A DNA stretch of 57,285 nt, counting the filler, from Dirinaria sp. TL-2023a (Eukaryota), in the NCBI GenBank assembly GCA_051941275.1. It is 2 parts of 2 records of this genome, joined end to end, with 100 filler letters (N's around TTAATTAATTAA, not from the genome) between each part and the next. Parts side by side here need not be neighbours in the genome. Positions count along the whole stretch, not along the records: positions 28,784 to 57,285 come from JAVEBF010000124.1; 1 more part is not named here. One strand, 5' to 3'. The notes beneath the pieces were generated by a model that did not search any database, had not been told where the DNA came from, and saw only the letters and a list, made by a program, of their open reading frames with translations. How positions within the stretch are numbered: position 1 is the stretch's first letter; every line of letters starts with the position of its first letter. Below are positions 1-57,285 of the stretch, piece after piece. The position numbers and the translations under genes were made by a program.

Positions 1-239
1 TTGACAGCCAGTTTGGTAAGCGACTGGGTAGGGCACTTGGGACCACCCAAATGTTCGAATCGCAATAACTTGTGCAATCCTCGCTCGTTTTGGACCAACG
101 AGGTCTCGTTCGAATGCGTCCGTCGAGCTCTACAACTTTCACATAGAAAACTTCGCGGCGTAAAGGCTGCTTGCTAGCAGAGTTCCAATTGGATTTAGAC
201 CCTAAAACGAATTGGATTTCGACCAGAAAGCGGCTATGA

Positions 240-1400
240 CTCAGCTGTCCGGACCAATCGGAATTGGTCCCGAATTGGACTTGGGCCCAAAACCACTTGG
301 AACTATGGTTAGGCCTGACACCAGTCATCATTTACATCTCGCTCGTGGCGAATGTTCTGAAGGTGTTGTGTTTCTGTGGTACCTTCGTGTGCGTTTCAAG
401 GGCGTCAAAACCGCTCATCACCACTGACGATGTCATTGAATCCTTCATTTGCAAACCAGATCCTCATCTAAGCTCAAGATGTCTTGCAAGTATCTCCGAA
501 GTCAGGGGAAGCCGAAATTTCTGGACTGCTCGGCGATTGCCACTCAAATGACTTCCAATGCGTCGGCGCTGGATCCACGACCCTTCTGTTAAAACATGGC
601 TCTCTCTTGTCCTGCCGACAATCGTTGAAATTGCCACCGTCTTCGGTTTTTACGTAAGAAACCAGTTGTACAGCTATCTATCCCTTGGTCTCGCCTCCGC
701 CAACCTAGAAGAGTTCGTCTGGTGGGGCGAACCGTGGAATCTCAACCACGGTCTTCTCGGTAGCATTTTGCTTGCCAATTCTCCTCAAGCCATCCTCTCG
801 TACATCTACACCGCCTACAACGCCGTCGTCACCGCCATGCTTTCCCATTCGGAACTTCTACGCTATGGTAGTCAGTGTCGTGGGCTTCGGGTCACTCAAC
901 CTGTAGACGCTCAAAGATCGACTTACCGGCTACAATTGCCATATCGTTATTCTTTGACGCTCATCGCATTGTCGATTTTGGTGCACTGACTTGTGTTCGA
1001 ATCCTTTTTCCTCGTTCGCGTTAATGTTTTTATGCCCGATGGGACAGCGGATCCTTCTCAGCTGATCTCAACTGTCGGTTATTCATCGCTCGCAATCGTG
1101 GTATCGTTGGTGATCATGGGGCTCATGCTTCTGGGTATTCTGGCTCTAGGCCTAATAATGGTCTACCCCGCGACTATGCCTTTAGCTGACAATTGTTCCG
1201 CATCGCTAGCGGCTATTACGCAGCCATCATATGGTAGTGAGTTCGAGACTGGCCTAGCGCTGAAGAAACTCATTTGGGGAGTTGTGCCTACTTACTCAAA
1301 TATGGAAACCTCTATCACCGGAGATGGATCTAATATAAAACACGCAAGCTTTTCTGCAGGTCATGTAACATCCTTGATAGAAAAGGACACTTACGCTTAA
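240..1400 (+). pseudogene. Disrupted fungal multi-pass membrane protein gene (C-terminal part, DUF6536-associated family)
   Basis: ORFs 264-551, 558-989 and 993-1400 share one frame, separated by TGA at 549-551 and 987-989 (another at 237-239). Family-like motifs LLANSPQAILSYIYTAYN, LRVTQP..QRSTYRLQLPYRY, LVH*LVFES, MPLADNCSA and LIWG. The stop in H*LV sits where I recall Trp in relatives. Confidence 0.7.
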
Positions 1401-2086
1401 GTAAGTCACGTTGAAAACTTAGCTAGAGGCTCGATCAGTGGATCTGTTTATTGTTTGCTCTTGCTAAAATTACAATAGATATAACGACTGGCGGTCAATG
1501 GTAAAGTGTGCTAGTCGAACGGCAACTTGTTTGCGATTGCTCTCGGAGCTAGGGCGTCTGATGTGAGCTAAAGGAGACAATTCGACTTTTGAAGGAACCC
1601 AACGCTTAGACATCGGTGGATCAAACCGTCTTTTAAAAAGTAGCTAAATCTATTGCAGACTTTCAATTCTGCTTTTTCAAGCCCTTTCTCCCGACGCTTT
1701 TTTGAACAATAGTTCTCAACTTGAATTGTAATCATTGTCTGTCAGAATCGAACATTATTTTCTTATTTCATTATTGATCTCGTGTTACGAGCAAAATGAT
1801 CGGGGCTATAGGGGATTGCAAGCAACAGGGTCACTTAAGCCTTGACCAAAAAAACGAAAACTAATCATGTGTGCACCAAGAGGGAGTTTCTAACTGTATC
1901 TTGATCGTAACATTAGCTAGTCAAGCACGTAGACTGTCAGACATGATGACTGTGCGAAATCTACACTCGGAATAGAAAAACTCGACTCTGAAGTACTCAC
2001 TCAATGGACAGCAAGTGCATCGATGCTTCATGGAACGCAAATCTATAAAATCATGAGCAGTAGATACTGTTGGAAGTTATCGTTAC

Positions 2087-2294
2087 TGTTCTCCAGGGGC
2101 TTGGCTCGACACCCATTCTGGCGGTCCTAACCGATCTACCTTATCTAGCACCTTCCTCATGGGACCTCTAAACCCTATCACGTGACCATCTGACCACTAT
2201 CTAGACCCCTGCCCCGTATCTACTTGCGCACAGGATAAACAGCCGCTCGAGTGTGCGCTCAGTGATCTACGTGAGAGCTAGTGTGCTCTCGACA
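2087..2294. mobile_element. Candidate solo LTR / small insertion
   Basis: 208-bp segment starting TGT and ending ACA, flanked by TTAC on both sides (2083-2086, 2295-2298). No second copy in the window. Confidence 0.3.
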
Positions 2295-2707
2295 TTACAT
2301 CAGGTTTATTGTTGACAGCACCGCATATTCTCGATAGCAAGCATTAATAGATGAAAGCGGTTCGTATTCTCATCGCACATCTCAATTGAGATATCTAAGT
2401 CTATCATCATCCTTCCGTGGAATCTAATTCCGACTAATTATCGCATCAGGTGTCTGCTGCAAGAAGAAAAATCATAAGCTATCTCCGAGAAATCTCCAAC
2501 AAATCCCACAGTCAGTCCAGGGTCAAACGAAGCTGCAACGTGAAATCATGGTGTGGGCACTATGTGCTTGCAAAGGACATCTGCAATGGCATCCTCAACC
2601 AATCTCGGCCCTAAAGCCGGAAAAATTCGAGCAAATCCCAGCGCACATCTCGAGAGTCACGAAACTGGTGGCCTTGGGGTCCTTGACGTGGCTGGGGGAA
2701 TTTGAGT

Positions 2708-3397
2708 TTAATAAGTGCCGTTGTTGTACATATACAGATCCAATCTGCTGTTGCCTCCGCAGGCCTCCGCCTTATTCCCACCGCATGGCGAATCACACTG
2801 TGCGGCCGGGGCGGGCACGCTGCTCGACGAAAGCACATTACCGCAATAGCACTCGCGAAAATATTCGACACCGAAGTAGGCGTAGGCTTCGCAGGTGGCA
2901 CTGCACACTTCAACCGTCATGGCATCGTTCACGCTTGAAGTGGCAGCAAGCGCACGGTTGTTTGGATCATCGGTATAGCATCCCTTGGCAGTATAGGTTA
3001 GGTCGCCAGGTGCGTCAGTTTTCCGATAGACGTCGAGACGATTACCAGCGCCACAGGTTTCTGTCGCATTGCCCGGGCAGGGGAAGCTGCAATCACTCTC
3101 TGGAGCCATGACACTTCCTGAATTGAGAGAATCTCCACAGTAACATTCACGTCCATACTCGACGCCAAATCGACTGTAGGCTACGCAGGCGGCTGCGCAT
3201 TTCTCGACTGTCATAGCGTCGTCGAAGTAAGATTTGCCAGTCAAAGCGCGCTGGTTTGTTGCCTCCGTGTAGCATCCTGAGTAGATATAGCCAGCTAAGG
3301 CAGTGCCGGCTCGAGGTTCCAAGAGTTGCAACGGCGTTGCACTAACAGCATGTGTGGAAAGGAGAAACACAAGGACGTCCAGGATCGTGCACCTCAT
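2708..3397 (-). CDS. Secreted protein with two WSC domains (~229 aa)
   Basis: First ATG at 3397. Signal peptide MRCTILDVLVFLLSTHAVSA; two GCY.....MTVE.C...C..Y..FGVEY.RECYCG...C..PC.GN..E.CG...RL..Y modules; no TM or catalytic domain. Confidence 0.9.
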   Translation of the reverse strand: MRCTILDVLVFLLSTHAVSATPLQLLEPRAGTALAGYIYSGCYTEATNQRALTGKSYFDDAMTVEKCAAACVAYSRFGVEYGRECYCGDSLNSGSVMAPESDCSFPCPGNATETCGAGNRLDVYRKTDAPGDLTYTAKGCYTDDPNNRALAATSSVNDAMTVEVCSATCEAYAYFGVEYFRECYCGNVLSSSSVPAPAAQCDSPCGGNKAEACGGNSRLDLYMYNNGTY

Positions 3398-6300
3398 CCT
3401 GATGAACAAGTGTGCAGGGAGTGGTGATAATCAGCGATCGAATGGGAAGACTTTCAAAGTGTGTAATCTGAGAAGGTTTTGGATATTATGAACTTTAGAG
3501 AGGAAAACGAAGTGGACTCTGGTCATTTAAATTCTCGACGTGCTTCCGCACGTCCTCGAAGAACGAAGCGTGCTTGAGAGAAGACTGAAGAGATTTCGAA
3601 CCTGGCAGAAGATAACTGGAGTCCGTGCGCTGCGACTTCGCTTTTTCCTCTGTCCCTACCAACAGTACCCCTGTCATGTATGCCCGGGTCACAGGATTCT
3701 TTCGAACTTAATAGCGGTGGCTGTCAGATCATGCGATCTCCTCCATGATCATCGCCGTTTTCCCAGCCGGCATAATAGTGTTTCAGTTCTTGCACGGATC
3801 TTGTACAGAATATCCTTGAAAACATTCGAGAGTGGTATAATTCCAAGAAAATATTATTCGACCGTAAGTACTTACCTCGTGAATAAGCGCTTGGTTGAAA
3901 TGCAAAGCTTAAAATAACATTCCGCGCCGTTATTAAGGAGGCAGTCTCTGTTCCTTCTTACCGATAAATGTTCCGGCAGCAGCAGGGTTTCGTTGTCGGA
4001 AATCCAGCATGAGGCAGTCAAGTCACGTTACCATAGCTGGCAGTTTGAGATGGCTGGAGATTTCCATACATCACGCTTCTGAGCTGCTCAGGCAGTTTGA
4101 CAGAGAAAGTTCACTGTGAATCATTTCAGACTTTCCAGAAACGCTCCAGTATTCATGACCAATAATGGGTCCTCACCGGGGATAAGATGATATGAACAGG
4201 TTGAACCCTTCGATACTAGACAACTGACGGTCACTAGTTAACGACCCGTCAACATAAGACCTAAAAAGATTATGTATCCACTAAGAAAGCAAAAATGTCT
4301 GGATGGGATGATTGGAAAACCCTTATCAGTTATTTAGCCTGGGACCTTTTCCCTGTCTTCCTTCTCGCTTTTCGTCTTCGCAATTTATGTAGAGTCGTAC
4401 ATTGAAAAATCTATTTTCAGTCTTCGTTGGCTATAGCTCCTTGGTATTTGCCTACCATCTTGGTCAACGAGTGGCTTGTCGCATAGATAGAGAGAGATAT
4501 CGACTCGTTATAATGCCAACTCCTGGCCCCGTTGCTGTGGAGATGAAACAGCTATGGCAGGATGCGATTGCCGGCTCGTGGGTAAAACATTTTATGATTG
4601 GTGATATGGCATAGAAGTCAGGCGAGCAGGCATTAGCGTGATTTAGTGTTAATTTCTTGCAGTGAGGACTGAGTTGTTGGGAATACATTCAGATTACTTT
4701 GCAGATCGCCGGGTTCTCATTCTCGCGGTGCGATGTCCGAAACCTTCAATTCTCCTCAAGAACCCCCATTGAAAATGCTGGTTATCGAATAAGTTTTGGA
4801 AGCCCACTATCGAGTCGCAGTCCTCTTCCCGTAGCTATTGACAGCTGGGAATTTCTCGCAGCGTGACAGCTTTGGGTGGTTGGACAGTAGTAGTCGTTTC
4901 ACCCGGCTAAAGCCCTGGGAAGCTGCCTTGGAATCAAATCCATTCTGGAAGTGCAGAGACTGCTATTGTGGTCTCTTCTAATTTAGCCGGGAAGCTGCAT
5001 GTGCCTGATCGCTCATCCGCCGATAAATCCTGTCCTAACATGGTAGATCGAACCAGTGCTGCACTCTGCATATCTGTTGTTTCGATTTTCACTTCCGATG
5101 CTAGAACTGCATAATTTCGAACTGGGTTTGTCGCCTCGAGCGCGTGTAACAAGTGGCGGTAAAGCTATTCGAATAGTAAGCGACACATACAGAAGAATGA
5201 AGAAGAGAAAAAACAGCATTATAGGTCATTGGAAGACATTGAAGATATCTTCTACACTTTGCTGAACGGAAATTTGGCATGCAGAGCACCAAACAAAGAC
5301 GTTAACATGCTTGACGGGAGCGTTGTTGATCTACAGCCGCCGGATCTTGATATGGGAATTAAATTTGCAGAGTTGGTGTATCGCCAAGCGCAAGAATGAT
5401 CTCCAGGAAAATCCTTGCTCGGAAATCCCACTTTTCCATCACCTCGACGTGTAGTTGTCGGCAATCGTATAACCTGCTAGAATCATCTAGATGCTGCAGT
5501 TCGGTTCTACCTCGGCAATACGAGTATTGGGTCGCATATCGACTAGCATATGTACAAAAGTCGCGGGCAAAAACATTGAAAGAGCGTTGCAATCCAGAGC
5601 CACCGAGAACGTCGTTTCTTTCCAGCGCTCCGTCGGCCGCATCAACAGCATAGCCAAGCTTGAGAGAGCAGACTACCATGGACGTGAAGCGAGTCGAGGC
5701 TCTCGCCGACTCTCAGATGCCTTCCAGTGACGGTCGAGGCGGCTTTATTCGAGCATGACGGCCCGGAACCTTATAAGTAGATTGGTCCCAGTGAGGAGTC
5801 GGTCACACTCAATCCGATCGTCAAGGCCTCAAAAAATACAACCCCAGACAGCGGATTTTCACGGACATTACCACGGTATCCAGTCTAGAACTGCTGGTGG
5901 TGGCCTGCATTGCCGTCGCCAAGGCATGGGCAGATCTTGATATGGGGCAGAGATTACTCCAGACCATTTCCCTCGTTCATCGGCTGGCAATGCTGATACT
6001 AGAGACTATCTGCATTCTGATCGTTAGATGCGAAAATCTTTCTCATTTAGAATTCTGCAAGTCACGTCGAATTCTAGACAGCCATTGATATACAGTTCTA
6101 CACATCTATTCAGAGCGCCGTTGTGTAATTTGACCCGATTATTGGAATTGGTGACTTAATTGAACTCGCATGTCGTTTTATACGGTGCGGAGGGCTATGC
6201 CCCGATTGGGTCTAGCGCCCGCTCTGGCGGGTATGCCCTATGCCGCTCACTTTCCAACAGCAATTTTAGATCTTCTTTCTCACTGTCAGGGTAATACGAA

Positions 6301-7439
6301 GTCCGAAGTGACTGTAGAACGCGAATGAATACGCGAATCCTTTCCTAGATTCAAGGCTTGATATCTTACGTAAATCGCACCGAACACTTCCTCGCTAATG
6401 ATTGTCCGAAATATCTCATGACTGGTCAAGAACTACAAGTCTACAACCACGCCCCCTACGCATGTGAGAGGATGGTTGAGCGAGTCGAGCCGAGAAGTAT
6501 ACGGCTGTTCTTGTGGCGATGATCTTAATCTCTGAATTGAGGTCAGAATTGACGAACAAGCCCTAAAAATGTTTTCAAAAAGAAAATTCCTCGACATCCG
6601 GCACGAGCTATTTTGTCAAACTAAGAAACAGCTCACCATCAACCTGACTTAACAGTAATCTTTAAAAACAGAACGAACATCCAGATTGCTTCTTGGGAAT
6701 AACTTTCCGTCGCTTCAAATAACACTTGAGTCTATTCATAGAACCTATATGTCACCACCTTACAACTCTAGAAGACAAGATGTCATTCACGGGGAAACGA
6801 CACCGATTTCCCATCGGTGCGCTCGGTAGCTCTTGGCATAGAAAAGTGTCAGATTTAGAAGGTGTTTGTGAGGTCAATTGTACCTATGTTTGGCAGTTTG
6901 TATGTGTGTGATTAATTGCCTAACATCTCTAAGAAAAGCGAGGAATTGTGGGTTACTATATACCCGATATTACTATTACCCGGAGCCCTGCGGTTTACCT
7001 ATCCGCGGACTGCCATTCTGCGGACTGCCATGTATACTATCCGGGCCACTGCCTATATCTATTATCCATTACTCTGACCACTAGCGTTTCCGAGGACTGC
7101 CATCTTGCGGAGGCTAACCGTTTTCGGCGAACCGGTCCACCCGGTCCCGGTTTTACACCGAACCTCTCAAGGCATTCGATACACAAGAGAACATCCGCCA
7201 AGCTCTGGGCTTCCCAGGCCGAGTAAATCCTGGTAGACTGTTGTTAGGAGACTTTTAGATGTAAAAAGTACTGCCGAAAGCTTACTCATTGTAGTAGGAA
7301 GACCGAGCCAAACCGACTTCTTATCCTCTGATATTTAGATTCGGCAGTCCGGTGCCAGAACCCTCATTCGATGTGGATTGTATTCGCTGGCGGTGCTTCT
7401 TCGATAGTCAACGATATAGACCTTCGATACCAGTGCTTG

Positions 7440-7975
7440 GACTTTGTCTCAGAAAACACCCTGTCGCGTGTCAGCACTCTGAAATTCGTTGAAGTCAAGC
7501 TCTGAACGAGCATTTCAAGATATGTTTGGTCCAACGTACATGAAGCTTTGTGATAATGATAGTCATGACATTGAGTAACTCAGCGTCCTGCGCATCCGAA
7601 GCGTTGCGATTGTAGTCAATCAAGACTGCATCTAGTAATGCGGCCGAAATGTTCACATTCACCATCTCGAGGTCATCGGCTTTTTGGACATATGTGTCGG
7701 TGAGCTTCAGAATTTCCTTCTTGATTGTCCTAAGACCGCGGACTTTGGGCATCTTTGTAGCGATTTGGCCTTCGATTTGATCAGCACGGGTGGAAAGAGA
7801 TAATTAGCGACAAGGCTTACCTTCTCGAGCTACGCTGTCCGATATCATCTGGCTTGTAGCTCGATACATCGAAAGCATATCGTGGTATATGCGATCAATC
7901 TGCGGATAGAAATAGCTCCCTATAGACGAACACGCAGCAACATTAGTCTTCATAATATTGTCGACCACCTTAAAA
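7440..7975 (-). pseudogene. CRM1: Exportin-1 (CRM1/XPO1) gene fragment, C-terminal HEAT region, copy 1
   Basis: Reads KVVDNIMKTNVAACSSIGSYFYPQIDRIYHDMLSMYRATSQMISDSVARE|GQIATKMPKVRGLRTIKKEILKL..LLDAVLIDYNRN..DAELLNVMT across a GT-AG intron at 7770-7820; matches fungal Crm1 as recalled; the rest of the gene is absent. Confidence 0.88.
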
Positions 7976-8737
7976 TTCTCTCAATCTCAGGGAGGACATG
8001 TATGTTGCTAGTTAAGAGGCTTGTAGAGGTCTCTGTGTAGAATGGTTCGGAGCCGTACCTTTGCAGAGCTATCACGAGGTAATAATCAGCGTCCTGCATG
8101 CAGACATTATCAACAAAGCGTTTCCCGGTAGAAACAGCCTCGCTGGATTAACCAGATCGGCCCTCTCACACGAATGTGAGTTTCCCTCACGAAAAATCTA
8201 GTGTTGTCAACCGAGTACAAAATGAGTCTTCCAAGCACATACCTTCTGTAAGCAGTTACCCGAGCTCAGCTAGCTCAGGTGGTACTTCAGAAAATAAAAT
8301 CGTTTGGGGTGAAAGGGGAATAAGTTTAGAGCCGGACCACCCACTGGGTGACCGGTTGAATTGCGTCAGCTGGACGAAGCGGCCAGTGATGCCCACTCAC
8401 AAATGTGAGAGGAGGATACTTGGCTCTACCGACAAGCAGTAGGTTCGTAGTCGGCACCACGTACAGGTGATCCCCATTGCCGGCCAAAAATAAAGCAGCG
8501 CATGGACGGTGCGCCACAGTAGGATGGAAAGGCAGCCACCAGTATTTCTTTCTTTCACCAGGATTTTCGATATCCTGCTTGAGGTCAGCATACTTCCTTC
8601 TTCTGGGGACTTTTCACTCAGCGATTAATTTCCACGTCAATCACACAGAGATGATCGTAAGGTCCAGAAGGTCACAGAAAAGAGCACTTCTGGTCTCTTG
8701 AGGGACAAAGTTGTAGACACAATCGCGGCTTTCGTGT

Positions 8738-8812
8738 CGGATAGAAATAGCTGCCTATAGACGAGCATGCAGCAACACTAGTTTTCATAATATTGCCGAC
8801 GACCTTGGTAGC
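8738..8812 (-). pseudogene. CRM1: CRM1 fragment, copy 2
   Basis: TKVVGNIMKTSVAACSSIGSYFYP; aligns at nucleotide level with 7903-7972. Confidence 0.8.
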
Positions 8813-9759
8813 CTCCCGATCTGAGGCAGATGTATTTTATCGATCTGTAAGCATCTCAGCGTCAGGTCACTATTTGTAGTAAAAGGAAAAACCAGATGTC
8901 TTTAGGATCTAAAGACCATTTGATCTGCTAGTCAGTTTCCATGCGGATGTGGATGGGAGCCAAACTTAAGATGCTGTCGAGATCAGCCTTCACAGCAGAA
9001 AGTTGCTTTACTGGATAAATCAGCCCGGAATCCGATCACACGAATGTAGCGTTGGGATATGATGTTTTACTCATCGTCCGACCGTCCGAAAAAGTCGCGA
9101 CGATGAATTTGAGAATACTTGGCTCTACTCCCAAGCAGTAGGTTCATGGCCGGCACCACGTACAGGGGGTCCTCATTGCCGGCCATCAAAGAATCTAGTA
9201 TAGTCAGGGTTCTGGAGTAGCTCATACCTCTAAGCAACTCAGCTCAGTGGTGGTTTAAGAAATAAAGAAGATAAGATAATAGAGTTCCAACTCGAGAAGG
9301 ACAAGGATAAGGAGGGGAAGGAGCGAAAGAAGGTGAAAGTGAGCAGGAGCGGGACCAAATACCTGTAGGCGTCTGGCGCTAACAGGGCTCGCTTAACCAG
9401 CGTGCCCTATCATCCAATAGGAGACTGGGGCACTCACATGTAATAATGCCGAGATTTGTCATGTGGGGACCTTCACACTGATGGGATCAACCAAACCTCA
9501 CAAGTGAATCTCACGGCGGTGGCACAGACTCACTTTCCAAGGAATCGAGTGGAGTTGTATCCCTAGAGACTCCGTTTATTCCCATATCTGTAGCGTGATC
9601 CTGATGCACGAGAAGGTGTTGTGTGTGGAGGATAAGTAAGTATTGAGGAATCTCGTGCCTTTAGATGGCGATTTGGTGGCGGTTTAACCTTCGGTTTGGT
9701 CAGCACCGGTAGAAGTGGATAAAAAGGCTCATCTTCTCGAGCCAACCTGTCTGATAGCA

Positions 9760-9860
9760 TATGTATGCAACCGATTTGTGGGTTGAAATAGCTTCCCATA
9801 AACGAGCATGCAGCAACATTAGCCATCATAATATTGCCGATGATCTTGACAGTCTCGATC
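9760..9860 (-). pseudogene. CRM1: CRM1 fragment, copy 3
   Basis: ETVKIIGNIMMANVAACSFMGSYFNPQIGCIH within ORF 9563-9925. Confidence 0.8.
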
Positions 9861-10703
9861 TGAGGCAGGACATGTATGTTGCTAGTCGCGTGGCACTCAT
9901 CCACACGAATGCGGAAGAGTGCCAATCTCAGAGCCGGTCAACCTTAGTCTTCACAGCAGAAGTTTGCCCTCACTGGATAAACCAGATCGGCACCCCATCT
10001 TCACGAATGTAGAATAGGGAAATATGATAGAATTTGATAAGCCGGCTGGCAAGGCCACGCCGGTAGACACCCGCCGACATAACATCGACAGGGGGTCCAG
10101 CCCATAAAAGGAGAAGGACGAAGAAGAAAAAGAAGGGAGAAAGGTGAGGCGGAGCAGAATTAAATACGTGGTGGCGCCTCGCGCTAAGCGAGCGCGCTTA
10201 GCTAGCTTGCCCTAAGGCATCATCCTCCAATTGAACATCGGGGCAATTGCATGTGCCATCGCCGATGGGAAAAGATTTGTTATATGTGGATCTTCACTGA
10301 TGGCATCAATGGACAGCTACCCACATCCCCCATCACGAGCCAGAAGTGAAACCCCTATCGAGCCAATTTTTGAGTAATCTCAGTGGCAGGTGTCCCTGAA
10401 CGTGGCAAATAGTGCAATAAACCGATTGGGATCCTGCTGGCGTAGAGTAGAGAACAAGTAACAGCTCAAAGCAGCCAATGCTGGACGTAGTTCACATATC
10501 GAAGACTTATCAGGCAATGCAGACATTTCTCAGGGCATGACCAGTGAACGAGATATAAAATTCTCACTTGATTTACACTAAATTGCTGTCCCTCTCTCCT
10601 CCCTTTCTCTAGATTGTCCAAGGGCTAAATCTACACAGAACTGCTTGTGGATAAAGGCAGTTAAATGTGCTACGCAAAGCAAATGATATGTAGCTGGTCA
10701 TGA

Positions 10704-12349
10704 TCACAGGCTAGCTTTTCCCCTCGATTCGAAAGGCAATAAGGTAACTAGAGCTCCAGCAGCGATAAAGAGGGCGCCGCTGACGTAGACGGGCGCTGCA
10801 GTGTTCAAGTTCGCTGCAATTGCGATGATAGGAGCCATGATGCCGAATACGCGGTTGGCCGTGGCAGTAAGGGCATTCCCAGTACCTCTGTCTTTTGTTG
10901 GGAAGATCTCCGGCGTGTAGGCATATAGCACGGCATACATGATGTTGGCCATGAAGTTGTAGGCACAGTTCCAGCCCAGCAGACCATTGGAAGTTGTTGC
11001 TGTAGTGGATGCGAACAGGAAAACGCCGGTCAATGCGGTGGACATGGACAAGGCGCCTTTGCGACCGAATCGTGGTAGCTCAACCAGTGCACCTCCAACC
11101 AGCGCGCCTGGGACACCGAGGACGGCGATGATAATCTGATTACGATACGTTATGTAGGTAGATCCATCTCCATAGGTTACGCCACGTTGTGCCTGTATAT
11201 ACGGCAGGAATGCGTTGTAAAGGGGAAATCCGAGACCGATCAAGCCCCAGATCGTTATGATAAATGTTGTAGATATAGCAAGCCTTCGATTAGCGAACAG
11301 CGCTCTCACATGGGTCAGGTTGAGCTTTTCCAACTTCCGCGACAGTGCTGCAGATGCAGTGATATCTTGCCGACCCAGACCTTCGTGCACCTTCAAATCA
11401 TCAATGGTGAGTGAGCTTGTCTTGCCATTTCGTCTGGCAACTTCGTGTACGACGCGTACAGCGTCCTCATCTTTCCCTCTTCCCATGAGGAACTTGGGAG
11501 ACTCGTACACCGTGAAGCAGACGAACCGGATAAAGAACATTATCATGGCCAAGCCTCCCATAGCGATCATGAAATACCTCCATCCGAAGTTCTGGGACTT
11601 GGTACATGAAGTTGCGTCCGCCTGGCAGGTGTGATAGCCGAGCAAAGGCCACGCGATAAGGGTCGCAATCAATTGGGCAAAGGCCCAGAACACGGATAGA
11701 ATTGTCAGAAGATATTGATGAGTGCCAGGTAAAAACTCGAGAAAGATGGCCGAGTCGACCGGCAGGTTACCTCCAACACCCACCGACCACAGAGCGGCAA
11801 AGCAACCAATGGCAGCAAAATTGGGCGACCCTGCTGCTATCAAGCCAAACACAGCCGTTATGCCGATTGTCAAATTGAAGGCCCATCTTCTTCCAAAAAT
11901 GTCGCAGCCGAAGCCCCAGAACATGGCACCAAAGAGCAGTCCAATATTCTGGGAGAGGGAAAGAAGAGGCGGGTTTGACTGGTGGAATTCGAGCGAGACC
12001 GGATCCAGGATCAGCGAGGTGACAATGGGCCACATATTGTCGCTGGCCCAGCCGAACCCAATGACGATGAACAGCTGCCATTGATACCATCCCATTCCTA
12101 CAGTGATTAGCTTCTACCTTGAAAAGGGTTTGCAGGGGCACGCCTACCGATATCTTGGATAGCGCCATTCAGCGTCTGCGCCTTCGCTTCGTAGACAGGG
12201 TCGATAGCACCCTTGATGACTGGAGGAGCTGCCACATCTTCGCCCAGACTTGGACCGGTGGTTACGACTTCCTGGCCTTTATGGTCCTCCATCTCCGACT
12301 TTTGTTCGAGGGGAAGCAGAGGTTCACGCTCGCCAACGTGCTGCGACAT
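10704..12349 (-). CDS. MFS transporter (SV2/sugar-transporter-like)
   Basis: Exons 12349-12148 and 12097-10704, intron 12098-12147 (GTAGGC..CTAAT..TAG). Motifs D.FGRR, GVGGNLPVD, ESPKFL, YTPEIFPT..RGTG; about 12 TM segments. Confidence 0.93.
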
Positions 12350-12783
12350 GTGCTGAAGACATGAGAGTGGGAGATGCCGCCATTTTGTACTGGCCGGTCA
12401 CGCAGTAATGGTAGGCAAGATTGCGCCATCGTGAGCGGCCTGTTAGCTACCTGACCTTACCTATTCTCGCTATTCTACAGTATCGAAGATATGCAGCTAG
12501 AAGGAACCTGGAAGGTGTGACGGAGAGTTTGGGTTGAGCTGATTGGACGGTGGGCGCGGCATCGCCTTAGTCATACCATCAGATACAACCCGACCTTGTC
12601 CTTTTGCTGTATTCCTGATCACATGGGAATAGCATTCACTAATAATTTAGATCTCTGATTCATCCTTCTGACGCAGAATTTCTATCCTTGACCCAATAGG
12701 CGTAAGATACACTGTCGATAGCTTTAATATATTGCACTCGGATTCGGTCCACGTCGGAAGCGCCAAACCTGCTTCCCAGCGCA

Positions 12784-13397
12784 ATGCCAGATCAAACGCT
12801 CAATGTGCCTTCGCTTTTCTTAGTTGTCCTGGTCACATCGCTCGCCATTCGCTATTTCTTCTTCAGTCCTCGCTCGTCTGTGAGTCCTCGGGGTCGCCAG
12901 GTTGATCCTGCACAGGTGGACCAGATAGCCACAATGTTCCCACAAGCCGACCGGCGGGCGATCCAGTGGGATCTACAAAGGAACGGGGGCAGCGTCGCAG
13001 CCACGACAGAGCGCATGCTGAGTAGAGGGTTTTTGGATACGGTACGTGTTTCGGACCGCTGGCCATTTGGACAGAGTTTCCAACGCCGCTAACAGTCTTG
13101 CTAACCTTCTCGCAGCCTCCACCATCATTTCAACCTCAGCTGCCTCCATTGTCAAATCCTCCAGCTGCCGCCGCTTCGCCTGTCAAACCGTCCCTCCCTG
13201 ATCTAATTACGCGCTACAATCTTAAATCTAAAATATCGGACTCCAATGAATTGGAAGGAGAAGGTGCATCAGTGAAGGGCCCCGTTTGGTCAAACAACAG
13301 GGATGAGAGACAGGAATTGTTGAAGCAGCGAAGAGAGGAGATGATATTGAAAGCCCGGAGGAGGATGGAAGATAAGGAGCGGACACCAGCCCCTTGA
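12784..13397 (+). CDS. Membrane-anchored CUE-domain protein (Cue1/Cue4-like ERAD factor)
   Basis: N-terminal TM helix, CUE motif MFPQ..RRAIQWDLQRNGGSVAATTE, intron 13042-13115, C-terminal DLITRYNL and WS....RQ.LL..RREEMILKARR (Ubc7-binding-like region). Confidence 0.85.
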
Positions 13398-13621
13398 TAG
13401 AAGACTTGGCCGATTGTAAAAAATAATCTTGGAGCACACTATTCGGAGACCTCTATTTTGGCCGCAACGAGCTACTTCAGACCAGGAAGGTTGTTTCTCC
13501 TCCAGCCACTCATCGATCTTGCGTGAAACCGCAAGTACGCCTTTCTCCCATCGAGTACTCCCCTCCCCACCAACTTATGCTACTACACGTCGCACGCGAA
13601 GAGTACCGCGGATTGCCATCC

Positions 13622-14188
13622 TCACAGTCTTGTGCGTGTCGTGCCGGTTTGATTTACCTTTCCATGCTCACAGGTAGCGACAACCACGCCGTCACTGAGC
13701 CTTCGCATCACCCCTCTAATGTGCACTGGTTTACGCAACAATAGTCAGCTTTGGATGAAGACTTCGCCCAATCGGTTGCAGAAACAGAAGGCTCGGCTCA
13801 ACCCACCCAATCGCCAGCCGATACTCACGATCTCCGCCTCCACCTCCACCTCTTCACCCTCCTGCACGGCTTTGAGATACGCAACATTCAATGTTCTGCT
13901 CACTCCTGGCAATTCCCAATAGCCATCTTTGCTGACCAGCGTTACAGCCAATGTCGTGCAGGAATCAAAGATCGTAGCCGTTGCTCCTCCGTGCATGTTG
14001 CCACTGGCGTTGCAGAGTTCCGCTGTGACAGTCACACGCGAGGTCACACGCGGCATGGGATCCAGTGAAGCAGAGACAGGCACGATATGCTTGCGGTAAA
14101 AAATAGCATCGTAACGTTTATATGAGGGATTCGAGATAAATAAGCTGATAAACTCGCGAACTCGAGCTAAGGGTTCTGATTCTGGCAT
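13622..14188 (-). CDS. Hotdog-fold acyl-CoA thioesterase (PaaI/ACOT13-like)
   Basis: [17 protein letters not shown] and [11 protein letters not shown] motifs; phase-1 intron 13726-13806 gives [30 protein letters not shown]...; stop at 13622-13624. Confidence 0.88.
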
Positions 14189-14777
14189 GTCAAAGGAGTG
14201 AATGGGGATATGCGATCGACTTTGATATGTTGCCCAAGGGTCGTACGCTCGTGGACAAGGCACTCGTTCAGTAATTGCCAGGTTTTTTATAGCAGTCTCC
14301 TCTACTTATTCTGACAATTGTCCGTTCACTGTTCAACGGTCAGCGAGCCGAGGCTGACTTCAGTGACGGCTCCTTCGGCCGTGTGCCGATGCCAGATTAC
14401 TTAAGCCCTCGTCTATCTATGCGTAAGATGGCCCCTTTTTCATCTCTCAACTACCTCTATATATTTCCATTCGATCGTCTTTCCCGCCTATGCTGGTTGA
14501 CGCATCGGCCTGGACTTGGAGATGGAAGAACTTGAAACAAGAGTACGGAAACAGTCTGTAAGCTATTTTCATTATCAGATAGCAAACTGTGTGGCCGATG
14601 CAGAGAATGTGTCTGCATTTCTTTGATTTTACGAACAAGAATTCCGCTGCGCCAGAATGCTAGTTGGTGCGTTGTGCCACATGCCCTACCAAGTCGAATA
14701 AACACTCGTGAGGACAGCGCGAGCGCATGAGCCGCCTGCTGGTCAAGTGTGATGTTGCAAAAAGAAAGACATCAGTT

Positions 14778-16303
14778 CCTACTTTAACGATTTGTCTATT
14801 TGACGATGGCACGTTCGTGATCAGCATCGTCATCTCGTGAAATCATCGTTGCTTGAAACTCGCACTCTGTCAGAACATGAGAGAGTGATAGACTTAAGCC
14901 CGAAGAATCAAAGAGATCGAATAATGCATTATCAAGCGAGAATGAGTAGCAATTAGTAGGGAAGGGTGGTGTGCCAGTAGAGTAGGCTTAAATGAGCTTT
15001 TTCCTCTTCGGCTTTTCTGATCTCAGGTACAATGTGGTTCCCTACATGTACCTACCTTATTGCCAACATTTCATGTCGAATCATTGGCTGAACAGTTAGT
15101 AAGCAATTCCTAATTGAGAGCCTTGCATATGGCGGGAGGGAACCTCAAATCCTCGGCGATACAGTATCACCAGCACGTGGAAGATCAAGAGAAATATCGT
15201 TGGCCTTCTTGGACAATCAAGAGAGTGCTATTTTGACTTGTATCGTGTATAATTCACATGGATAACGAAGTGAACCCTGCTGCTGAGCCTACGTCTGCCC
15301 ATGGCTCCAATAATGCCCAGAAAGATGAGACACAGCGGTCCCAGGAGCCAGGTAGGCAATTCATTTCTGCTACGAAACAAAGAAAACCTCTGTACTGAAA
15401 CCTTAGCTAGCGCCAGGATTTTCGAAAGTGGCAACCAAGCTGTTCCAAGAGCTTGCGACAGTCGAGAAACTTGTCGAAATTGCCATCAAACCGTCAGCCC
15501 AGCCATTTGAGTACAGACGGTCGAATTTGGACCCATTGGCAGTTCACGCTGCCGAAAGAACTTTGAGGACGTTGCAGCTGATCAAGGAAACGCATGACGA
15601 AATCTCGCGAGGAGAACTCTTACTCATTGTCGAGGAGATAGTGGAGTTCAGGACCAGGGAACTGACTAGGCTTCTCAAGCTTTCAGCCCAGTTCGCGACC
15701 TGTGGTCATATTGACAAGGTGATCAATGAGATATTTTCGTTGTGCTAGTTCACGGAATCGCAAGCATGGTTCAAAGACTGGCGTAGATGACGTACTTTGA
15801 TATTGATTGCTATCAAATGTGTGAGCAGTCATTTCTGCGCCAGCAGGTTCTTTAATGATTGCGTTAGGCAATTATTATCGTCACATCACTCTACTCTATT
15901 GACACACCACCTTTCCTCACTGAATGCTGCTCATTCTCGCGTGATAATGCATTCGATCTCCGTTTTTTGATGTCTCGAGCTTTAAAAGTCTATCGATCTT
16001 CTTTTGCTCTGACAGAGTGCGAGTTTCAAGCAACGATGATTTCATGAGATGACGATGAACTGATTCACCACGAACGTACCATCGTCAAATAGGCAAATCG
16101 TTAAAGTAGGTTGAACGCGTTTAGGATTTGGGAGAGGTATTGATAGATGGCAAACAATAAGTGGGCAGGGCGGCGCGGGCAGCAAAGTGAAGGTGGTGTG
16201 GCAATAGAGTTACTAATTGGACAGCCAACAGTTCGGTAGGGAATGTTGGCAATAGGGAACCACATTATATGTCAGAAAAGCCGAAGAGGAGAAAGCTGAT
16301 TCA
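14778..16303. repeat. Long imperfect inverted repeats (two blocks) around a small gene
   Basis: Block A 14778-14985 is the reverse complement of 15891-16110; block B 14987-15102 is the reverse complement of 16209-16303; a further ~20-bp inverted pair at 15894-15913 / 16189-16208. No target-site duplication found. Confidence 0.85.
15301..15748 (+). CDS. Hypothetical ~130-aa helical protein (two exons) inside the inverted repeats
   Basis: Exon 1 15301-15351 (MAPIMPRKMRHSGPRSQ), phase-0 intron 15352-15406 (GTAGGC..TAG, weak branch point), exon 2 open to TAG at 15746-15748 with amphipathic helical composition. Confidence 0.5.
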
Positions 16304-16684
16304 AGAGAGAACCCCCTAGTAGCCGACTTTTTCGTCATATTGGCGGGATGCATGAGTCTGCAATGACACGAATATGGAGACGTTCCGCGTATCACTCACT
16401 ATGTGGGCCTCAACTACCAACAGTCGTTTGATGGCTGCTCTGGAAGTTATTGGAATACTATGATAAGATTTTACTGGAGTCAGCGTACTAAATCTCCTAT
16501 CCTCGAAAGTCTACTCCCTCGAAAGTCTATCTCCTGTACTCCAAATACTAAATTACATCGAATTTCCAAACGATCCAATGCTATGATGCAGCGGATATCA
16601 CGATCGGAGCTGACAGGACAACTGGCTCGGTGGAATCGCATGCCCCTCCAAAGCCATCAGAGCCTTATACAAAACAGCCAACTC

Positions 16685-17812
16685 TCAGAAGTCAAACAAG
16701 CCTTTCAGGCCGTCCGGCTCGTGTTCCCGGCGTCTGAGGTCATCATGGGGCGGAGCAGTTATGAACTCGTTCGTGCCCTGGGGTCCGCCAGGAACGGTAA
16801 GCCCACAAAAGGCACTCCTGCCAACTACGATCCCGACACTCGCATCGAAGATGGCTTCGGAAATACAGCCGCAAGGATTGGTCGGCTGGATGTTAAGATT
16901 GAAATCCGCGATGTGGATCTGTGTGTCTGTGCTGTTGAGATAGGGCTGGAAATTCCCGGGCCATTGGCCGCAGCGGGCGTGCAAGGAGTTGAAGAGCCGC
17001 GTCGCCCGGGTGTCGTCGCTCCATCCTTGAAAGACGACGCGGAAGCGGAGGGTACTTTGGGAGTTGGGCGGTTCTGGCCACGGATCCACGACGGATTTGG
17101 CGTAGTAGGGGTTGTCCATGATATCGCATTCTGTATAATCGCACATCGGGTTCCGCGGGGGCAGCGCATTTAACGCTGCCATTTCAGAGCTGCTCGGGGG
17201 CGGCGGGTTAGTGTCGAGGATGACTTGATCGCCTTCCTGCACCCAGCTGGTGTTCCACTGGATGACTTGCGTGCCCGGCAGCTTCCAGGGCGCGGTCGAC
17301 TGCCCACATGTTCCCGTGTTAGGGGTCGTGATTTTGTATCGTCCGAAGGTATAGTCTTGCACGCTTTCCAGCACGGAACCGTCGTCAGCCCAGCCATACG
17401 TGCCTCCACCGCCGGAGCTGGTGCAGTAGCTTTGGTTAAAGGACGGAGTGGCGGTTTCGGGGGTGCTGGCATCTTTGCCGCACGACGACAAAATCTGGTT
17501 GAAGTAGTTGGTGCAAGCCTGCGGTGAATCGGCAGTCTTGTACTGGCCGCCGTCCGGAGGCGGCATGTACTCCACCTGGCAGCTTTTGGAGGTGGCCGTC
17601 ATGCTAAGGTTCAGTTGGCCGCTGTTGCAGACCTGGTCGATGGCTGGCACGCAGTCGGCGTTGCAAAGTGGTGGAGCGTCGCCATCGGAGCAGAAGTAAC
17701 ACCACCCTTGGTTATAGTTGGGGGAGGGAATTACGTTTTGGCCCACGACCAGAACGGCCCCTGCCGCAAGGAGGAAAGAACACAAGCCCGTCCTCTGTCT
17801 GGAATGCATCAT
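16685..17812 (-). CDS. Uncharacterised secreted cysteine-rich protein (~375 aa)
   Basis: Long intronless ORF, first ATG at 17812; hydrophobic leader GLCSFLLAAGAVLVVG; two Cys-rich regions separated by a Pro/Ser linker. Confidence 0.8.
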   Translation of the reverse strand: MMHSRQRTGLCSFLLAAGAVLVVGQNVIPSPNYNQGWCYFCSDGDAPPLCNADCVPAIDQVCNSGQLNLSMTATSKSCQVEYMPPPDGGQYKTADSPQACTNYFNQILSSCGKDASTPETATPSFNQSYCTSSGGGGTYGWADDGSVLESVQDYTFGRYKITTPNTGTCGQSTAPWKLPGTQVIQWNTSWVQEGDQVILDTNPPPPSSSEMAALNALPPRNPMCDYTECDIMDNPYYAKSVVDPWPEPPNSQSTLRFRVVFQGWSDDTRATRLFNSLHARCGQWPGNFQPYLNSTDTQIHIADFNLNIQPTNPCGCISEAIFDASVGIVVGRSAFCGLTVPGGPQGTNEFITAPPHDDLRRREHEPDGLKGLFDF

Positions 17813-20800
17813 GGCTTTGAAACCCGACAAGGACTAACAGCCCCACGCTAGGGAAGCACAAGATTATATTCGAATTTCAGTCGTATCTAAGCGTACAGGA
17901 GTTCACAAGGGGAAATCTAAGATATAATGGAAGAAAACGGGCGGAAAAGATACACGGCATGAAGAATATGTCCAGCACCATTTAAGAGAAAACTTGGAAC
18001 CTACTGACACCTATGCGAGCCCACTGCCTCTCGTCGGCACGCCCATTGTTCCCGTTGGGCCGTTTCAAGCGTTGTGTGGGTGTACTTAATCATTTTTATG
18101 CGATGGCGTACCGATGGGAATTTGCGCTTCTAGAAACAAGTCGGATCCCCCCAAACACCCCCCCAGCGACCCCCAATCAATTGGAATAAGACTAAAAGAA
18201 ACCTTGTTTCGGACCAGCTTTCCAACCTACGGCGCTTGTGTTGTCAATATAGCCGATGTTTTAAGCGACTTACCCTCTCCCTGCGGATGAAGCTCGCGCG
18301 ACGTACTTTTTACCTAAAGGCACGACAGCGTTCCAGAGGGCTCGGGGTCTCCGACGATAGAAAAGCAACGGGGCCATTTACAGGAGCTTGCGCAAGGGCT
18401 TTTCTTATAGAAATTTCTACAACCAGCGTTTTGTGATGCACAAAGAACAAAGAATGTGTCAATGGTCAAGAATTGTACACCGTGAGAGTACCTCTCAAAG
18501 ACTCAGATGGTTGCTGGTGGATTTCGAAATGAACACGGATAAAAGACTTTCGCTTGGCCTGAGTACTCATGTTTCGATTGGTAGACTTCCACTAGATTGT
18601 TGTATCCCGACTCCAACTCAAAGATCCTAACATCTCGTCGTGCGTCGGCGGAGATGGTCCTCTCTGCTGTTGAAAAAAAAAAAGGGTACCAATCATATCC
18701 GTACAATCCCACTCTTGTCATATGTACAGGACTCGACCTACGCCTTACTGCGTGCCTCCCACCCAAATCCCCCAACCTAGAAACCGCATCCAGATCTCAT
18801 CCGAGCACACAATTCGCAAGACGAATAGCTCTTTGATACCAGATGTGCGTGGCGAGCTAGCTCTGCCAAAGAAATTGACCTCCTTCTAGGCTAGTAGGTA
18901 AATTTAGAAATATTGTTGAACTTTTCATCATGCCGTGTGCTATTTGACTTACTAGTCCTTTGGAGTGGGACAATCTTGCGTGGCGCTGTTTGGTGGTATG
19001 ATGGTTTTAAGATGATCGGACTGGTTGCTTGCTTTGAGATCTTGTTTTCTCCCTTTTGTACAGTTTGCGGTAGAAGAGGTTTGAAATGGCGTTCAGGTCG
19101 ACGGATCCGAAAAATGACATTAATTGATCAGTGTTGGCTACTATGTCTACAGAGAGTCTGAATGCTATTAGAACTGCATTTAAACCATCATCCTTACGGC
19201 TACTATAGCTGCCAACGAACACGAAGCCCCTTGCTCAAAAATGAGCAATATTGCTGTCGCAAGCCTTGTTTACACTATCTCAGGTATAGCATTGAGAGCC
19301 AGCCAAAGATGCACCGGAAACGGAACTCCGCTTTTTCAGACGCTTGCCATCACCCACTTCGAGGAATCTATCATTTTACGCATGCGCGACGCTGAATCCT
19401 AATCCTGAAAGGAATTTTGTCGGCAGTGGGCAACGTTCCAGCTGGGAAGAACCCCGAATCCATCCTAGGCTCCCAGGCGTAAGGCACCTGAAGCTCTATA
19501 TCATTATGCAGCACCAGTCTCGGGAGGGTGCTGAGTATTTCTTGCTTTGCAAAGTGACAGCCCGAACAGACGGATGATCCGCCACCAAAAAGATTGTACG
19601 CTTACTCCAGCCCTTTCAAAGAGAACTGGGGGCTGTTCTAGGTTTTCGTCGCCTAGGAGCAGGACGACTGACGATGGCGAGGATGGTTTTTCTCTGCCTG
19701 GTGGCTCGTTGGATAGATTGTCGGGATATACCAAGAACCTTTCCACCCCGAATTCACCAAACGGATTAGGATATGCCCACGTTCCAGAAATCTTTGTTCA
19801 TAGCTCCTGCACGAGACGAAACGCCAGGGAACGAATCTTCTGTGATGGACCACGCACCAAGCTAGAAGTCAGCTCTTTACGCAGTGTGAGGGACTCTGGT
19901 TCCTGATTTCACAAATTGTAAGCCACCTGGGCGATGTCACGCACTGATGATCGAAGCGCAGGTCTCTTCCTGACGTCGAATAAGGCCCAGAAGACTCACT
20001 TTGAAATATGCGACAACACATCATCAGATTATTACTGTCTATCAGAAGGCGAAGCGCGCGTCAACCTGGTCAAGAAGTGGTAAGAGAGATTGAACAGCTC
20101 ATGGATGGCCGTCTCTAATGTATCTGGCTAGGCGGAGAAAGCAACCCGGTACAAGCACAGTCCGGCTTAATTCAGGTTAACTCAATGGAATTGACTTGAC
20201 GAGTAATGCAAGGACACCATACTTAACATTGCTACTTCCAAACACTACGGACTCCGCCTAGCAGAGTTGACACCAATTCCCCATCATACAGAATTCTAGA
20301 GCCAGCGGGCCATTCTGATACCACAGCAAACATTGCGGGGTGTGGAGCTCACTCATATGCCTAAATTCCCCGATTTCGGAGTCTTCTACTATGGAAGACC
20401 TCGTAAGGCTTAATTCTTGCTGAGACGCGGCATGCCTTAGACATGTTCGGCTAGCTACTTGCGATCTCTTTGCCTGTGCTATCAGCAAAGGCACAATTAC
20501 ATCCTATATATGCCGCAGAACGATCGTCTAGTAGTCAGTCATGCATATGAGGATCCCATGTGAATACTCTTCATCCAGGCATCCTGAAGATTTGACGAAG
20601 ATCAAAATGGCTGACGCACGTTAGATTCTCACGTGATGTCCCTTGTGCCCCAGGGATAACAACGGCTCGATAAATGGAATGGCATCAGCATTCGAACGGC
20701 GCAACTACGTACTTATCAGCTAAGAAGATTCTGCGATCAAAAGACACGTTTGCTCTCTCCGATTTGTTGACACCGTGGCGGTGTGATGACTGCCTTACAG

Positions 20801-21288
20801 TATCTCCGTGGGTGGGGGCCCGGAACTCGGAACAGTTCCGAAGGCGATGCAAGTTCGGAAATTCCAGCCACTGACGATAAGAAAGGCTCGCGGTTTGCAG
20901 AAAGAGTCGCTCACTGAGCACGCTAAGCCTCGCCGAAAGTGTTCGAATTTTGCTGCAAACCGCGAAAAAGGTGACTAGAGAAGGAATCTGAGGCTGACCG
21001 CTCCGTGCCACGGTCTGGACCTTCCCTTGACATGCAGCCAAATACGACGTCCATCATCAATCTGAGAATACGCTCCTGATTGCCGAGGCCAGTATGCCAT
21101 ACGACCGACAAGCGTCACGCATAAGTAAGGTGCATGTCCAAAGTAACGACTCAAATTTTCAACATTTTCTTCAGTTCGTGGACGATCGGGTTCATGCTAA
21201 ATAAAGACGTTCAAAGATCCATTTCTATGCGGTTTGCACTTTTCAACTGTTCCGCACATTCTCCACACTGTAACGATTTGAACGGGAT

Positions 21289-22688
21289 ATGGCCAAACGT
21301 ATCAGCTTTATTGATCATGCCAACTTGTCTGGAAACACTCCACCGCGCAGTGCTGCACCTAATTCCGACCACCCGGCCACGCGCCCGGTGGAAGCGTACG
21401 TTGGGATGGGTGTGTGTATGGGCGTTGCGTTAATTTTCATTGTCTTGAGACTATACGTCAAATTGGCAATCACACATCAATGGGGTTGGGATGACAGTGA
21501 GCGTCAGACGAAGCGCACTAATTCAATGCTAACCGAAACAGTGTCTTGCGTGATCGGATTTGTATATCCACCAGCAATGATTTTTTGACTATCATCGTTC
21601 TAAGATCGGCCCACCTAGGTCTGTATCGCCGCTCACAATATTCTTTACTTCACTCGTAAGTTGAAATGCGTTCAGATTTTTATGGCAATGACTGTTAGCT
21701 AACAGCCCGTAAAGAACTAGGTCCAGGAGACCGACTTAGCACCCATGTACAGCTCACAGAAAGCTATCTAAAGGTATACAGCTGTTGAGCTACGTGTGAA
21801 AACGTCTCTGATCTTGATGAGTGTTAGAGGACGCTAGCCGGGAAGGATACATATGCTGCATCAGCTCTCTTTGTTAAGTTGTCTCTCTTCCTACTCTATC
21901 TCAGGCTTTTTAGCCCTAGTCTGACTACGCGCTGGCTTGTATATGGTGGCATCCTTGCCTGTGGGGCTTTCTATACTTCAAGTATTGTTATAGTCAGCGC
22001 GCTCTGCTCGCCTAAGCCTGGCGAGCCAGACGACACTTCTGCCTGGCTGTTGGCCAGTCAGCGTTGCGGCAGTTCTACCATACCTCTTGCCGTCGCACAG
22101 AGCACATTTAGTGCTCTCAGCGATGCCTACCTAATTGTGTTGCCCATTCAATTAGTCTTTCGGCTTCAACTCCCCATACGTCGTAAGATTGGAGTGAGCA
22201 TAATCTTCATGATTGGTCTTATGTCTGTCTACCCTTTCTACATTTTTGGTCAGAACCCGAGATAACTTTCATTCTAACAAATTCACAGCGCGATCGCTTG
22301 TTCAGTTAGCTCGCTTGCTTATCGCATCAAGCTCCTTCGCACAACTGACTCGACCTGGTTCGGCACGCGGATCTGGGTTTTAAGTACAAGCGAAGTATCT
22401 GCTGGAATCATTTGCAGCTGTACACCGGTCCTCGCAGCTCTGTTTCGAACCGGCAAACCTCGCAAATTCCACTTTCCATCCTTTCGCTACTTTCGCTCAT
22501 CATGGTTCACGTTTCATGGCTCCCGCAGCTCTCAGCCATTTAGGGCAGATAAATCCGATGTGGAGGATAATGCACGCCTTGACAGGTCTCCAGGGTTGAG
22601 AAATGATTATATAGAGTTAGAAGACGGTACATGCTCCCTTGATTCCCAAAATAGCGTTAAGGCATCGAGGAGCGTTGAGAACTTTTGA
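21289..22688 (+). CDS. PTH11-like integral membrane receptor (fungal rhodopsin domain, no CFEM), multi-exon
   Basis: LRLYVK..WGWDD, FVKLSLFLLYLRLF, SDAYLIVLPI, LQLP.RRKIGV..IF..G and EVSAGIICSC.P motifs; several very short exons at 21540-21830; stop at 22686-22688. Confidence 0.85.
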
Positions 22689-25368
22689 GCTGCTTCTGAT
22701 GGCTTTGTTTCGGCTCTTTAATGAGGTGGTAATTCAAAACCAACATGTGCGTCGATAACTGGCAAAGCTCGGGAGGAACGCTCGACATAGCTGAGCGCTC
22801 CGTGCTTTATTCTTTCTTGTCCCTGTTCTCTAAATCTGGCTTTGCAAGCTGCCATCTGAGACGCAGGCACAGAACCATCTCCATGCAACGCCAATCACAT
22901 TTCGAATCTGGATTGCAATCTTACAGGGAGTGATACTGTCCTGGTACTCACAAGAAGACTTGACCGTCACATGGATCCCGGTCTTGATAATATTATGTAC
23001 AGCTGCGCAGTCTGCAGCGCCTACTTGTGAATTACTGTGGTTGCGAGGCTCTCCAAGTAAAAGTGGCACGGCGTCCATTGCAACAGTAGTAGTATTGGTC
23101 AGAGGAATGAAAGCCTATGAATAAAGTGTATGTTCTGAGCCCCATATGACTTTCTACTTCTCTAAGCTACTAATATGTGATACGCTTCCAGACACGAGAA
23201 AAGTAGTCTTCCCCGTACAGGCAATTCGACGCGTTCGGAATGGATCCCTGCATGCGCATGCAACATCGCTCTAGTCCTTTGTGGATAACCAGAAGCCACA
23301 AGTGGAAGGGCTGCAGCCTACATGTAATCGGCGGTGTTTACCAAGCTAAATGCTTACGCACATGAAAATAGTCGCCGTACCACTAGTCATCTCAATGCCA
23401 ATGACTGCAAGGGTATTTCCCCGTCGCTCATAATATTCGCAATCCGTCTATCTCCAGAGAAGCCTATCACGATGGCCATTGAACTTTTCTGTAGCTTACG
23501 CCGCTTTTTCCTATTTACCCCCGTGGTACCCAACTAAATCAGTTTCCTGAATTACGGTCGAATAGTAGTGCTTGGTTCGCTTGAACAGCTACATCTTCAT
23601 CCTCTGCTCGCGTTCGTACGCGTCTCTCCCATCCAAAAAAAACTTTCGCAATAGTTTTCTTACTAGAAGTACGTAGAGTTAGGCTCCAGGCCATTGTTTC
23701 TCTTCTTTTTGAGCCTTTTGCTGCATACCTTCTTCCCATTACAATCAGCTCTAACGTCTTCCAATATCCTACACTCAACTTTACACTTCCTCGAAAAGTA
23801 TCCGACCCGGAGAGTAGCACCTACACCTTATCTTCAAGCTCTACGGGTCCAAGCAGGGACATTCCCTGGGCCCAAATACATATTTCAAGAGGAAGAGTCC
23901 CTCGTTGTTTAAGGTAATGAATCTAGGAATGAGACCCAACACGGAGCTAAATAACAGTTGCGTACACATCGTACAGAAAGCGAAGAAATTCATCTATCAA
24001 ATCCTGGATACCATCCGCTGCGACAGTCTGAGCTTTGGAGGAATGCTGGGTCTATCAGAATTGGTCCGTCCCTTTCAGTAGCGACATGTTCGTATATTTG
24101 GACCCAAAAGTTACCATCAAATCTGTACTGACACCAGATGTTAACCTGTTCTCGAGAAAAACCATCCATTCCTCCCAGGCTTCCTCAAGCATCGGATGTC
24201 AAGCGACTTATGAACGTCGTCCAGGGGCACCAAGCTGAGTGGCAGAGCTCAGGGGTCTTGACGTAACCCTAGATTTAACCCTGAACGCTTTGATGGGATG
24301 CCAAGACATTCACCACTTTAAACCGACTATCGATTCGTAAGTGGCAATTAGCTCAAGAGATTCGAATTCCAATTACCATCTACAGAGTTGCTGTATTATG
24401 CTTGTGAAGTCGGTTTCATTATTATTGCGGGAGGTTCGAGAAAGCTTGTGATGCTTGATGAGGATGAGTCTGGGCCAGCCGCAAATGAGACGGTGTTAGT
24501 GGCGGGCCTTAACCGGAGCCATCCCAGTCGGTAATTTTTGAGGTTCTTTCGACTTTTCAACATCCATCCACACCCCATCCCATCCTGTGTTTACTGTGTG
24601 TTGCCTGTATGCTGCTTATTTCGCAATTGAGCGGCAAAAGCAGAAGGTAAGGCTATGGAATCATACTCCTATTCACGCTAAACCATTCTCGTTATCAAGA
24701 CAGACAGCCGAGGAGTCCACATCAATCGCGCCTAGCTTGGCTTCGTCAAGCTTTCAACGCTCGAAGATGCTATTTAGCCAGGATCTCGACCTCATTTTCC
24801 TCTTCATCTCAGATCATAGGCCGATTGTACTCGCTGATTGGCCGAAGGCTCTCTGGAGCTGATGGAAAGCTCATTTCCATCAGCTTTAAGGTTGAGCTTA
24901 GTACTGCGGCGCAGCGAACAAGTGCAATATCCCTCGGGGCCGTTCCGGCTTGATGACCTGCTTTTACACCATTCGGCCTCTTTTAGGCTCGTTTTAGAAT
25001 GAGTGTAACGGGGATCTGGCTTGCTCGAGTCAAGTCTTGTGGATCTCCCATCCTGTCAGCGTCGTGTTACTGGTAGGTTTCGTGCGGGGCCAATGCACGC
25101 TTACTGCGTTCCATAAGCCGTGAGGTTAACCTCATGATTTGAGAGATGGATAATACGCCGCCCTTCAGTCCATCTCAAATTCTCTTTTTTCTATTCTTCT
25201 TCGTGTCTTACTTTTGCTCTCTTCTGTAGTCATTCTTTTGCTGCTTCACTTCTTGAAGCGTACAGTCTTTACATTCGTTTCTGTCGCTCTTTTTCCTTGG
25301 ACTTCGATACTGTAACACCTTTAATACTAGAACCATCGTATTAGCGGCAAAACTGGTCCACAGCCTCA

Positions 25369-28012
25369 ATGAGGCTAATCCAGGTCTCTTTACTCGGGCT
25401 GTTGTCATGCTGCAATGCGATTCCACTGTTGCAAGGTGATGGGGGCCTTTCGGGAGGGATGCACGAGCCAATCAAAGGCTCTGCGACTGGTAAACCCATG
25501 CGATTCCAATATGCTCACCGATACTTATCCAATTGCAGGTGGTAATGGACAGTCAAGGCCTACATCAAGTTCGACGGTGCCAGCACAAACAACCCCTGTA
25601 AATCCAGATCAATCACCATCAGGCCGAATCACAAGCCAACCAGGACCTAGTCCTCCGGTACCAAATTCATTTTCATATTTGCCCGGTACGATTCCCGGTT
25701 GCACGTCAACCCAGACTGCCGTGGTGTTTGGCACGACGACATACATTCCAAGACCATGTCTCTCTGGAGGAAATGGCCCGAATACGGTCCCTGTTAATAC
25801 ACTCAACGATAAAGGACCTCCCCACAATGTTCCCCGTCCTCAGTCGACTGCCGATGGATTAGGCTCAGCAGGAGGTCTCATGTCAGCGGCGCCCCAAAGT
25901 TACAAACCAAAAGCCCCGGCGCCAAAGACGACTCCAGTTCAGAAAGCCAGCGTTGCCGAACCTAGATCTACACCTGCAGCTACGAAGCCTGTTGGCGAGC
26001 ACGTGGGAGGCAAAGGAGGGATGCCAATTCCTCGACCACAATCATCTGTCACGGATTTGGGGCCTCCTGAACCTACCACCGCCCAGGCTGCGCCTCCAGC
26101 TCAATCTTCGGATCAACCTGGTGGAGGCGGTAGAGTGCCCCGCCCAGAATCATCGGTCAAGTTTCTTGAACCCCTTAAACCATCTCCGTCCCACCCGGCT
26201 GCACCTAAACCATCTCCACCCCAAACTGGGCACGCGGACCATTTCTCCAATCTTCCACGTCCGCAGTCATCAGTCACATCACTTGGACCTGCCAAAGTTA
26301 GTCACCAGCCGGAACCTGTCCAGCCAGCGCCAAACCCTTCTCAGCCACCCTCTACGTCTCCCACCGCCAAACCATTGCCGCTCCCCGCACCTAAACCGGT
26401 ACCAATTTCGACAACTCCACCTCCAATCATCACAATCGGCAGTTCTACACTGACAGCAGATTCTTCATCGCATTTTGTTGTCGGATCCCAGACCCTGGCA
26501 CCCGGTTCCTCGGCGATTACAGATTCCGGAACGGTCTATTCGATACCTTCGTCTGGCTCAGCGATAGTAATCGGACCAAGCACTCAATCGATTGCTCCCG
26601 CCGCACCTGCATCCGCCCCAGTCATCATCCTTGGAAGCTCTACTCTGACAGCAAACTCCGTGTCGCAGTTCCAAATCGGCTCCCAGACTCTGGCACCTGG
26701 CTCCGTGATCACCGCAAATGGCCAAACCATCTCCCTCGCATCCAGCGCTTCTGCCGTAGTTATCAACTCAAATACCCAATCCATCACCCCTCAAATAATT
26801 CCGCCATCCCCAGTAATCGCTGTAGCAGGATCAGTTTTTACGGGAAATTCTGCATCCGAATTCCAAATTGGCTCCGAGACGCTTAAAGCAGGCGGTCCAG
26901 CTATCACCAACTCCGCCGGCCAAGTCTACTCGCTTGCCCCATCTGCATCCGCTATTGTCATCAACGGCCAAACCTCCCAGGTAACCCCGGGCTACGCCAC
27001 CCCAGCTCCAGTAATCACACTGGGTGCCAGCAAAATTACAGCAAACGCCCAATCACAGTATGTAATTGGAAGCCAAACGCTCTCCCCGGGCGCTTCAATC
27101 ACCGTATCCAACCGCGTTCTCTCCCTCGCATCTGGAGGCTCTGCACTCGTTTTCGGAGCCAGCACGCAAGCGTTAGCCACTCCGAGCAAATTCACACTCA
27201 CTCAACCACCGATTCTAACTCTGCCCGGAAACGGACCCGTGACTGCGAACTCGAACTCAGCATACGTGGTCGATCACCAGACCCTAAAACCAGGCCAGGA
27301 AATCACCCTCCACGGCTCAACAATCAGTCTTGCTCCTTCCGCCTCCGCTCTTGTAATCAACGGGCATACAACGGCCCTTACACCCCACTCTGTCCTCGCA
27401 ACGGTATCCCCGCCGTTGATCACCCTCGGGCCCTCGATCCTCACCCCAAATGCCAAATCAGCCTATCTCGTAGACGGAAAAAGTCTTTCTCCGGGCGGGC
27501 CAGCCATCACCTTCCACGGCACACGTCTCTCCCTCGCTCCTGACGGTACGGACCTTATAGTAGGCAGCTCGACGAGCCATCTTAGCCAGCGCGTCTTCGC
27601 TGTCAGCAGTACAGAAGCACCTACCCTGACCGTAGGCCATGAACGTGTCACTGCAGATTCAGCGGGTGATTTCATTTTGGGTTCGCAGACTTTAAGCCCG
27701 GGCGGACATGCGATTACGGTCAGTGGCACCGTAGTGTCACTGGCGAGCGACGACGCTTATCTCAAGATTGGCTCAAAAACGGAGGGGTTGGGAAAGCATT
27801 CCAGGCTGGAGAAGACGAGCAGCTTTGAGCCAAGCTTTAGGCTGGCAGAGCCGACTAGGAGATCTAGTGTTAGTGCTAGTCCTACTAGTCCTACTGCCAT
27901 TGCTACGGCTACTGCGGGGAAGAAGAGTCAGGCTGGGAGGATGCAGAGTGCTGCGGGAAGCTGGGTATGGAAATCATGTTTCGTGGTGGGTGCGCTGTTG
28001 ACATTCTGGTAA
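25369..28012 (+). CDS. Repetitive Pro/Ser/Thr-rich cell-wall protein, probably GPI-anchored (adhesin/mucin-like)
   Basis: Exon 1 25369-25435 encodes signal peptide MRLIQVSLLGLLSCCNA; phase-1 intron 25436-25538; four PRP(Q/E)S motifs; about seven ~65-aa P.IT.G...TA.S...F.IGSQTL.PG...IT..G...SLA repeats; hydrophobic C-terminal tail. Confidence 0.88.
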
Positions 28013-28683
28013 CGGGAGGGAGACTTGGAGATTTGGACGATGGGAACACCTTTGGGGTGGGCTTTCCGAGAACGGGTTTCGTGTAATGATAATGCGGGTT
28101 GAGGTACATAGGCATGTATATGAAGAATGTATGATGTATATACGCCACCTTCTCACCCTCTATTACGGGATCTCCATCCTATTATCATACACTTCTTCCC
28201 TCATACTAACTGGCACCCTCAAGGTTCATGCAGATATCTCTTCCCGCACGGGCTTATACTCAACAGCTCGTCAGACACCCTTCCATCGTCATACTCCGCG
28301 CAATTGAGCATCTCCCTGCCACATACACCGCTTGTGACGAAGAGTATCTGATGACGTTGAGGTTCTGTACGAACAGTTCTTGGGTTCTCGTCCTCGACTC
28401 CTGCCAAGAAAAGCTCGACTGTTTTGCATCCGACAGACACATTTCTAAGCTGGCGAATCCTTCGGCTACCGCACTACCCACCGCAATCCGGCAATATGTT
28501 CACATCACTTCATTATCAAGCAATTAGTCTTTCCTTCTTTGAGACAATGCAGAGACATGGGTCAACAAGCTCTGTATTAAGCTTTGTGAATGGCTGGATA
28601 CGTCACGACTTTCTGCATAAAAGACACGGAAAAAAGGCGAGTATGGGATATCTGATATCTGCATCTTTCATGAGCGAATCTAC

Positions 28684-28783
28684 NNNNNNNNNNNNNNNNN
28701 NNNNNNNNNNNNNNNNNNNNNNNNNNNTTAATTAATTAANNNNNNNNNNNNNNNNNNNNNNNNNNNNNNNNNNNNNNNNNNNN
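28684..28783. other. Artificial assembly linker / gap
   Basis: Exactly 44 N + TTAATTAATTAA (stops in all six frames) + 44 N = 100 nt. Confidence 0.95.
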
Positions 28784-29428
28784 GGTGGTAGTAGGCTTTT
28801 AGGAGGGCGGGGACGGAGGAAAGCGAGGATGAAGGGAGAGGTGAGGGGGGTGAAGAGTCGGTCATGTTTGGAGGGGCGTGAGCTGGGTTAGGATGATTTC
28901 AGGGCCGAGGTTGTGATTACCTGATTGTAGGCTATGTAGTGGTGGAAAACATAAAGCGAAAAACTCGAGGGTTAAATGGGCTCAACTCACTGAATATCGT
29001 AGTGAGTGGCTCTGAGCAATTGAGCAATTGTGGCAGTCACCTTCTGCAAGTTTTCTTCGAAATTGAGTGGCTGAAGACGTGAGAGTAGTCTTCGTATGTT
29101 CTTTTCTGAGATGTCCTCGAAAGACCTGATTTGAACGCTCAGTCGATCTCGATCGACGGAGCAGCATCTATTTATGATCTTACCTATCAGTCTTCAAAGA
29201 CGTATTGTAGATGAATGCTTTACGCACCGTATTCGATAGGAGTCTCAATTAGTCGAGTCAACGTGTACAATTCAATTGAAGCGCCATTTGACATAGTCAC
29301 TGGGACTTTCAAAAGATGGGTGTCGGATCTATTTCTTAAATTGATGCACATTATTAGACGATTAGAAGCAGCAGGCTGTTTAATGATGTTGGAGGGCATT
29401 GAGTATTCTGAGGAAGGGAAAACTTTTT

Positions 29429-29440
29429 TAACCCTAACCC
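29429..29440 (+). promoter_or_regulatory. (TAACCC)2 telomere-like motif upstream of AspRS
   Basis: TAACCCTAACCC directly after a T-tract, ~115 bp before the ATG at 29555. Confidence 0.3.
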
Positions 29441-29554
29441 TGAGAAGAAGTACCTGTAGGTACCTTAATGTGAGGTAGGTAGCTTAGTCATCTACAGACT
29501 TCCTGCACTTACTTAAAGTACCCCACATACGTCCCACAACCGAAGGCCGTAACC

Positions 29555-31568
29555 ATGGCTTCGCAAAACGAGCCAAACCTCCCTTCTCGGTCAAAGGATG
29601 AAGGCACTGCCCAAGCACCCAGTAAGAATGCCCTGAAAAAAGCTGCTAAAGAAAAGGAAAAGGCCGAGAAAGCAGCGAGACGGGCCGAGCAAGAGGCCCA
29701 AGAAAAGAAGAAACGTGAAGAAGACGATTCCGCCAAGCATCTCTACGGCATTCTGTCCCTCCCCACCGACTCTGCATCTGCCTCGTCCCATCAAATTTTC
29801 ACTGAGCTTGTCGACCTCTATTCCGCCCAAGAAAACCAGGAAGTCACCGTTGATGTCCGAGTCCACAACTCGCGCGCCCAAAGCGCCAAACTTGCCTTCC
29901 TCGTCCTCAGAGAAGAGGCGCATACAATCCAAGCCGTTATCGCGGAAGGAGGCGCCAATGCCATTTCTCGGCAAATGGTAAAGTGGTGCGGGGGCCTGAA
30001 TACTGAGTCTATCGTCCGAGTAACTGGACTGGTCAAACCCCCGAAGGAGCCGGTGATTTCGACAAGCATATCAAACAATGAATTGCATGTGGAGAAATGC
30101 TTTCTCATCTCTCAAGCCGATGCGCAACTGCCGATACAGGTCAAAGATTGCATGCGAGCGCCACCTATGGGCGATGAAGGTGCGGAGGGAGAGAAGGAAA
30201 TCGATGCACAAGGCACACCCATCGTATCGCTCTCGTCACGGCTGAACAATCGCGTGTTGGATGCGCGTACGGCGGCCAATTTAGCAATTTTCCAACTGCA
30301 GTCCGGTATAACGAATTTGTTCATAGAGTACATGAATAAGCATAACTTTACATGGATCCAGAGTTCCAGGATTGCGGGCGCCGCTACAGAAGGGGGCAGC
30401 GGGGTGTTTGAAATTAAATACTTTGATGGCAAAGCATATCTGACACAAAGCCCACAATTTTTCAAGCAAATGGCGATAGCAATGGACATGAAGAGAGTGT
30501 GCGAGGTTGGGCCGGTTTTCAGAGCAGAGAATTCGAATACGCATAGGCATTTGACTGAGGTAATACCCTCGTCCTCTTCTCGATTTTCACTATCATGTCT
30601 TAATCTCTGAGATTGGTTTTTTTTGAGTCAAAGTGATTGAGGGATAGAATACTGACGTATTTGATCAGTTCACAGGACTTGATTTCGAAATGGTCATCCG
30701 GAACCACTACCATGAAGTCCTGACCTTTTCTGAGAAATTAATGATTTTCATCATCAGAGCGCTCCAGACACGAGAGCAGTACATTCGACTGACCAAGGTT
30801 GTCGAGCAAGTCTTCCCTGGCGCTGAGAATTTTAAGCTTCCACCTGGCGATGATGCTGTTCGGATAACGTTCGCTCAGGCGGTCAAGATGCTGAAGGAAG
30901 CGGGCGTGGAGGCCAGCGAGATGGAGGATCTGAGGTATGACTCCAAGTCGCGATCTGCTCTCACGTGGCAGCATTGGCCATGCCAAACGCACCCTTCATC
31001 CTCTAATTCCATACATGTCTATCAAAGCTATCTACATTTACCTCTTAAATCTATCGTTCAGGTCACAATAGTTACACCGCCTTCCCCAAACCGTCTATTC
31101 CCCCTTTGATAATTTCAACTTCGCCTCACTTCTTTTGTGCTAACCTACCACACTAGCACCGCACAAGAACGAGCTCTTGGCAAAATTATGTCCGAAAAAC
31201 ATGCCACTGACTTTTACACCATTGACAAATACCCTCGGCATGTCCGCCCCTTCTACACACATCCCGACCCAGCGAACCCTTCGCTCTCCAACTCCTACGA
31301 CTTCTTCATGCGCGGCCAAGAAATCATGTCCGGCGCCCAGCGTATTCACGACTACAACATGCTGTGTGAGAATATGAGGAAGAACGATCCGCCATTGGAC
31401 CCCTTGAGTGAGGGTTTCAAACATTACACCGACACTTTCAGGTATGGCTGCGCGCCGCATGGTGGAGGTGGATTGGGTCTGAATCGAATTTGTCAATTTT
31501 ATCTGGGACTCCCGGACATCAGGTTCTCGACGCTGTTCCCTCGAGACCCGGGGAGGTTGGCACCGTGA
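29555..31568 (+). CDS. Cytosolic-type aspartyl-tRNA synthetase (Dps1-like)
   Basis: Lys-rich N-extension [12 protein letters not shown]-fold ([13 protein letters not shown]), [15 protein letters not shown], motif 2 [19 protein letters not shown], motif 3 [14 protein letters not shown]. Introns 30560-30668 and 30935-31156. Confidence 0.93.
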
Positions 31569-32917
31569 CGAGGAATAGTTCGTGTCAGGTTTAGAGCAAG
31601 CAAAGTTTAGCTACGTGGGAAGCCTACAGTATGCGCATCGTGCACGAGCACTTGTACACCGACTTCCAAGTCCCATCATGCCTATTCTTTGAGCAGCCCG
31701 TTCCTTGCCTTGCATCACACGGGCCTTAATGTAAACCTACTTTGCTAAAGCAATGATGTTGATGCGCCGACGCTTATCTTTAGTATTTCGACGCCCCTTC
31801 TTCAATTTAGCCTTTCTATCCCCTGAAACCTATCTTTTGTCTTCATAGCCCCCTTCCACTCATTCGACCTCTGACGTATCACACTTGACAATTTTTGTAA
31901 AGATTATTGACTCGAAAACGAAGCTCTGTTTTCTTTCCTTGATCATGAGTACGTGGTTTAATCACTGTGTTCCAAGCGAAGTCTCAAGACAGTCAAAAGG
32001 AAACTCGATTGCCAAGAAGTGAACCAACTTGATAAGGTAAAGTATGTACTCATTCTGAAGCAATCACCAATGGTCGAATGCCAAGACGTTCTGGTTGAAC
32101 CGCTCGAACCCCAAGCGGCGCTCCCGGCCAACGTCCTCCGTACCGTCCCTCGACCCTAAAAATTAAACTCGCCAATTCTCCTTCCCTTTTCCATTTAGCT
32201 TCATAGCTTGTCGAAGAACTCATCAGTATTATTATTGCTACCACCACTACCTAAGGTACCCTCAACCCTCCACCAACACTTAGTGGTACTTATACTTCTC
32301 AGGCTTGTCAACTAGACCATGGCAGACCCTGACCCTAAGCCGACCTAGGAACCAGAAGCTCCAGAAAGAAGCCGGCTTCAATTAGCTCCCCTTCCCGTCA
32401 TACGCACCAATCCGCACATGCGACCAGCTAAGCTTTATGCATCGAATCTCTTTAGTTACTCACATACCATCCAAGTAATTGCATTTCATGGGTTGATGGC
32501 TGTCACATCTCGACATTTGTGCAGTCATGTGTTTCGGAGAGCTGTATCGCGAGCCGTGTCGCGAATAAATACCCCGACTGCTCACTGGTGCTGGATGCTA
32601 CCTTATGACGGAATGAAACGCTCCGTCGTTGTTCATTTCAAGAATAGAGCTACGCGACCAGCCGTGTCCCGCCCCTCCATTCTTGCCATTGGATGTGGGG
32701 GCGCACCGCGCATACATTATGGTAGGTCCTTCTCTTTGAATGTAGCACACCTCATTTCGTAGGCTCGAATTCTCGTAGGTTGGGTGAGCCCGCCTTCTCC
32801 ATTTTCCTGAAGCGCTGCTTCGTGCTTCTCTTTAGAACTACGATACTCGTGTTAGGAAAATAAAATCCCTAGAAAAGCCAGAGTGCATATCGGTTCTCAC
32901 TGTTCGCCTCTACCAAG

Positions 32918-34194
32918 ATGGTGAAAGAAGTGATATACACACTTCCTCCAAACGGCGATCAGGACCATGGCCCCGGCTTTCTTGCAGCGTGCTGGGTGTT
33001 TGCAATGGCTGCGCTTATCTCCACCATCGTCCGTATATTGGTGCGCAGTCGCCTTACGCGTAACCTCGGCTGGGATGATTACTGGATGATTTTAACAGAG
33101 ATCACTACTCTGGTCGGCCTGGGGTTCGTGACCAAGGAAGTGATCGATGGGCTGGGCAGACATATGTACTATTTGACGGAAAAGCATCGAAAGGATTTCA
33201 CTATCGTTGGCTGGCTCGATTGGATGCAGGCGTTCATCACGATTTGTTTTTGCAAGATCAGTATTTGTATGTTCTTGCTGCGGATCAAAAGTACTCGACA
33301 AAACGCCTACTTCATGTACACACTGATTGCGCTCAATGTTATCGTAACCATTGTGTGTGTCGGCATGTTCATTGGTATATGCAGTCCACCGGACGCCTAC
33401 TGGATTATTGGGAAAGAAGGCCGCTGTCTACCCCACAAAAGGGTGATGGCTATAGTGATCGCTCAAGGAAGTGAGTCTTTGTCTTCTCTCGATTTTCTCA
33501 TCAACCTCGATCTCCTTCATCCCATGTATAGCAAGAGCTGTTGAACTAAACTAATCGCCTTTTTCTGTCTGTCGCAGTCTTCTCCTCGATGACTGATATC
33601 ATCCTTGCCACCACCCCGTACTTTTTCCTTAAAGATCTTCAAATATCCCGCCGCACCAAAATCGCTCTGTGCGTCCTTATGGGCGCTGGCTACCTCACAG
33701 CCGCCTGCGCCATCGTCCGCACAGCCCTCTCTGGCCAAGTCCTCGAGACTGACGCTACATATGCTATGGTTCCTAATGCTGCCTGGCGCGCTACAGAAGT
33801 CAATCTGGGCATCCTCTGCGCAAATGCTCCCATCTTACGACCACTGTACCTGTGGTCCCGTGGGCGCTTGCAGAAGAAGAGTAAAAGCACTTCATATGTT
33901 GCTACTAGGAGTTCCAGGGAGCAGAAGAGCAGCGTTAGATTGTGGTCGAAGCGACATGCAAAACTCATACACGGCGGAAGCCAAGATACGAGCGGCTCGC
34001 AGAAGCTGCAAGGGGCAATGGACCGGAGTGGGTACACGGATACGAGCGCGGAGTTAGGTTTGCCCATTGAGGGATATCTAATGAATGAGATGAAGAATGA
34101 AGGCGGGAATGAATGGATGGAGGAGGAAAGGGGCAGGCTGGCGGCGCAAGAATGGACCCCTCCCCCCGCCGTGGCGCGGAAGGAAAACCATTAG
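32918..34194 (+). CDS. PTH11-like integral membrane receptor (fungal rhodopsin domain)
   Basis: RILVR..LGWDDY, GLGRH, CKISICMFLLRI, TDIILA..P, LQISRRTK, EVNLGILCANAP.LRPL; intron 33471-33577. Confidence 0.9.
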
Positions 34195-36759
34195 AACCTA
34201 CCTCATCCTTGGATGGCACAAGAGGCTGTAAGTTCACATCCTTAGATGAAGCTTGACGTTACGTGCCACTTACTGATCAAGGAAGCGTGCCGCTTGCCCA
34301 AAAGTCAGCAGCCGAAGCTTGAGATAGGAGAAATTTGCACGATGAAATCCATCTATTGAACATGACCCTGGGGAAAAGGAATGGTCATGCACTATCCTAC
34401 GAGATTCTACGAACGTATGGCCTTCACTTTAATGCAACATCAGAAGTCGCAATTGATACATGATCCGACGCTTTCCAAGAGCTGTACATTCACCGCGCCC
34501 TTTACTCTGAGGCTTCTCTTGAGGGGTCTGTTTCCAACCTTTTGTTGGCCAAATAAGACACTGTGAGCTATCTAAACAAGGCATCCTGTGCGCTGAAAGA
34601 CCATTGAAAGCTTATAATTATAATACTTGACTTTGTACCCTTTTACCTGCTAATCGTTCTTAGAAAGGTTCCTACATCAAACAGGCTCTCCACTGGAAGG
34701 AGCGTTGTATCTCCCGTGAAGCTGAACAAACCTGTACGCTTCATGAATCGAATGCCGTGGAATTGACTTTTAATCTATTACATTGCCAACACGTTCGGTA
34801 TCCTAGCCGACAAAGACTGCGACGATTATATTGCGTTGACAGAGGGTCCAAGACTTGACTTGATCCTTATTCTGGGTATCTTTTCTCCATCTCTTATGAA
34901 TCTCTGCGGCCAAAATATAGGGCTCCTGTTTGTTTGAATCGGTTCACTTGTGATTCTTAGGTTATGCCTGCACCAAGAGTCAGATACCGAATATTGCAGT
35001 CAATACTGAATTGGAAAAACAAGCTACTCACCGAGCATACTCGCTGTACAGGCTCTTGCCGAACTCGATCCCAGCAACTAGCACATTCGAAGGCTCAAAC
35101 AGCATAGCATAGGGGAGCTTCTTCGAAAGAAATGAGCTTAAACAAGGCAAATTTCCAAACAGCCATGAAGAAGAGTATAGACAGTTCAATGAAAGACTTT
35201 TCCAAGATGAGCCAAAGGCAGACTTTCCATCTCCTTGTTCATGAATGACAAAGTGACTGAGTGATGGTGATCATAACAACACATGACGCTACCCAGTGGT
35301 TAATCTCGCTTCGCGTTAGTGCCTTGGCATGGCTGATAAATTCCACCCTTAGCACTCTCACTCTCATTTTCACTCCCTGCTACCAATTTTTATGATCTTG
35401 TACTTGATTTCGAGGTCATGTCATTTCTACAGAGTCTATACAAGACGCTTCTATGGTCCAGACCCACCCCATCGCTCGCAGTACCGACGGGATGATAGAC
35501 CGACCTGTATAATCCAGCAAGAAGCCACAAGTCAGGATCACAGAGCGAAGAAAGGGCGGTGAGTGTGACATCAACGCGATCTTTGATGTGTGGGACAGAC
35601 ACATCGAAGCCCAAGTACATCGCAGCGGTTACCTGTTCATACTAACGGCTTACAGTCTTCCGGCTTTTGATTCAGGAGAATGGAGCCCAAGCATATGGCA
35701 GCGGCCCTTTTCTCATATTCTACCTTTCAAATCTTCCGACTTTTGATACAGTAAGGAGAACTGAAGTGCGAGCATATCGTGGCGGCTGCCTCGTACTAAC
35801 CTACACAGTCTTCCGGCTTTTGATACACTCAGGAGAATGCAAGTGCCCATCATTCAGAGATGAAAGAAACCGCAGCTTCCTGGAATGCGAATTGAAGTCC
35901 CGGAGAGTAACTACACGACGGCTCTTCGACACCGCATCTGTCGATGATTTCAGCAATCCAAAGAAATGTTACCGAGTCAGATCTACTCACCCCAAAGCTC
36001 TGAGATGCATCGACAATGCTCAGTTTGCCCAGCTGTCTGACTGTTTTCGATTCCAAAGCACCTAAAATGGCAACATACGCAGAATCAGAGCAAATCGAGA
36101 CTGAACTGCCCGCTTCCATCATCAAAATCACCACAATGTCTCCTTCGCATGGCTTTACGGAAACAGAATAATGTATTGGCCTTGGTGTTCAAGGCACCAA
36201 AGCCTCACCTTAGCAGCCATCTCGATCAATGCGATCTCCTCGTTAGCTACATCTCTACTGTCTCCTTACAACGCTATCTGGATCGACGAGATATTTACGG
36301 TTAGGTCGTTGAATACCTACACATGAAAAGCCTCACTACCGCCTCGCCACCTCACTCTATTGACACAACACCCTTCTCACTATTCATTCCAACGGTCAAT
36401 GCATCCAACCTTTGATGCCTTCCGTTCAAGCATATCCATCTTTCTGCTCCTACAAGGTTCGAGTTCCAAGCAAAGAAGGTTTCACGAAGTGACCATGGGC
36501 TATTTCACCACGACCTCACCATCGTCAGTTCAGCAGATCGTTAAAGGTTAAAGAGTTTAGGGAAAGAAAAAAGGTGCTTCTACAATAAACCATCCTCTCG
36601 ACATGAATACGTCCAACTTTAGTTCGCTCTCTCACTATATACTTCACCCGTCCTCCTCACCGCTTCGATTTCAGCTCTGCTTTCATCAAAAGCATAGCAA
36701 TAACCACGACTTATTCAAGACAGTAGACAATACAGAAAGCTAATCGATGGAACCCAAGA

Positions 36760-39700
36760 CTCTTCAATAACAGTGACTACTTACGGAAATCGATCTAATC
36801 TAACGATAATGTCGACAAAATGCTGAAGAAACGAGTCTCAGATGAGACATCAGTCGAGATTCGTGCTTCTTTCGCAAGCTCGACAGCTCTTGCAAATCTC
36901 TTGATATTCGGCTATTCAGTTTCAAAAGACAATCTTTTCTTCGACTTTTCGTCAATGGACAAAGAATATCGAGTGGAACAAGACGCTTTAAGAGCAAGAA
37001 CTAGGAAAACTGATTCAATCGAATAACGATGTGAAAATTACTCAGACAAAACAAAATTCAGACATCTGGGTCGACTTCTTTTTTCAAACTCGATAGCAGT
37101 TGCTATAAAAAGCGAAATGATACTGTTCTTATTATTCTGAGACTCTTTGCTTATTATCACTGCGACAATTGAAATGATCCATCGACAACCAAATTCAAAA
37201 GACGATCTTTTACTTTTTGGCAAAGAACATCGTGTGGAAACTGTTTAATAAGAAGAATCGATCTTATTAAACGACAATGTCGAAAATTACTCGAACAAAT
37301 CAAAATTCAGACATTCGAGTCGACGTCTTTTTTCCAAGTTCAACAGCTGCTGTTAACAGTGAAAGGATTCTGTTCTTATTTTTTTTAAATCTTTATCATC
37401 ACTGATGAGAATGCATTCACTAACACTTCGAGTTCTTTGATCAATTTCAATAGACGATATTTCTTCGATTTTTCGTCAAAGAATATCGAGTGAAATAACA
37501 CGCTTTATCGACCAAACTCAAGATACTCGAACAGCAGAAATCAGAAGTTACGAGAATCGATATTATTCAACGACAGTGGTCGAAAACTACTCGGACAGAC
37601 TCAGAGATTTCAGATCTCGAAGTCGATATCTTTTTTCAAGCTCAACAGCTGTTGTTAAAAGTGAAATGATATTGTTCTTATTATTTTCAAATCTTTATTA
37701 TCACTGAAGTTAATGCATTCACTGACACTTCGAATCCTTGGACAATTGATTTCAAAAGCCATCGCTGTTTTACTTTTGACAAAGGACATCGAGTGGAATA
37801 AAACGTCTATCGTACAAAACAGCAAAAACAGAAAACTCGTCGTTGGAACTCAGTCATTTCGAAACTCTGTCATTACTGACGATGACATTTCAACTTCTTC
37901 GCCGAGACTTAATTTCGAAATTTAATTTTTCATCGACAATAAAAAACAAAGAACATCTAGTGGAACAGAAGTTACAGAACTCTTAATCGACAACGAAAAT
38001 AAGAAAAAGCTAGCTTCTACAACGTTAAAGCAGCAGAGACGGCGAAAATCGATTGAACGAAGAACCTGACGAAGATCTAAAGAAATAACTTTTAGATGAG
38101 ACATCAGTCGAGATTCGTGTCTCTTTCCGCAATTCCGATAGCTCTTGCGATTGATGATAAAATCACAATCAGATCCCAGGATGCTCGAATAGCAAATTCC
38201 ACCGGAACCGATCTGCTTTAACGAAAATATCGACGAAAGTCTCACTAGTCTAAGCTTTGACACTAGAGTGTGTACTCTTTTCGCAAGCTTAGCAGCTGCT
38301 GCTGTGCACAGTGGCCAGTGGAACGATATTGCTCTTGGAATTTTCAAACTTTTACTATTATTGAAACTATGAAAATCGAGTCCTTCGATAATTATCAAAG
38401 AAAATCCAGTGGAACAAAACGCTTTAAAAACAGCCAAGCATATTCGAAAAACAAATCGACGAAATTCAAGATTTTAAGATGCTCGAGCAGTCAAGATTAC
38501 GGGAATCGATCTTTTGACGATAATGCGAAAAATTACTCAGATAAATCGAAACTCAGAAATTCGAGTCGACGTCTTTTTCTCGAGGACTAAGGTCAGCAGC
38601 TGCTGTTAACAACATGATGATATTATTTTTATTATTTTTCGAACTTTCACCATTACTGAAACTGGAAAAATCGAAAAAACGATCCTCTTTTTTTTTTTTT
38701 TACTTTTACGAAGCAAAGAATATCCAGTAGAAACTGTGAAATAAAATGCAGATGGTATACAACGAAGAATTCAGAAAGCTAACGAACAAATTTCAAGATG
38801 CTCCAGCAGCAGAGATCAAGAGAAACGATTTTTAACGATACTTTTCGCGAAACTGTGAAGAAATGAGTCCAAGCTTAGGTCACCCTGGGATCTGTGCGAT
38901 TGTTCCCTTTCCGCAAGCTCGACAGCTGCTGTTGTTTACAGTAAAATGATATTACTTTTGTCATTTCTCAACTTCTACCAGCACTGAAGCTAACGCGTTC
39001 ACTATTGCGTTTCCAGCTCTTCAGTTCGATAATCAGCTTTCAAAGACGATCTTCGTCACAATTTTATCCTCTGAAACTAGTCTTGGTCCTTGGACAAATA
39101 GTTTACGCGCTCTAAATAAAAATCAATCCATCCTCAAAGAAAAGTCGAAAAGACAATCTTTCTTCGACTTTTCCAAAGCAAAGAAGATCCAGTGGAAACT
39201 GTGGAATAAAACGCAGATGATAGACAACGAAGAATACAGAAAACTCAACAATAAAATCCCAGATGCTAGAACAGCAAATTTCACTGGATTCGATCTTATC
39301 TGTCGAAAATATCGAAAATTACTCGAACAAATCAAAGTTCAGACATTCGCGAGGTCGTGGGTTTTCCTACGAAGTCGGCAGCTGCTGTTGTTAACAGTGA
39401 AATGATATTGCTCTTGGAATTTTCAAACTTTTACTATCGTTGAAACTGAAAATATCAAATTTTTTCAAAACGATTTCAAAAGCAATCGTTCTTCGACTTC
39501 TCCAGCAAAGAAAATCGAGTGGAACAAAACCCATATCGTCCAAAACAAAAAGGGTTCAGAAAACTAACGAACGAAATTCAAAATGCTTAACCAGCAAAGA
39601 TCAAGAAAATCACGAATTCACGAGAATACGTTGGGCATCGCTGGAAAATGTGGATCTTTTTGTCCAAGATCGACAGCTGTTGCTATTAAAAGTAGAATAA

Positions 39701-41100
39701 AATTACCCTTGTTATTTTCAATCTTTTACTACCATTGAACATGGAAAAATCGAGTCCTTCGATAATCAGCTTTAAAGACAATCGTTCTTCGGCTTCTCCA
39801 GCAAAGATATCGAGTGGAACAAAACGTTCAAGACAGGAAATTCAGAAATTCAGAAAATTGATCAATAAAATTTTAAGATTTTGAACCAGCAAAGGTCAAG
39901 GAAATCACGATTAAACGAGAATACGTTGGGCATCGCTGGGAAATATGATATCCTTTTCCCAAGGTCAGCAGCTGCTGTTGTTAAGGATAAAATGATATTG
40001 CTCTTGCAATTTTCAAACTTCTAACCATCGTTTAAATTGGAAATATCGAGCTCTTTGTTGATCATCAAAGAAAATCGAGTGGAACAACACTTGTAATCGA
40101 CAACGAGAATTACAGAATGTTATTCGATGGGACTCAAGACACTTTTATGACTTTGTCCTTGTCATTTTCAAACTTCCATTATCATTGAAATTACGTACTC
40201 ACTATGTACGACGGGATCTTCGAGAATCGATTTCAAAAGACAATTTTTATTCGATCTTTTAGCAACGAAGATCCAGTGGAACAAAACGTTTAGAAAATAG
40301 CGAATGGTATACAAAGCTAGCTTTTGAGATGCTCTAACAGCAGAGACTACGGGAATCGATTTAACGGAAAACTTGCCGAATGTCTAAAAACATGAGTCTC
40401 GGATAAAGTATCGAGCTCGATGCTACTTTTACAAGCTTAGTAGCTCTGGCGATCTACGATAAACTGACATTTATCAAGTCATTTTAATTCTTTATTATTA
40501 ATAACGAGGACCATTCAGTTTCTTCGATAATGAAAATCAAAGAAAATCGAGTGAAATACGGCGCTCAATCGATAAAGAAGAATAAAGAAGTCAATTCAAA
40601 ATGCTCGAACAGCAGAGACTACGAGAGTCGATCTTATCCAACGGAAGCTTGAAAAATAAGTCTAAGCTTAGACACATGGATCTGAGCTCTTTTTTCAATT
40701 TCGATAGCTCTTGAGATTTATAAATTCTTCAACAATCAATCTCAAAAGCAATCGTTCTTCGACTTCTCCAACAAAGATATCGAGCGAAACAAAACCCATA
40801 TCGTCCAAGACAAAAAGAGTACAGAAAACTAACGAACGAATTTCAACATGCTTAACCAGCAAAGGTCAAGAAAATCACGATTTCACGAGAATACGTTGAG
40901 CACCGCTGGGAAATGTGGATCTTTTTGTCCAAGGTCCTCAGCTATTGTTGTTAACAGTGAAAAAATATCGCTCTCCCGATTTTCAAACTTTTCCCTCCCT
41001 TGGAACTATAAAGATCGAGCCCTTCGATAATCTTCTTTAAAAGACGATTCTCGCCACACCTTTATCCTCTGGAACTGGAACTAACCTCCAACAATCATCT
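36760..41100. repeat. Degenerate tandem array, sub-array A (~15 units, typically ~170-330 bp)
   Basis: Landmark ATC(G/C)AGTGGAA at about 36971, 37232, 37488, 37791, 37958, 38407, 38725, 39190, 39517, 39812, 40077, 40274, 40549 and 40782, with recurring GATGCTCGAACAGCAG, GAATCGAT, CAGCTG..GTTAACAGTGAAATGATATT and ATTTTCAAACTTT motifs; near-identical blocks from 39481 and 40748. Confidence 0.9.
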
Positions 41101-43790
41101 TATGAGCTCTTATTAAAACCCGAGCTATTTGCAAAACAAAGACGAAAAATTACTTAATTCTAAAACTACAACCAAAATATCATATTCTCCAAAGCCAAAA
41201 CGAATTGAGACGTCGACAGACACTTTATACGGCTCTCATTTGAGAAGAATTAACTCGCGTCACAATTTTATTCTTCGAACTATCCTCGAATCAATTCATC
41301 GAGAGAGTCTAGATTACAAGCGAATTTATTCTCAAAGAAAAGTTCAAGAGTTACTTAATTTTAATGTGCTTCAAAAACCTCACATTCTCGAAGACCAAAA
41401 CGAATTGGGACGTCGATAAATACTCTATATCACTTTCTTATAGCGATACATTATCCATTTCGAACCCTTCGATAATAGGCTTCAAAAAACAGTTCTCGTC
41501 ATATTTACTTTCTTGAAATGAATCTCGAATATTCGAAATCGATCTTGGTCCTTGGACAATCATATCGAGATACTCAATTGCAAGAGAATTCATTCTCAAG
41601 CAAAGACAAAAGAATTATTTACTCATGATCTGCTTCAAAAACCTCATATTCTCAGAAGTCAAAACGAAAGAGATATCGAATTCATGAATCGATAACACGA
41701 TGAGAGTTTCTAAAATTTTAAAAGACAGTTTTTGCCACGCTTTTGTTCTCTGGAATCGACCTTGGTTCTTGAACAATAATCTTGACAGTTTCAATTCCAA
41801 GAGAATTCATTTCAAATCAAGAACGATAGAGTCACTTTCTCATACTCTACTTCAAAAACCTCACATTCTCAAAAATCAAAACGCATTGAGATGCCGAGTT
41901 CTCTCTTTCAAGAATCAATAAATAGACAACTCTATTCGCTAAAAGACTATAACAGCGCTGTTCAGTGATGAATCGAGGACGAAAAAGATGCTCTTCAACA
42001 TCGATCACTAAACACGTTATCTTTTTTCCAACGTCAACGCGAGCATCTGTGAGGATATACAACGAGATGAGATTATTCTAGTTATTTTCAGACTTTTGTT
42101 ATCATTCATGATGATAAATTCAGCTTCTTGGATAAGAAGTTGAGAAAGAACATTCTTTCTTCGACTTTTTCGATCTGGAATTGAGCTTGTTAAAACTCAA
42201 GTCATTCGCAAAGACGAAGAGTTATTTACTCGTACTCTACTTCAAAAATCTCACATTCTTCAAAACTAAAACGAACTAGATGGGGTTGTTTCTATTCTTT
42301 TTAAGCTTTTGCTATCATTCATGACGACAATCCAGTCTCTTCGATAATCAGTCACGAAAAAAAATCCTTCTTCGACTTTTTCGATCTCAAGTTACCAACT
42401 ATTCTTTAACAACTAGGCTACGAGTTTTAACCAAAACTCAACACAATCGAAAGACGAGACGCTATTTGATCATAATCTGCGACAAGAACCTCACATTCTC
42501 AGAAATCAAAACGAATAAAATGAGAGCACGCGAGTCTCAATTTGAGAATTTACGAAAAGAAAATCTTCCGTCCGTTTTTTCGATCTGGAATTGATCTTGT
42601 TAAAAGCAAATTCATTCTCAAACAAAAATGAAAGAGTTATTTACTCATACTCTAGTTCAAAAATCTCACATTCTCCAAAACTAAAACGAATAAGATAAGA
42701 GCACGCGCGATGTGCGAGTCTCAATTTGATAACTCGTCAAAAGACAAACTTCCTTCGATTTTTCCGAGCTGGAACTATCGATTGATCTTTAACAAATAGA
42801 TTGCAAGCTTTAATCAAAACTCAACACAATCGAAAGACGAGGCGCTAATTGATCATAATCTGTCACAAGAATCCCACATTCTCAAGAGCTAAAACGAGAT
42901 GTGCGAGTCTCAATTTGAGAATTCGTCAAAAGACAAACTTCCGTCCGCTTTTTCCACCTGGAATTGACCTTGTCAAAAGAAAAGTCATTCGCAAAGACGG
43001 AAAGAAACTTAATCGTGACGTACGACTACAAGCTCTACGTTCTAGAGAGCTAAGATGAGCTGAACGTGAACTCACACATCTCAATTCGAGGATTTATGAA
43101 AAGACAATCAGACCGAGGGTCGTTTTCAATTCGCAAACACTCAGAAGAACGCTATGCGAACGCGTGTTTAAAACTCCACGTTCTCAAGAGCTGAAAGAAT
43201 AAAAAATCGACATGTAAGATGTGCGAGTCTGAATTTGAGAAAATTTATCAAAAGAAAATCTTTCTACAGCTTTTCTCACATGAAATGACCTTGAACAATA
43301 AGATTCAGAGCCATTTTTCATTTGTCAAAACGAAGGGCCATTCAATCATAATCTGCGACAAGAATCTCACATTCTTCAAAGCTGAAACGAATGAAATGTG
43401 AGAACTTACGCTATGCGAGTCTTGATTTGAGAACTCGTCAAAAGACAATCTTTATTTCGCTTTTTCCACCTGGAATTGGCCTTGAAAAATTAGACCGAGA
43501 GCCATGCTTTATTCGCAAAGCACTCAGGAGAACGCTATGCGAACGCGTAGCTTAGCTATAATCTCAAAAACTGAAATGAGTGAGACGTCAGCTCACACAG
43601 TGTGCGAATTTCAATTTGAGAATTTGTCAAAAGAAAATCTTTCCACAGCTTTTTTCATCCGAAACTGGTCTTGAAAAATCAGATCGAGAATCACGCTTGA
43701 TTTGCAAGCTCAGAAGAACGCTATGCGAAAGCGTGGCTTGGACTATGTCCTCAAGAGCTGAAATTAAATGGGTGTGACGTGAGCACAAAC
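41100..43790. repeat. Degenerate tandem array, sub-array B (~12 units, typically ~140-260 bp)
   Basis: Landmark AA(C/T)CTCACATTCTC at about 41381, 41645, 41862, 42252, 42492, 42667, 42875, 43036, 43177 and 43368, with GCGAGTCTCAATTTGAGAATT, AAAAGACAA and CTGGAATTGA motifs. Confidence 0.88.
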
Positions 43791-44751
43791 GGTGAAACAA
43801 GGTCATGGAAGAGTTCGTTATTCGATAATGCCGATATCGTTCTTTTAAAAACTCATCAACCGGAGACTTAAAAGATCCTGCGCCAGACATCCTCAACTTA
43901 CAGAAATCACCTTCGATAGAGTTACAACCTAATTGTTCAGATTGACACAGCGCGGAAGTCTTACAATCTTAATCTTCTTCTGCACCGATAACATTCAAGA
44001 TTGAGCGAGTTCTTTAAGATCTGCATTCGTCGGTCGATGTCTGAGAGCGATGATAATTGATAGCGGATGTCGACGATCGAGCAGTTAAAAGAAAGAGCTT
44101 CATAACCGCTCCGCGCAGTGTGCCATCATAAACCTCGCTCTACGTGTATCATCATATCCCTCAGATTCATTAGGATCGTGGCGCTGATCAAAAATGTACA
44201 GCGCGAGTATAGTCTAGCGGTAATTCTTCCTGTGTCATGTTTATCTCGATAGATATTTAATATGCTCAACCATTCAATGGCTGCCGAGCACTGAAACAAA
44301 ATTCAAGTTCGACGAGCTTACTACATGAATCTCTTTGTGATCGGTCTCGGAGATGTTTAGTGTAGAGAGAGCATGTGCAGCCTTTTTCGTTCTCCACTTT
44401 GAAACCGTCTCTTGTTGGAGGTATTTACAGTCGATTAACTAGAGAATACTCTACGAATAAAGTCCACCTCTATTGCGGAATGTTTAGTGACCCGCCTGCA
44501 TAGGCAAGTCTAGTGCTTTCGGTCGTTATTGCTACCTGTTCGAGCTCGTAGGTTATCATTTCGACGGACCGTTTTCCTGGTATGCTTTCTGAGCTTTCAT
44601 GTATCGCGAGCGCTGGAGGCCGCCCGTGGTAGACGCGGCTGCTGCGAGTACCTGTTCCTCCCAAGCATCTGTTGAATAACCTGCACCCTGTGCGTGCATC
44701 CTGAACCTGATATTAATGATATTGTATATTGTCATGATTTCAGAGCCGAGC

Positions 44752-46178
44752 TCAGTCCAATGAGGGTGGCTCTGGCCATCCGGAGTGCTCCAATGCCCAT
44801 TGTACGGCAGACTTGACATCTGTTGCGATAATTTTCGGCTCATGTTCTGGCTTACCGTGCTTGTAGACGCCGGTTTTGACCAGGATAGAAATCCAGTCTG
44901 TTCCAGAAGGACTGATGTAGTCGTTCGCACCCTGGATGTCCGAAGCGGGATTATCTAATTGACTTTAGCATATCGGTTCAGACAATTGGTAATAAGGAGA
45001 CCTGCCTCCAACCATATAGACACGTTGCAAACTGCTTTGCGACATTCCTTTTCCACCTAGCAGCATCTTCCGATGGGCATCAAGTTTTCGCTCTGCGAAC
45101 GAGTACGTCTCATACGATGGCTTCCCAAACACTTTTTTCTTCAGCTGAACGCCTTCCGCTTGGCCCCCTGTGACAGCGTTCCAGACACCTTCAAACGCTT
45201 CGCGGAAGCCTCCTTGCCCTAATCTGTCAAGGTGGTACTCAGAAGCCCACCATAAATCGGGATTTGAGAAGTATAGTCTGGGTTGACCGTCTTGCTGGTA
45301 CCCTCGATTGGGTAAATCTGCATTGCCATTTTCAGGCGATAGTGTGCCAAGATAGCCTTGGTGCGAGAGGAGCAGATCCAGTATGATTTGTGTATCGAGC
45401 GCCCAATCTCGGGGGTCATGGAAGACGAAGATTGCGTCGATACGGAGTCTTTGTTCCTTGTCAGTATCGAAATCCGGGTCTGAAATGATGGGGTACGGCA
45501 GAGATTGTGCGTGAGAGGTGTAGAGCTGACGGTTAGCAACAGGCCAGAGTGAGGGATACGCGGTTATAAGATCTCCAGGAGTTATCACGTTGGTGAAGCC
45601 ATATCTACGTTGACCAATTAGAGACCCGCGCAGACATTTCTACTATAATCCTCGCCCGTACCTTTTTGCGACATTGCGACATTGGCTGCCTTCCCCGCCT
45701 AGGACAAGGACACACTTGTTCTTCAATGGAGGAGCCCCATCATATCCATCAACCAGCTGCGCAAATGGCGTATGGCTCTGTACAAACATGTCCGTGTCTA
45801 GTGGAACATCAAGATACTTGCTGATATCTGAGACACGCTGCTCTTCCGTCTTTCCTCCGCCATTGGTGAGAAGAATGAAGGGTATGCGATGGGACTGGAG
45901 ATAGCGGAGGGTTTTCGAGGCACCAGGAAGGGGCTTAGAACTGCGTAAGAGGACTCCATCGATGCTGTGCTTTTGTTAATCTTTCGTATAAGCAGGTGGT
46001 AGCGGGCTTACTCGAAGGCGAAAGCAAAGTCAGGAACATTCTGGACGCTGCTCGAGTTTCGAAATAACCTGTAAAATTTTGATAAATAAATGGGGCGTAC
46101 AGATGAGCGGACAAGGGACGGAAAGCTAGGTTTTATAGGAGAGTAAGGGCAAAATCTCCGGAAAATTGCACTTGCCAT
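44752..46178 (-). CDS. HAD-superfamily IIA hydrolase, CECR5/HDHD5 (YKR070W-like), probably mitochondrial
   Basis: FAFAFD|IDGVL, ILLTNGGG, VFHDPRDWALDTQI, FSNPDLWW, RLGQGGF, FGKP, MVGD|NPASDIQGAN, SILVKTGVY; three introns, the last a GC-AG intron at 44955-45005; Arg/Ser-rich presequence-like N-terminus. Confidence 0.92.
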
Positions 46179-46445
46179 GGGCGGCAAGGCATTGATGCGG
46201 AGCAACAAGAGATGATGGGTCAAAAATTACACATATATGTACAGCGCGCATACTTCTACAAGCGGAATGTACCCGAGGTACTTCGAGCTCGAGTCAAGCT
46301 GCCGAGGCTGCCTTATCGATAAACGGCCTAGCTTGGTTCGTCACGTTTACTGTCCTTACATAAGAAAAGTAAGCTTATTTCGTCTCTCTACCTTACATCC
46401 ATCGTCAAACCTCAGCCACCGTAACATGGAAAACATATCATCACG

Positions 46446-47672
46446 ATGGCTACCATCAGAGCGGACTCTGAATCTTCTGCATTACCTCTGGAAATTTTAG
46501 CCCAAATCACCTCTTTCCTAAACCCGCCTCGAGGAGGTGGCGACTTGGAAGCATGCCAATTAACCCTCAGTGCTTGCTGCCTCGTGTCCCGAATGTGGTA
46601 CTGTGCTGCTGTCGGACTACTGTACGAAAACCCCTATATCACAGGTTGCAATTACGAGAGGTTCGTGGCAACCATCTGTCCCTCGATAAACGCACATGTC
46701 CGAAAGAATGGTCTTGCAAATCTGGTAAAAACTTTGGATTTGCATCGCCTAGTTTATCATGGCAGCAAGAGCAAGACTGCGAGGTTGCTAGGGAGGGTTA
46801 AGAGTCAGCTTGAAGTTTACGTCGCGCCTCAAGCGAATTTTGGGTCAGTAGAAACCAACTCTGGGCCTCTCATTCGACTGACGGTTTATAGGGTTACTTC
46901 GCTGGCTGCACTGGGTAAATGCAAGAACCTCCATCATCTGGATCTGTCTCTTGTATCCGAAGCACTGAACCACTCAGACTTGTCTCACTCGCTCAGCAAG
47001 CTGGAGCAGCTGGACTTCCTCGCTTTCCCGCGGGCTGGCAAGGTCGGACTGATATCTGTCATCAGAAGCCTACCGTCCAATCTACGCGAGTGTCATTTGA
47101 ATTGCACTTTGAAAACCAGCATCTACTCACATGAGCCCCGACCTCTCGTTGAGCCCAATTATAAGCTAACGCGACTCAAACTTCCATCTGTTCGTCTAGG
47201 GGAATTTTGGAGCCTTCAGGAATATTTGCCGAACTTGGAATACTTGACAATAGGTCCCCCAGCTTCCAGAGGAAGCAGTTCCGCCTTTGACGCCTCCATC
47301 TTTTTCTTCAGTTCCATCCAGCATCTCCGCCTTCCGGTAGAGTGCCTCACTGATTGGTTCTTTGATCCACCGGATTTCTTTGAAAGCAGAGAGCAACAAA
47401 GCCTACTCAGGATTGAGCTCGATAGTGGCGACTTACCCGCTGCATTTGAAGAAAAGAGTATCTGTGACAGCATATGGGATGCCGTGACTACAGGTATCTT
47501 TCCGAATCTGCGCACAGTAGGAGTGCACCGCAGTCTTGACGGCTCGTTTACTCTTGGGCGTAGCGAAGATGCTGAAGACCTGAACCAGTTATTGCAAGCT
47601 CTAGCCCGAGAAGATGGAGACAAGGCTCGACTCAGCGAGGATCTCGCAGGTGTCTATACGTTTGGCGAATAA
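46446..47672 (+). CDS. F-box protein with LRR/RNI-like C-terminal region
   Basis: LPLEILAQITSFL...L.ACCLVSRMWY.AAV.LLY..P, FVATICPS.NAHVRKNGLA.LV..LD; likely 48-nt in-frame intron 46844-46891; divergent from the HAD gene (start codons 268 bp apart). Confidence 0.85.
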   Translation: MATIRADSESSALPLEILAQITSFLNPPRGGGDLEACQLTLSACCLVSRMWYCAAVGLLYENPYITGCNYERFVATICPSINAHVRKNGLANLVKTLDLHRLVYHGSKSKTARLLGRVKSQLEVYVAPQANFGSVETNSGPLIRLTVYRVTSLAALGKCKNLHHLDLSLVSEALNHSDLSHSLSKLEQLDFLAFPRAGKVGLISVIRSLPSNLRECHLNCTLKTSIYSHEPRPLVEPNYKLTRLKLPSVRLGEFWSLQEYLPNLEYLTIGPPASRGSSSAFDASIFFFSSIQHLRLPVECLTDWFFDPPDFFESREQQSLLRIELDSGDLPAAFEEKSICDSIWDAVTTGIFPNLRTVGVHRSLDGSFTLGRSEDAEDLNQLLQALAREDGDKARLSEDLAGVYTFGE

Positions 47673-48791
47673 AGCTCTCAGACTTGCTAACAGACTTGAT
47701 TTATGCTCTCTTCGATTATCCGCATAGACCTTCATTTCTCAATAGAAGGCGTCCTTTATGCGACTGCTCAGTCCAGACAATCTAACAAGCTCTAATATGT
47801 GAAAAATATATGTACTTCAAAACCATGGCGCGTTATTGCCAAAAAGGTATCGTGAGCTGGAAATTATAGCTAAGCCTCGAAATCAGTCTTATCTCGTGCC
47901 CTGACAAGAATGACACAACTTTTCTACCCGACTTATAGCAAAAGTCTGAAAGATTCCGCGGACAGAAGTCTATATCTCACGAAAAAGCATCGATGATGGC
48001 ACCAAAGTAAACAACGTATACAGCACTCCAAGGACCCCAGCAAAAGTAAAGTACCGCTGGGGGCAAGCGCGATAACGAGTTCAATTTAAATCCCATATAT
48101 TCTCCACCACATCTCTTACAGATTACTAGAGATACTGTAGATCCATCGCTTTCTCTTTTGCCTTTGTATGCGTTAATTGAATTACGTAGCCCAATCCCAA
48201 TTCCATCCATGCATCCCGCAAGGGATTGTAAAAAGGGCTAGAACATTGCACTACCTATTAATGAAAAGTAATCTCAGTCGCCTCATCGCGACCCTGTTAG
48301 CCTGCCGAATGGACAGAGTAAAATCCGCGTGCGCAGAAAGATATAGGCGTACGTAGGCTATCGTAGATGAATAATGTAGGAGAGGAAGAGCTTTGAGAAC
48401 GCTAGCTCAAGGAGAATCGAGGCTTAGTGTGTCGAGATACTGCCCCAGACCACGTTTCATTAGTGTAGGACTTTCTCTCGAGTCCTATTCCAAAAATCTA
48501 GATATGCCTTTCATAGGACGCTACTCCGTGTGCTCGTCGAGGAATTGTTAGTTTCTGGGGACAGTATTATTGACGGCAGGAAGCGGCAAAAATTGTTTTC
48601 TTCATTACTGATTCACGAATGTTACAAGATCCTGAACATGCCGCTCTCACGCCCATCTCAAATGGTGCCTGCCACACGCGTTTTGTAGTTCATTGTAGGA
48701 TCGAACATAACTCAATCACAATGATTTTCATTTTTATCGAGCAATTCGATTCCTCATCGCTATATGTACGCGCTAGCAGCTGCAGCCTAAT

Positions 48792-49739
48792 TTATGCGGG
48801 ACACTTGCTACAGACCTCGAACTCGCCACTCGTATCAGTCTCGCTGCAAATATCAAACGGCACCTGCGCCTCTGAGCAAAGATATGCACAACACTTGCTC
48901 GCCGGCGTCGGACATGCTGCAGCGCTGGACCTCGAGCAAGTCGACGTAGGTGTGGGAGTCGATGTCGTCTTCGTCGTCTTCGTCGTCAATGTATTCCCAG
49001 CAGGGCATTTGTTGCACACCTCGAACTTGCCGCTGGTATCGGTCTCGCTGCAAATAGCGAAGGGCACCTGGGCCTCGGAGCAGAGGTAGGCGCAGCATTT
49101 ATTCGGTGGGGTTGGGCAAGCCGAGGCGCTGACTCTTGCGCATGTCGACGCTGATGTAGGAGTAGATGTCGTTGTAGTGGTTGTTGTCGTTGTGGTTTCA
49201 GTTGGGCATTTGTTGCATACCTCGAACTCGCCGCTGGTGTCGGTCTCGCTGCAGATATCAAAGGGCACTTGAGCCTCAGAGCAGAGGTAGGCGCAGCATT
49301 TGTTCGGTGGGGTTGGGCACGCTGAAGCGCTGGATCTGGCGCAAGTTGAGGGCGTGAGGGTCGATGCTGTTGAGGTTGTCGTCTTCGTAGGTGAAGGGGT
49401 AGTGAGACAGCTGCATGCGCTTGAGATCCTCTGTTGTACCGTGTTGTTTATTAATCAAGAAGGAAAGAATATAGATATAAGGCTAGTACTTACGGTGTTC
49501 CCGCATGTGGCGATGGGGCTTGGAGCTTGCTTAGTCCTTTAGACAATGTTTAGTAGACTTCACAGGAAGCGGGATGGGAGGAAGCCCCACGAGGTAGCTA
49601 AGTACTCGCTGCAGAAGGCGGAGGACGTAGAGGACTGATAGCGGACGAGAGCGCGGTAGCAGTTATCATGGTTGCACTTGGCCGCCAGGGCTACCGTCAC
49701 AGAAGCCGCGAGTGTTGTGATTACCTGAGTGAAGCGCAT
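48792..49739 (-). CDS. Secreted protein (~276 aa) with three tandem 8-Cys modules and Thr-rich linkers
   Basis: Exons 49739-49591, 49536-49494 and 49430-48792; signal peptide MRFTQVITTLAASVTVALA; N-terminal CNHDNCYRAL..FC..RISSACSC module; three near-identical C-X7-C-X6-CC-X3-C-X9-C-X11-C-X2-C repeats. Confidence 0.88.
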
Positions 49740-50629
49740 GGTGGGTAGTTGGGTTGGAAAGTAGGGAGCTTGCAATATTCAACAGGCTGGTGTGAGATAG
49801 TAAGGTGGTGCAGCTCCGTTGCTGGGGGGGCAGATGGGTCTTCAAATAGCGACCATGTTCTTATATTCATTGCCATTGCTACTGCGACCGAAGATTCCAA
49901 TGAAGGCTGCAGATACGAGGTGAGGCGTCCCCAAGCTGACTGTGAAGCTGAAAGAAGTTCAAACCCCGCACTGATCCACTTAGTAGCGTTTGTCTGTGTT
50001 TGGTCCACATATTCATAGCAACTCTGAAGGTACAAGTCACTGGGTATACAATAGTGCTGGTCCGGGGTACGGGAACGGCGAATCACAACCAAGGAAGCCG
50101 ATTGGCAACACAAACCTTCAGCTCTGAGTTCACTGACACATCCATGCTTCTCCGTTAGCAGGCTTGGATGTTTGTTTACCTGCTTGTTCTGGATAAAAGT
50201 CGCTCCGGGGACAGTCTCGCTGTTTTTGGTTTATCGCTTGCCGCTTTAGCTCGCTCGGCAGATCATCAAAGCGTTTTTCTCGTATTTCCACCTCTTCCCT
50301 TCCAATTCTGGGATTGTGGCGGAGAATCTGCTCGCAATTGGCCAATCATGGATCACTGCATTATTGAATTCATGTCGTAACGCAGCTGTCAGGATGCAAC
50401 GCAAAAGTACCTATGGCCTAGGAGTCAGGAAGGTACCATCGTACGTGGGGGTACACAATCTCAGCTTCTAACTTTCGGATTATGTTGTGGAGAGATGAGT
50501 ATGAGATGACGTAGCACCATTAGATCAATTAGTCAACAATAATATTATAAGAATTTAGGAATGTAAGGAGCAACTGCAAATTCGATCTCCACACGGCCTA
50601 GCACCAGACTACCTTCGCTAATAAGTATC

Positions 50630-52516
50630 CTACTGAGTAATGGCCTTTTCCTCAAAGCTCTGGCGGATCTCTTCTACAGGCGCTGTCTCAATCTTAGCGT
50701 CATTTTCGACGACTACACCCGTTTGTGTGAGACCCATCTCAGCAGCAAAGGTGGTGTATGGCTTCCAACCGGCCGATTTGCGGGGTGACACTTCCTCCAT
50801 CATCTTGTCTACTTGTTCAAGCGAAAGACCCTTGGTCTCCTATTGCAGATGTGTTAGCCCTGGTTCGGCATAGAAGAGCAGCCAGTGGAGGCTTACCGGC
50901 ACAAGGAAGTAGGCGAAGCTGAAGGAGATGCAGCAAAGTGACCCCCAGAGAAAGAATACCTTGGCACCCAAGTTGGCATCGTTTTTATCAGTGCCGACAA
51001 GATAGGGCGTGATGACACTGATAATCTAACAACACTATCAGCAAAGCTTGGATAAGCATATCCAGGAGGTCCAGGCTTACGCAGTTCCAAAACCAGTTGG
51101 AGGAAGTAGAGATGCCAACACCGCGAGATCGGATAGGAAGTGGGAAAATCTCCCCAATGACGACCCACGCTGCGGGGCCCCAGCTAGCAGCGAAGAAAGA
51201 GATGTTGAAGCAGATAAAAGCGATCATAGCAGATACTGCCGAGTTGTTGTGTTGGCTCTCACGGCCTGCGGTGACCCCAACGATACCAACAATGAATTGA
51301 GCAATTATCATCCCACCAGCTCCAAAGATGAGGATCTTTCGTCGGCCAAGTCTCTCGACAGTGTAGAAGGAAATGGGGGTAGAGCAGACGTTGACGAGGG
51401 TGGTGATGAGAGATATCAAGAAGGGGTTTTTAATTGTATTAAGGCTCTGAAAGAAGACGACGCCGAAGTAGAAGATGAAGTTAATACCTGAAGTCGGGTT
51501 AGCAATTCTCGGGGAACACCAATGGGTTTGAATGAAGGCTTGCCTGTGAGTTGCTGCATCATTTGCATTAGAATACCCACCACTGTACGGCGGATGTTAC
51601 TGTTGCCCTTGAAGATCGATCCAGTAAAGCAATTGGTCCAGCCAGCAATGTAGGAAGTCTGGGGTATAAGCTTTTTCTCGTACTCATTGTTGGCAATAAT
51701 TTCCGCCAGCTCGTCTTGGATATAGGCCGAGTCAATGGGCTGTCCACGGACAGACGCCAGTGCTTTGGCAGCTTTCTCGAGCTTCCCCTTCTTGACCCAG
51801 AAACGAGGGGACTCGGGGAGAATGGCCAAACCGATCGCCAAGATAATGGCCCAGAGGAACTGCACAGCGATTGGGATACGATATGAGCCGCTATCGTCCC
51901 GGTCCTGTGTAGCGTACACGACGCAATTGGCCAGCAGGATACCGATTGTGATGCAAAACTGGTAACCGGCAACAAGCGCCCCTCGGACCTTCTTAGGCGC
52001 AATTTCAGACATGTATAGGATGACAATCGCGGAGATGTAGCCTACGCCGAAACCAGCAATCAAGCGGCCAACAACCATAACGGCAAGGCCAGTCGACGCA
52101 GTTTCCAAGATACAGCCCACTGTGAAGATACCGCATCCTAGTATAATCGTCAATCGGCGTCCGATCAAATCAGCCACGTCGCCAGCCATGATGGCACCAA
52201 AGAAGGTTCCGCAAGAAAGTATCGAGGTCGTCAACGACTGGTCACGAGCTCTCAAGTGGAACCCCTTGAGATATTTCTGGTACGGGGAGTCATCGTCGTC
52301 TGAAAACGGGTATAGGTCGGCCGGATATTGCATGCCTGTGTACAGACGAATGAAATACTTCATGCCCAAGACACCTCCCATCCATCCCGTATCGTAACCG
52401 AAAAAGATGCCTCCGAAAGCAGCGAACGCGCAGATGAGATAGGCTCTGAGAGTGACGGGAGCTTCGACTCTTCCAACTTCAGTGGTACCCGTGATGACAG
52501 GTGCTCCTCCAGGCAT
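50630..52516 (-). CDS. Sugar porter (MFS hexose transporter, RCO-3/GXS1-like)
   Basis: FGGIFFGYDTG, D.IGRR, GRLIAGFGVG, YMSE.APK.VRG, PESPR, QQLTGINFIFY, WGPAAWVVIGEIFPL..R and ETKGLSLEQVD motifs; three introns, the first a GC-AG intron at 51488-51543; stop at 50630-50632. Confidence 0.95.
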
Positions 52517-53880
52517 GTTGACGGTTTTTCAGTGGAGGATATGGCTAGGGTCGGAGAGCGCAAATGTGGATCTGGCCGCGTTTAAGAAAGCAAGAACGAA
52601 TCCCCCTTCCTCCGAGGAGGTGCGAGCAATTTAAGGCAAACACCTCAGAGCCATACTCGTACACAAACATGCAGCTCACCATGCAGGCTAATCAAGGTTG
52701 CTTCGTGCTCTCAACTCCGCGAGTCAGCATCCCACGACACACGAGCAGCATGGAAGCAATTAGTGGTTCTAGACAATTTCCTACTACATACATACTTCCA
52801 GCTCCGTCCGTGGTGCATCCGGTTTCCTGGAATACAGCATCGTGACCCCTGCATGTAAGCACCGTAGTCTCGCAGCTGGATGCATCTAGCCTGCAACTGC
52901 CCTACCTAGATAGCACGTCTTGATGCACTACCCGCGCCAGATCAACCAGTAGTGACAAGCGAAGTATGATCGTGCGTCGCCACATCCAGGTCGCAATGGC
53001 TGCGTTTGGTGCCGTCGTGGTAGACTCATGTAGCACTCACGCTCCGCAAGTCTATATCATGATGAGACGAGAGGTCCGTACAGAATCACGTGATGCGCGC
53101 ACTTAGCCAGTGAACCAGCGAACGAAGGGCCGCATGGAACGGACATTAGCCCAAAGGGGCAGTTAAGGCACGCCAATGGCGGGAGGGATCCAACGCTCTT
53201 TAATTTCTTGGGATGCAGGGCTTGAGAGATGTCCGCTCCCACATGCAGTGTCCAAGGGTCTGGTCAGACTTGGGGGCCAATGAGAGCGATGGTACCGTGC
53301 CATGGGCCTTGTCCAATAGAGTCGAGACTCTGACACTCGATCTATTCGTAAGTCGAGGATGACCTGCGTGCGAAGCGCACAAGCAGGTCAACCGACTAAT
53401 CAGCGACCTGAAGCATCCCGCACAGAGGATTTTCCACCAAACGTGAAGTTATAATGGTTCAAGTTGGAACATCAAAGGTGTGGTCAAAGCATCGTTAGGT
53501 AATGTCAACCCATCAGCCCCATGTAAGACGAACAGATGAGCAGACGACCGAGATACGCTCGGCAGTCCAGGTATTGGTCCCACCACGCTGCAAACATCAA
53601 TGGCACCATGCGACGATAATTGCCACTGCTCGTATCGCCTTGTCATGCTCGTTGCTCCGTTCATTATTATCTCGTGCGCTCCTCGTGACAGCTTTTTTGG
53701 AGAAATGGCACGAAATGCTTGTAAGCTCGTTGGATGGCGTAGAGCGAGCCATATACAGCATTTCCCTCTGGACTGTGGTGATCATCGGTCAAGGAATCAG
53801 AACAGCCTAGCCGAGGTTGTGTATCATCAGTCCTCTCGCGCAGAACATATAGAAGTGGATCGGCTACGCTCGTCGATGGT

Positions 53881-54917
53881 CTAATACTGGTGTGGTTTAA
53901 GCTTGGGTGGACATGATATTAACCTTGCAGGTCCGACTGCTGCTTTCATGAGATGATTGAGATCTTTCTTCTCCCAAGTAAGCTTCTTAGCTATCAAAGC
54001 CTCTTCCAATAGAGAGCAGTCATCACCTCTCGAAAGTTGCCCAGGGATTTGCAAGGGTTCCATCAGGGTTCTGCGATTCAATAATATCATAACCTCGTCC
54101 TCACCAGAACCACCTATACGGCACTGACTTGCGAAATGAGTAACCAAATTTTCGGCACATTTGGACTTTTGATCCGAACCGGATACCGCTTGAAGGTAGA
54201 GTACTTCTCAGCCCTATCTAACAGGCTCATGTGAGTGAGTTTATCTTGCCACTCAGCTACTAAGCGTGGTCTGAGCTTGAGAAGTTCTCGAGCCAAGTTC
54301 CTCAAAGCAGATTTGATATGGCAAATGCTACAATTTAATCGAAGATATGACTGCAGATACAGCAACACCGTTGCTAGATTACAATGTACGTCGTTGGCGC
54401 AGATCAGAGCTTGCCTGGATACAATGCCGGAAGGACTCTTATCGCAAAGGGTCCTCCATTCATAGTCTTCATTCTTGATTCTTCTGTTGCTTTCTTCTAA
54501 GAACACGCAGCCTGTAGCTATGACATTCTAAATGCACTATCTGTGTCTGCAATAGGGCCCTTCCTAGACCTTCTTCTTTCTCTATACACGTACCACCTGA
54601 TCGCAGATGCGGCATGCGATAGGATTTGTTTGCTTTTTTTTTTTTTTGGCACGCGGTTGACACAAGTGACAAAGAACATGATCGTATCCAGGAAGCCACT
54701 CCCAGATTTCGAAAGCGTTCCATAGGTCAGGAAGCTTACGGGTAGCCCGAAACTTGATATCATCATGCTTCAGTGGCAAATGTGAATGAGCGAAGGGTGA
54801 CGAAGGGTGAAATTGGATGAGAAGATTACTCACATCAGCCACACAAATCTTTGCTATTCTACCGATGCTATTGGGCCCAGAAAGAGAGCCACTTACCATC
54901 ATGATGCTATTATTCAT
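53881..54917 (-). pseudogene. Possible degenerate multi-exon gene of unknown function
   Basis: Chain of protein-like ORFs (54582-54917, 54114-54506, 53881-54147) with candidate GTGAGT/GTACGT donors, a 15-nt homopolymer at 54634-54648 and apparent frameshifts; no recognisable family. Confidence 0.25.
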
Positions 54918-55680
54918 TATGGTCGATACATCAGGCGGAAATCCAAAAACTTAAAGATTCATTGGAATTCCTAAGAACCAAACCACGGACTGATTGTCAA
55001 GCTCAGGTACAACATGCAGTGCATCCCATGAAAAGAACAGGCTACAACTTGACGAAGAATGATAGGTCCATCGCTATGAGTACAACACAGCCGACTGGGA
55101 CAGCGCTACTGTACCTGACTATACAGTATAAATATCACATGGCTCCATTTCAGGAAGCCATGAATAAGAGGTCTTGGTCAATTGAAAAGGCAAAGATGGT
55201 CTTCTGACTCATGTGAAATCACTTTCGGGTCAGGAGTGCAGAGGGCTGCAGAGTGCAGAAGTGAGAGAATGCAATTACATAACTTCCCGGTTCACTTCTT
55301 TGTGCAAGCTGCGCTGCCCCACATTGCTATTACGGGCTTTATGCCTCTATTGAATCTTCAACACTACAAGCTCAAAGTACGGAGGTTGTCACTCGAGACT
55401 TCCCGCCACTGCTGATTTGCCCTTCCAACACCATTGTCTTTAACAATCAAACAACATTCGAACCCATATATAACACCTCTCAACTGCTACGATTGTAGTG
55501 AGGTTCTCAACAGTCACTTTGTGGAGTATAAAACATTCTCGGAAACCGTACGTACTTCCTCGCTTTCAAAACTCTGCATCAACAGACACGGAAAACAAAT
55601 TACGATAGCCAAAGCACAATCTGCAGAAAACATCTTTCCCTATACCAGTACAGTTGACCTGCTACATACATCAACTAAAG

Positions 55681-56880
55681 ATGTCTAAGAGACCAGAAGA
55701 GGCAGGAAGCCTGAGGGAGTTCATCTCGCTTGGGTTAGGCAGAGAGTGGACCTTTCGTAACTCGAACACTGTGAGTTTATAATCCTGACAAGTATGAACA
55801 GGAGCAGCTGATCTATGCAACAGGTGGATCCACAGCAAGAAAACACTGCAGCAATGTCAGAAGTAGTGACAGATGCAGCTCAAGATGCAAAGACACCACC
55901 AACAAATGAGAGCATGTCAGAGACATCAGCGACTCAGTCCGCTCCTGTGCTCCAAGTCACAGAGCTAGACAGTGCAGAAGCTCAGGTAAACCATCCAGCC
56001 CTCTATGAGTTCGAAGCTAACATGAAGACAGCATGTGGAGGAGACACCTCAGACAAATTCGGAGTCCCTACCTGACTTCTCAGAATCATCGACAAGTCAG
56101 CAAATAGTCAATCTGACCGCATTGCCCGATATCAGCAAGAGCAAGGAAGTTGCAGGAATGTCGCATGTGGCGCCATCATGCTCTTCAAGAGATGGATCCC
56201 CAGACTCTTCAGACACAGGATTCTGGGTATGACTCTCCCCAGACTCATTACATCGAAACCTTTAGCAATCTGTTCAAAGCAAGCTGACAACGACTTCCAG
56301 ACAGCACCAGAGATCCAGTCTGGCTTTGAGGCAGCTTCAGAACCATCAAGCACAACTCTCAATACATCGCCGCCACTAGAACAGACGTCGCCTAGCAACT
56401 CTCATCGCACTCATCGCACTCCTCGCACTCCTCGTCAGCAACGCATCGTCACTCCAGTAAGCCTCTCTCCTCTTCCCCCCCCTCGGCCCTCTCTCCCTCA
56501 TCCACTAAAACCCTTCCCAAACAGGTAATCTACAGAGGCCCAATCCCCATCACAGAGATGTGTCCCTGCAACCTCAACGGCCACGCCTGTCAACACCCGC
56601 AGACCTGTCCATACATCAAGATCTGCACCAAGCTCGTACGTATACCTCCTCCCCCTTCCCTATCCCCTAACCCTGCCATAACAACTAACAAAAACGGGGA
56701 TAGCAGTACCAGCACTGCGAACTAGAGCACCTGAAAGCGACCTGCGACTCCATTCGCAACCAGACCGCTTGTCGCTGGGGCGGCTTCGGACGGTGTTGGT
56801 TTGGGCACGATGCCCCTGGGGAGAACGGGAGGGAGGAGCAGGCGAGGCTCCATGCGAGCCATCATCGCTGCGGAACATAG
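55681..56880 (+). CDS. Six-exon gene (~296 aa): disordered Ser/Thr/Glu-rich N-terminus with C-terminal CCCH-like zinc fingers
   Basis: Exons 55681-55770, 55824-55985, 56032-56226, 56301-56456, 56525-56635 and 56704-56880; five GT-AG introns, all phase 0; C-terminus MCPCNLNGHACQHPQTCPYIKICTKLQYQHCELEHLKATCDSIRNQTACRWGGFGRCWFGH. Confidence 0.72.
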
Positions 56881-57285
56881 GGAGGTCGTGCGCCGGTCTT
56901 GCCGAGGTCGGGGCCGCGGAGATGGGGATTTAAACTGGGGGCTGCTTGATCGTGTGAAGAGGGGAGAAAAAGACGGGTTATTTTCTCTACTGTGTCTGCT
57001 ACAGCCCTGGCGTGAGATCCTTAGTTAATGAGCTATGCATTTTCCCCCCTTTCTTTCCTCCAAACCATAGAAAGTTCTAATGATGCGCGACAGACATGAA
57101 TAATCTTAGATACTTACTCAAAAGCAATCAAGTTTCTTGAGACTCGGCAGGTTATATGTCTACATGTATCCAGAAACTTTTATTCGCGAGGATTTTTTCT
57201 AGACAATGCAGCTTTTTTCCTCGTTTAAAGTGCGCTCTCGAAAATCTCAATTCTCTCTTTTCAATTAAGAAAATCTTTCGTACTG

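Follow-up and report, generated by a model that had tools for sequence, protein, structure and literature searches.

We confirmed that the 7-kb tandem array lying between two ordinary genes of Dirinaria sp. TL-2023a (GCA_051941275.1) is real. It consists of ~30 degenerate head-to-tail units, all on one strand, at 36711-43860 (~7 kb) of the 57,285-base window, i.e., the whole stretch of DNA analyzed, along which all coordinates are given and of which 28,784-57,285 is JAVEBF010000124.1. Judged from its sequence, the array would on balance be an ancient, lineage-specific, non-coding tandem relic of satellite or “megasatellite” size, mostly decaying neutrally.

Anatomy of the tandem array

Self-comparison by BLAST (36001-44500 against the window) yielded 135 non-self HSPs, all direct and none inverted, 134 of which fell within about 36.7-43.8 kb. 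Two unit types, A and B, were then modeled by iterated nhmmer and searched over the full 57,285-base window: the A model gave 19 matches (17 in 36711-41049 and two at 42056-42383, in the B zone) and the B model 15 (13 in 41139-43684 and two B-like tails at 39021-39139 and 41020-41135). All matches were on the + strand, and neither model found array units elsewhere in the window. As some of these 34 HMM matches are pieces of one unit, the unit count is ~30; the array described in an earlier note is thus present, while its count of roughly 27 units was somewhat low. Tandem Repeats Finder detected only 39374-40020 (period 295, 2.2 copies, 73% matches), indicating that the array is highly degenerate. 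Moreover the longest exact repeat inside it is just 34 nt, which makes an assembly artefact unlikely.

The A-type sub-array (36711-41135, + strand) comprises ~17 diverged units, as seen from 17 of the 19 A-model matches and the alignment; their head-to-head distance is 246-650 bp, commonly about 295-302, and two of them are hybrids with B-like tails. The B-type sub-array (41139-43860, + strand) comprises ~13 units spaced 160-383 bp head to head, commonly about 160-240, with HSPs reaching 43794; a last partial B unit, placed by eye, may run from after 43794 to about 43860, and the shared-module motif was found again at 43821. The model matches bear out the described order of type A followed by type B, except that A-like pieces sit in the B zone too: two A-like heads at 42056-42383 (+ strand; A model, 42056-42219 with E 2.4e-25 and 42274-42383 with E 1.2e-16) are sister units that are 74% identical. 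In the A zone, the B-like tail at 39021-39139 (+ strand) belongs to a hybrid unit at 38923-39139 and has its counterpart in 41020-41135, at the A/B junction. The two tails match the B model with E 2.2e-10 and 2.6e-08, agree at 45 of 54 positions (39025-39078 vs 41023-41076) and cluster in the unit tree with a support of 0.978. Both the module common to A and B (nhmmer models, unit alignment) and the B-like piece within the A zone (B-model matches, alignment), which the note had pointed out, were therefore confirmed. Its irregular spacings were likewise recovered by searching for the motif ATCGAGTGGAAC with at most 2 mismatches (261, 256, 303, 167, 449, 783, 327, 295, 265, 197, 275 and 233).

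Coding, RNA and transposon signals and the genomic setting

The absence of a long ORF, also claimed previously, holds on the + strand, where the longest (151 aa) was matched or exceeded in 36-42% of order-2/order-3 Markov simulations, and no protein domain was recognizable (Pfam, 0 of 77 ORFs of >=45 aa at cut-off). In the model consensus of either unit type, every one of the six frames holds at least two stops, and with the Pfam result this indicates that the consensus does not encode a repeat protein. A single frame, of 183 codons on the - strand, is unusually long; no ATG appears in it before codon 124, and a word-seeded search of proteins of 100-321 residues found no homologue of it.

In size the array resembles the megasatellites of Candida glabrata, whose motifs measure 126-429 bp and whose arrays can be as long as 10 kb (Thierry et al. 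2008, PMC2566889). The megasatellites and compound minisatellites of that yeast can also have two motif types intermingled, have motifs diverged enough for distance trees and grow by motif duplication and transfer (PMC2566889; Rolland et al. 2010, PMC2919712). Long motifs, a long array, two intermingled types, divergence and growth by duplication are all shared by the Dirinaria array. On the other hand, the C. glabrata megasatellites are parts of protein-coding genes, with purifying selection acting on their motifs (PMC2566889; PMC2919712), while the present array lies between genes and has no open frame, codon pattern or protein-family match. A dead protein-coding megasatellite, i.e., a decayed repeat-protein gene such as one for a cell-wall protein, would fit the unit (about 160-330 bp) and array (7 kb) sizes, which are within the megasatellite range (PMC2566889), as well as the fewer stops on the + strand (3.6-4.4% of codons, vs 5.1-7.4% on the - strand). 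This reading is disfavored and we give it hardly any credence: i) the consensus has stops in six frames and lengths (247 and 173) that are not multiples of three; ii) column variability does not follow a three-base period (p=0.24 in A, p=0.14 in B); iii) indels have no bias to multiples of three (34 of 154 divisible by 3); iv) no Pfam family matches; and v) the 183-codon frame is on the - strand, with its late ATG and no homologue in the proteins searched.

At the RNA level, Rfam gave no match at the gathering score, and at E<=1 just one match appeared, to a miRNA, which at 20 bits vs a gathering score of 97 is no better than chance. No tRNA was found, nor any rRNA or tRNA fragment in the window. 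The mean folding z-score was about -0.5 on both strands, and RNAalifold predicted no consensus pairs in nine A units or in nine B units. The array is accordingly no cluster of structured-RNA genes.

The array is flanked on the left by a gene with a fungal rhodopsin domain (32873-34194, + strand; PF20684 with E 2e-21 and 4.4e-18 in two adjoining ORFs) and on the right by a CECR5-type HAD-superfamily hydrolase gene (44788-45963, - strand; tblastn of P0001 covers 45963-44788), the latter with 321 homologues, the best of them 63% identical, among Lecanoromycetes, Dothideomycetes and Eurotiomycetes. The two genes form a convergent pair whose 3' ends face the array; neither promoter does. No gene was recognized in the 10.6-kb stretch between them (34195-44787), which includes the array. 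In its left spacer (34195-36710), which is ORF-poor by the ORF list and has a G+C of about 47%, the longest ORF has no Pfam family and no array-unit homology was found (nhmmer --max, E<=10). An AspRS gene lies at 29522-31565 in the window. HAD and AspRS are fused in single gene models of other Pezizomycotina, such as P0055 (an Aspergillus) and P0020 (Thelocarpon), with seven such rows altogether, which places the two genes side by side and in one orientation in those genomes. In the Dirinaria window they converge across a 13.2-kb gap that contains the array. The interval holding the array would accordingly appear to be lineage-specific, as far as gene order tells.

The lone HSP of the self-comparison outside the array, between 36433-36561 and 15991-16125, stems from another repeat, a dispersed one, immediately to the left of the array. 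The copy of this repeat at 36354-36561 lies 150 bp left of the array and two others lie at 14778-15102 and 15891-16305; none was found on the right side of the array. A neighboring copy of this kind would be in keeping with the array being what is left of the tandem repeats inside a transposon, or of an rDNA spacer, after the loss of coding or terminal sequences, and plant satellites derived from retrotransposon repeats and rDNA spacers, described in PMC7004042 and PMC2679016, offer precedents by analogy. Such an origin is quite improbable: a search for terminal inverted or long terminal repeats returned 18 weak pairs, none convincing (the best boundary-spanning one 21 nt, 81%), none of the 77 ORFs had a transposon protein domain, the window holds no rRNA or tRNA fragment, and neither a right-side copy of the dispersed repeat nor unit homology elsewhere in the window was found. 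The terminal-repeat search thus supports the earlier view that transposon termini are absent, and, together with the protein-domain search, it gave no sign of a known transposon in the array.

Divergence, composition and mutation spectrum

Mean pairwise identity is 62.7% among A units (n=151 pairs, maximum 81.5%) and 63.0% among B units (n=96 pairs, maximum 80.6%), and adjacent units (65.0% and 66.4% identical) are near the overall means for both types. In the star-like unit tree most terminal branches measure 0.1-0.5 substitutions per site, and total tree length is 4.5-5.1 for 19 A rows and 3.6-3.9 for 15 B rows. The youngest detectable block duplication (39453-39782, partner 40719-41048, + strand) is the best HSP, with 282 of 336 positions identical (83.9%) at an offset of 1264; two further pairs, 36814-36893 vs 38068-38148 (66/82, 80.5%) and 42403-42514 vs 42786-42897 (96/113, 85.0%), bring the three aligned pairs to merely 80-85% identity, so the non-adjacent blocks are not “near-identical” as had been proposed. 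Multi-unit blocks were re-duplicated as well, with copies offset by about 1264, 1254 and 411 bp, which supports the proposal of a mosaic, satellite-like array made by repeated duplication. We infer from these identities that the units are old and that no homogenization is going on.

Satellites of animals and plants and macrosatellites such as DXZ4 and D4Z4 are usually homogenized, with high identity and many copies or loci. The array resembles them in its non-coding head-to-tail units of nucleosome-to-dinucleosome size, its sub-families and its multi-unit block duplications, but differs in an identity averaging 63%, in the lack of current homogenization and in the single locus visible in the window. 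The Major Repeat Sequence (RPS units) of Candida albicans, with nested sub-repeats, is also a complex, largely non-coding tandem repeat on an ascomycete chromosome arm; its units, however, measure about 2 kb, resemble one another closely and recur on most chromosomes of a distant yeast lineage, and no sequence relation is expected.

The G+C of the array is 36.5%, vs 48.8% in the remainder of the window, and its + strand has more A than T (35.0% vs 28.5%) and more C than G (19.8% vs 16.7%). Observed/expected ratios are 0.51 for TpA, 1.41 for CpG and about 1.5 for GA and TC, and TCGA occurs at 15.6 per kb (vs 5.4 per kb). Much of this odd composition may go back to one founder unit.

Like RIP-mutated duplications, e.g., the zeta-eta tandem duplication of Neurospora, and the AT-rich RIP relics of filamentous ascomycetes, the Dirinaria array belongs to Pezizomycotina and is an AT-rich island whose DNA is duplicated and diverged. 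Unlike them, it is depleted in TpA, is enriched in CpG and fails all three RIP indices (product (TpA/ApT) 0.61, substrate 1.19 and composite -0.58, against the thresholds of >1.1, <=0.75 and >0 quoted from PMC6963459). C>T changes between units show no CpA preference (CpA>TpA 49/323, CpT>TpT 47/303 and CpG>TpG 15/129, i.e., rates of 0.152, 0.155 and 0.116), and no CpA>TpA excess was found among substitutions between array units. RIP as the source of divergence was therefore ruled out, and reversing C>T changes, a check suggested by the note, presumes a RIP-type mutation that these data contradict. A history of 5mC heterochromatin is also hard to square with the CpG ratio.

The array is the sole AT-rich island of the 57-kb window (34-40% G+C in seven 1-kb bins); with 10.6 kb lacking a recognized gene and convergent genes on either side, it might be taken for a small regional centromere or other specialized chromatin island of an under-sampled ascomycete lineage, fungal regional centromeres likewise having no recognized genes and being AT-rich relative to their surroundings. 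We consider this very unlikely. Centromeres of filamentous ascomycetes mostly consist of transposon remains that are mutated by RIP and span tens of kb, whereas the array shows no RIP, has no RIP relics or transposons and is far smaller than most Pezizomycotina centromeres. The high CpG content argues against lasting cytosine methylation, and the fungal regional centromeres described so far generally have no higher-order arrays of the satellite type (PMC13682844).

The transition/transversion ratio in the array is 1.48. Substitution rates per site are 0.151 for AT>GC and 0.209 for GC>AT, giving by arithmetic an equilibrium G+C of ~42%, higher than the current 36.5%, which is the pattern expected of an AT-rich founder relaxing to genome composition. 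Complementary rates are almost symmetric, with A>G at 0.104 and T>C at 0.124, and with C>T at 0.146 and G>A at 0.172, indicating no clear transcription-coupled mutational asymmetry. This symmetry weighs against a transcribed array, i.e., an unstructured long non-coding RNA or a small-RNA source, e.g., of dsRNA from convergent read-through, which the position between convergent 3' ends, the single unit orientation, the A-/C-rich + strand and the strong TpA depletion would otherwise favor. Transcription of this kind is rather improbable, as the skew can come from the founder, no Rfam family or consensus structure was found, the z-scores are near -0.5, and UNAAAC-type motifs are not enriched (23 vs about 19-20 expected).

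Slow-changing motifs and the origin of the array

Among A columns, 71 of 236 were >=90% conserved, whereas 34 were expected and 500 simulations yielded no more than 49. A gamma model beats equal rates by a delta lnL of 25 in A units and 11 in B units, with mild heterogeneity of site rates (alpha 2.0-2.4). Using five sister pairs per unit type, with column conservation scored from the remaining units, we found that conserved columns of B differed at 9.3% (16/172) vs 24.7% (81/328) elsewhere (p=2.5e-5), an about 2.7-fold lower rate of change in the B motif blocks, while in A the figures were 15.2% vs 21.8% (p=0.06). The slow columns are A/T positions, and in B the conserved columns are clustered (lag-1 autocorrelation 0.206, p=0.003). 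Several short motifs recur: ATTCTC has 16 copies (10 on the + and 6 on the - strand) in the 2.8-kb B zone, whereas its density outside is about 0.7 per kb; TTCTCAA is present in 13 copies; CATTCY, the site of TEA/ATTS factors (e.g., AbaA and Tec1), occurs 10 times in B, always on the + strand; and a short palindromic motif is present in several B units. These slow columns possibly reflect short-motif constraint, but context-dependent mutation or residual alignment bias could also yield them.

Such slow, clustered blocks and motif densities, with no conserved RNA structure competing with a reading at the DNA level, would suit a binding platform made of short recognition motifs for a sequence-specific protein; between the two convergent genes it could bound a chromatin domain, serve as a terminator or fork barrier, or form a regulatory cluster, in a logic comparable to that of factor-bound macrosatellites. 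This is conceivable yet unlikely: motifs of the founder unit amplify automatically, which makes density alone weak; heterogeneity is mild and the A units are marginal; the A/T nature of the slow columns admits a mutational context effect; and the promoters of both flanking genes face away from the array.

For the relic, the following course is proposed. An AT-rich seed of roughly 200-300 bp would have been amplified by unequal exchange or replication slippage, and its lineage would have divided into two unit types retaining a common module of approximately 85 bp. In further rounds, single units and multi-unit blocks would have been duplicated anew, until amplification and homogenization presumably ceased long ago. 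The copies would then have diverged independently by point mutations and small indels, their composition drifting towards that of the genome. It is somewhat unexpected that a neutral 7-kb block should have outlasted about 0.25 substitutions per site in each copy within a window otherwise dense in genes, and the over-dispersed column conservation and odd composition also count against a neutral relic. Nevertheless, the array at present most likely serves as a spacer of little or no function between the convergent 3' ends of its neighbors, in which a few short, slow-changing motif blocks, mainly in B units, may be protein-bound.

Architecture of the array and history of its copies

BLAST comparison of 36001-44500 with the window returned 135 non-self matches, 135 of them direct and none inverted, and all but one fell within ~36.7-43.8 kb. 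Profiles grown from one A-type and one B-type unit gave 19 and 15 matches respectively (34 of 34 on the + strand): 17 A-model matches lay in the A-type zone (36711-41049, +), 13 B-model matches in the B-type zone (41139-43684, +), two B-model matches marked B-like tails within the A zone or at its end (39021-39139 and 41020-41135, +), and two A-model matches marked A-like heads within the B zone (42056-42383, +). Neither profile matched anywhere in the 57,285-nt window outside 36711-43684. The head-to-head distances between units were 160-650 bp and the array measured ~7.1 kb. Thus the tandem array that the earlier note had claimed was borne out with minor corrections; moreover, the irregular spacings listed there were reproduced exactly, the module common to A and B units was visible in the alignments, and the B-like piece placed within the A zone reappeared as the B-model matches of the two tails. 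Tandem Repeats Finder recognized only 2.2 copies in the array (39374-40020). The longest exact repeat within it was 34 nt, therefore misassembly is not a serious worry and an artefact is unlikely.

The monomers are head-to-tail, non-coding and in a single orientation, as in satellite DNA, and the array belongs to a known generic kind, the non-coding tandem array. Classical satellites consist of homogenised monomers. The array resembles them in architecture but differs in homogenisation: mean pairwise identity of the units was 63% within each type (maximum ~81-85%), adjacent units were not more alike than distant ones, and the homogenised monomers of concerted evolution were not found. The unit tree was star-like with long terminal branches, and total unit-tree lengths were 3.6-5.1 substitutions per site. 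The youngest events were a few block duplications (offsets of ~1264, 1254 and 380-411 bp), now 80-85% identical; such non-adjacent blocks had been called near-identical, and their duplication proved real while that degree of identity did not. The B-like tails of two units, the hybrid one (38923-39139) and the one at the A/B junction (40939-41135), were mutual closest relatives in the unit tree; therefore a segment across the A/B junction was copied into the A zone. Changes from the consensus added G+C faster than the current composition would sustain (calculated equilibrium G+C of ~42%), which is the pattern that an AT-rich founder relaxing to the genome average would show.

In the history that we propose, an AT-rich sequence would have founded the array, which would have grown by unequal exchange or slippage together with block duplication; homogenisation would then have ended, the copies would be decaying almost neutrally, and the array today would be a spacer separating two convergent genes. 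An ancient, lineage-specific, megasatellite-sized tandem array with such a course of unequal exchange or slippage, lost homogenisation and near-neutral decay into a spacer is the reading that we favour, with somewhat better than an even chance of being right.

Setting of the array in the window

The window comes from the nuclear genome of a filamentous ascomycete. A gene with a fungal rhodopsin domain (32873-34194, +) on the left and a CECR5-type HAD hydrolase gene (44788-45963, -) on the right both have their 3' ends towards the array; in the 10.6 kb between these ends (34195-44787) no gene was recognised, and the array takes up the 7 kb on the right. Further genes of the window encode MFS transporters and an F-box protein. 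No telomere repeats were found in the window. As for older array copies in the flanks, the left one gave no match at E<=10 and the right one gave a single marginal unit match (E 0.052, 4.5 bits).

The best relatives of the HAD hydrolase were only ~63% identical (Lecanoromycetes, Dothideomycetes and Eurotiomycetes), and no close relative was seen among its homologue matches. Single gene models spanned both the HAD hydrolase and aspartyl-tRNA synthetase (AspRS) in an Aspergillus (protein P0055) and in Thelocarpon (protein P0020), with seven fused models among the matches listed; thus the two genes are adjacent and co-oriented in those Pezizomycotina. Here the AspRS gene that such fused models matched (29522-31565, +) and the HAD hydrolase gene converge across 13.2 kb of DNA that includes the array, and therefore the array-bearing interval has been rearranged. 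The array is probably lineage-specific, as judged from gene models rather than from aligned genomes.

The G+C content of the array was 36.5% vs 48.8% in the rest of the window, and such a distinct AT-rich region, in a stretch with no recognised gene, is what a small centromere-like domain would offer. However, satellite-type arrays are reportedly absent from fungal centromeres (excerpted text of PMC13682844), and we regard a centromere-like domain as highly improbable.

Other repeats and frames were observed in the window: i) A dispersed repeat of ~130-330 bp formed an inverted pair at 14778-15102 and 15891-16305, with two sub-segments permuted (82.5% and 70.7% identity), and had a third copy, 67-74% identical, 150 bp to the left of the array (36354-36561); the repeat is possibly a MITE-like element or else a shared regulatory module; ii) Direct repeats of ~75-130 bp (72-87% identity, spacing of ~0.7-1.9 kb) at 7888-10028, upstream of an MFS transporter ORF (10704-12113, -), may be duplicated gene fragments; iii) A tandem repeat at 48796-49388 (offset of ~204 bp, 78% over 353 bp, with a third register at 75%) sits in G+C-rich sequence, where both strands carry long ORFs, and may be a coding repeat; iv) A small tandem repeat at 35608-35846 (offset of 76 bp, 70% over 172 bp) lies to the left of the array in the ORF-poor spacer, where it overlaps a frame of 139 codons that matched nothing in Pfam; v) An open frame of 877 codons with no Pfam family (25379-28012, +) lies in the most G+C-rich region of the window (~56%), with a strongly negative GC skew (-0.32 at 26-27 kb); vi) Two 44-N runs (28684-28727 and 28740-28783), with 12 bases between them, occupy the positions of the joining filler between the records.

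Coding, RNA and transposon readings

The absence of a long ORF, as claimed earlier, was upheld on the + strand, where frames in the array were no longer than those in Markov simulations. Moreover, the column variability of the units had no period-3 pattern, array indels were not biased to multiples of three (34/154), and the unit consensus of both A and B types contained stops in all six frames. None of the 77 array frames of at least 45 codons reached the Pfam cut-off; the only two sub-threshold matches below E 0.01 were PIN_11 (18.5 bits, cut-off 26.6) and PRA1 (16.3 bits, cut-off 30.1), neither of which is a repeat or transposon family. A repeat-protein gene of ankyrin, TPR, WD40 or LRR type, which the earlier note had named as a contrary outcome, was looked for and rejected, with neither an open frame nor a repeat-domain match.

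Two smaller coding candidates were considered. A stop-free frame of 183 codons (37925-38473, -) was of a length reached in 0/300 order-2, 0/300 order-3 and 1/300 order-1 simulations; it was rejected as a gene, its first ATG being only at codon 124 and no Pfam family matching, and no homologue came from a word-seeded search among proteins 100-321 residues long. A micro-ORF of 13 codons (ATG...TGA), whose length is kept in several A units, was also rejected; its least variable codon position was the first, which is the wrong pattern, and the signal was weak (p=0.09).

Candida glabrata megasatellites and compound minisatellites are the closest described systems, with motif and array sizes like those found here (excerpted texts of PMC2566889 and PMC2919712); megasatellite motifs are ~126-429 bp and their arrays up to ~10 kb (PMC2566889, same excerpt), a size class into which the array falls. 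The megasatellites are, however, coding and under protein-level selection (PMC2566889 and PMC2919712, as excerpted), while the array has no open frame; neither an in-frame location within a protein-coding gene nor protein-level purifying selection was found for it. A dead coding megasatellite would share the dimensions, but the consensus stops in six frames, the missing period of three and the unbiased indels leave it hardly any credence.

The earlier claim of no transposon termini also stood: convincing terminal repeats were not found, only weak short inverted pairs, and 0/77 ORFs carried a transposon domain. A recognisable transposon was rejected on these grounds, which also weigh against a transposon remnant; a remnant of either a transposon or an rDNA-spacer repeat is very unlikely. 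A 24-position IUPAC motif scanned against metagenome sequence hit two loci; at both the motif alone matched, with no array, and these are therefore chance matches.

No usable Rfam match and no tRNA (ARAGORN) was found in the array. Folding energy in sliding windows was near that of shuffled sequence (mean z of ~-0.5), and RNAalifold predicted no consensus pairs in the A-unit or the B-unit alignment (nine units each, + strand). A structured RNA gene cluster (snoRNA, miRNA-like or tRNA-derived) was rejected, with neither a family match nor conserved structure. Look-alikes of intron or branch sites, Pol III A/B boxes and C/D boxes were not conserved between units in an informal reading by eye and were discarded, and the DSR-like UNAAAC motif was not enriched (23 observed vs 19-20 expected). 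An array serving as a source of unstructured RNA or of small RNAs is quite unlikely.

Mutation spectrum and possible constraint

The earlier proposal to reverse C>T changes in the consensus assumed RIP. Against the thresholds in the excerpted text of PMC6963459 (product index TpA/ApT >1.1; substrate index (CpA+TpG)/(ApC+GpT) <=0.75; composite index >0), the product index of the array was 0.61 (vs 0.73 for the remaining window), the substrate index 1.19 and the composite index -0.58, none of which indicates RIP. No CpA-context excess of C>T was found among the copies relative to the unit consensus: CpA>TpA changes were at 49/323 (0.152), CpT>TpT at 47/303 (0.155) and CpG>TpG at 15/129 (0.116). 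The three failed indices and the equal C>T rates across contexts rule out a RIP-affected region; the earlier note was right in its description of the array and wrong in its RIP-flavoured assumption. The transition/transversion ratio of array substitutions was 1.48. TpA stood far below expectation (o/e 0.51) and CpG above it (o/e 1.41), the reverse of the outcome of RIP or long-term cytosine methylation. Dinucleotide periodicity and curvature had no dominant 10-bp or unit-scale peak in the array.

The signal that some columns of the units are under constraint was weak. Variability in column conservation was ~2x that of a uniform model, and a gamma model beat equal rates with a shape parameter of 2.0-2.4, i.e., mild heterogeneity. 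As a cleaner test, five sister pairs per unit type were compared, with conservation scored on the other units and only those positions used where pairwise and profile alignments agree: conserved columns differed at 9.3% vs 24.7% in the others for B pairs (p=2.5e-5), and at 15.2% vs 21.8% for A pairs (p=0.06). The slow B blocks hold ATTCTC/TTCTCAA-type motifs in both orientations (ATTCTC ~5.7 per kb and TTCTCAA ~4.6 per kb in the B zone vs well under 1 per kb outside), and several B units carry a short palindromic motif. CATTCY, which we take to be the recognition site of TEA/ATTS factors, occurred 10 times in the B zone, 10/10 on the + strand.

Such slow motif blocks are compatible with protein-binding boxes, and also with founder effects or with mutation that depends on sequence context. 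Binding of a factor to an array of motifs would account for both the slow columns of the B sister pairs and the density of the motifs; however, the rate heterogeneity is mild, and we consider a factor-bound array unlikely, though not negligibly so. The more specific proposal, that an under-sampled lineage of Pezizomycotina has here a small satellite-built regional centromere, or another specialised chromatin domain bound by a factor, with the slow blocks as binding boxes, would be a long shot.

Long non-coding arrays of such kind are rarely described in filamentous fungi. The literature searches made here gave no comparable one, and what they did give was confined to megasatellites that are coding and to satellites of plants or animals. 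The array is a well-documented case: long, very old and non-coding, it lies in gene-dense ascomycete DNA and has escaped mutation of the RIP type. A satellite-built centromere, if true, would have an architecture that is generally described as missing from the centromeres of fungi. If the slow blocks are protein-binding sites, or if there is one such island per chromosome, the array would count as a macrosatellite of fungi that has a role in chromatin. Failing both, it would be a neutral relic, useful mainly because it naturally preserves the background mutation spectrum of the lineage, and it would also be evidence that RIP was inactive on tandem repeats at the time the array originated.

Follow-up and report, generated by a model that had tools for sequence, protein, structure and literature searches.

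A CpC context bias among C-to-T substitutions is real in the DNA analysed here (a window of 57,285 nucleotides from Dirinaria sp. TL-2023a, made of two parts joined end to end) and is restricted, within this window, to repeats and an adjoining ~600 bp. In the tandem array that carries it, the bias is too weak to count as hypermutation. The evidence base is one window with two loci.

Organization of the array

Positions 36714-43780 were occupied by a non-coding, degenerate tandem array of ~7 kb in a single orientation, flanked by two convergent genes whose 3' ends face it. Unit length was 180-300 bp, with most units 60-80% alike. Two unit families were distinguished. The first part (F1, 36714..41049, + strand) was AT-rich and non-coding, with units of ~245-300 bp that were 60-88% alike; iterated nhmmer searches yielded 21 matches, all on the + strand, and TRF reported a period of 295 at 39374-40020, inside this part. 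The second (G, 41023..43780, + strand) was composed of units of ~180-210 bp. Its nhmmer profile recovered 13 full units, together with partial matches of an F1-shared module inside F1, and 18 of 18 G matches lay on the + strand. The module common to both families spans ~50 bp and carries two TCGA sites.

Coding potential was rejected: the ORFs were short and non-repetitive, Rfam and tRNA searches of the array gave 0 matches each, and the two longest ORFs matched nothing in Pfam except for a sub-threshold PIN_11 match. With head-to-tail units, one orientation and no coding or RNA-family signal, the array is satellite-like. An exact-pattern scan of metagenome contigs for one array-unit motif gave 0 matches.

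Composition

The initial annotation had described the array as poor in CC/GG and rich in TCGA, and both descriptions held. The CC/GG odds ratio was 0.55-0.56 in the array versus 0.94-0.95 in the flanks, TCGA occurred 111-115 times versus ~25 (24.9) expected, and CCGG only twice versus 8.5 expected. The array was also rich in TC/GA and CpG and poor in TpA (odds 0.50-0.52). Per kb, CC+GG fell to 36 versus 112 elsewhere and TC+GA rose to 172 versus 140, while CG (46 versus 52) and TA (50.5 versus 48) were both unchanged. YCGR tetramers numbered 18.1 per kb versus 14.3 elsewhere, and TCGA made up 87% of them versus 36%. A change of CC to TC with CpG and TpA left untouched would account for an AT-rich and CC-poor composition that is at once rich in CpG, TCGA and TC/GA and poor in TpA.

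The CpC index, (CC+GG)/(TC+GA), is the CpC-type index of RIPCAL, and its (CpC+GpG)/(TpC+GpA) form is defined in a passage of PMC2621366. In the array it was lowered to 0.21 (21 windows, 0.10-0.39), compared with 152 background windows in which the median was 0.78 and the lowest value 0.35. Classical RIP indices were negative in the array, with TpA/ApT at 0.61-0.62 and (CpA+TpG)/(ApC+GpT) at 1.18-1.19, as anticipated by the earlier claim that TpA-based indices would miss the signal.

When decay of the window's own non-ORF DNA was simulated, the best fit gave weights of 1 to CpC, 0.5 to CpT, and 0 to both CpA and CpG (SSE 0.16). Poorer fits came from models with CpA only (SSE 3.2, TA 1.52), CpA equal to CpT (1.4) and all contexts equal (0.99). 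The simulated TCGA excess (2.9x) stayed below the observed one (4.7x), and substitution-based CpA rates were 0.06-0.07, whereas the composition fit calls for zero.

Substitution context among array copies

The proposed non-canonical CpC>TpC (GG>GA) preference was recovered among array copies in tree-based counts for both unit families, parsimony being noisy on copies that are 60-75% alike. The CpC>TpC rate was 0.115 in F1 and 0.178 in G, with other contexts at 0.05-0.08, corresponding to 2.3-3.3x other C>T changes. In the pooled data, 38 of 257 CpC sites had changed versus 188 of 2979 other Cs (OR 2.6, p=5e-6). Likewise, MAFFT alignments gave 41/233 versus 198/2926 (OR 2.9, p=1e-7), with rates of 0.159 (F1) and 0.196 (G). 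CpC ranked first, CpT (second-best) and CpA were intermediate and CpG was lowest. The ratio of transitions to transversions was 41:8 at CpC versus 198:162 at other Cs (MAFFT). A context-free null simulation produced a ratio of 1.0 (sd 0.26); the observed values of 1.80 and 2.82 were reached in 1/200 and 0/200 runs, respectively. The excess appeared at consensus-C sites (0.143-0.167) as well as at minority-C sites (0.140-0.189), and was present on both strands (24/154 and 11/93). Protection by a 5' C was seen with HMM alignments (5/245) and was weaker with MAFFT (12/232).

In raw counts over array HSPs, CpA- and CpT-type differences outnumbered CpC-type ones. With no more than 2 CpC sites in the F1 consensus, the consensus-based raw-count test lacked power. 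Pairwise C-site divergence (0.56-0.61 at CpC) was disregarded, since the rarity of CC confounds it. Relic C at consensus TpC sites (43/464) was not in excess compared with other T contexts (0.09-0.13); CC depletion therefore predates the present units. A UV-type explanation based on 5' pyrimidine context was rejected, as the rate did not rise with a 5' T or C, and CCG-specific targeting was rejected as well, [C]CG (0.14-0.15) being no higher than [C]CT (0.22-0.26).

These rates bear on the idea that the composition was inherited or selected: an ancestral unit of short TCGA/TTC/GAA modules (e.g. protein-binding sites) would have been amplified, and the pattern in the twin blocks (see below) would be small-number chance. 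The TCGA-bearing module shared by F1 and G, the scarcity of CpC already present in the F1 consensus and the low C>T rate at CpG are all in its favour. It is nevertheless very unlikely, as it cannot account for rate biases that recur in both families with either aligner. Moreover, transversions at CpG were not reduced (34/553 in F1, the highest among C contexts), thus TCGA is not under general constraint; TCGA was no commoner than its trinucleotides predict (111 versus 102), and a repeat-free flank carries the same signature.

Strength and tempo of the bias

The term hypermutation, used in the initial annotation, did not survive. Ts/Tv among copies was 1.1-1.5 (60 array HSPs gave 1.17, the 21 best HSPs 1.46, and trees 1.05-1.4, with counts of 295:274 and 215:156 in the two families), and CpC changes made up 38 of 510 inferred transitions (7%). 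A part of Amselem et al. 2015 (PMC4352252) gives Ti/Tv>2 as a working RIP criterion; array copies stayed below this value, except at their CpC sites. Present rates imply an equilibrium GC of 0.39-0.40. The observed 0.37, versus 0.49 elsewhere, does make the array AT-rich, while these rates point to equilibrium rather than to ongoing net decay. CpC events formed the same share of terminal (22/142) and internal (13/77) branches.

The youngest duplicate pair of the array, twin blocks A (39454..39776, + strand) and B (40719..41041, + strand), was its least depleted part, with CpC indices of 0.38 and 0.42, respectively. In blastn they were 82.4% identical across 324 bp, rising to 88.4% in the best 216 bp. 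The earlier count of transitions by eye was correct: in columns 38-236 of the alignment, which comprise 198 aligned positions and 1 gap column, 7 of 10 were of the G[G]/G[A] or [C]C/[T]C type (39522, 39553, 39600, 39634, 39638, 39645 and 39669). The other three were an A[G]C/A[A]C, a CpG/TpG and an A[A]A/A[G]A change, and the TG/TA change at 39679 fell just outside these columns. Since the [Y]C class represented 22.8% of transition opportunities in this core, 7/10 corresponds to a binomial p=0.002, before correction for post-hoc choice of context. The same core also holds 7 transversions in its 198 columns, omitted from the initial annotation, so that Ts/Tv was 1.4 (10:7); the whole 324-bp HSP displayed 29 transitions and 27 transversions. 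All six polarised GC>AT transitions of the pair were G>A on one strand.

Repeats and unique DNA outside the array

Two inverted-repeat arms shared the depletion. Arm L (14778..14985, - strand) contained 10 CC+GG versus 37 TC+GA (index 0.27) and arm R (15891..16110, + strand) 8 versus 41 (index 0.20); the 905-bp spacer and outer flanks were not depleted (143 versus 204, p=4e-5). As L and R are copies of each other, their depletion may be one event. Their Ts/Tv was 23:10. A third, diverged copy of the arm sequence, X (36338..36560, + strand), adjoins the left array edge and is normal in CC/GG (24 versus 33); its local alignment score was 68 versus a shuffle maximum of 15. No inverted X copy bounded the array on the right (score 11-16, with shuffled sequences reaching up to 14). 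Where X has CpC, T stood in L and R in 12 of 40 cells, a frequency not above that at CpT sites (17/49).

A CRM1_C Pfam match (7495-7803, - strand, E=1.9e-26) is accompanied by three partial tandem copies (7888..10023, + strand) in which both GC and the CpC index (0.77) are normal. [Y]C transitions among them reached 23/89 versus 28/281 in other contexts (overlapping pairs), and their three-way core displayed only 2 CpC singletons at 5 sites versus 10 at 41 other C sites. The CRM1 and inverted-repeat examples cited in the initial annotation are present in the sequence as quoted, but in such small sets CpC was not clearly ahead of CpT or CpG. A 201-bp tandem was not depleted either (index 0.86).

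It had been proposed that an equal CpC bias in unique sequence would point to a general mutation bias. Within the window, unique non-coding DNA lacked the signature: ~14 kb of non-ORF unique DNA displayed CC odds of 0.91 and a CpC index of 0.66. The left array boundary was sharp, lying within ~150 bp of the CC-normal X copy. On the right, 43781..44400 contained no recognisable repeat unit (no significant match to either unit HMM, best E 0.49) and still carried the signature (CpC index 0.30, GC 0.43). Depletion was therefore confined to duplicated DNA and this flank within the window, although the CRM1 fragments and the 201-bp tandem escaped it. In 53 loci of other fungi (647 kb), no window combined a low index with TCGA richness; these loci were found with a neighbouring gene's protein at <=65% identity, too distant for orthologous comparison, and provide a composition background only. 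Among named sequences, the best matches were ~80% identical and scattered across Leotiomycetes, Lecanoromycetes and Dothideomycetes, a placement no narrower than Pezizomycotina.

This distribution weighs on the possibility that targeting plays no part, CpC>TpC being the general neighbour-dependent spectrum of the fungus, visible only in an unconstrained satellite that drifted to a neutral AT-rich equilibrium. The array is indeed at its own equilibrium, the bias is mild and clock-like in appearance, and [Y]C transitions are also more frequent among the CRM1-fragment copies, whose GC is normal. Yet the explanation appears unlikely in view of the absence of CC depletion from unique DNA, the contrast between depleted inverted-repeat arms and their normal spacer and flanks, the sharp left boundary, and the few CpC singletons in the CRM1 core.

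Origin of the bias

We infer repeat targeting because the signature was absent from the ~14 kb of unique non-coding DNA. Array copies would differ mostly through ordinary mixed substitutions, on which a long-acting C-to-T bias dependent on the neighbouring base would be superposed, favouring the 5' C of CpC, which on the opposite strand reads as G-to-A following a G. Over a long time such a bias would strip CC/GG and build TC/GA, leaving absolute numbers of CpG and TpA untouched. Since the signature is limited to repeats and ~600 bp beside them, the most likely cause would be a process that modifies cytosines and is directed at repeats or at their chromatin, either RIP-like or methylation followed by deamination; it would act slowly or weakly and not as a hypermutation burst. 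We give this reading, of a neighbour-dependent bias acting long on the array with a slow or weak RIP-like or methylation-deamination cause, an even chance of being right. The more specific proposal of a repeat-directed C-to-T defence (RIP or a RIP/MIP hybrid), with an enzyme that would target the 5' C of CpC first and CpT second and avoid CpG, is tentative and rather unlikely.

RIP proper, i.e. a premeiotic and homology-directed process with a RID/DIM-2-type enzyme preferring CpC, would have struck the array and the inverted-repeat arms in bursts later masked by divergence. It would fit an AT-rich island that is sharply bounded and coincides with repeats, the dependence on the 3' neighbour with both strands affected, the leakage-like signature of the right flank, the 7/10 CpC-type transitions and one-strand G>A polarity of the youngest pair, and the Ts/Tv of the L and R arms. 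In addition, passages of PMC4352252 and PMC2621366 put CpA, CpT and CpG variants on record, so the context can differ between lineages. Nevertheless, we regard it as improbable: Ts/Tv was only 1.1-1.5 among array copies and 10:7 even in the youngest pair, CpC accounted for a small share of transitions that was equal on terminal and internal branches, units are short and mostly 60-80% alike, and GC>AT and AT>GC rates imply that equilibrium is already reached.

Comparison with known systems

In Neurospora, CpC is the least-favoured RIP context. Canonical RIP (Neurospora crassa, CpA>TpA) resembles the present case by its AT-rich repeats with sharp borders, 3'-neighbour dependence, action on both strands and possible leakage. 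It differs in that the array is TpA-depleted (odds 0.50-0.52, TpA/ApT 0.61), CpA is not its top context and a CpA-only decay model fails; moreover, canonical RIP is strongly transition-dominated, in contrast to the array Ti/Tv of 1.1-1.5.

APOBEC3G deaminates the 3' C of CC (GG>AG). Such editing shares with the array a CC target and a G>A product on the opposite strand, whereas in the array it is the 5' C that changes (GG>GA), on both strands and in a fungal host.

Among non-CpA RIP-like signatures, passages of PMC4352252 and PMC2621366 mention CpT in Botrytis, Sclerotinia and Magnaporthe, and CpG or TpCpG in Tuber, Aspergillus nidulans MATE, Microbotryum and rusts; the preferred dinucleotide varies by lineage and is linked there to Dnmt1 subclasses. 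CpT-type systems are reminiscent of the array, where CpT was the second-best context, while CpG-type systems are its opposite, CpG being the least-mutated context. With MIP-type or heterochromatin methylation followed by 5mC deamination (Ascobolus, Tuber), a slow, clock-like and repeat-limited C>T drift would be compatible with a bias this modest and with the equilibrium state, but the methylation-driven signatures reported in the relevant part of PMC4352252 are CpG-centred. CpC as top context was not reported in the covered passages of PMC4352252 ('CpC' occurring 0 times) or of PMC2621366 (only as a formal index), and a literature search of titles and abstract openings, with passages of PMC2621366, PMC4014442 and PMC4352252, found no CpC-dominant RIP. 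The array pattern is reminiscent of a fungal defence that mutates repeats, with a target preference that is unreported.

Significance

Should the bias prove genome-wide instead, it would be an ordinary neighbour effect of modest interest. RIP surveys across Ascomycota use TpA/ApT-type indices together with CpA, CpT and CpG signatures, which a CpC-centred, repeat-limited process would escape; since a CpC preference is invisible to TpA-based indices, lineages scored as 'RIP-free' may carry a CpC-type defence. Even if the cause is not RIP, dinucleotide 'conservation laws' (CpG and TpA unchanged, CC turned into TC) can diagnose context-specific decay where classical indices fail. A CpC-centred process would, furthermore, give a handle on the target specificity of RID/DIM-2-type enzymes.

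Locus and repeat array

All results are for a single window, whose gene content was fungal (a Fung_rhodopsin-domain gene, MFS sugar transporters, an aspartyl-tRNA-synthetase-like gene, F-box and WSC proteins). The best named relatives of its sugar transporter were about 80% identical and scattered across several Pezizomycotina classes. Identity between the aspartyl-tRNA-synthetase-like ORF (29483-30610) and the longer fused proteins recovered (HAD-like or DUF2156 fusions from Aspergillus and elsewhere) did not exceed 57%, and the ORF may be a diverged paralogue, e.g. an ergosteryl-aspartate-synthase-type gene. Just upstream of it lie two 44-N runs of the joining filler (28684-28727 and 28740-28783).

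GC content was 0.45-0.56 except at 36-44 kb, where it was 0.35-0.39. There, flanked by the 3' ends of two convergent genes, lies a degenerate tandem array (36714-43780), every detected unit of which is on the plus strand. Its units form two families: F1, of about 245-300 bp (36714-42383, plus strand; 21 hits of an iterated nhmmer profile), and G, of about 180-210 bp (41023-43780, plus strand; 13 full units with a second nhmmer profile). Both contain a module of about 50 bp, the G profile giving partial matches inside F1. TRF picked up the best-preserved part alone (39374-40020, period 295), and ORF, Pfam, Rfam and tRNA searches of the array yielded no coding, Rfam or tRNA signal. Another tandem repeat (48796-49388; 201 bp, 2.6 copies, 79% matches) occurred in GC-rich DNA, overlapping long ORFs on both strands; it had no Pfam match and a normal CpC index ((CC+GG)/(TC+GA), PMC2621366) of 0.86.

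Composition of the array

The initial annotation described the array as poor in CC/GG and rich in TCGA, and both traits were recovered. Symmetrised odds ratios in array and flanks were 0.55 vs 0.94 for CC/GG, 1.47 vs 1.12 for GA/TC, 1.38 vs 0.88 for CG and 0.52 vs 0.74 for TA. Per kb, CC+GG went from 112 elsewhere to 36 in the array and TC+GA from 140 to 172, while CpG (46 in the array vs 52) and TpA (50.5 vs 48) were unchanged. TCGA was observed 111-115 times (about 25 expected) and CCGG once or twice, the former matching its trinucleotide expectation (111 vs 102). YCGR density was similar in the array and elsewhere (18.1 vs 14.3 per kb) while the TCGA share rose (87% vs 36%), as conversion of CCGG-class sites, the origin proposed for TCGA, would give. 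Classical RIP indices were negative (TpA/ApT 0.61, substrate index 1.19); TpA-based measures do, as anticipated, miss this array.

Decay was simulated by taking the window's own non-ORF DNA (GC 0.457) to array GC under 75 context weightings. The best fit (SSE 0.16) gave weights of 1 to CpC, 0.5 to CpT and 0 to CpA and CpG, and predicted CC 0.51, CG 1.41, GA 1.35 and TA 0.60. Poorer fits were obtained with all contexts equal (0.99), CpA=CpT (1.4) and CpA only (3.2, with TA 1.52); starting from the flanks led to a similar outcome. The best model misfits in two respects: TCGA excess was 4.7x instead of the predicted 2.9x, and the substitution-based CpA rate was above zero.

Context of C>T changes

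The twin blocks (39454-39776 and 40719-41041, plus strand) are the most similar pair (82% identity across 324 bp, rising to 88% in the best 216 bp). The seven GG/GA or CC/TC changes initially counted by eye were found again, as seven of the ten transitions in 198 well-aligned columns; such sites make up 22.8% of transition opportunities (binomial p=0.002, with no correction for having chosen the context post hoc). The same columns hold seven transversions left out of that count; across the full 324-bp match, transitions number 29 and transversions 27. All six GC>AT transitions that were polarised between the two blocks were G>A on the plus strand. Within the array, CC depletion was weakest in the youngest duplicate pair and its nearest relative (39454-41041; index 0.36-0.42 vs an array median of 0.20).

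Raw pairwise counts over 60 array HSPs did not single out CpC: C/T differences per opportunity were 0.203 before A, 0.167 before C, 0.139 before T and 0.120 before G. Since TpC sites are so numerous that they swamp the raw class before C, and the scarcity of CC confounds a per-C normalisation, trees of 14 F1 and 13 G units were used to infer changes by parsimony (F1 counts shift slightly with tie-breaking). C>T per branch-site at the first C of CC reached 14/122 in F1 and 24/135 in G, the remaining contexts ranging from 0.049 to 0.079. Pooled, this amounts to 38/257 at CpC vs 188/2979 at other Cs (OR 2.6, p=5e-6). The reverse change, TpC to CpC, was the slowest T>C (54/1672 vs 230/4652, p=0.003). 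A context-free null on the same trees gave a ratio of 1.0 (sd 0.26); the observed 1.80 was reached in 1/200 runs and 2.82 in 0/200. Independent MAFFT alignments gave 41/233 at CpC vs 198/2926 elsewhere (OR 2.9, p=1e-7), with Ts:Tv of 41:8 and 198:162, respectively. The excess was present at consensus-C sites and, separately, at minority-C sites, whatever the 5' neighbour (0.13-0.19), and on either strand. The preference of C>T for CpC, central to the initial annotation, is statistically sound in the array. The 3' C of CC may be protected, a tentative result because the effect was strong with HMM alignments (5/245 changed) and weak with MAFFT (12/232).

CpG was the least-mutated context for C>T, yet CpG transversions were not reduced, and TCGA is therefore under no general constraint. 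The F1 consensus was already CC-poor (2 CpC sites), and its TpC sites displayed no excess of relic Cs. That the array's composition was inherited or selected appears very unlikely.

Association with repeated DNA

The CpC index of the array was 0.21 (21 windows, 0.10-0.39), against a median of 0.78 and a minimum of 0.35 in 152 background windows, the lowest of which overlaps an inverted-repeat arm. Unique non-ORF DNA (about 14 kb of the window) had CC odds of 0.91 and an index of 0.66. The left border of the array was sharp; the 620 bp right of the last recognisable unit had an index of 0.30, matching neither unit HMM.

The inverted arms L (14778-14985) and R (15891-16110), of about 210-220 bp and 82% alike, surround a 905-bp spacer with a small ORF-like stretch. 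A diverged third copy, X (36338-36560), about 70% alike to them, lies directly left of the array; a search of the array's right end for an inverted counterpart was negative. A terminal-repeat element, or duplication of a regulatory block, could account for these copies. L and R were depleted (18 CC+GG vs 78 TC+GA) relative to spacer and flanks (143 vs 204, p=4e-5), and X was not (24 vs 33, p=0.003).

Within the window, the CpC signature is limited to repeated DNA. Several observations nevertheless speak against targeting. At the CpC sites of X, L and R carry T in 12/40 cells vs 17/49 at CpT, and 5/23 L-R transitions fell at CpC; depletion of both arms may be a single event, since they share ancestry. 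Copies of the CRM1 fragment and the 201-bp repeat were not depleted. An untargeted neighbour effect acting across the whole genome is judged unlikely.

The same change had also been noticed in the CRM1 copies, and transitions before C were indeed in excess there (23/89 vs 28/281, overlapping pairs), but the three-way core was too small to tell. The isolated CRM1_C fragment (7495-7803, minus strand; Pfam E=1.9e-26, profile positions 26-111 of 323) adjoins three partial tandem copies (7888-10023), about 80% alike and without a long ORF. The whole region (7495-10023) resembles part of an exportin-1 gene that was duplicated locally and has decayed.

Nature of the process

The term "RIP-like hypermutation" exceeded the evidence. 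By the customary standard this is not hypermutation: Ts/Tv was 1.17-1.46 in pairs and 1.05-1.4 on trees, whereas the working criterion in the accessible text of Amselem et al. 2015 (PMC4352252) is Ti/Tv>2. CpC events accounted for 38/510 inferred transitions and were equally frequent on internal and terminal branches. From the rates of transition in the two directions (GC>AT and AT>GC), an equilibrium GC of 0.39-0.40 is expected, near the 0.37 observed. The picture is one of mild bias over a long time rather than a recent burst.

Sections available from the RIPCAL paper (PMC2621366) treat CpC>TpC as only one of four formal possibilities, the dominant contexts being CpA, or CpG with CpA. Likewise, the accessible text of Amselem et al. 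(PMC4352252) describes CpA, CpT and CpG signatures with CpC unmentioned, and that of a Rhizoctonia paper (PMC4014442) a CpG bias. CpC-dominant RIP was not reported in the titles and abstract openings found. In 647 kb from 53 loci of other fungi, an index below 0.35 was encountered in a single AT-rich island, at a contig end of a distantly related fungus and present in two overlapping loci (L008 8501-10750, L009 18251-20500). With GC of 0.22-0.28 and CC/GG nearly absent, it is a canonical-looking RIP relic; its TpA/ApT of about 1 and lack of TCGA set it apart from the array signature and make it a useful contrast. RIP proper with a CpC preference, for which the substitution context would speak and the low Ts/Tv would not, seems improbable here. 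A slow C>T process aimed at repeats or heterochromatin is the reading to which we give about an even chance.
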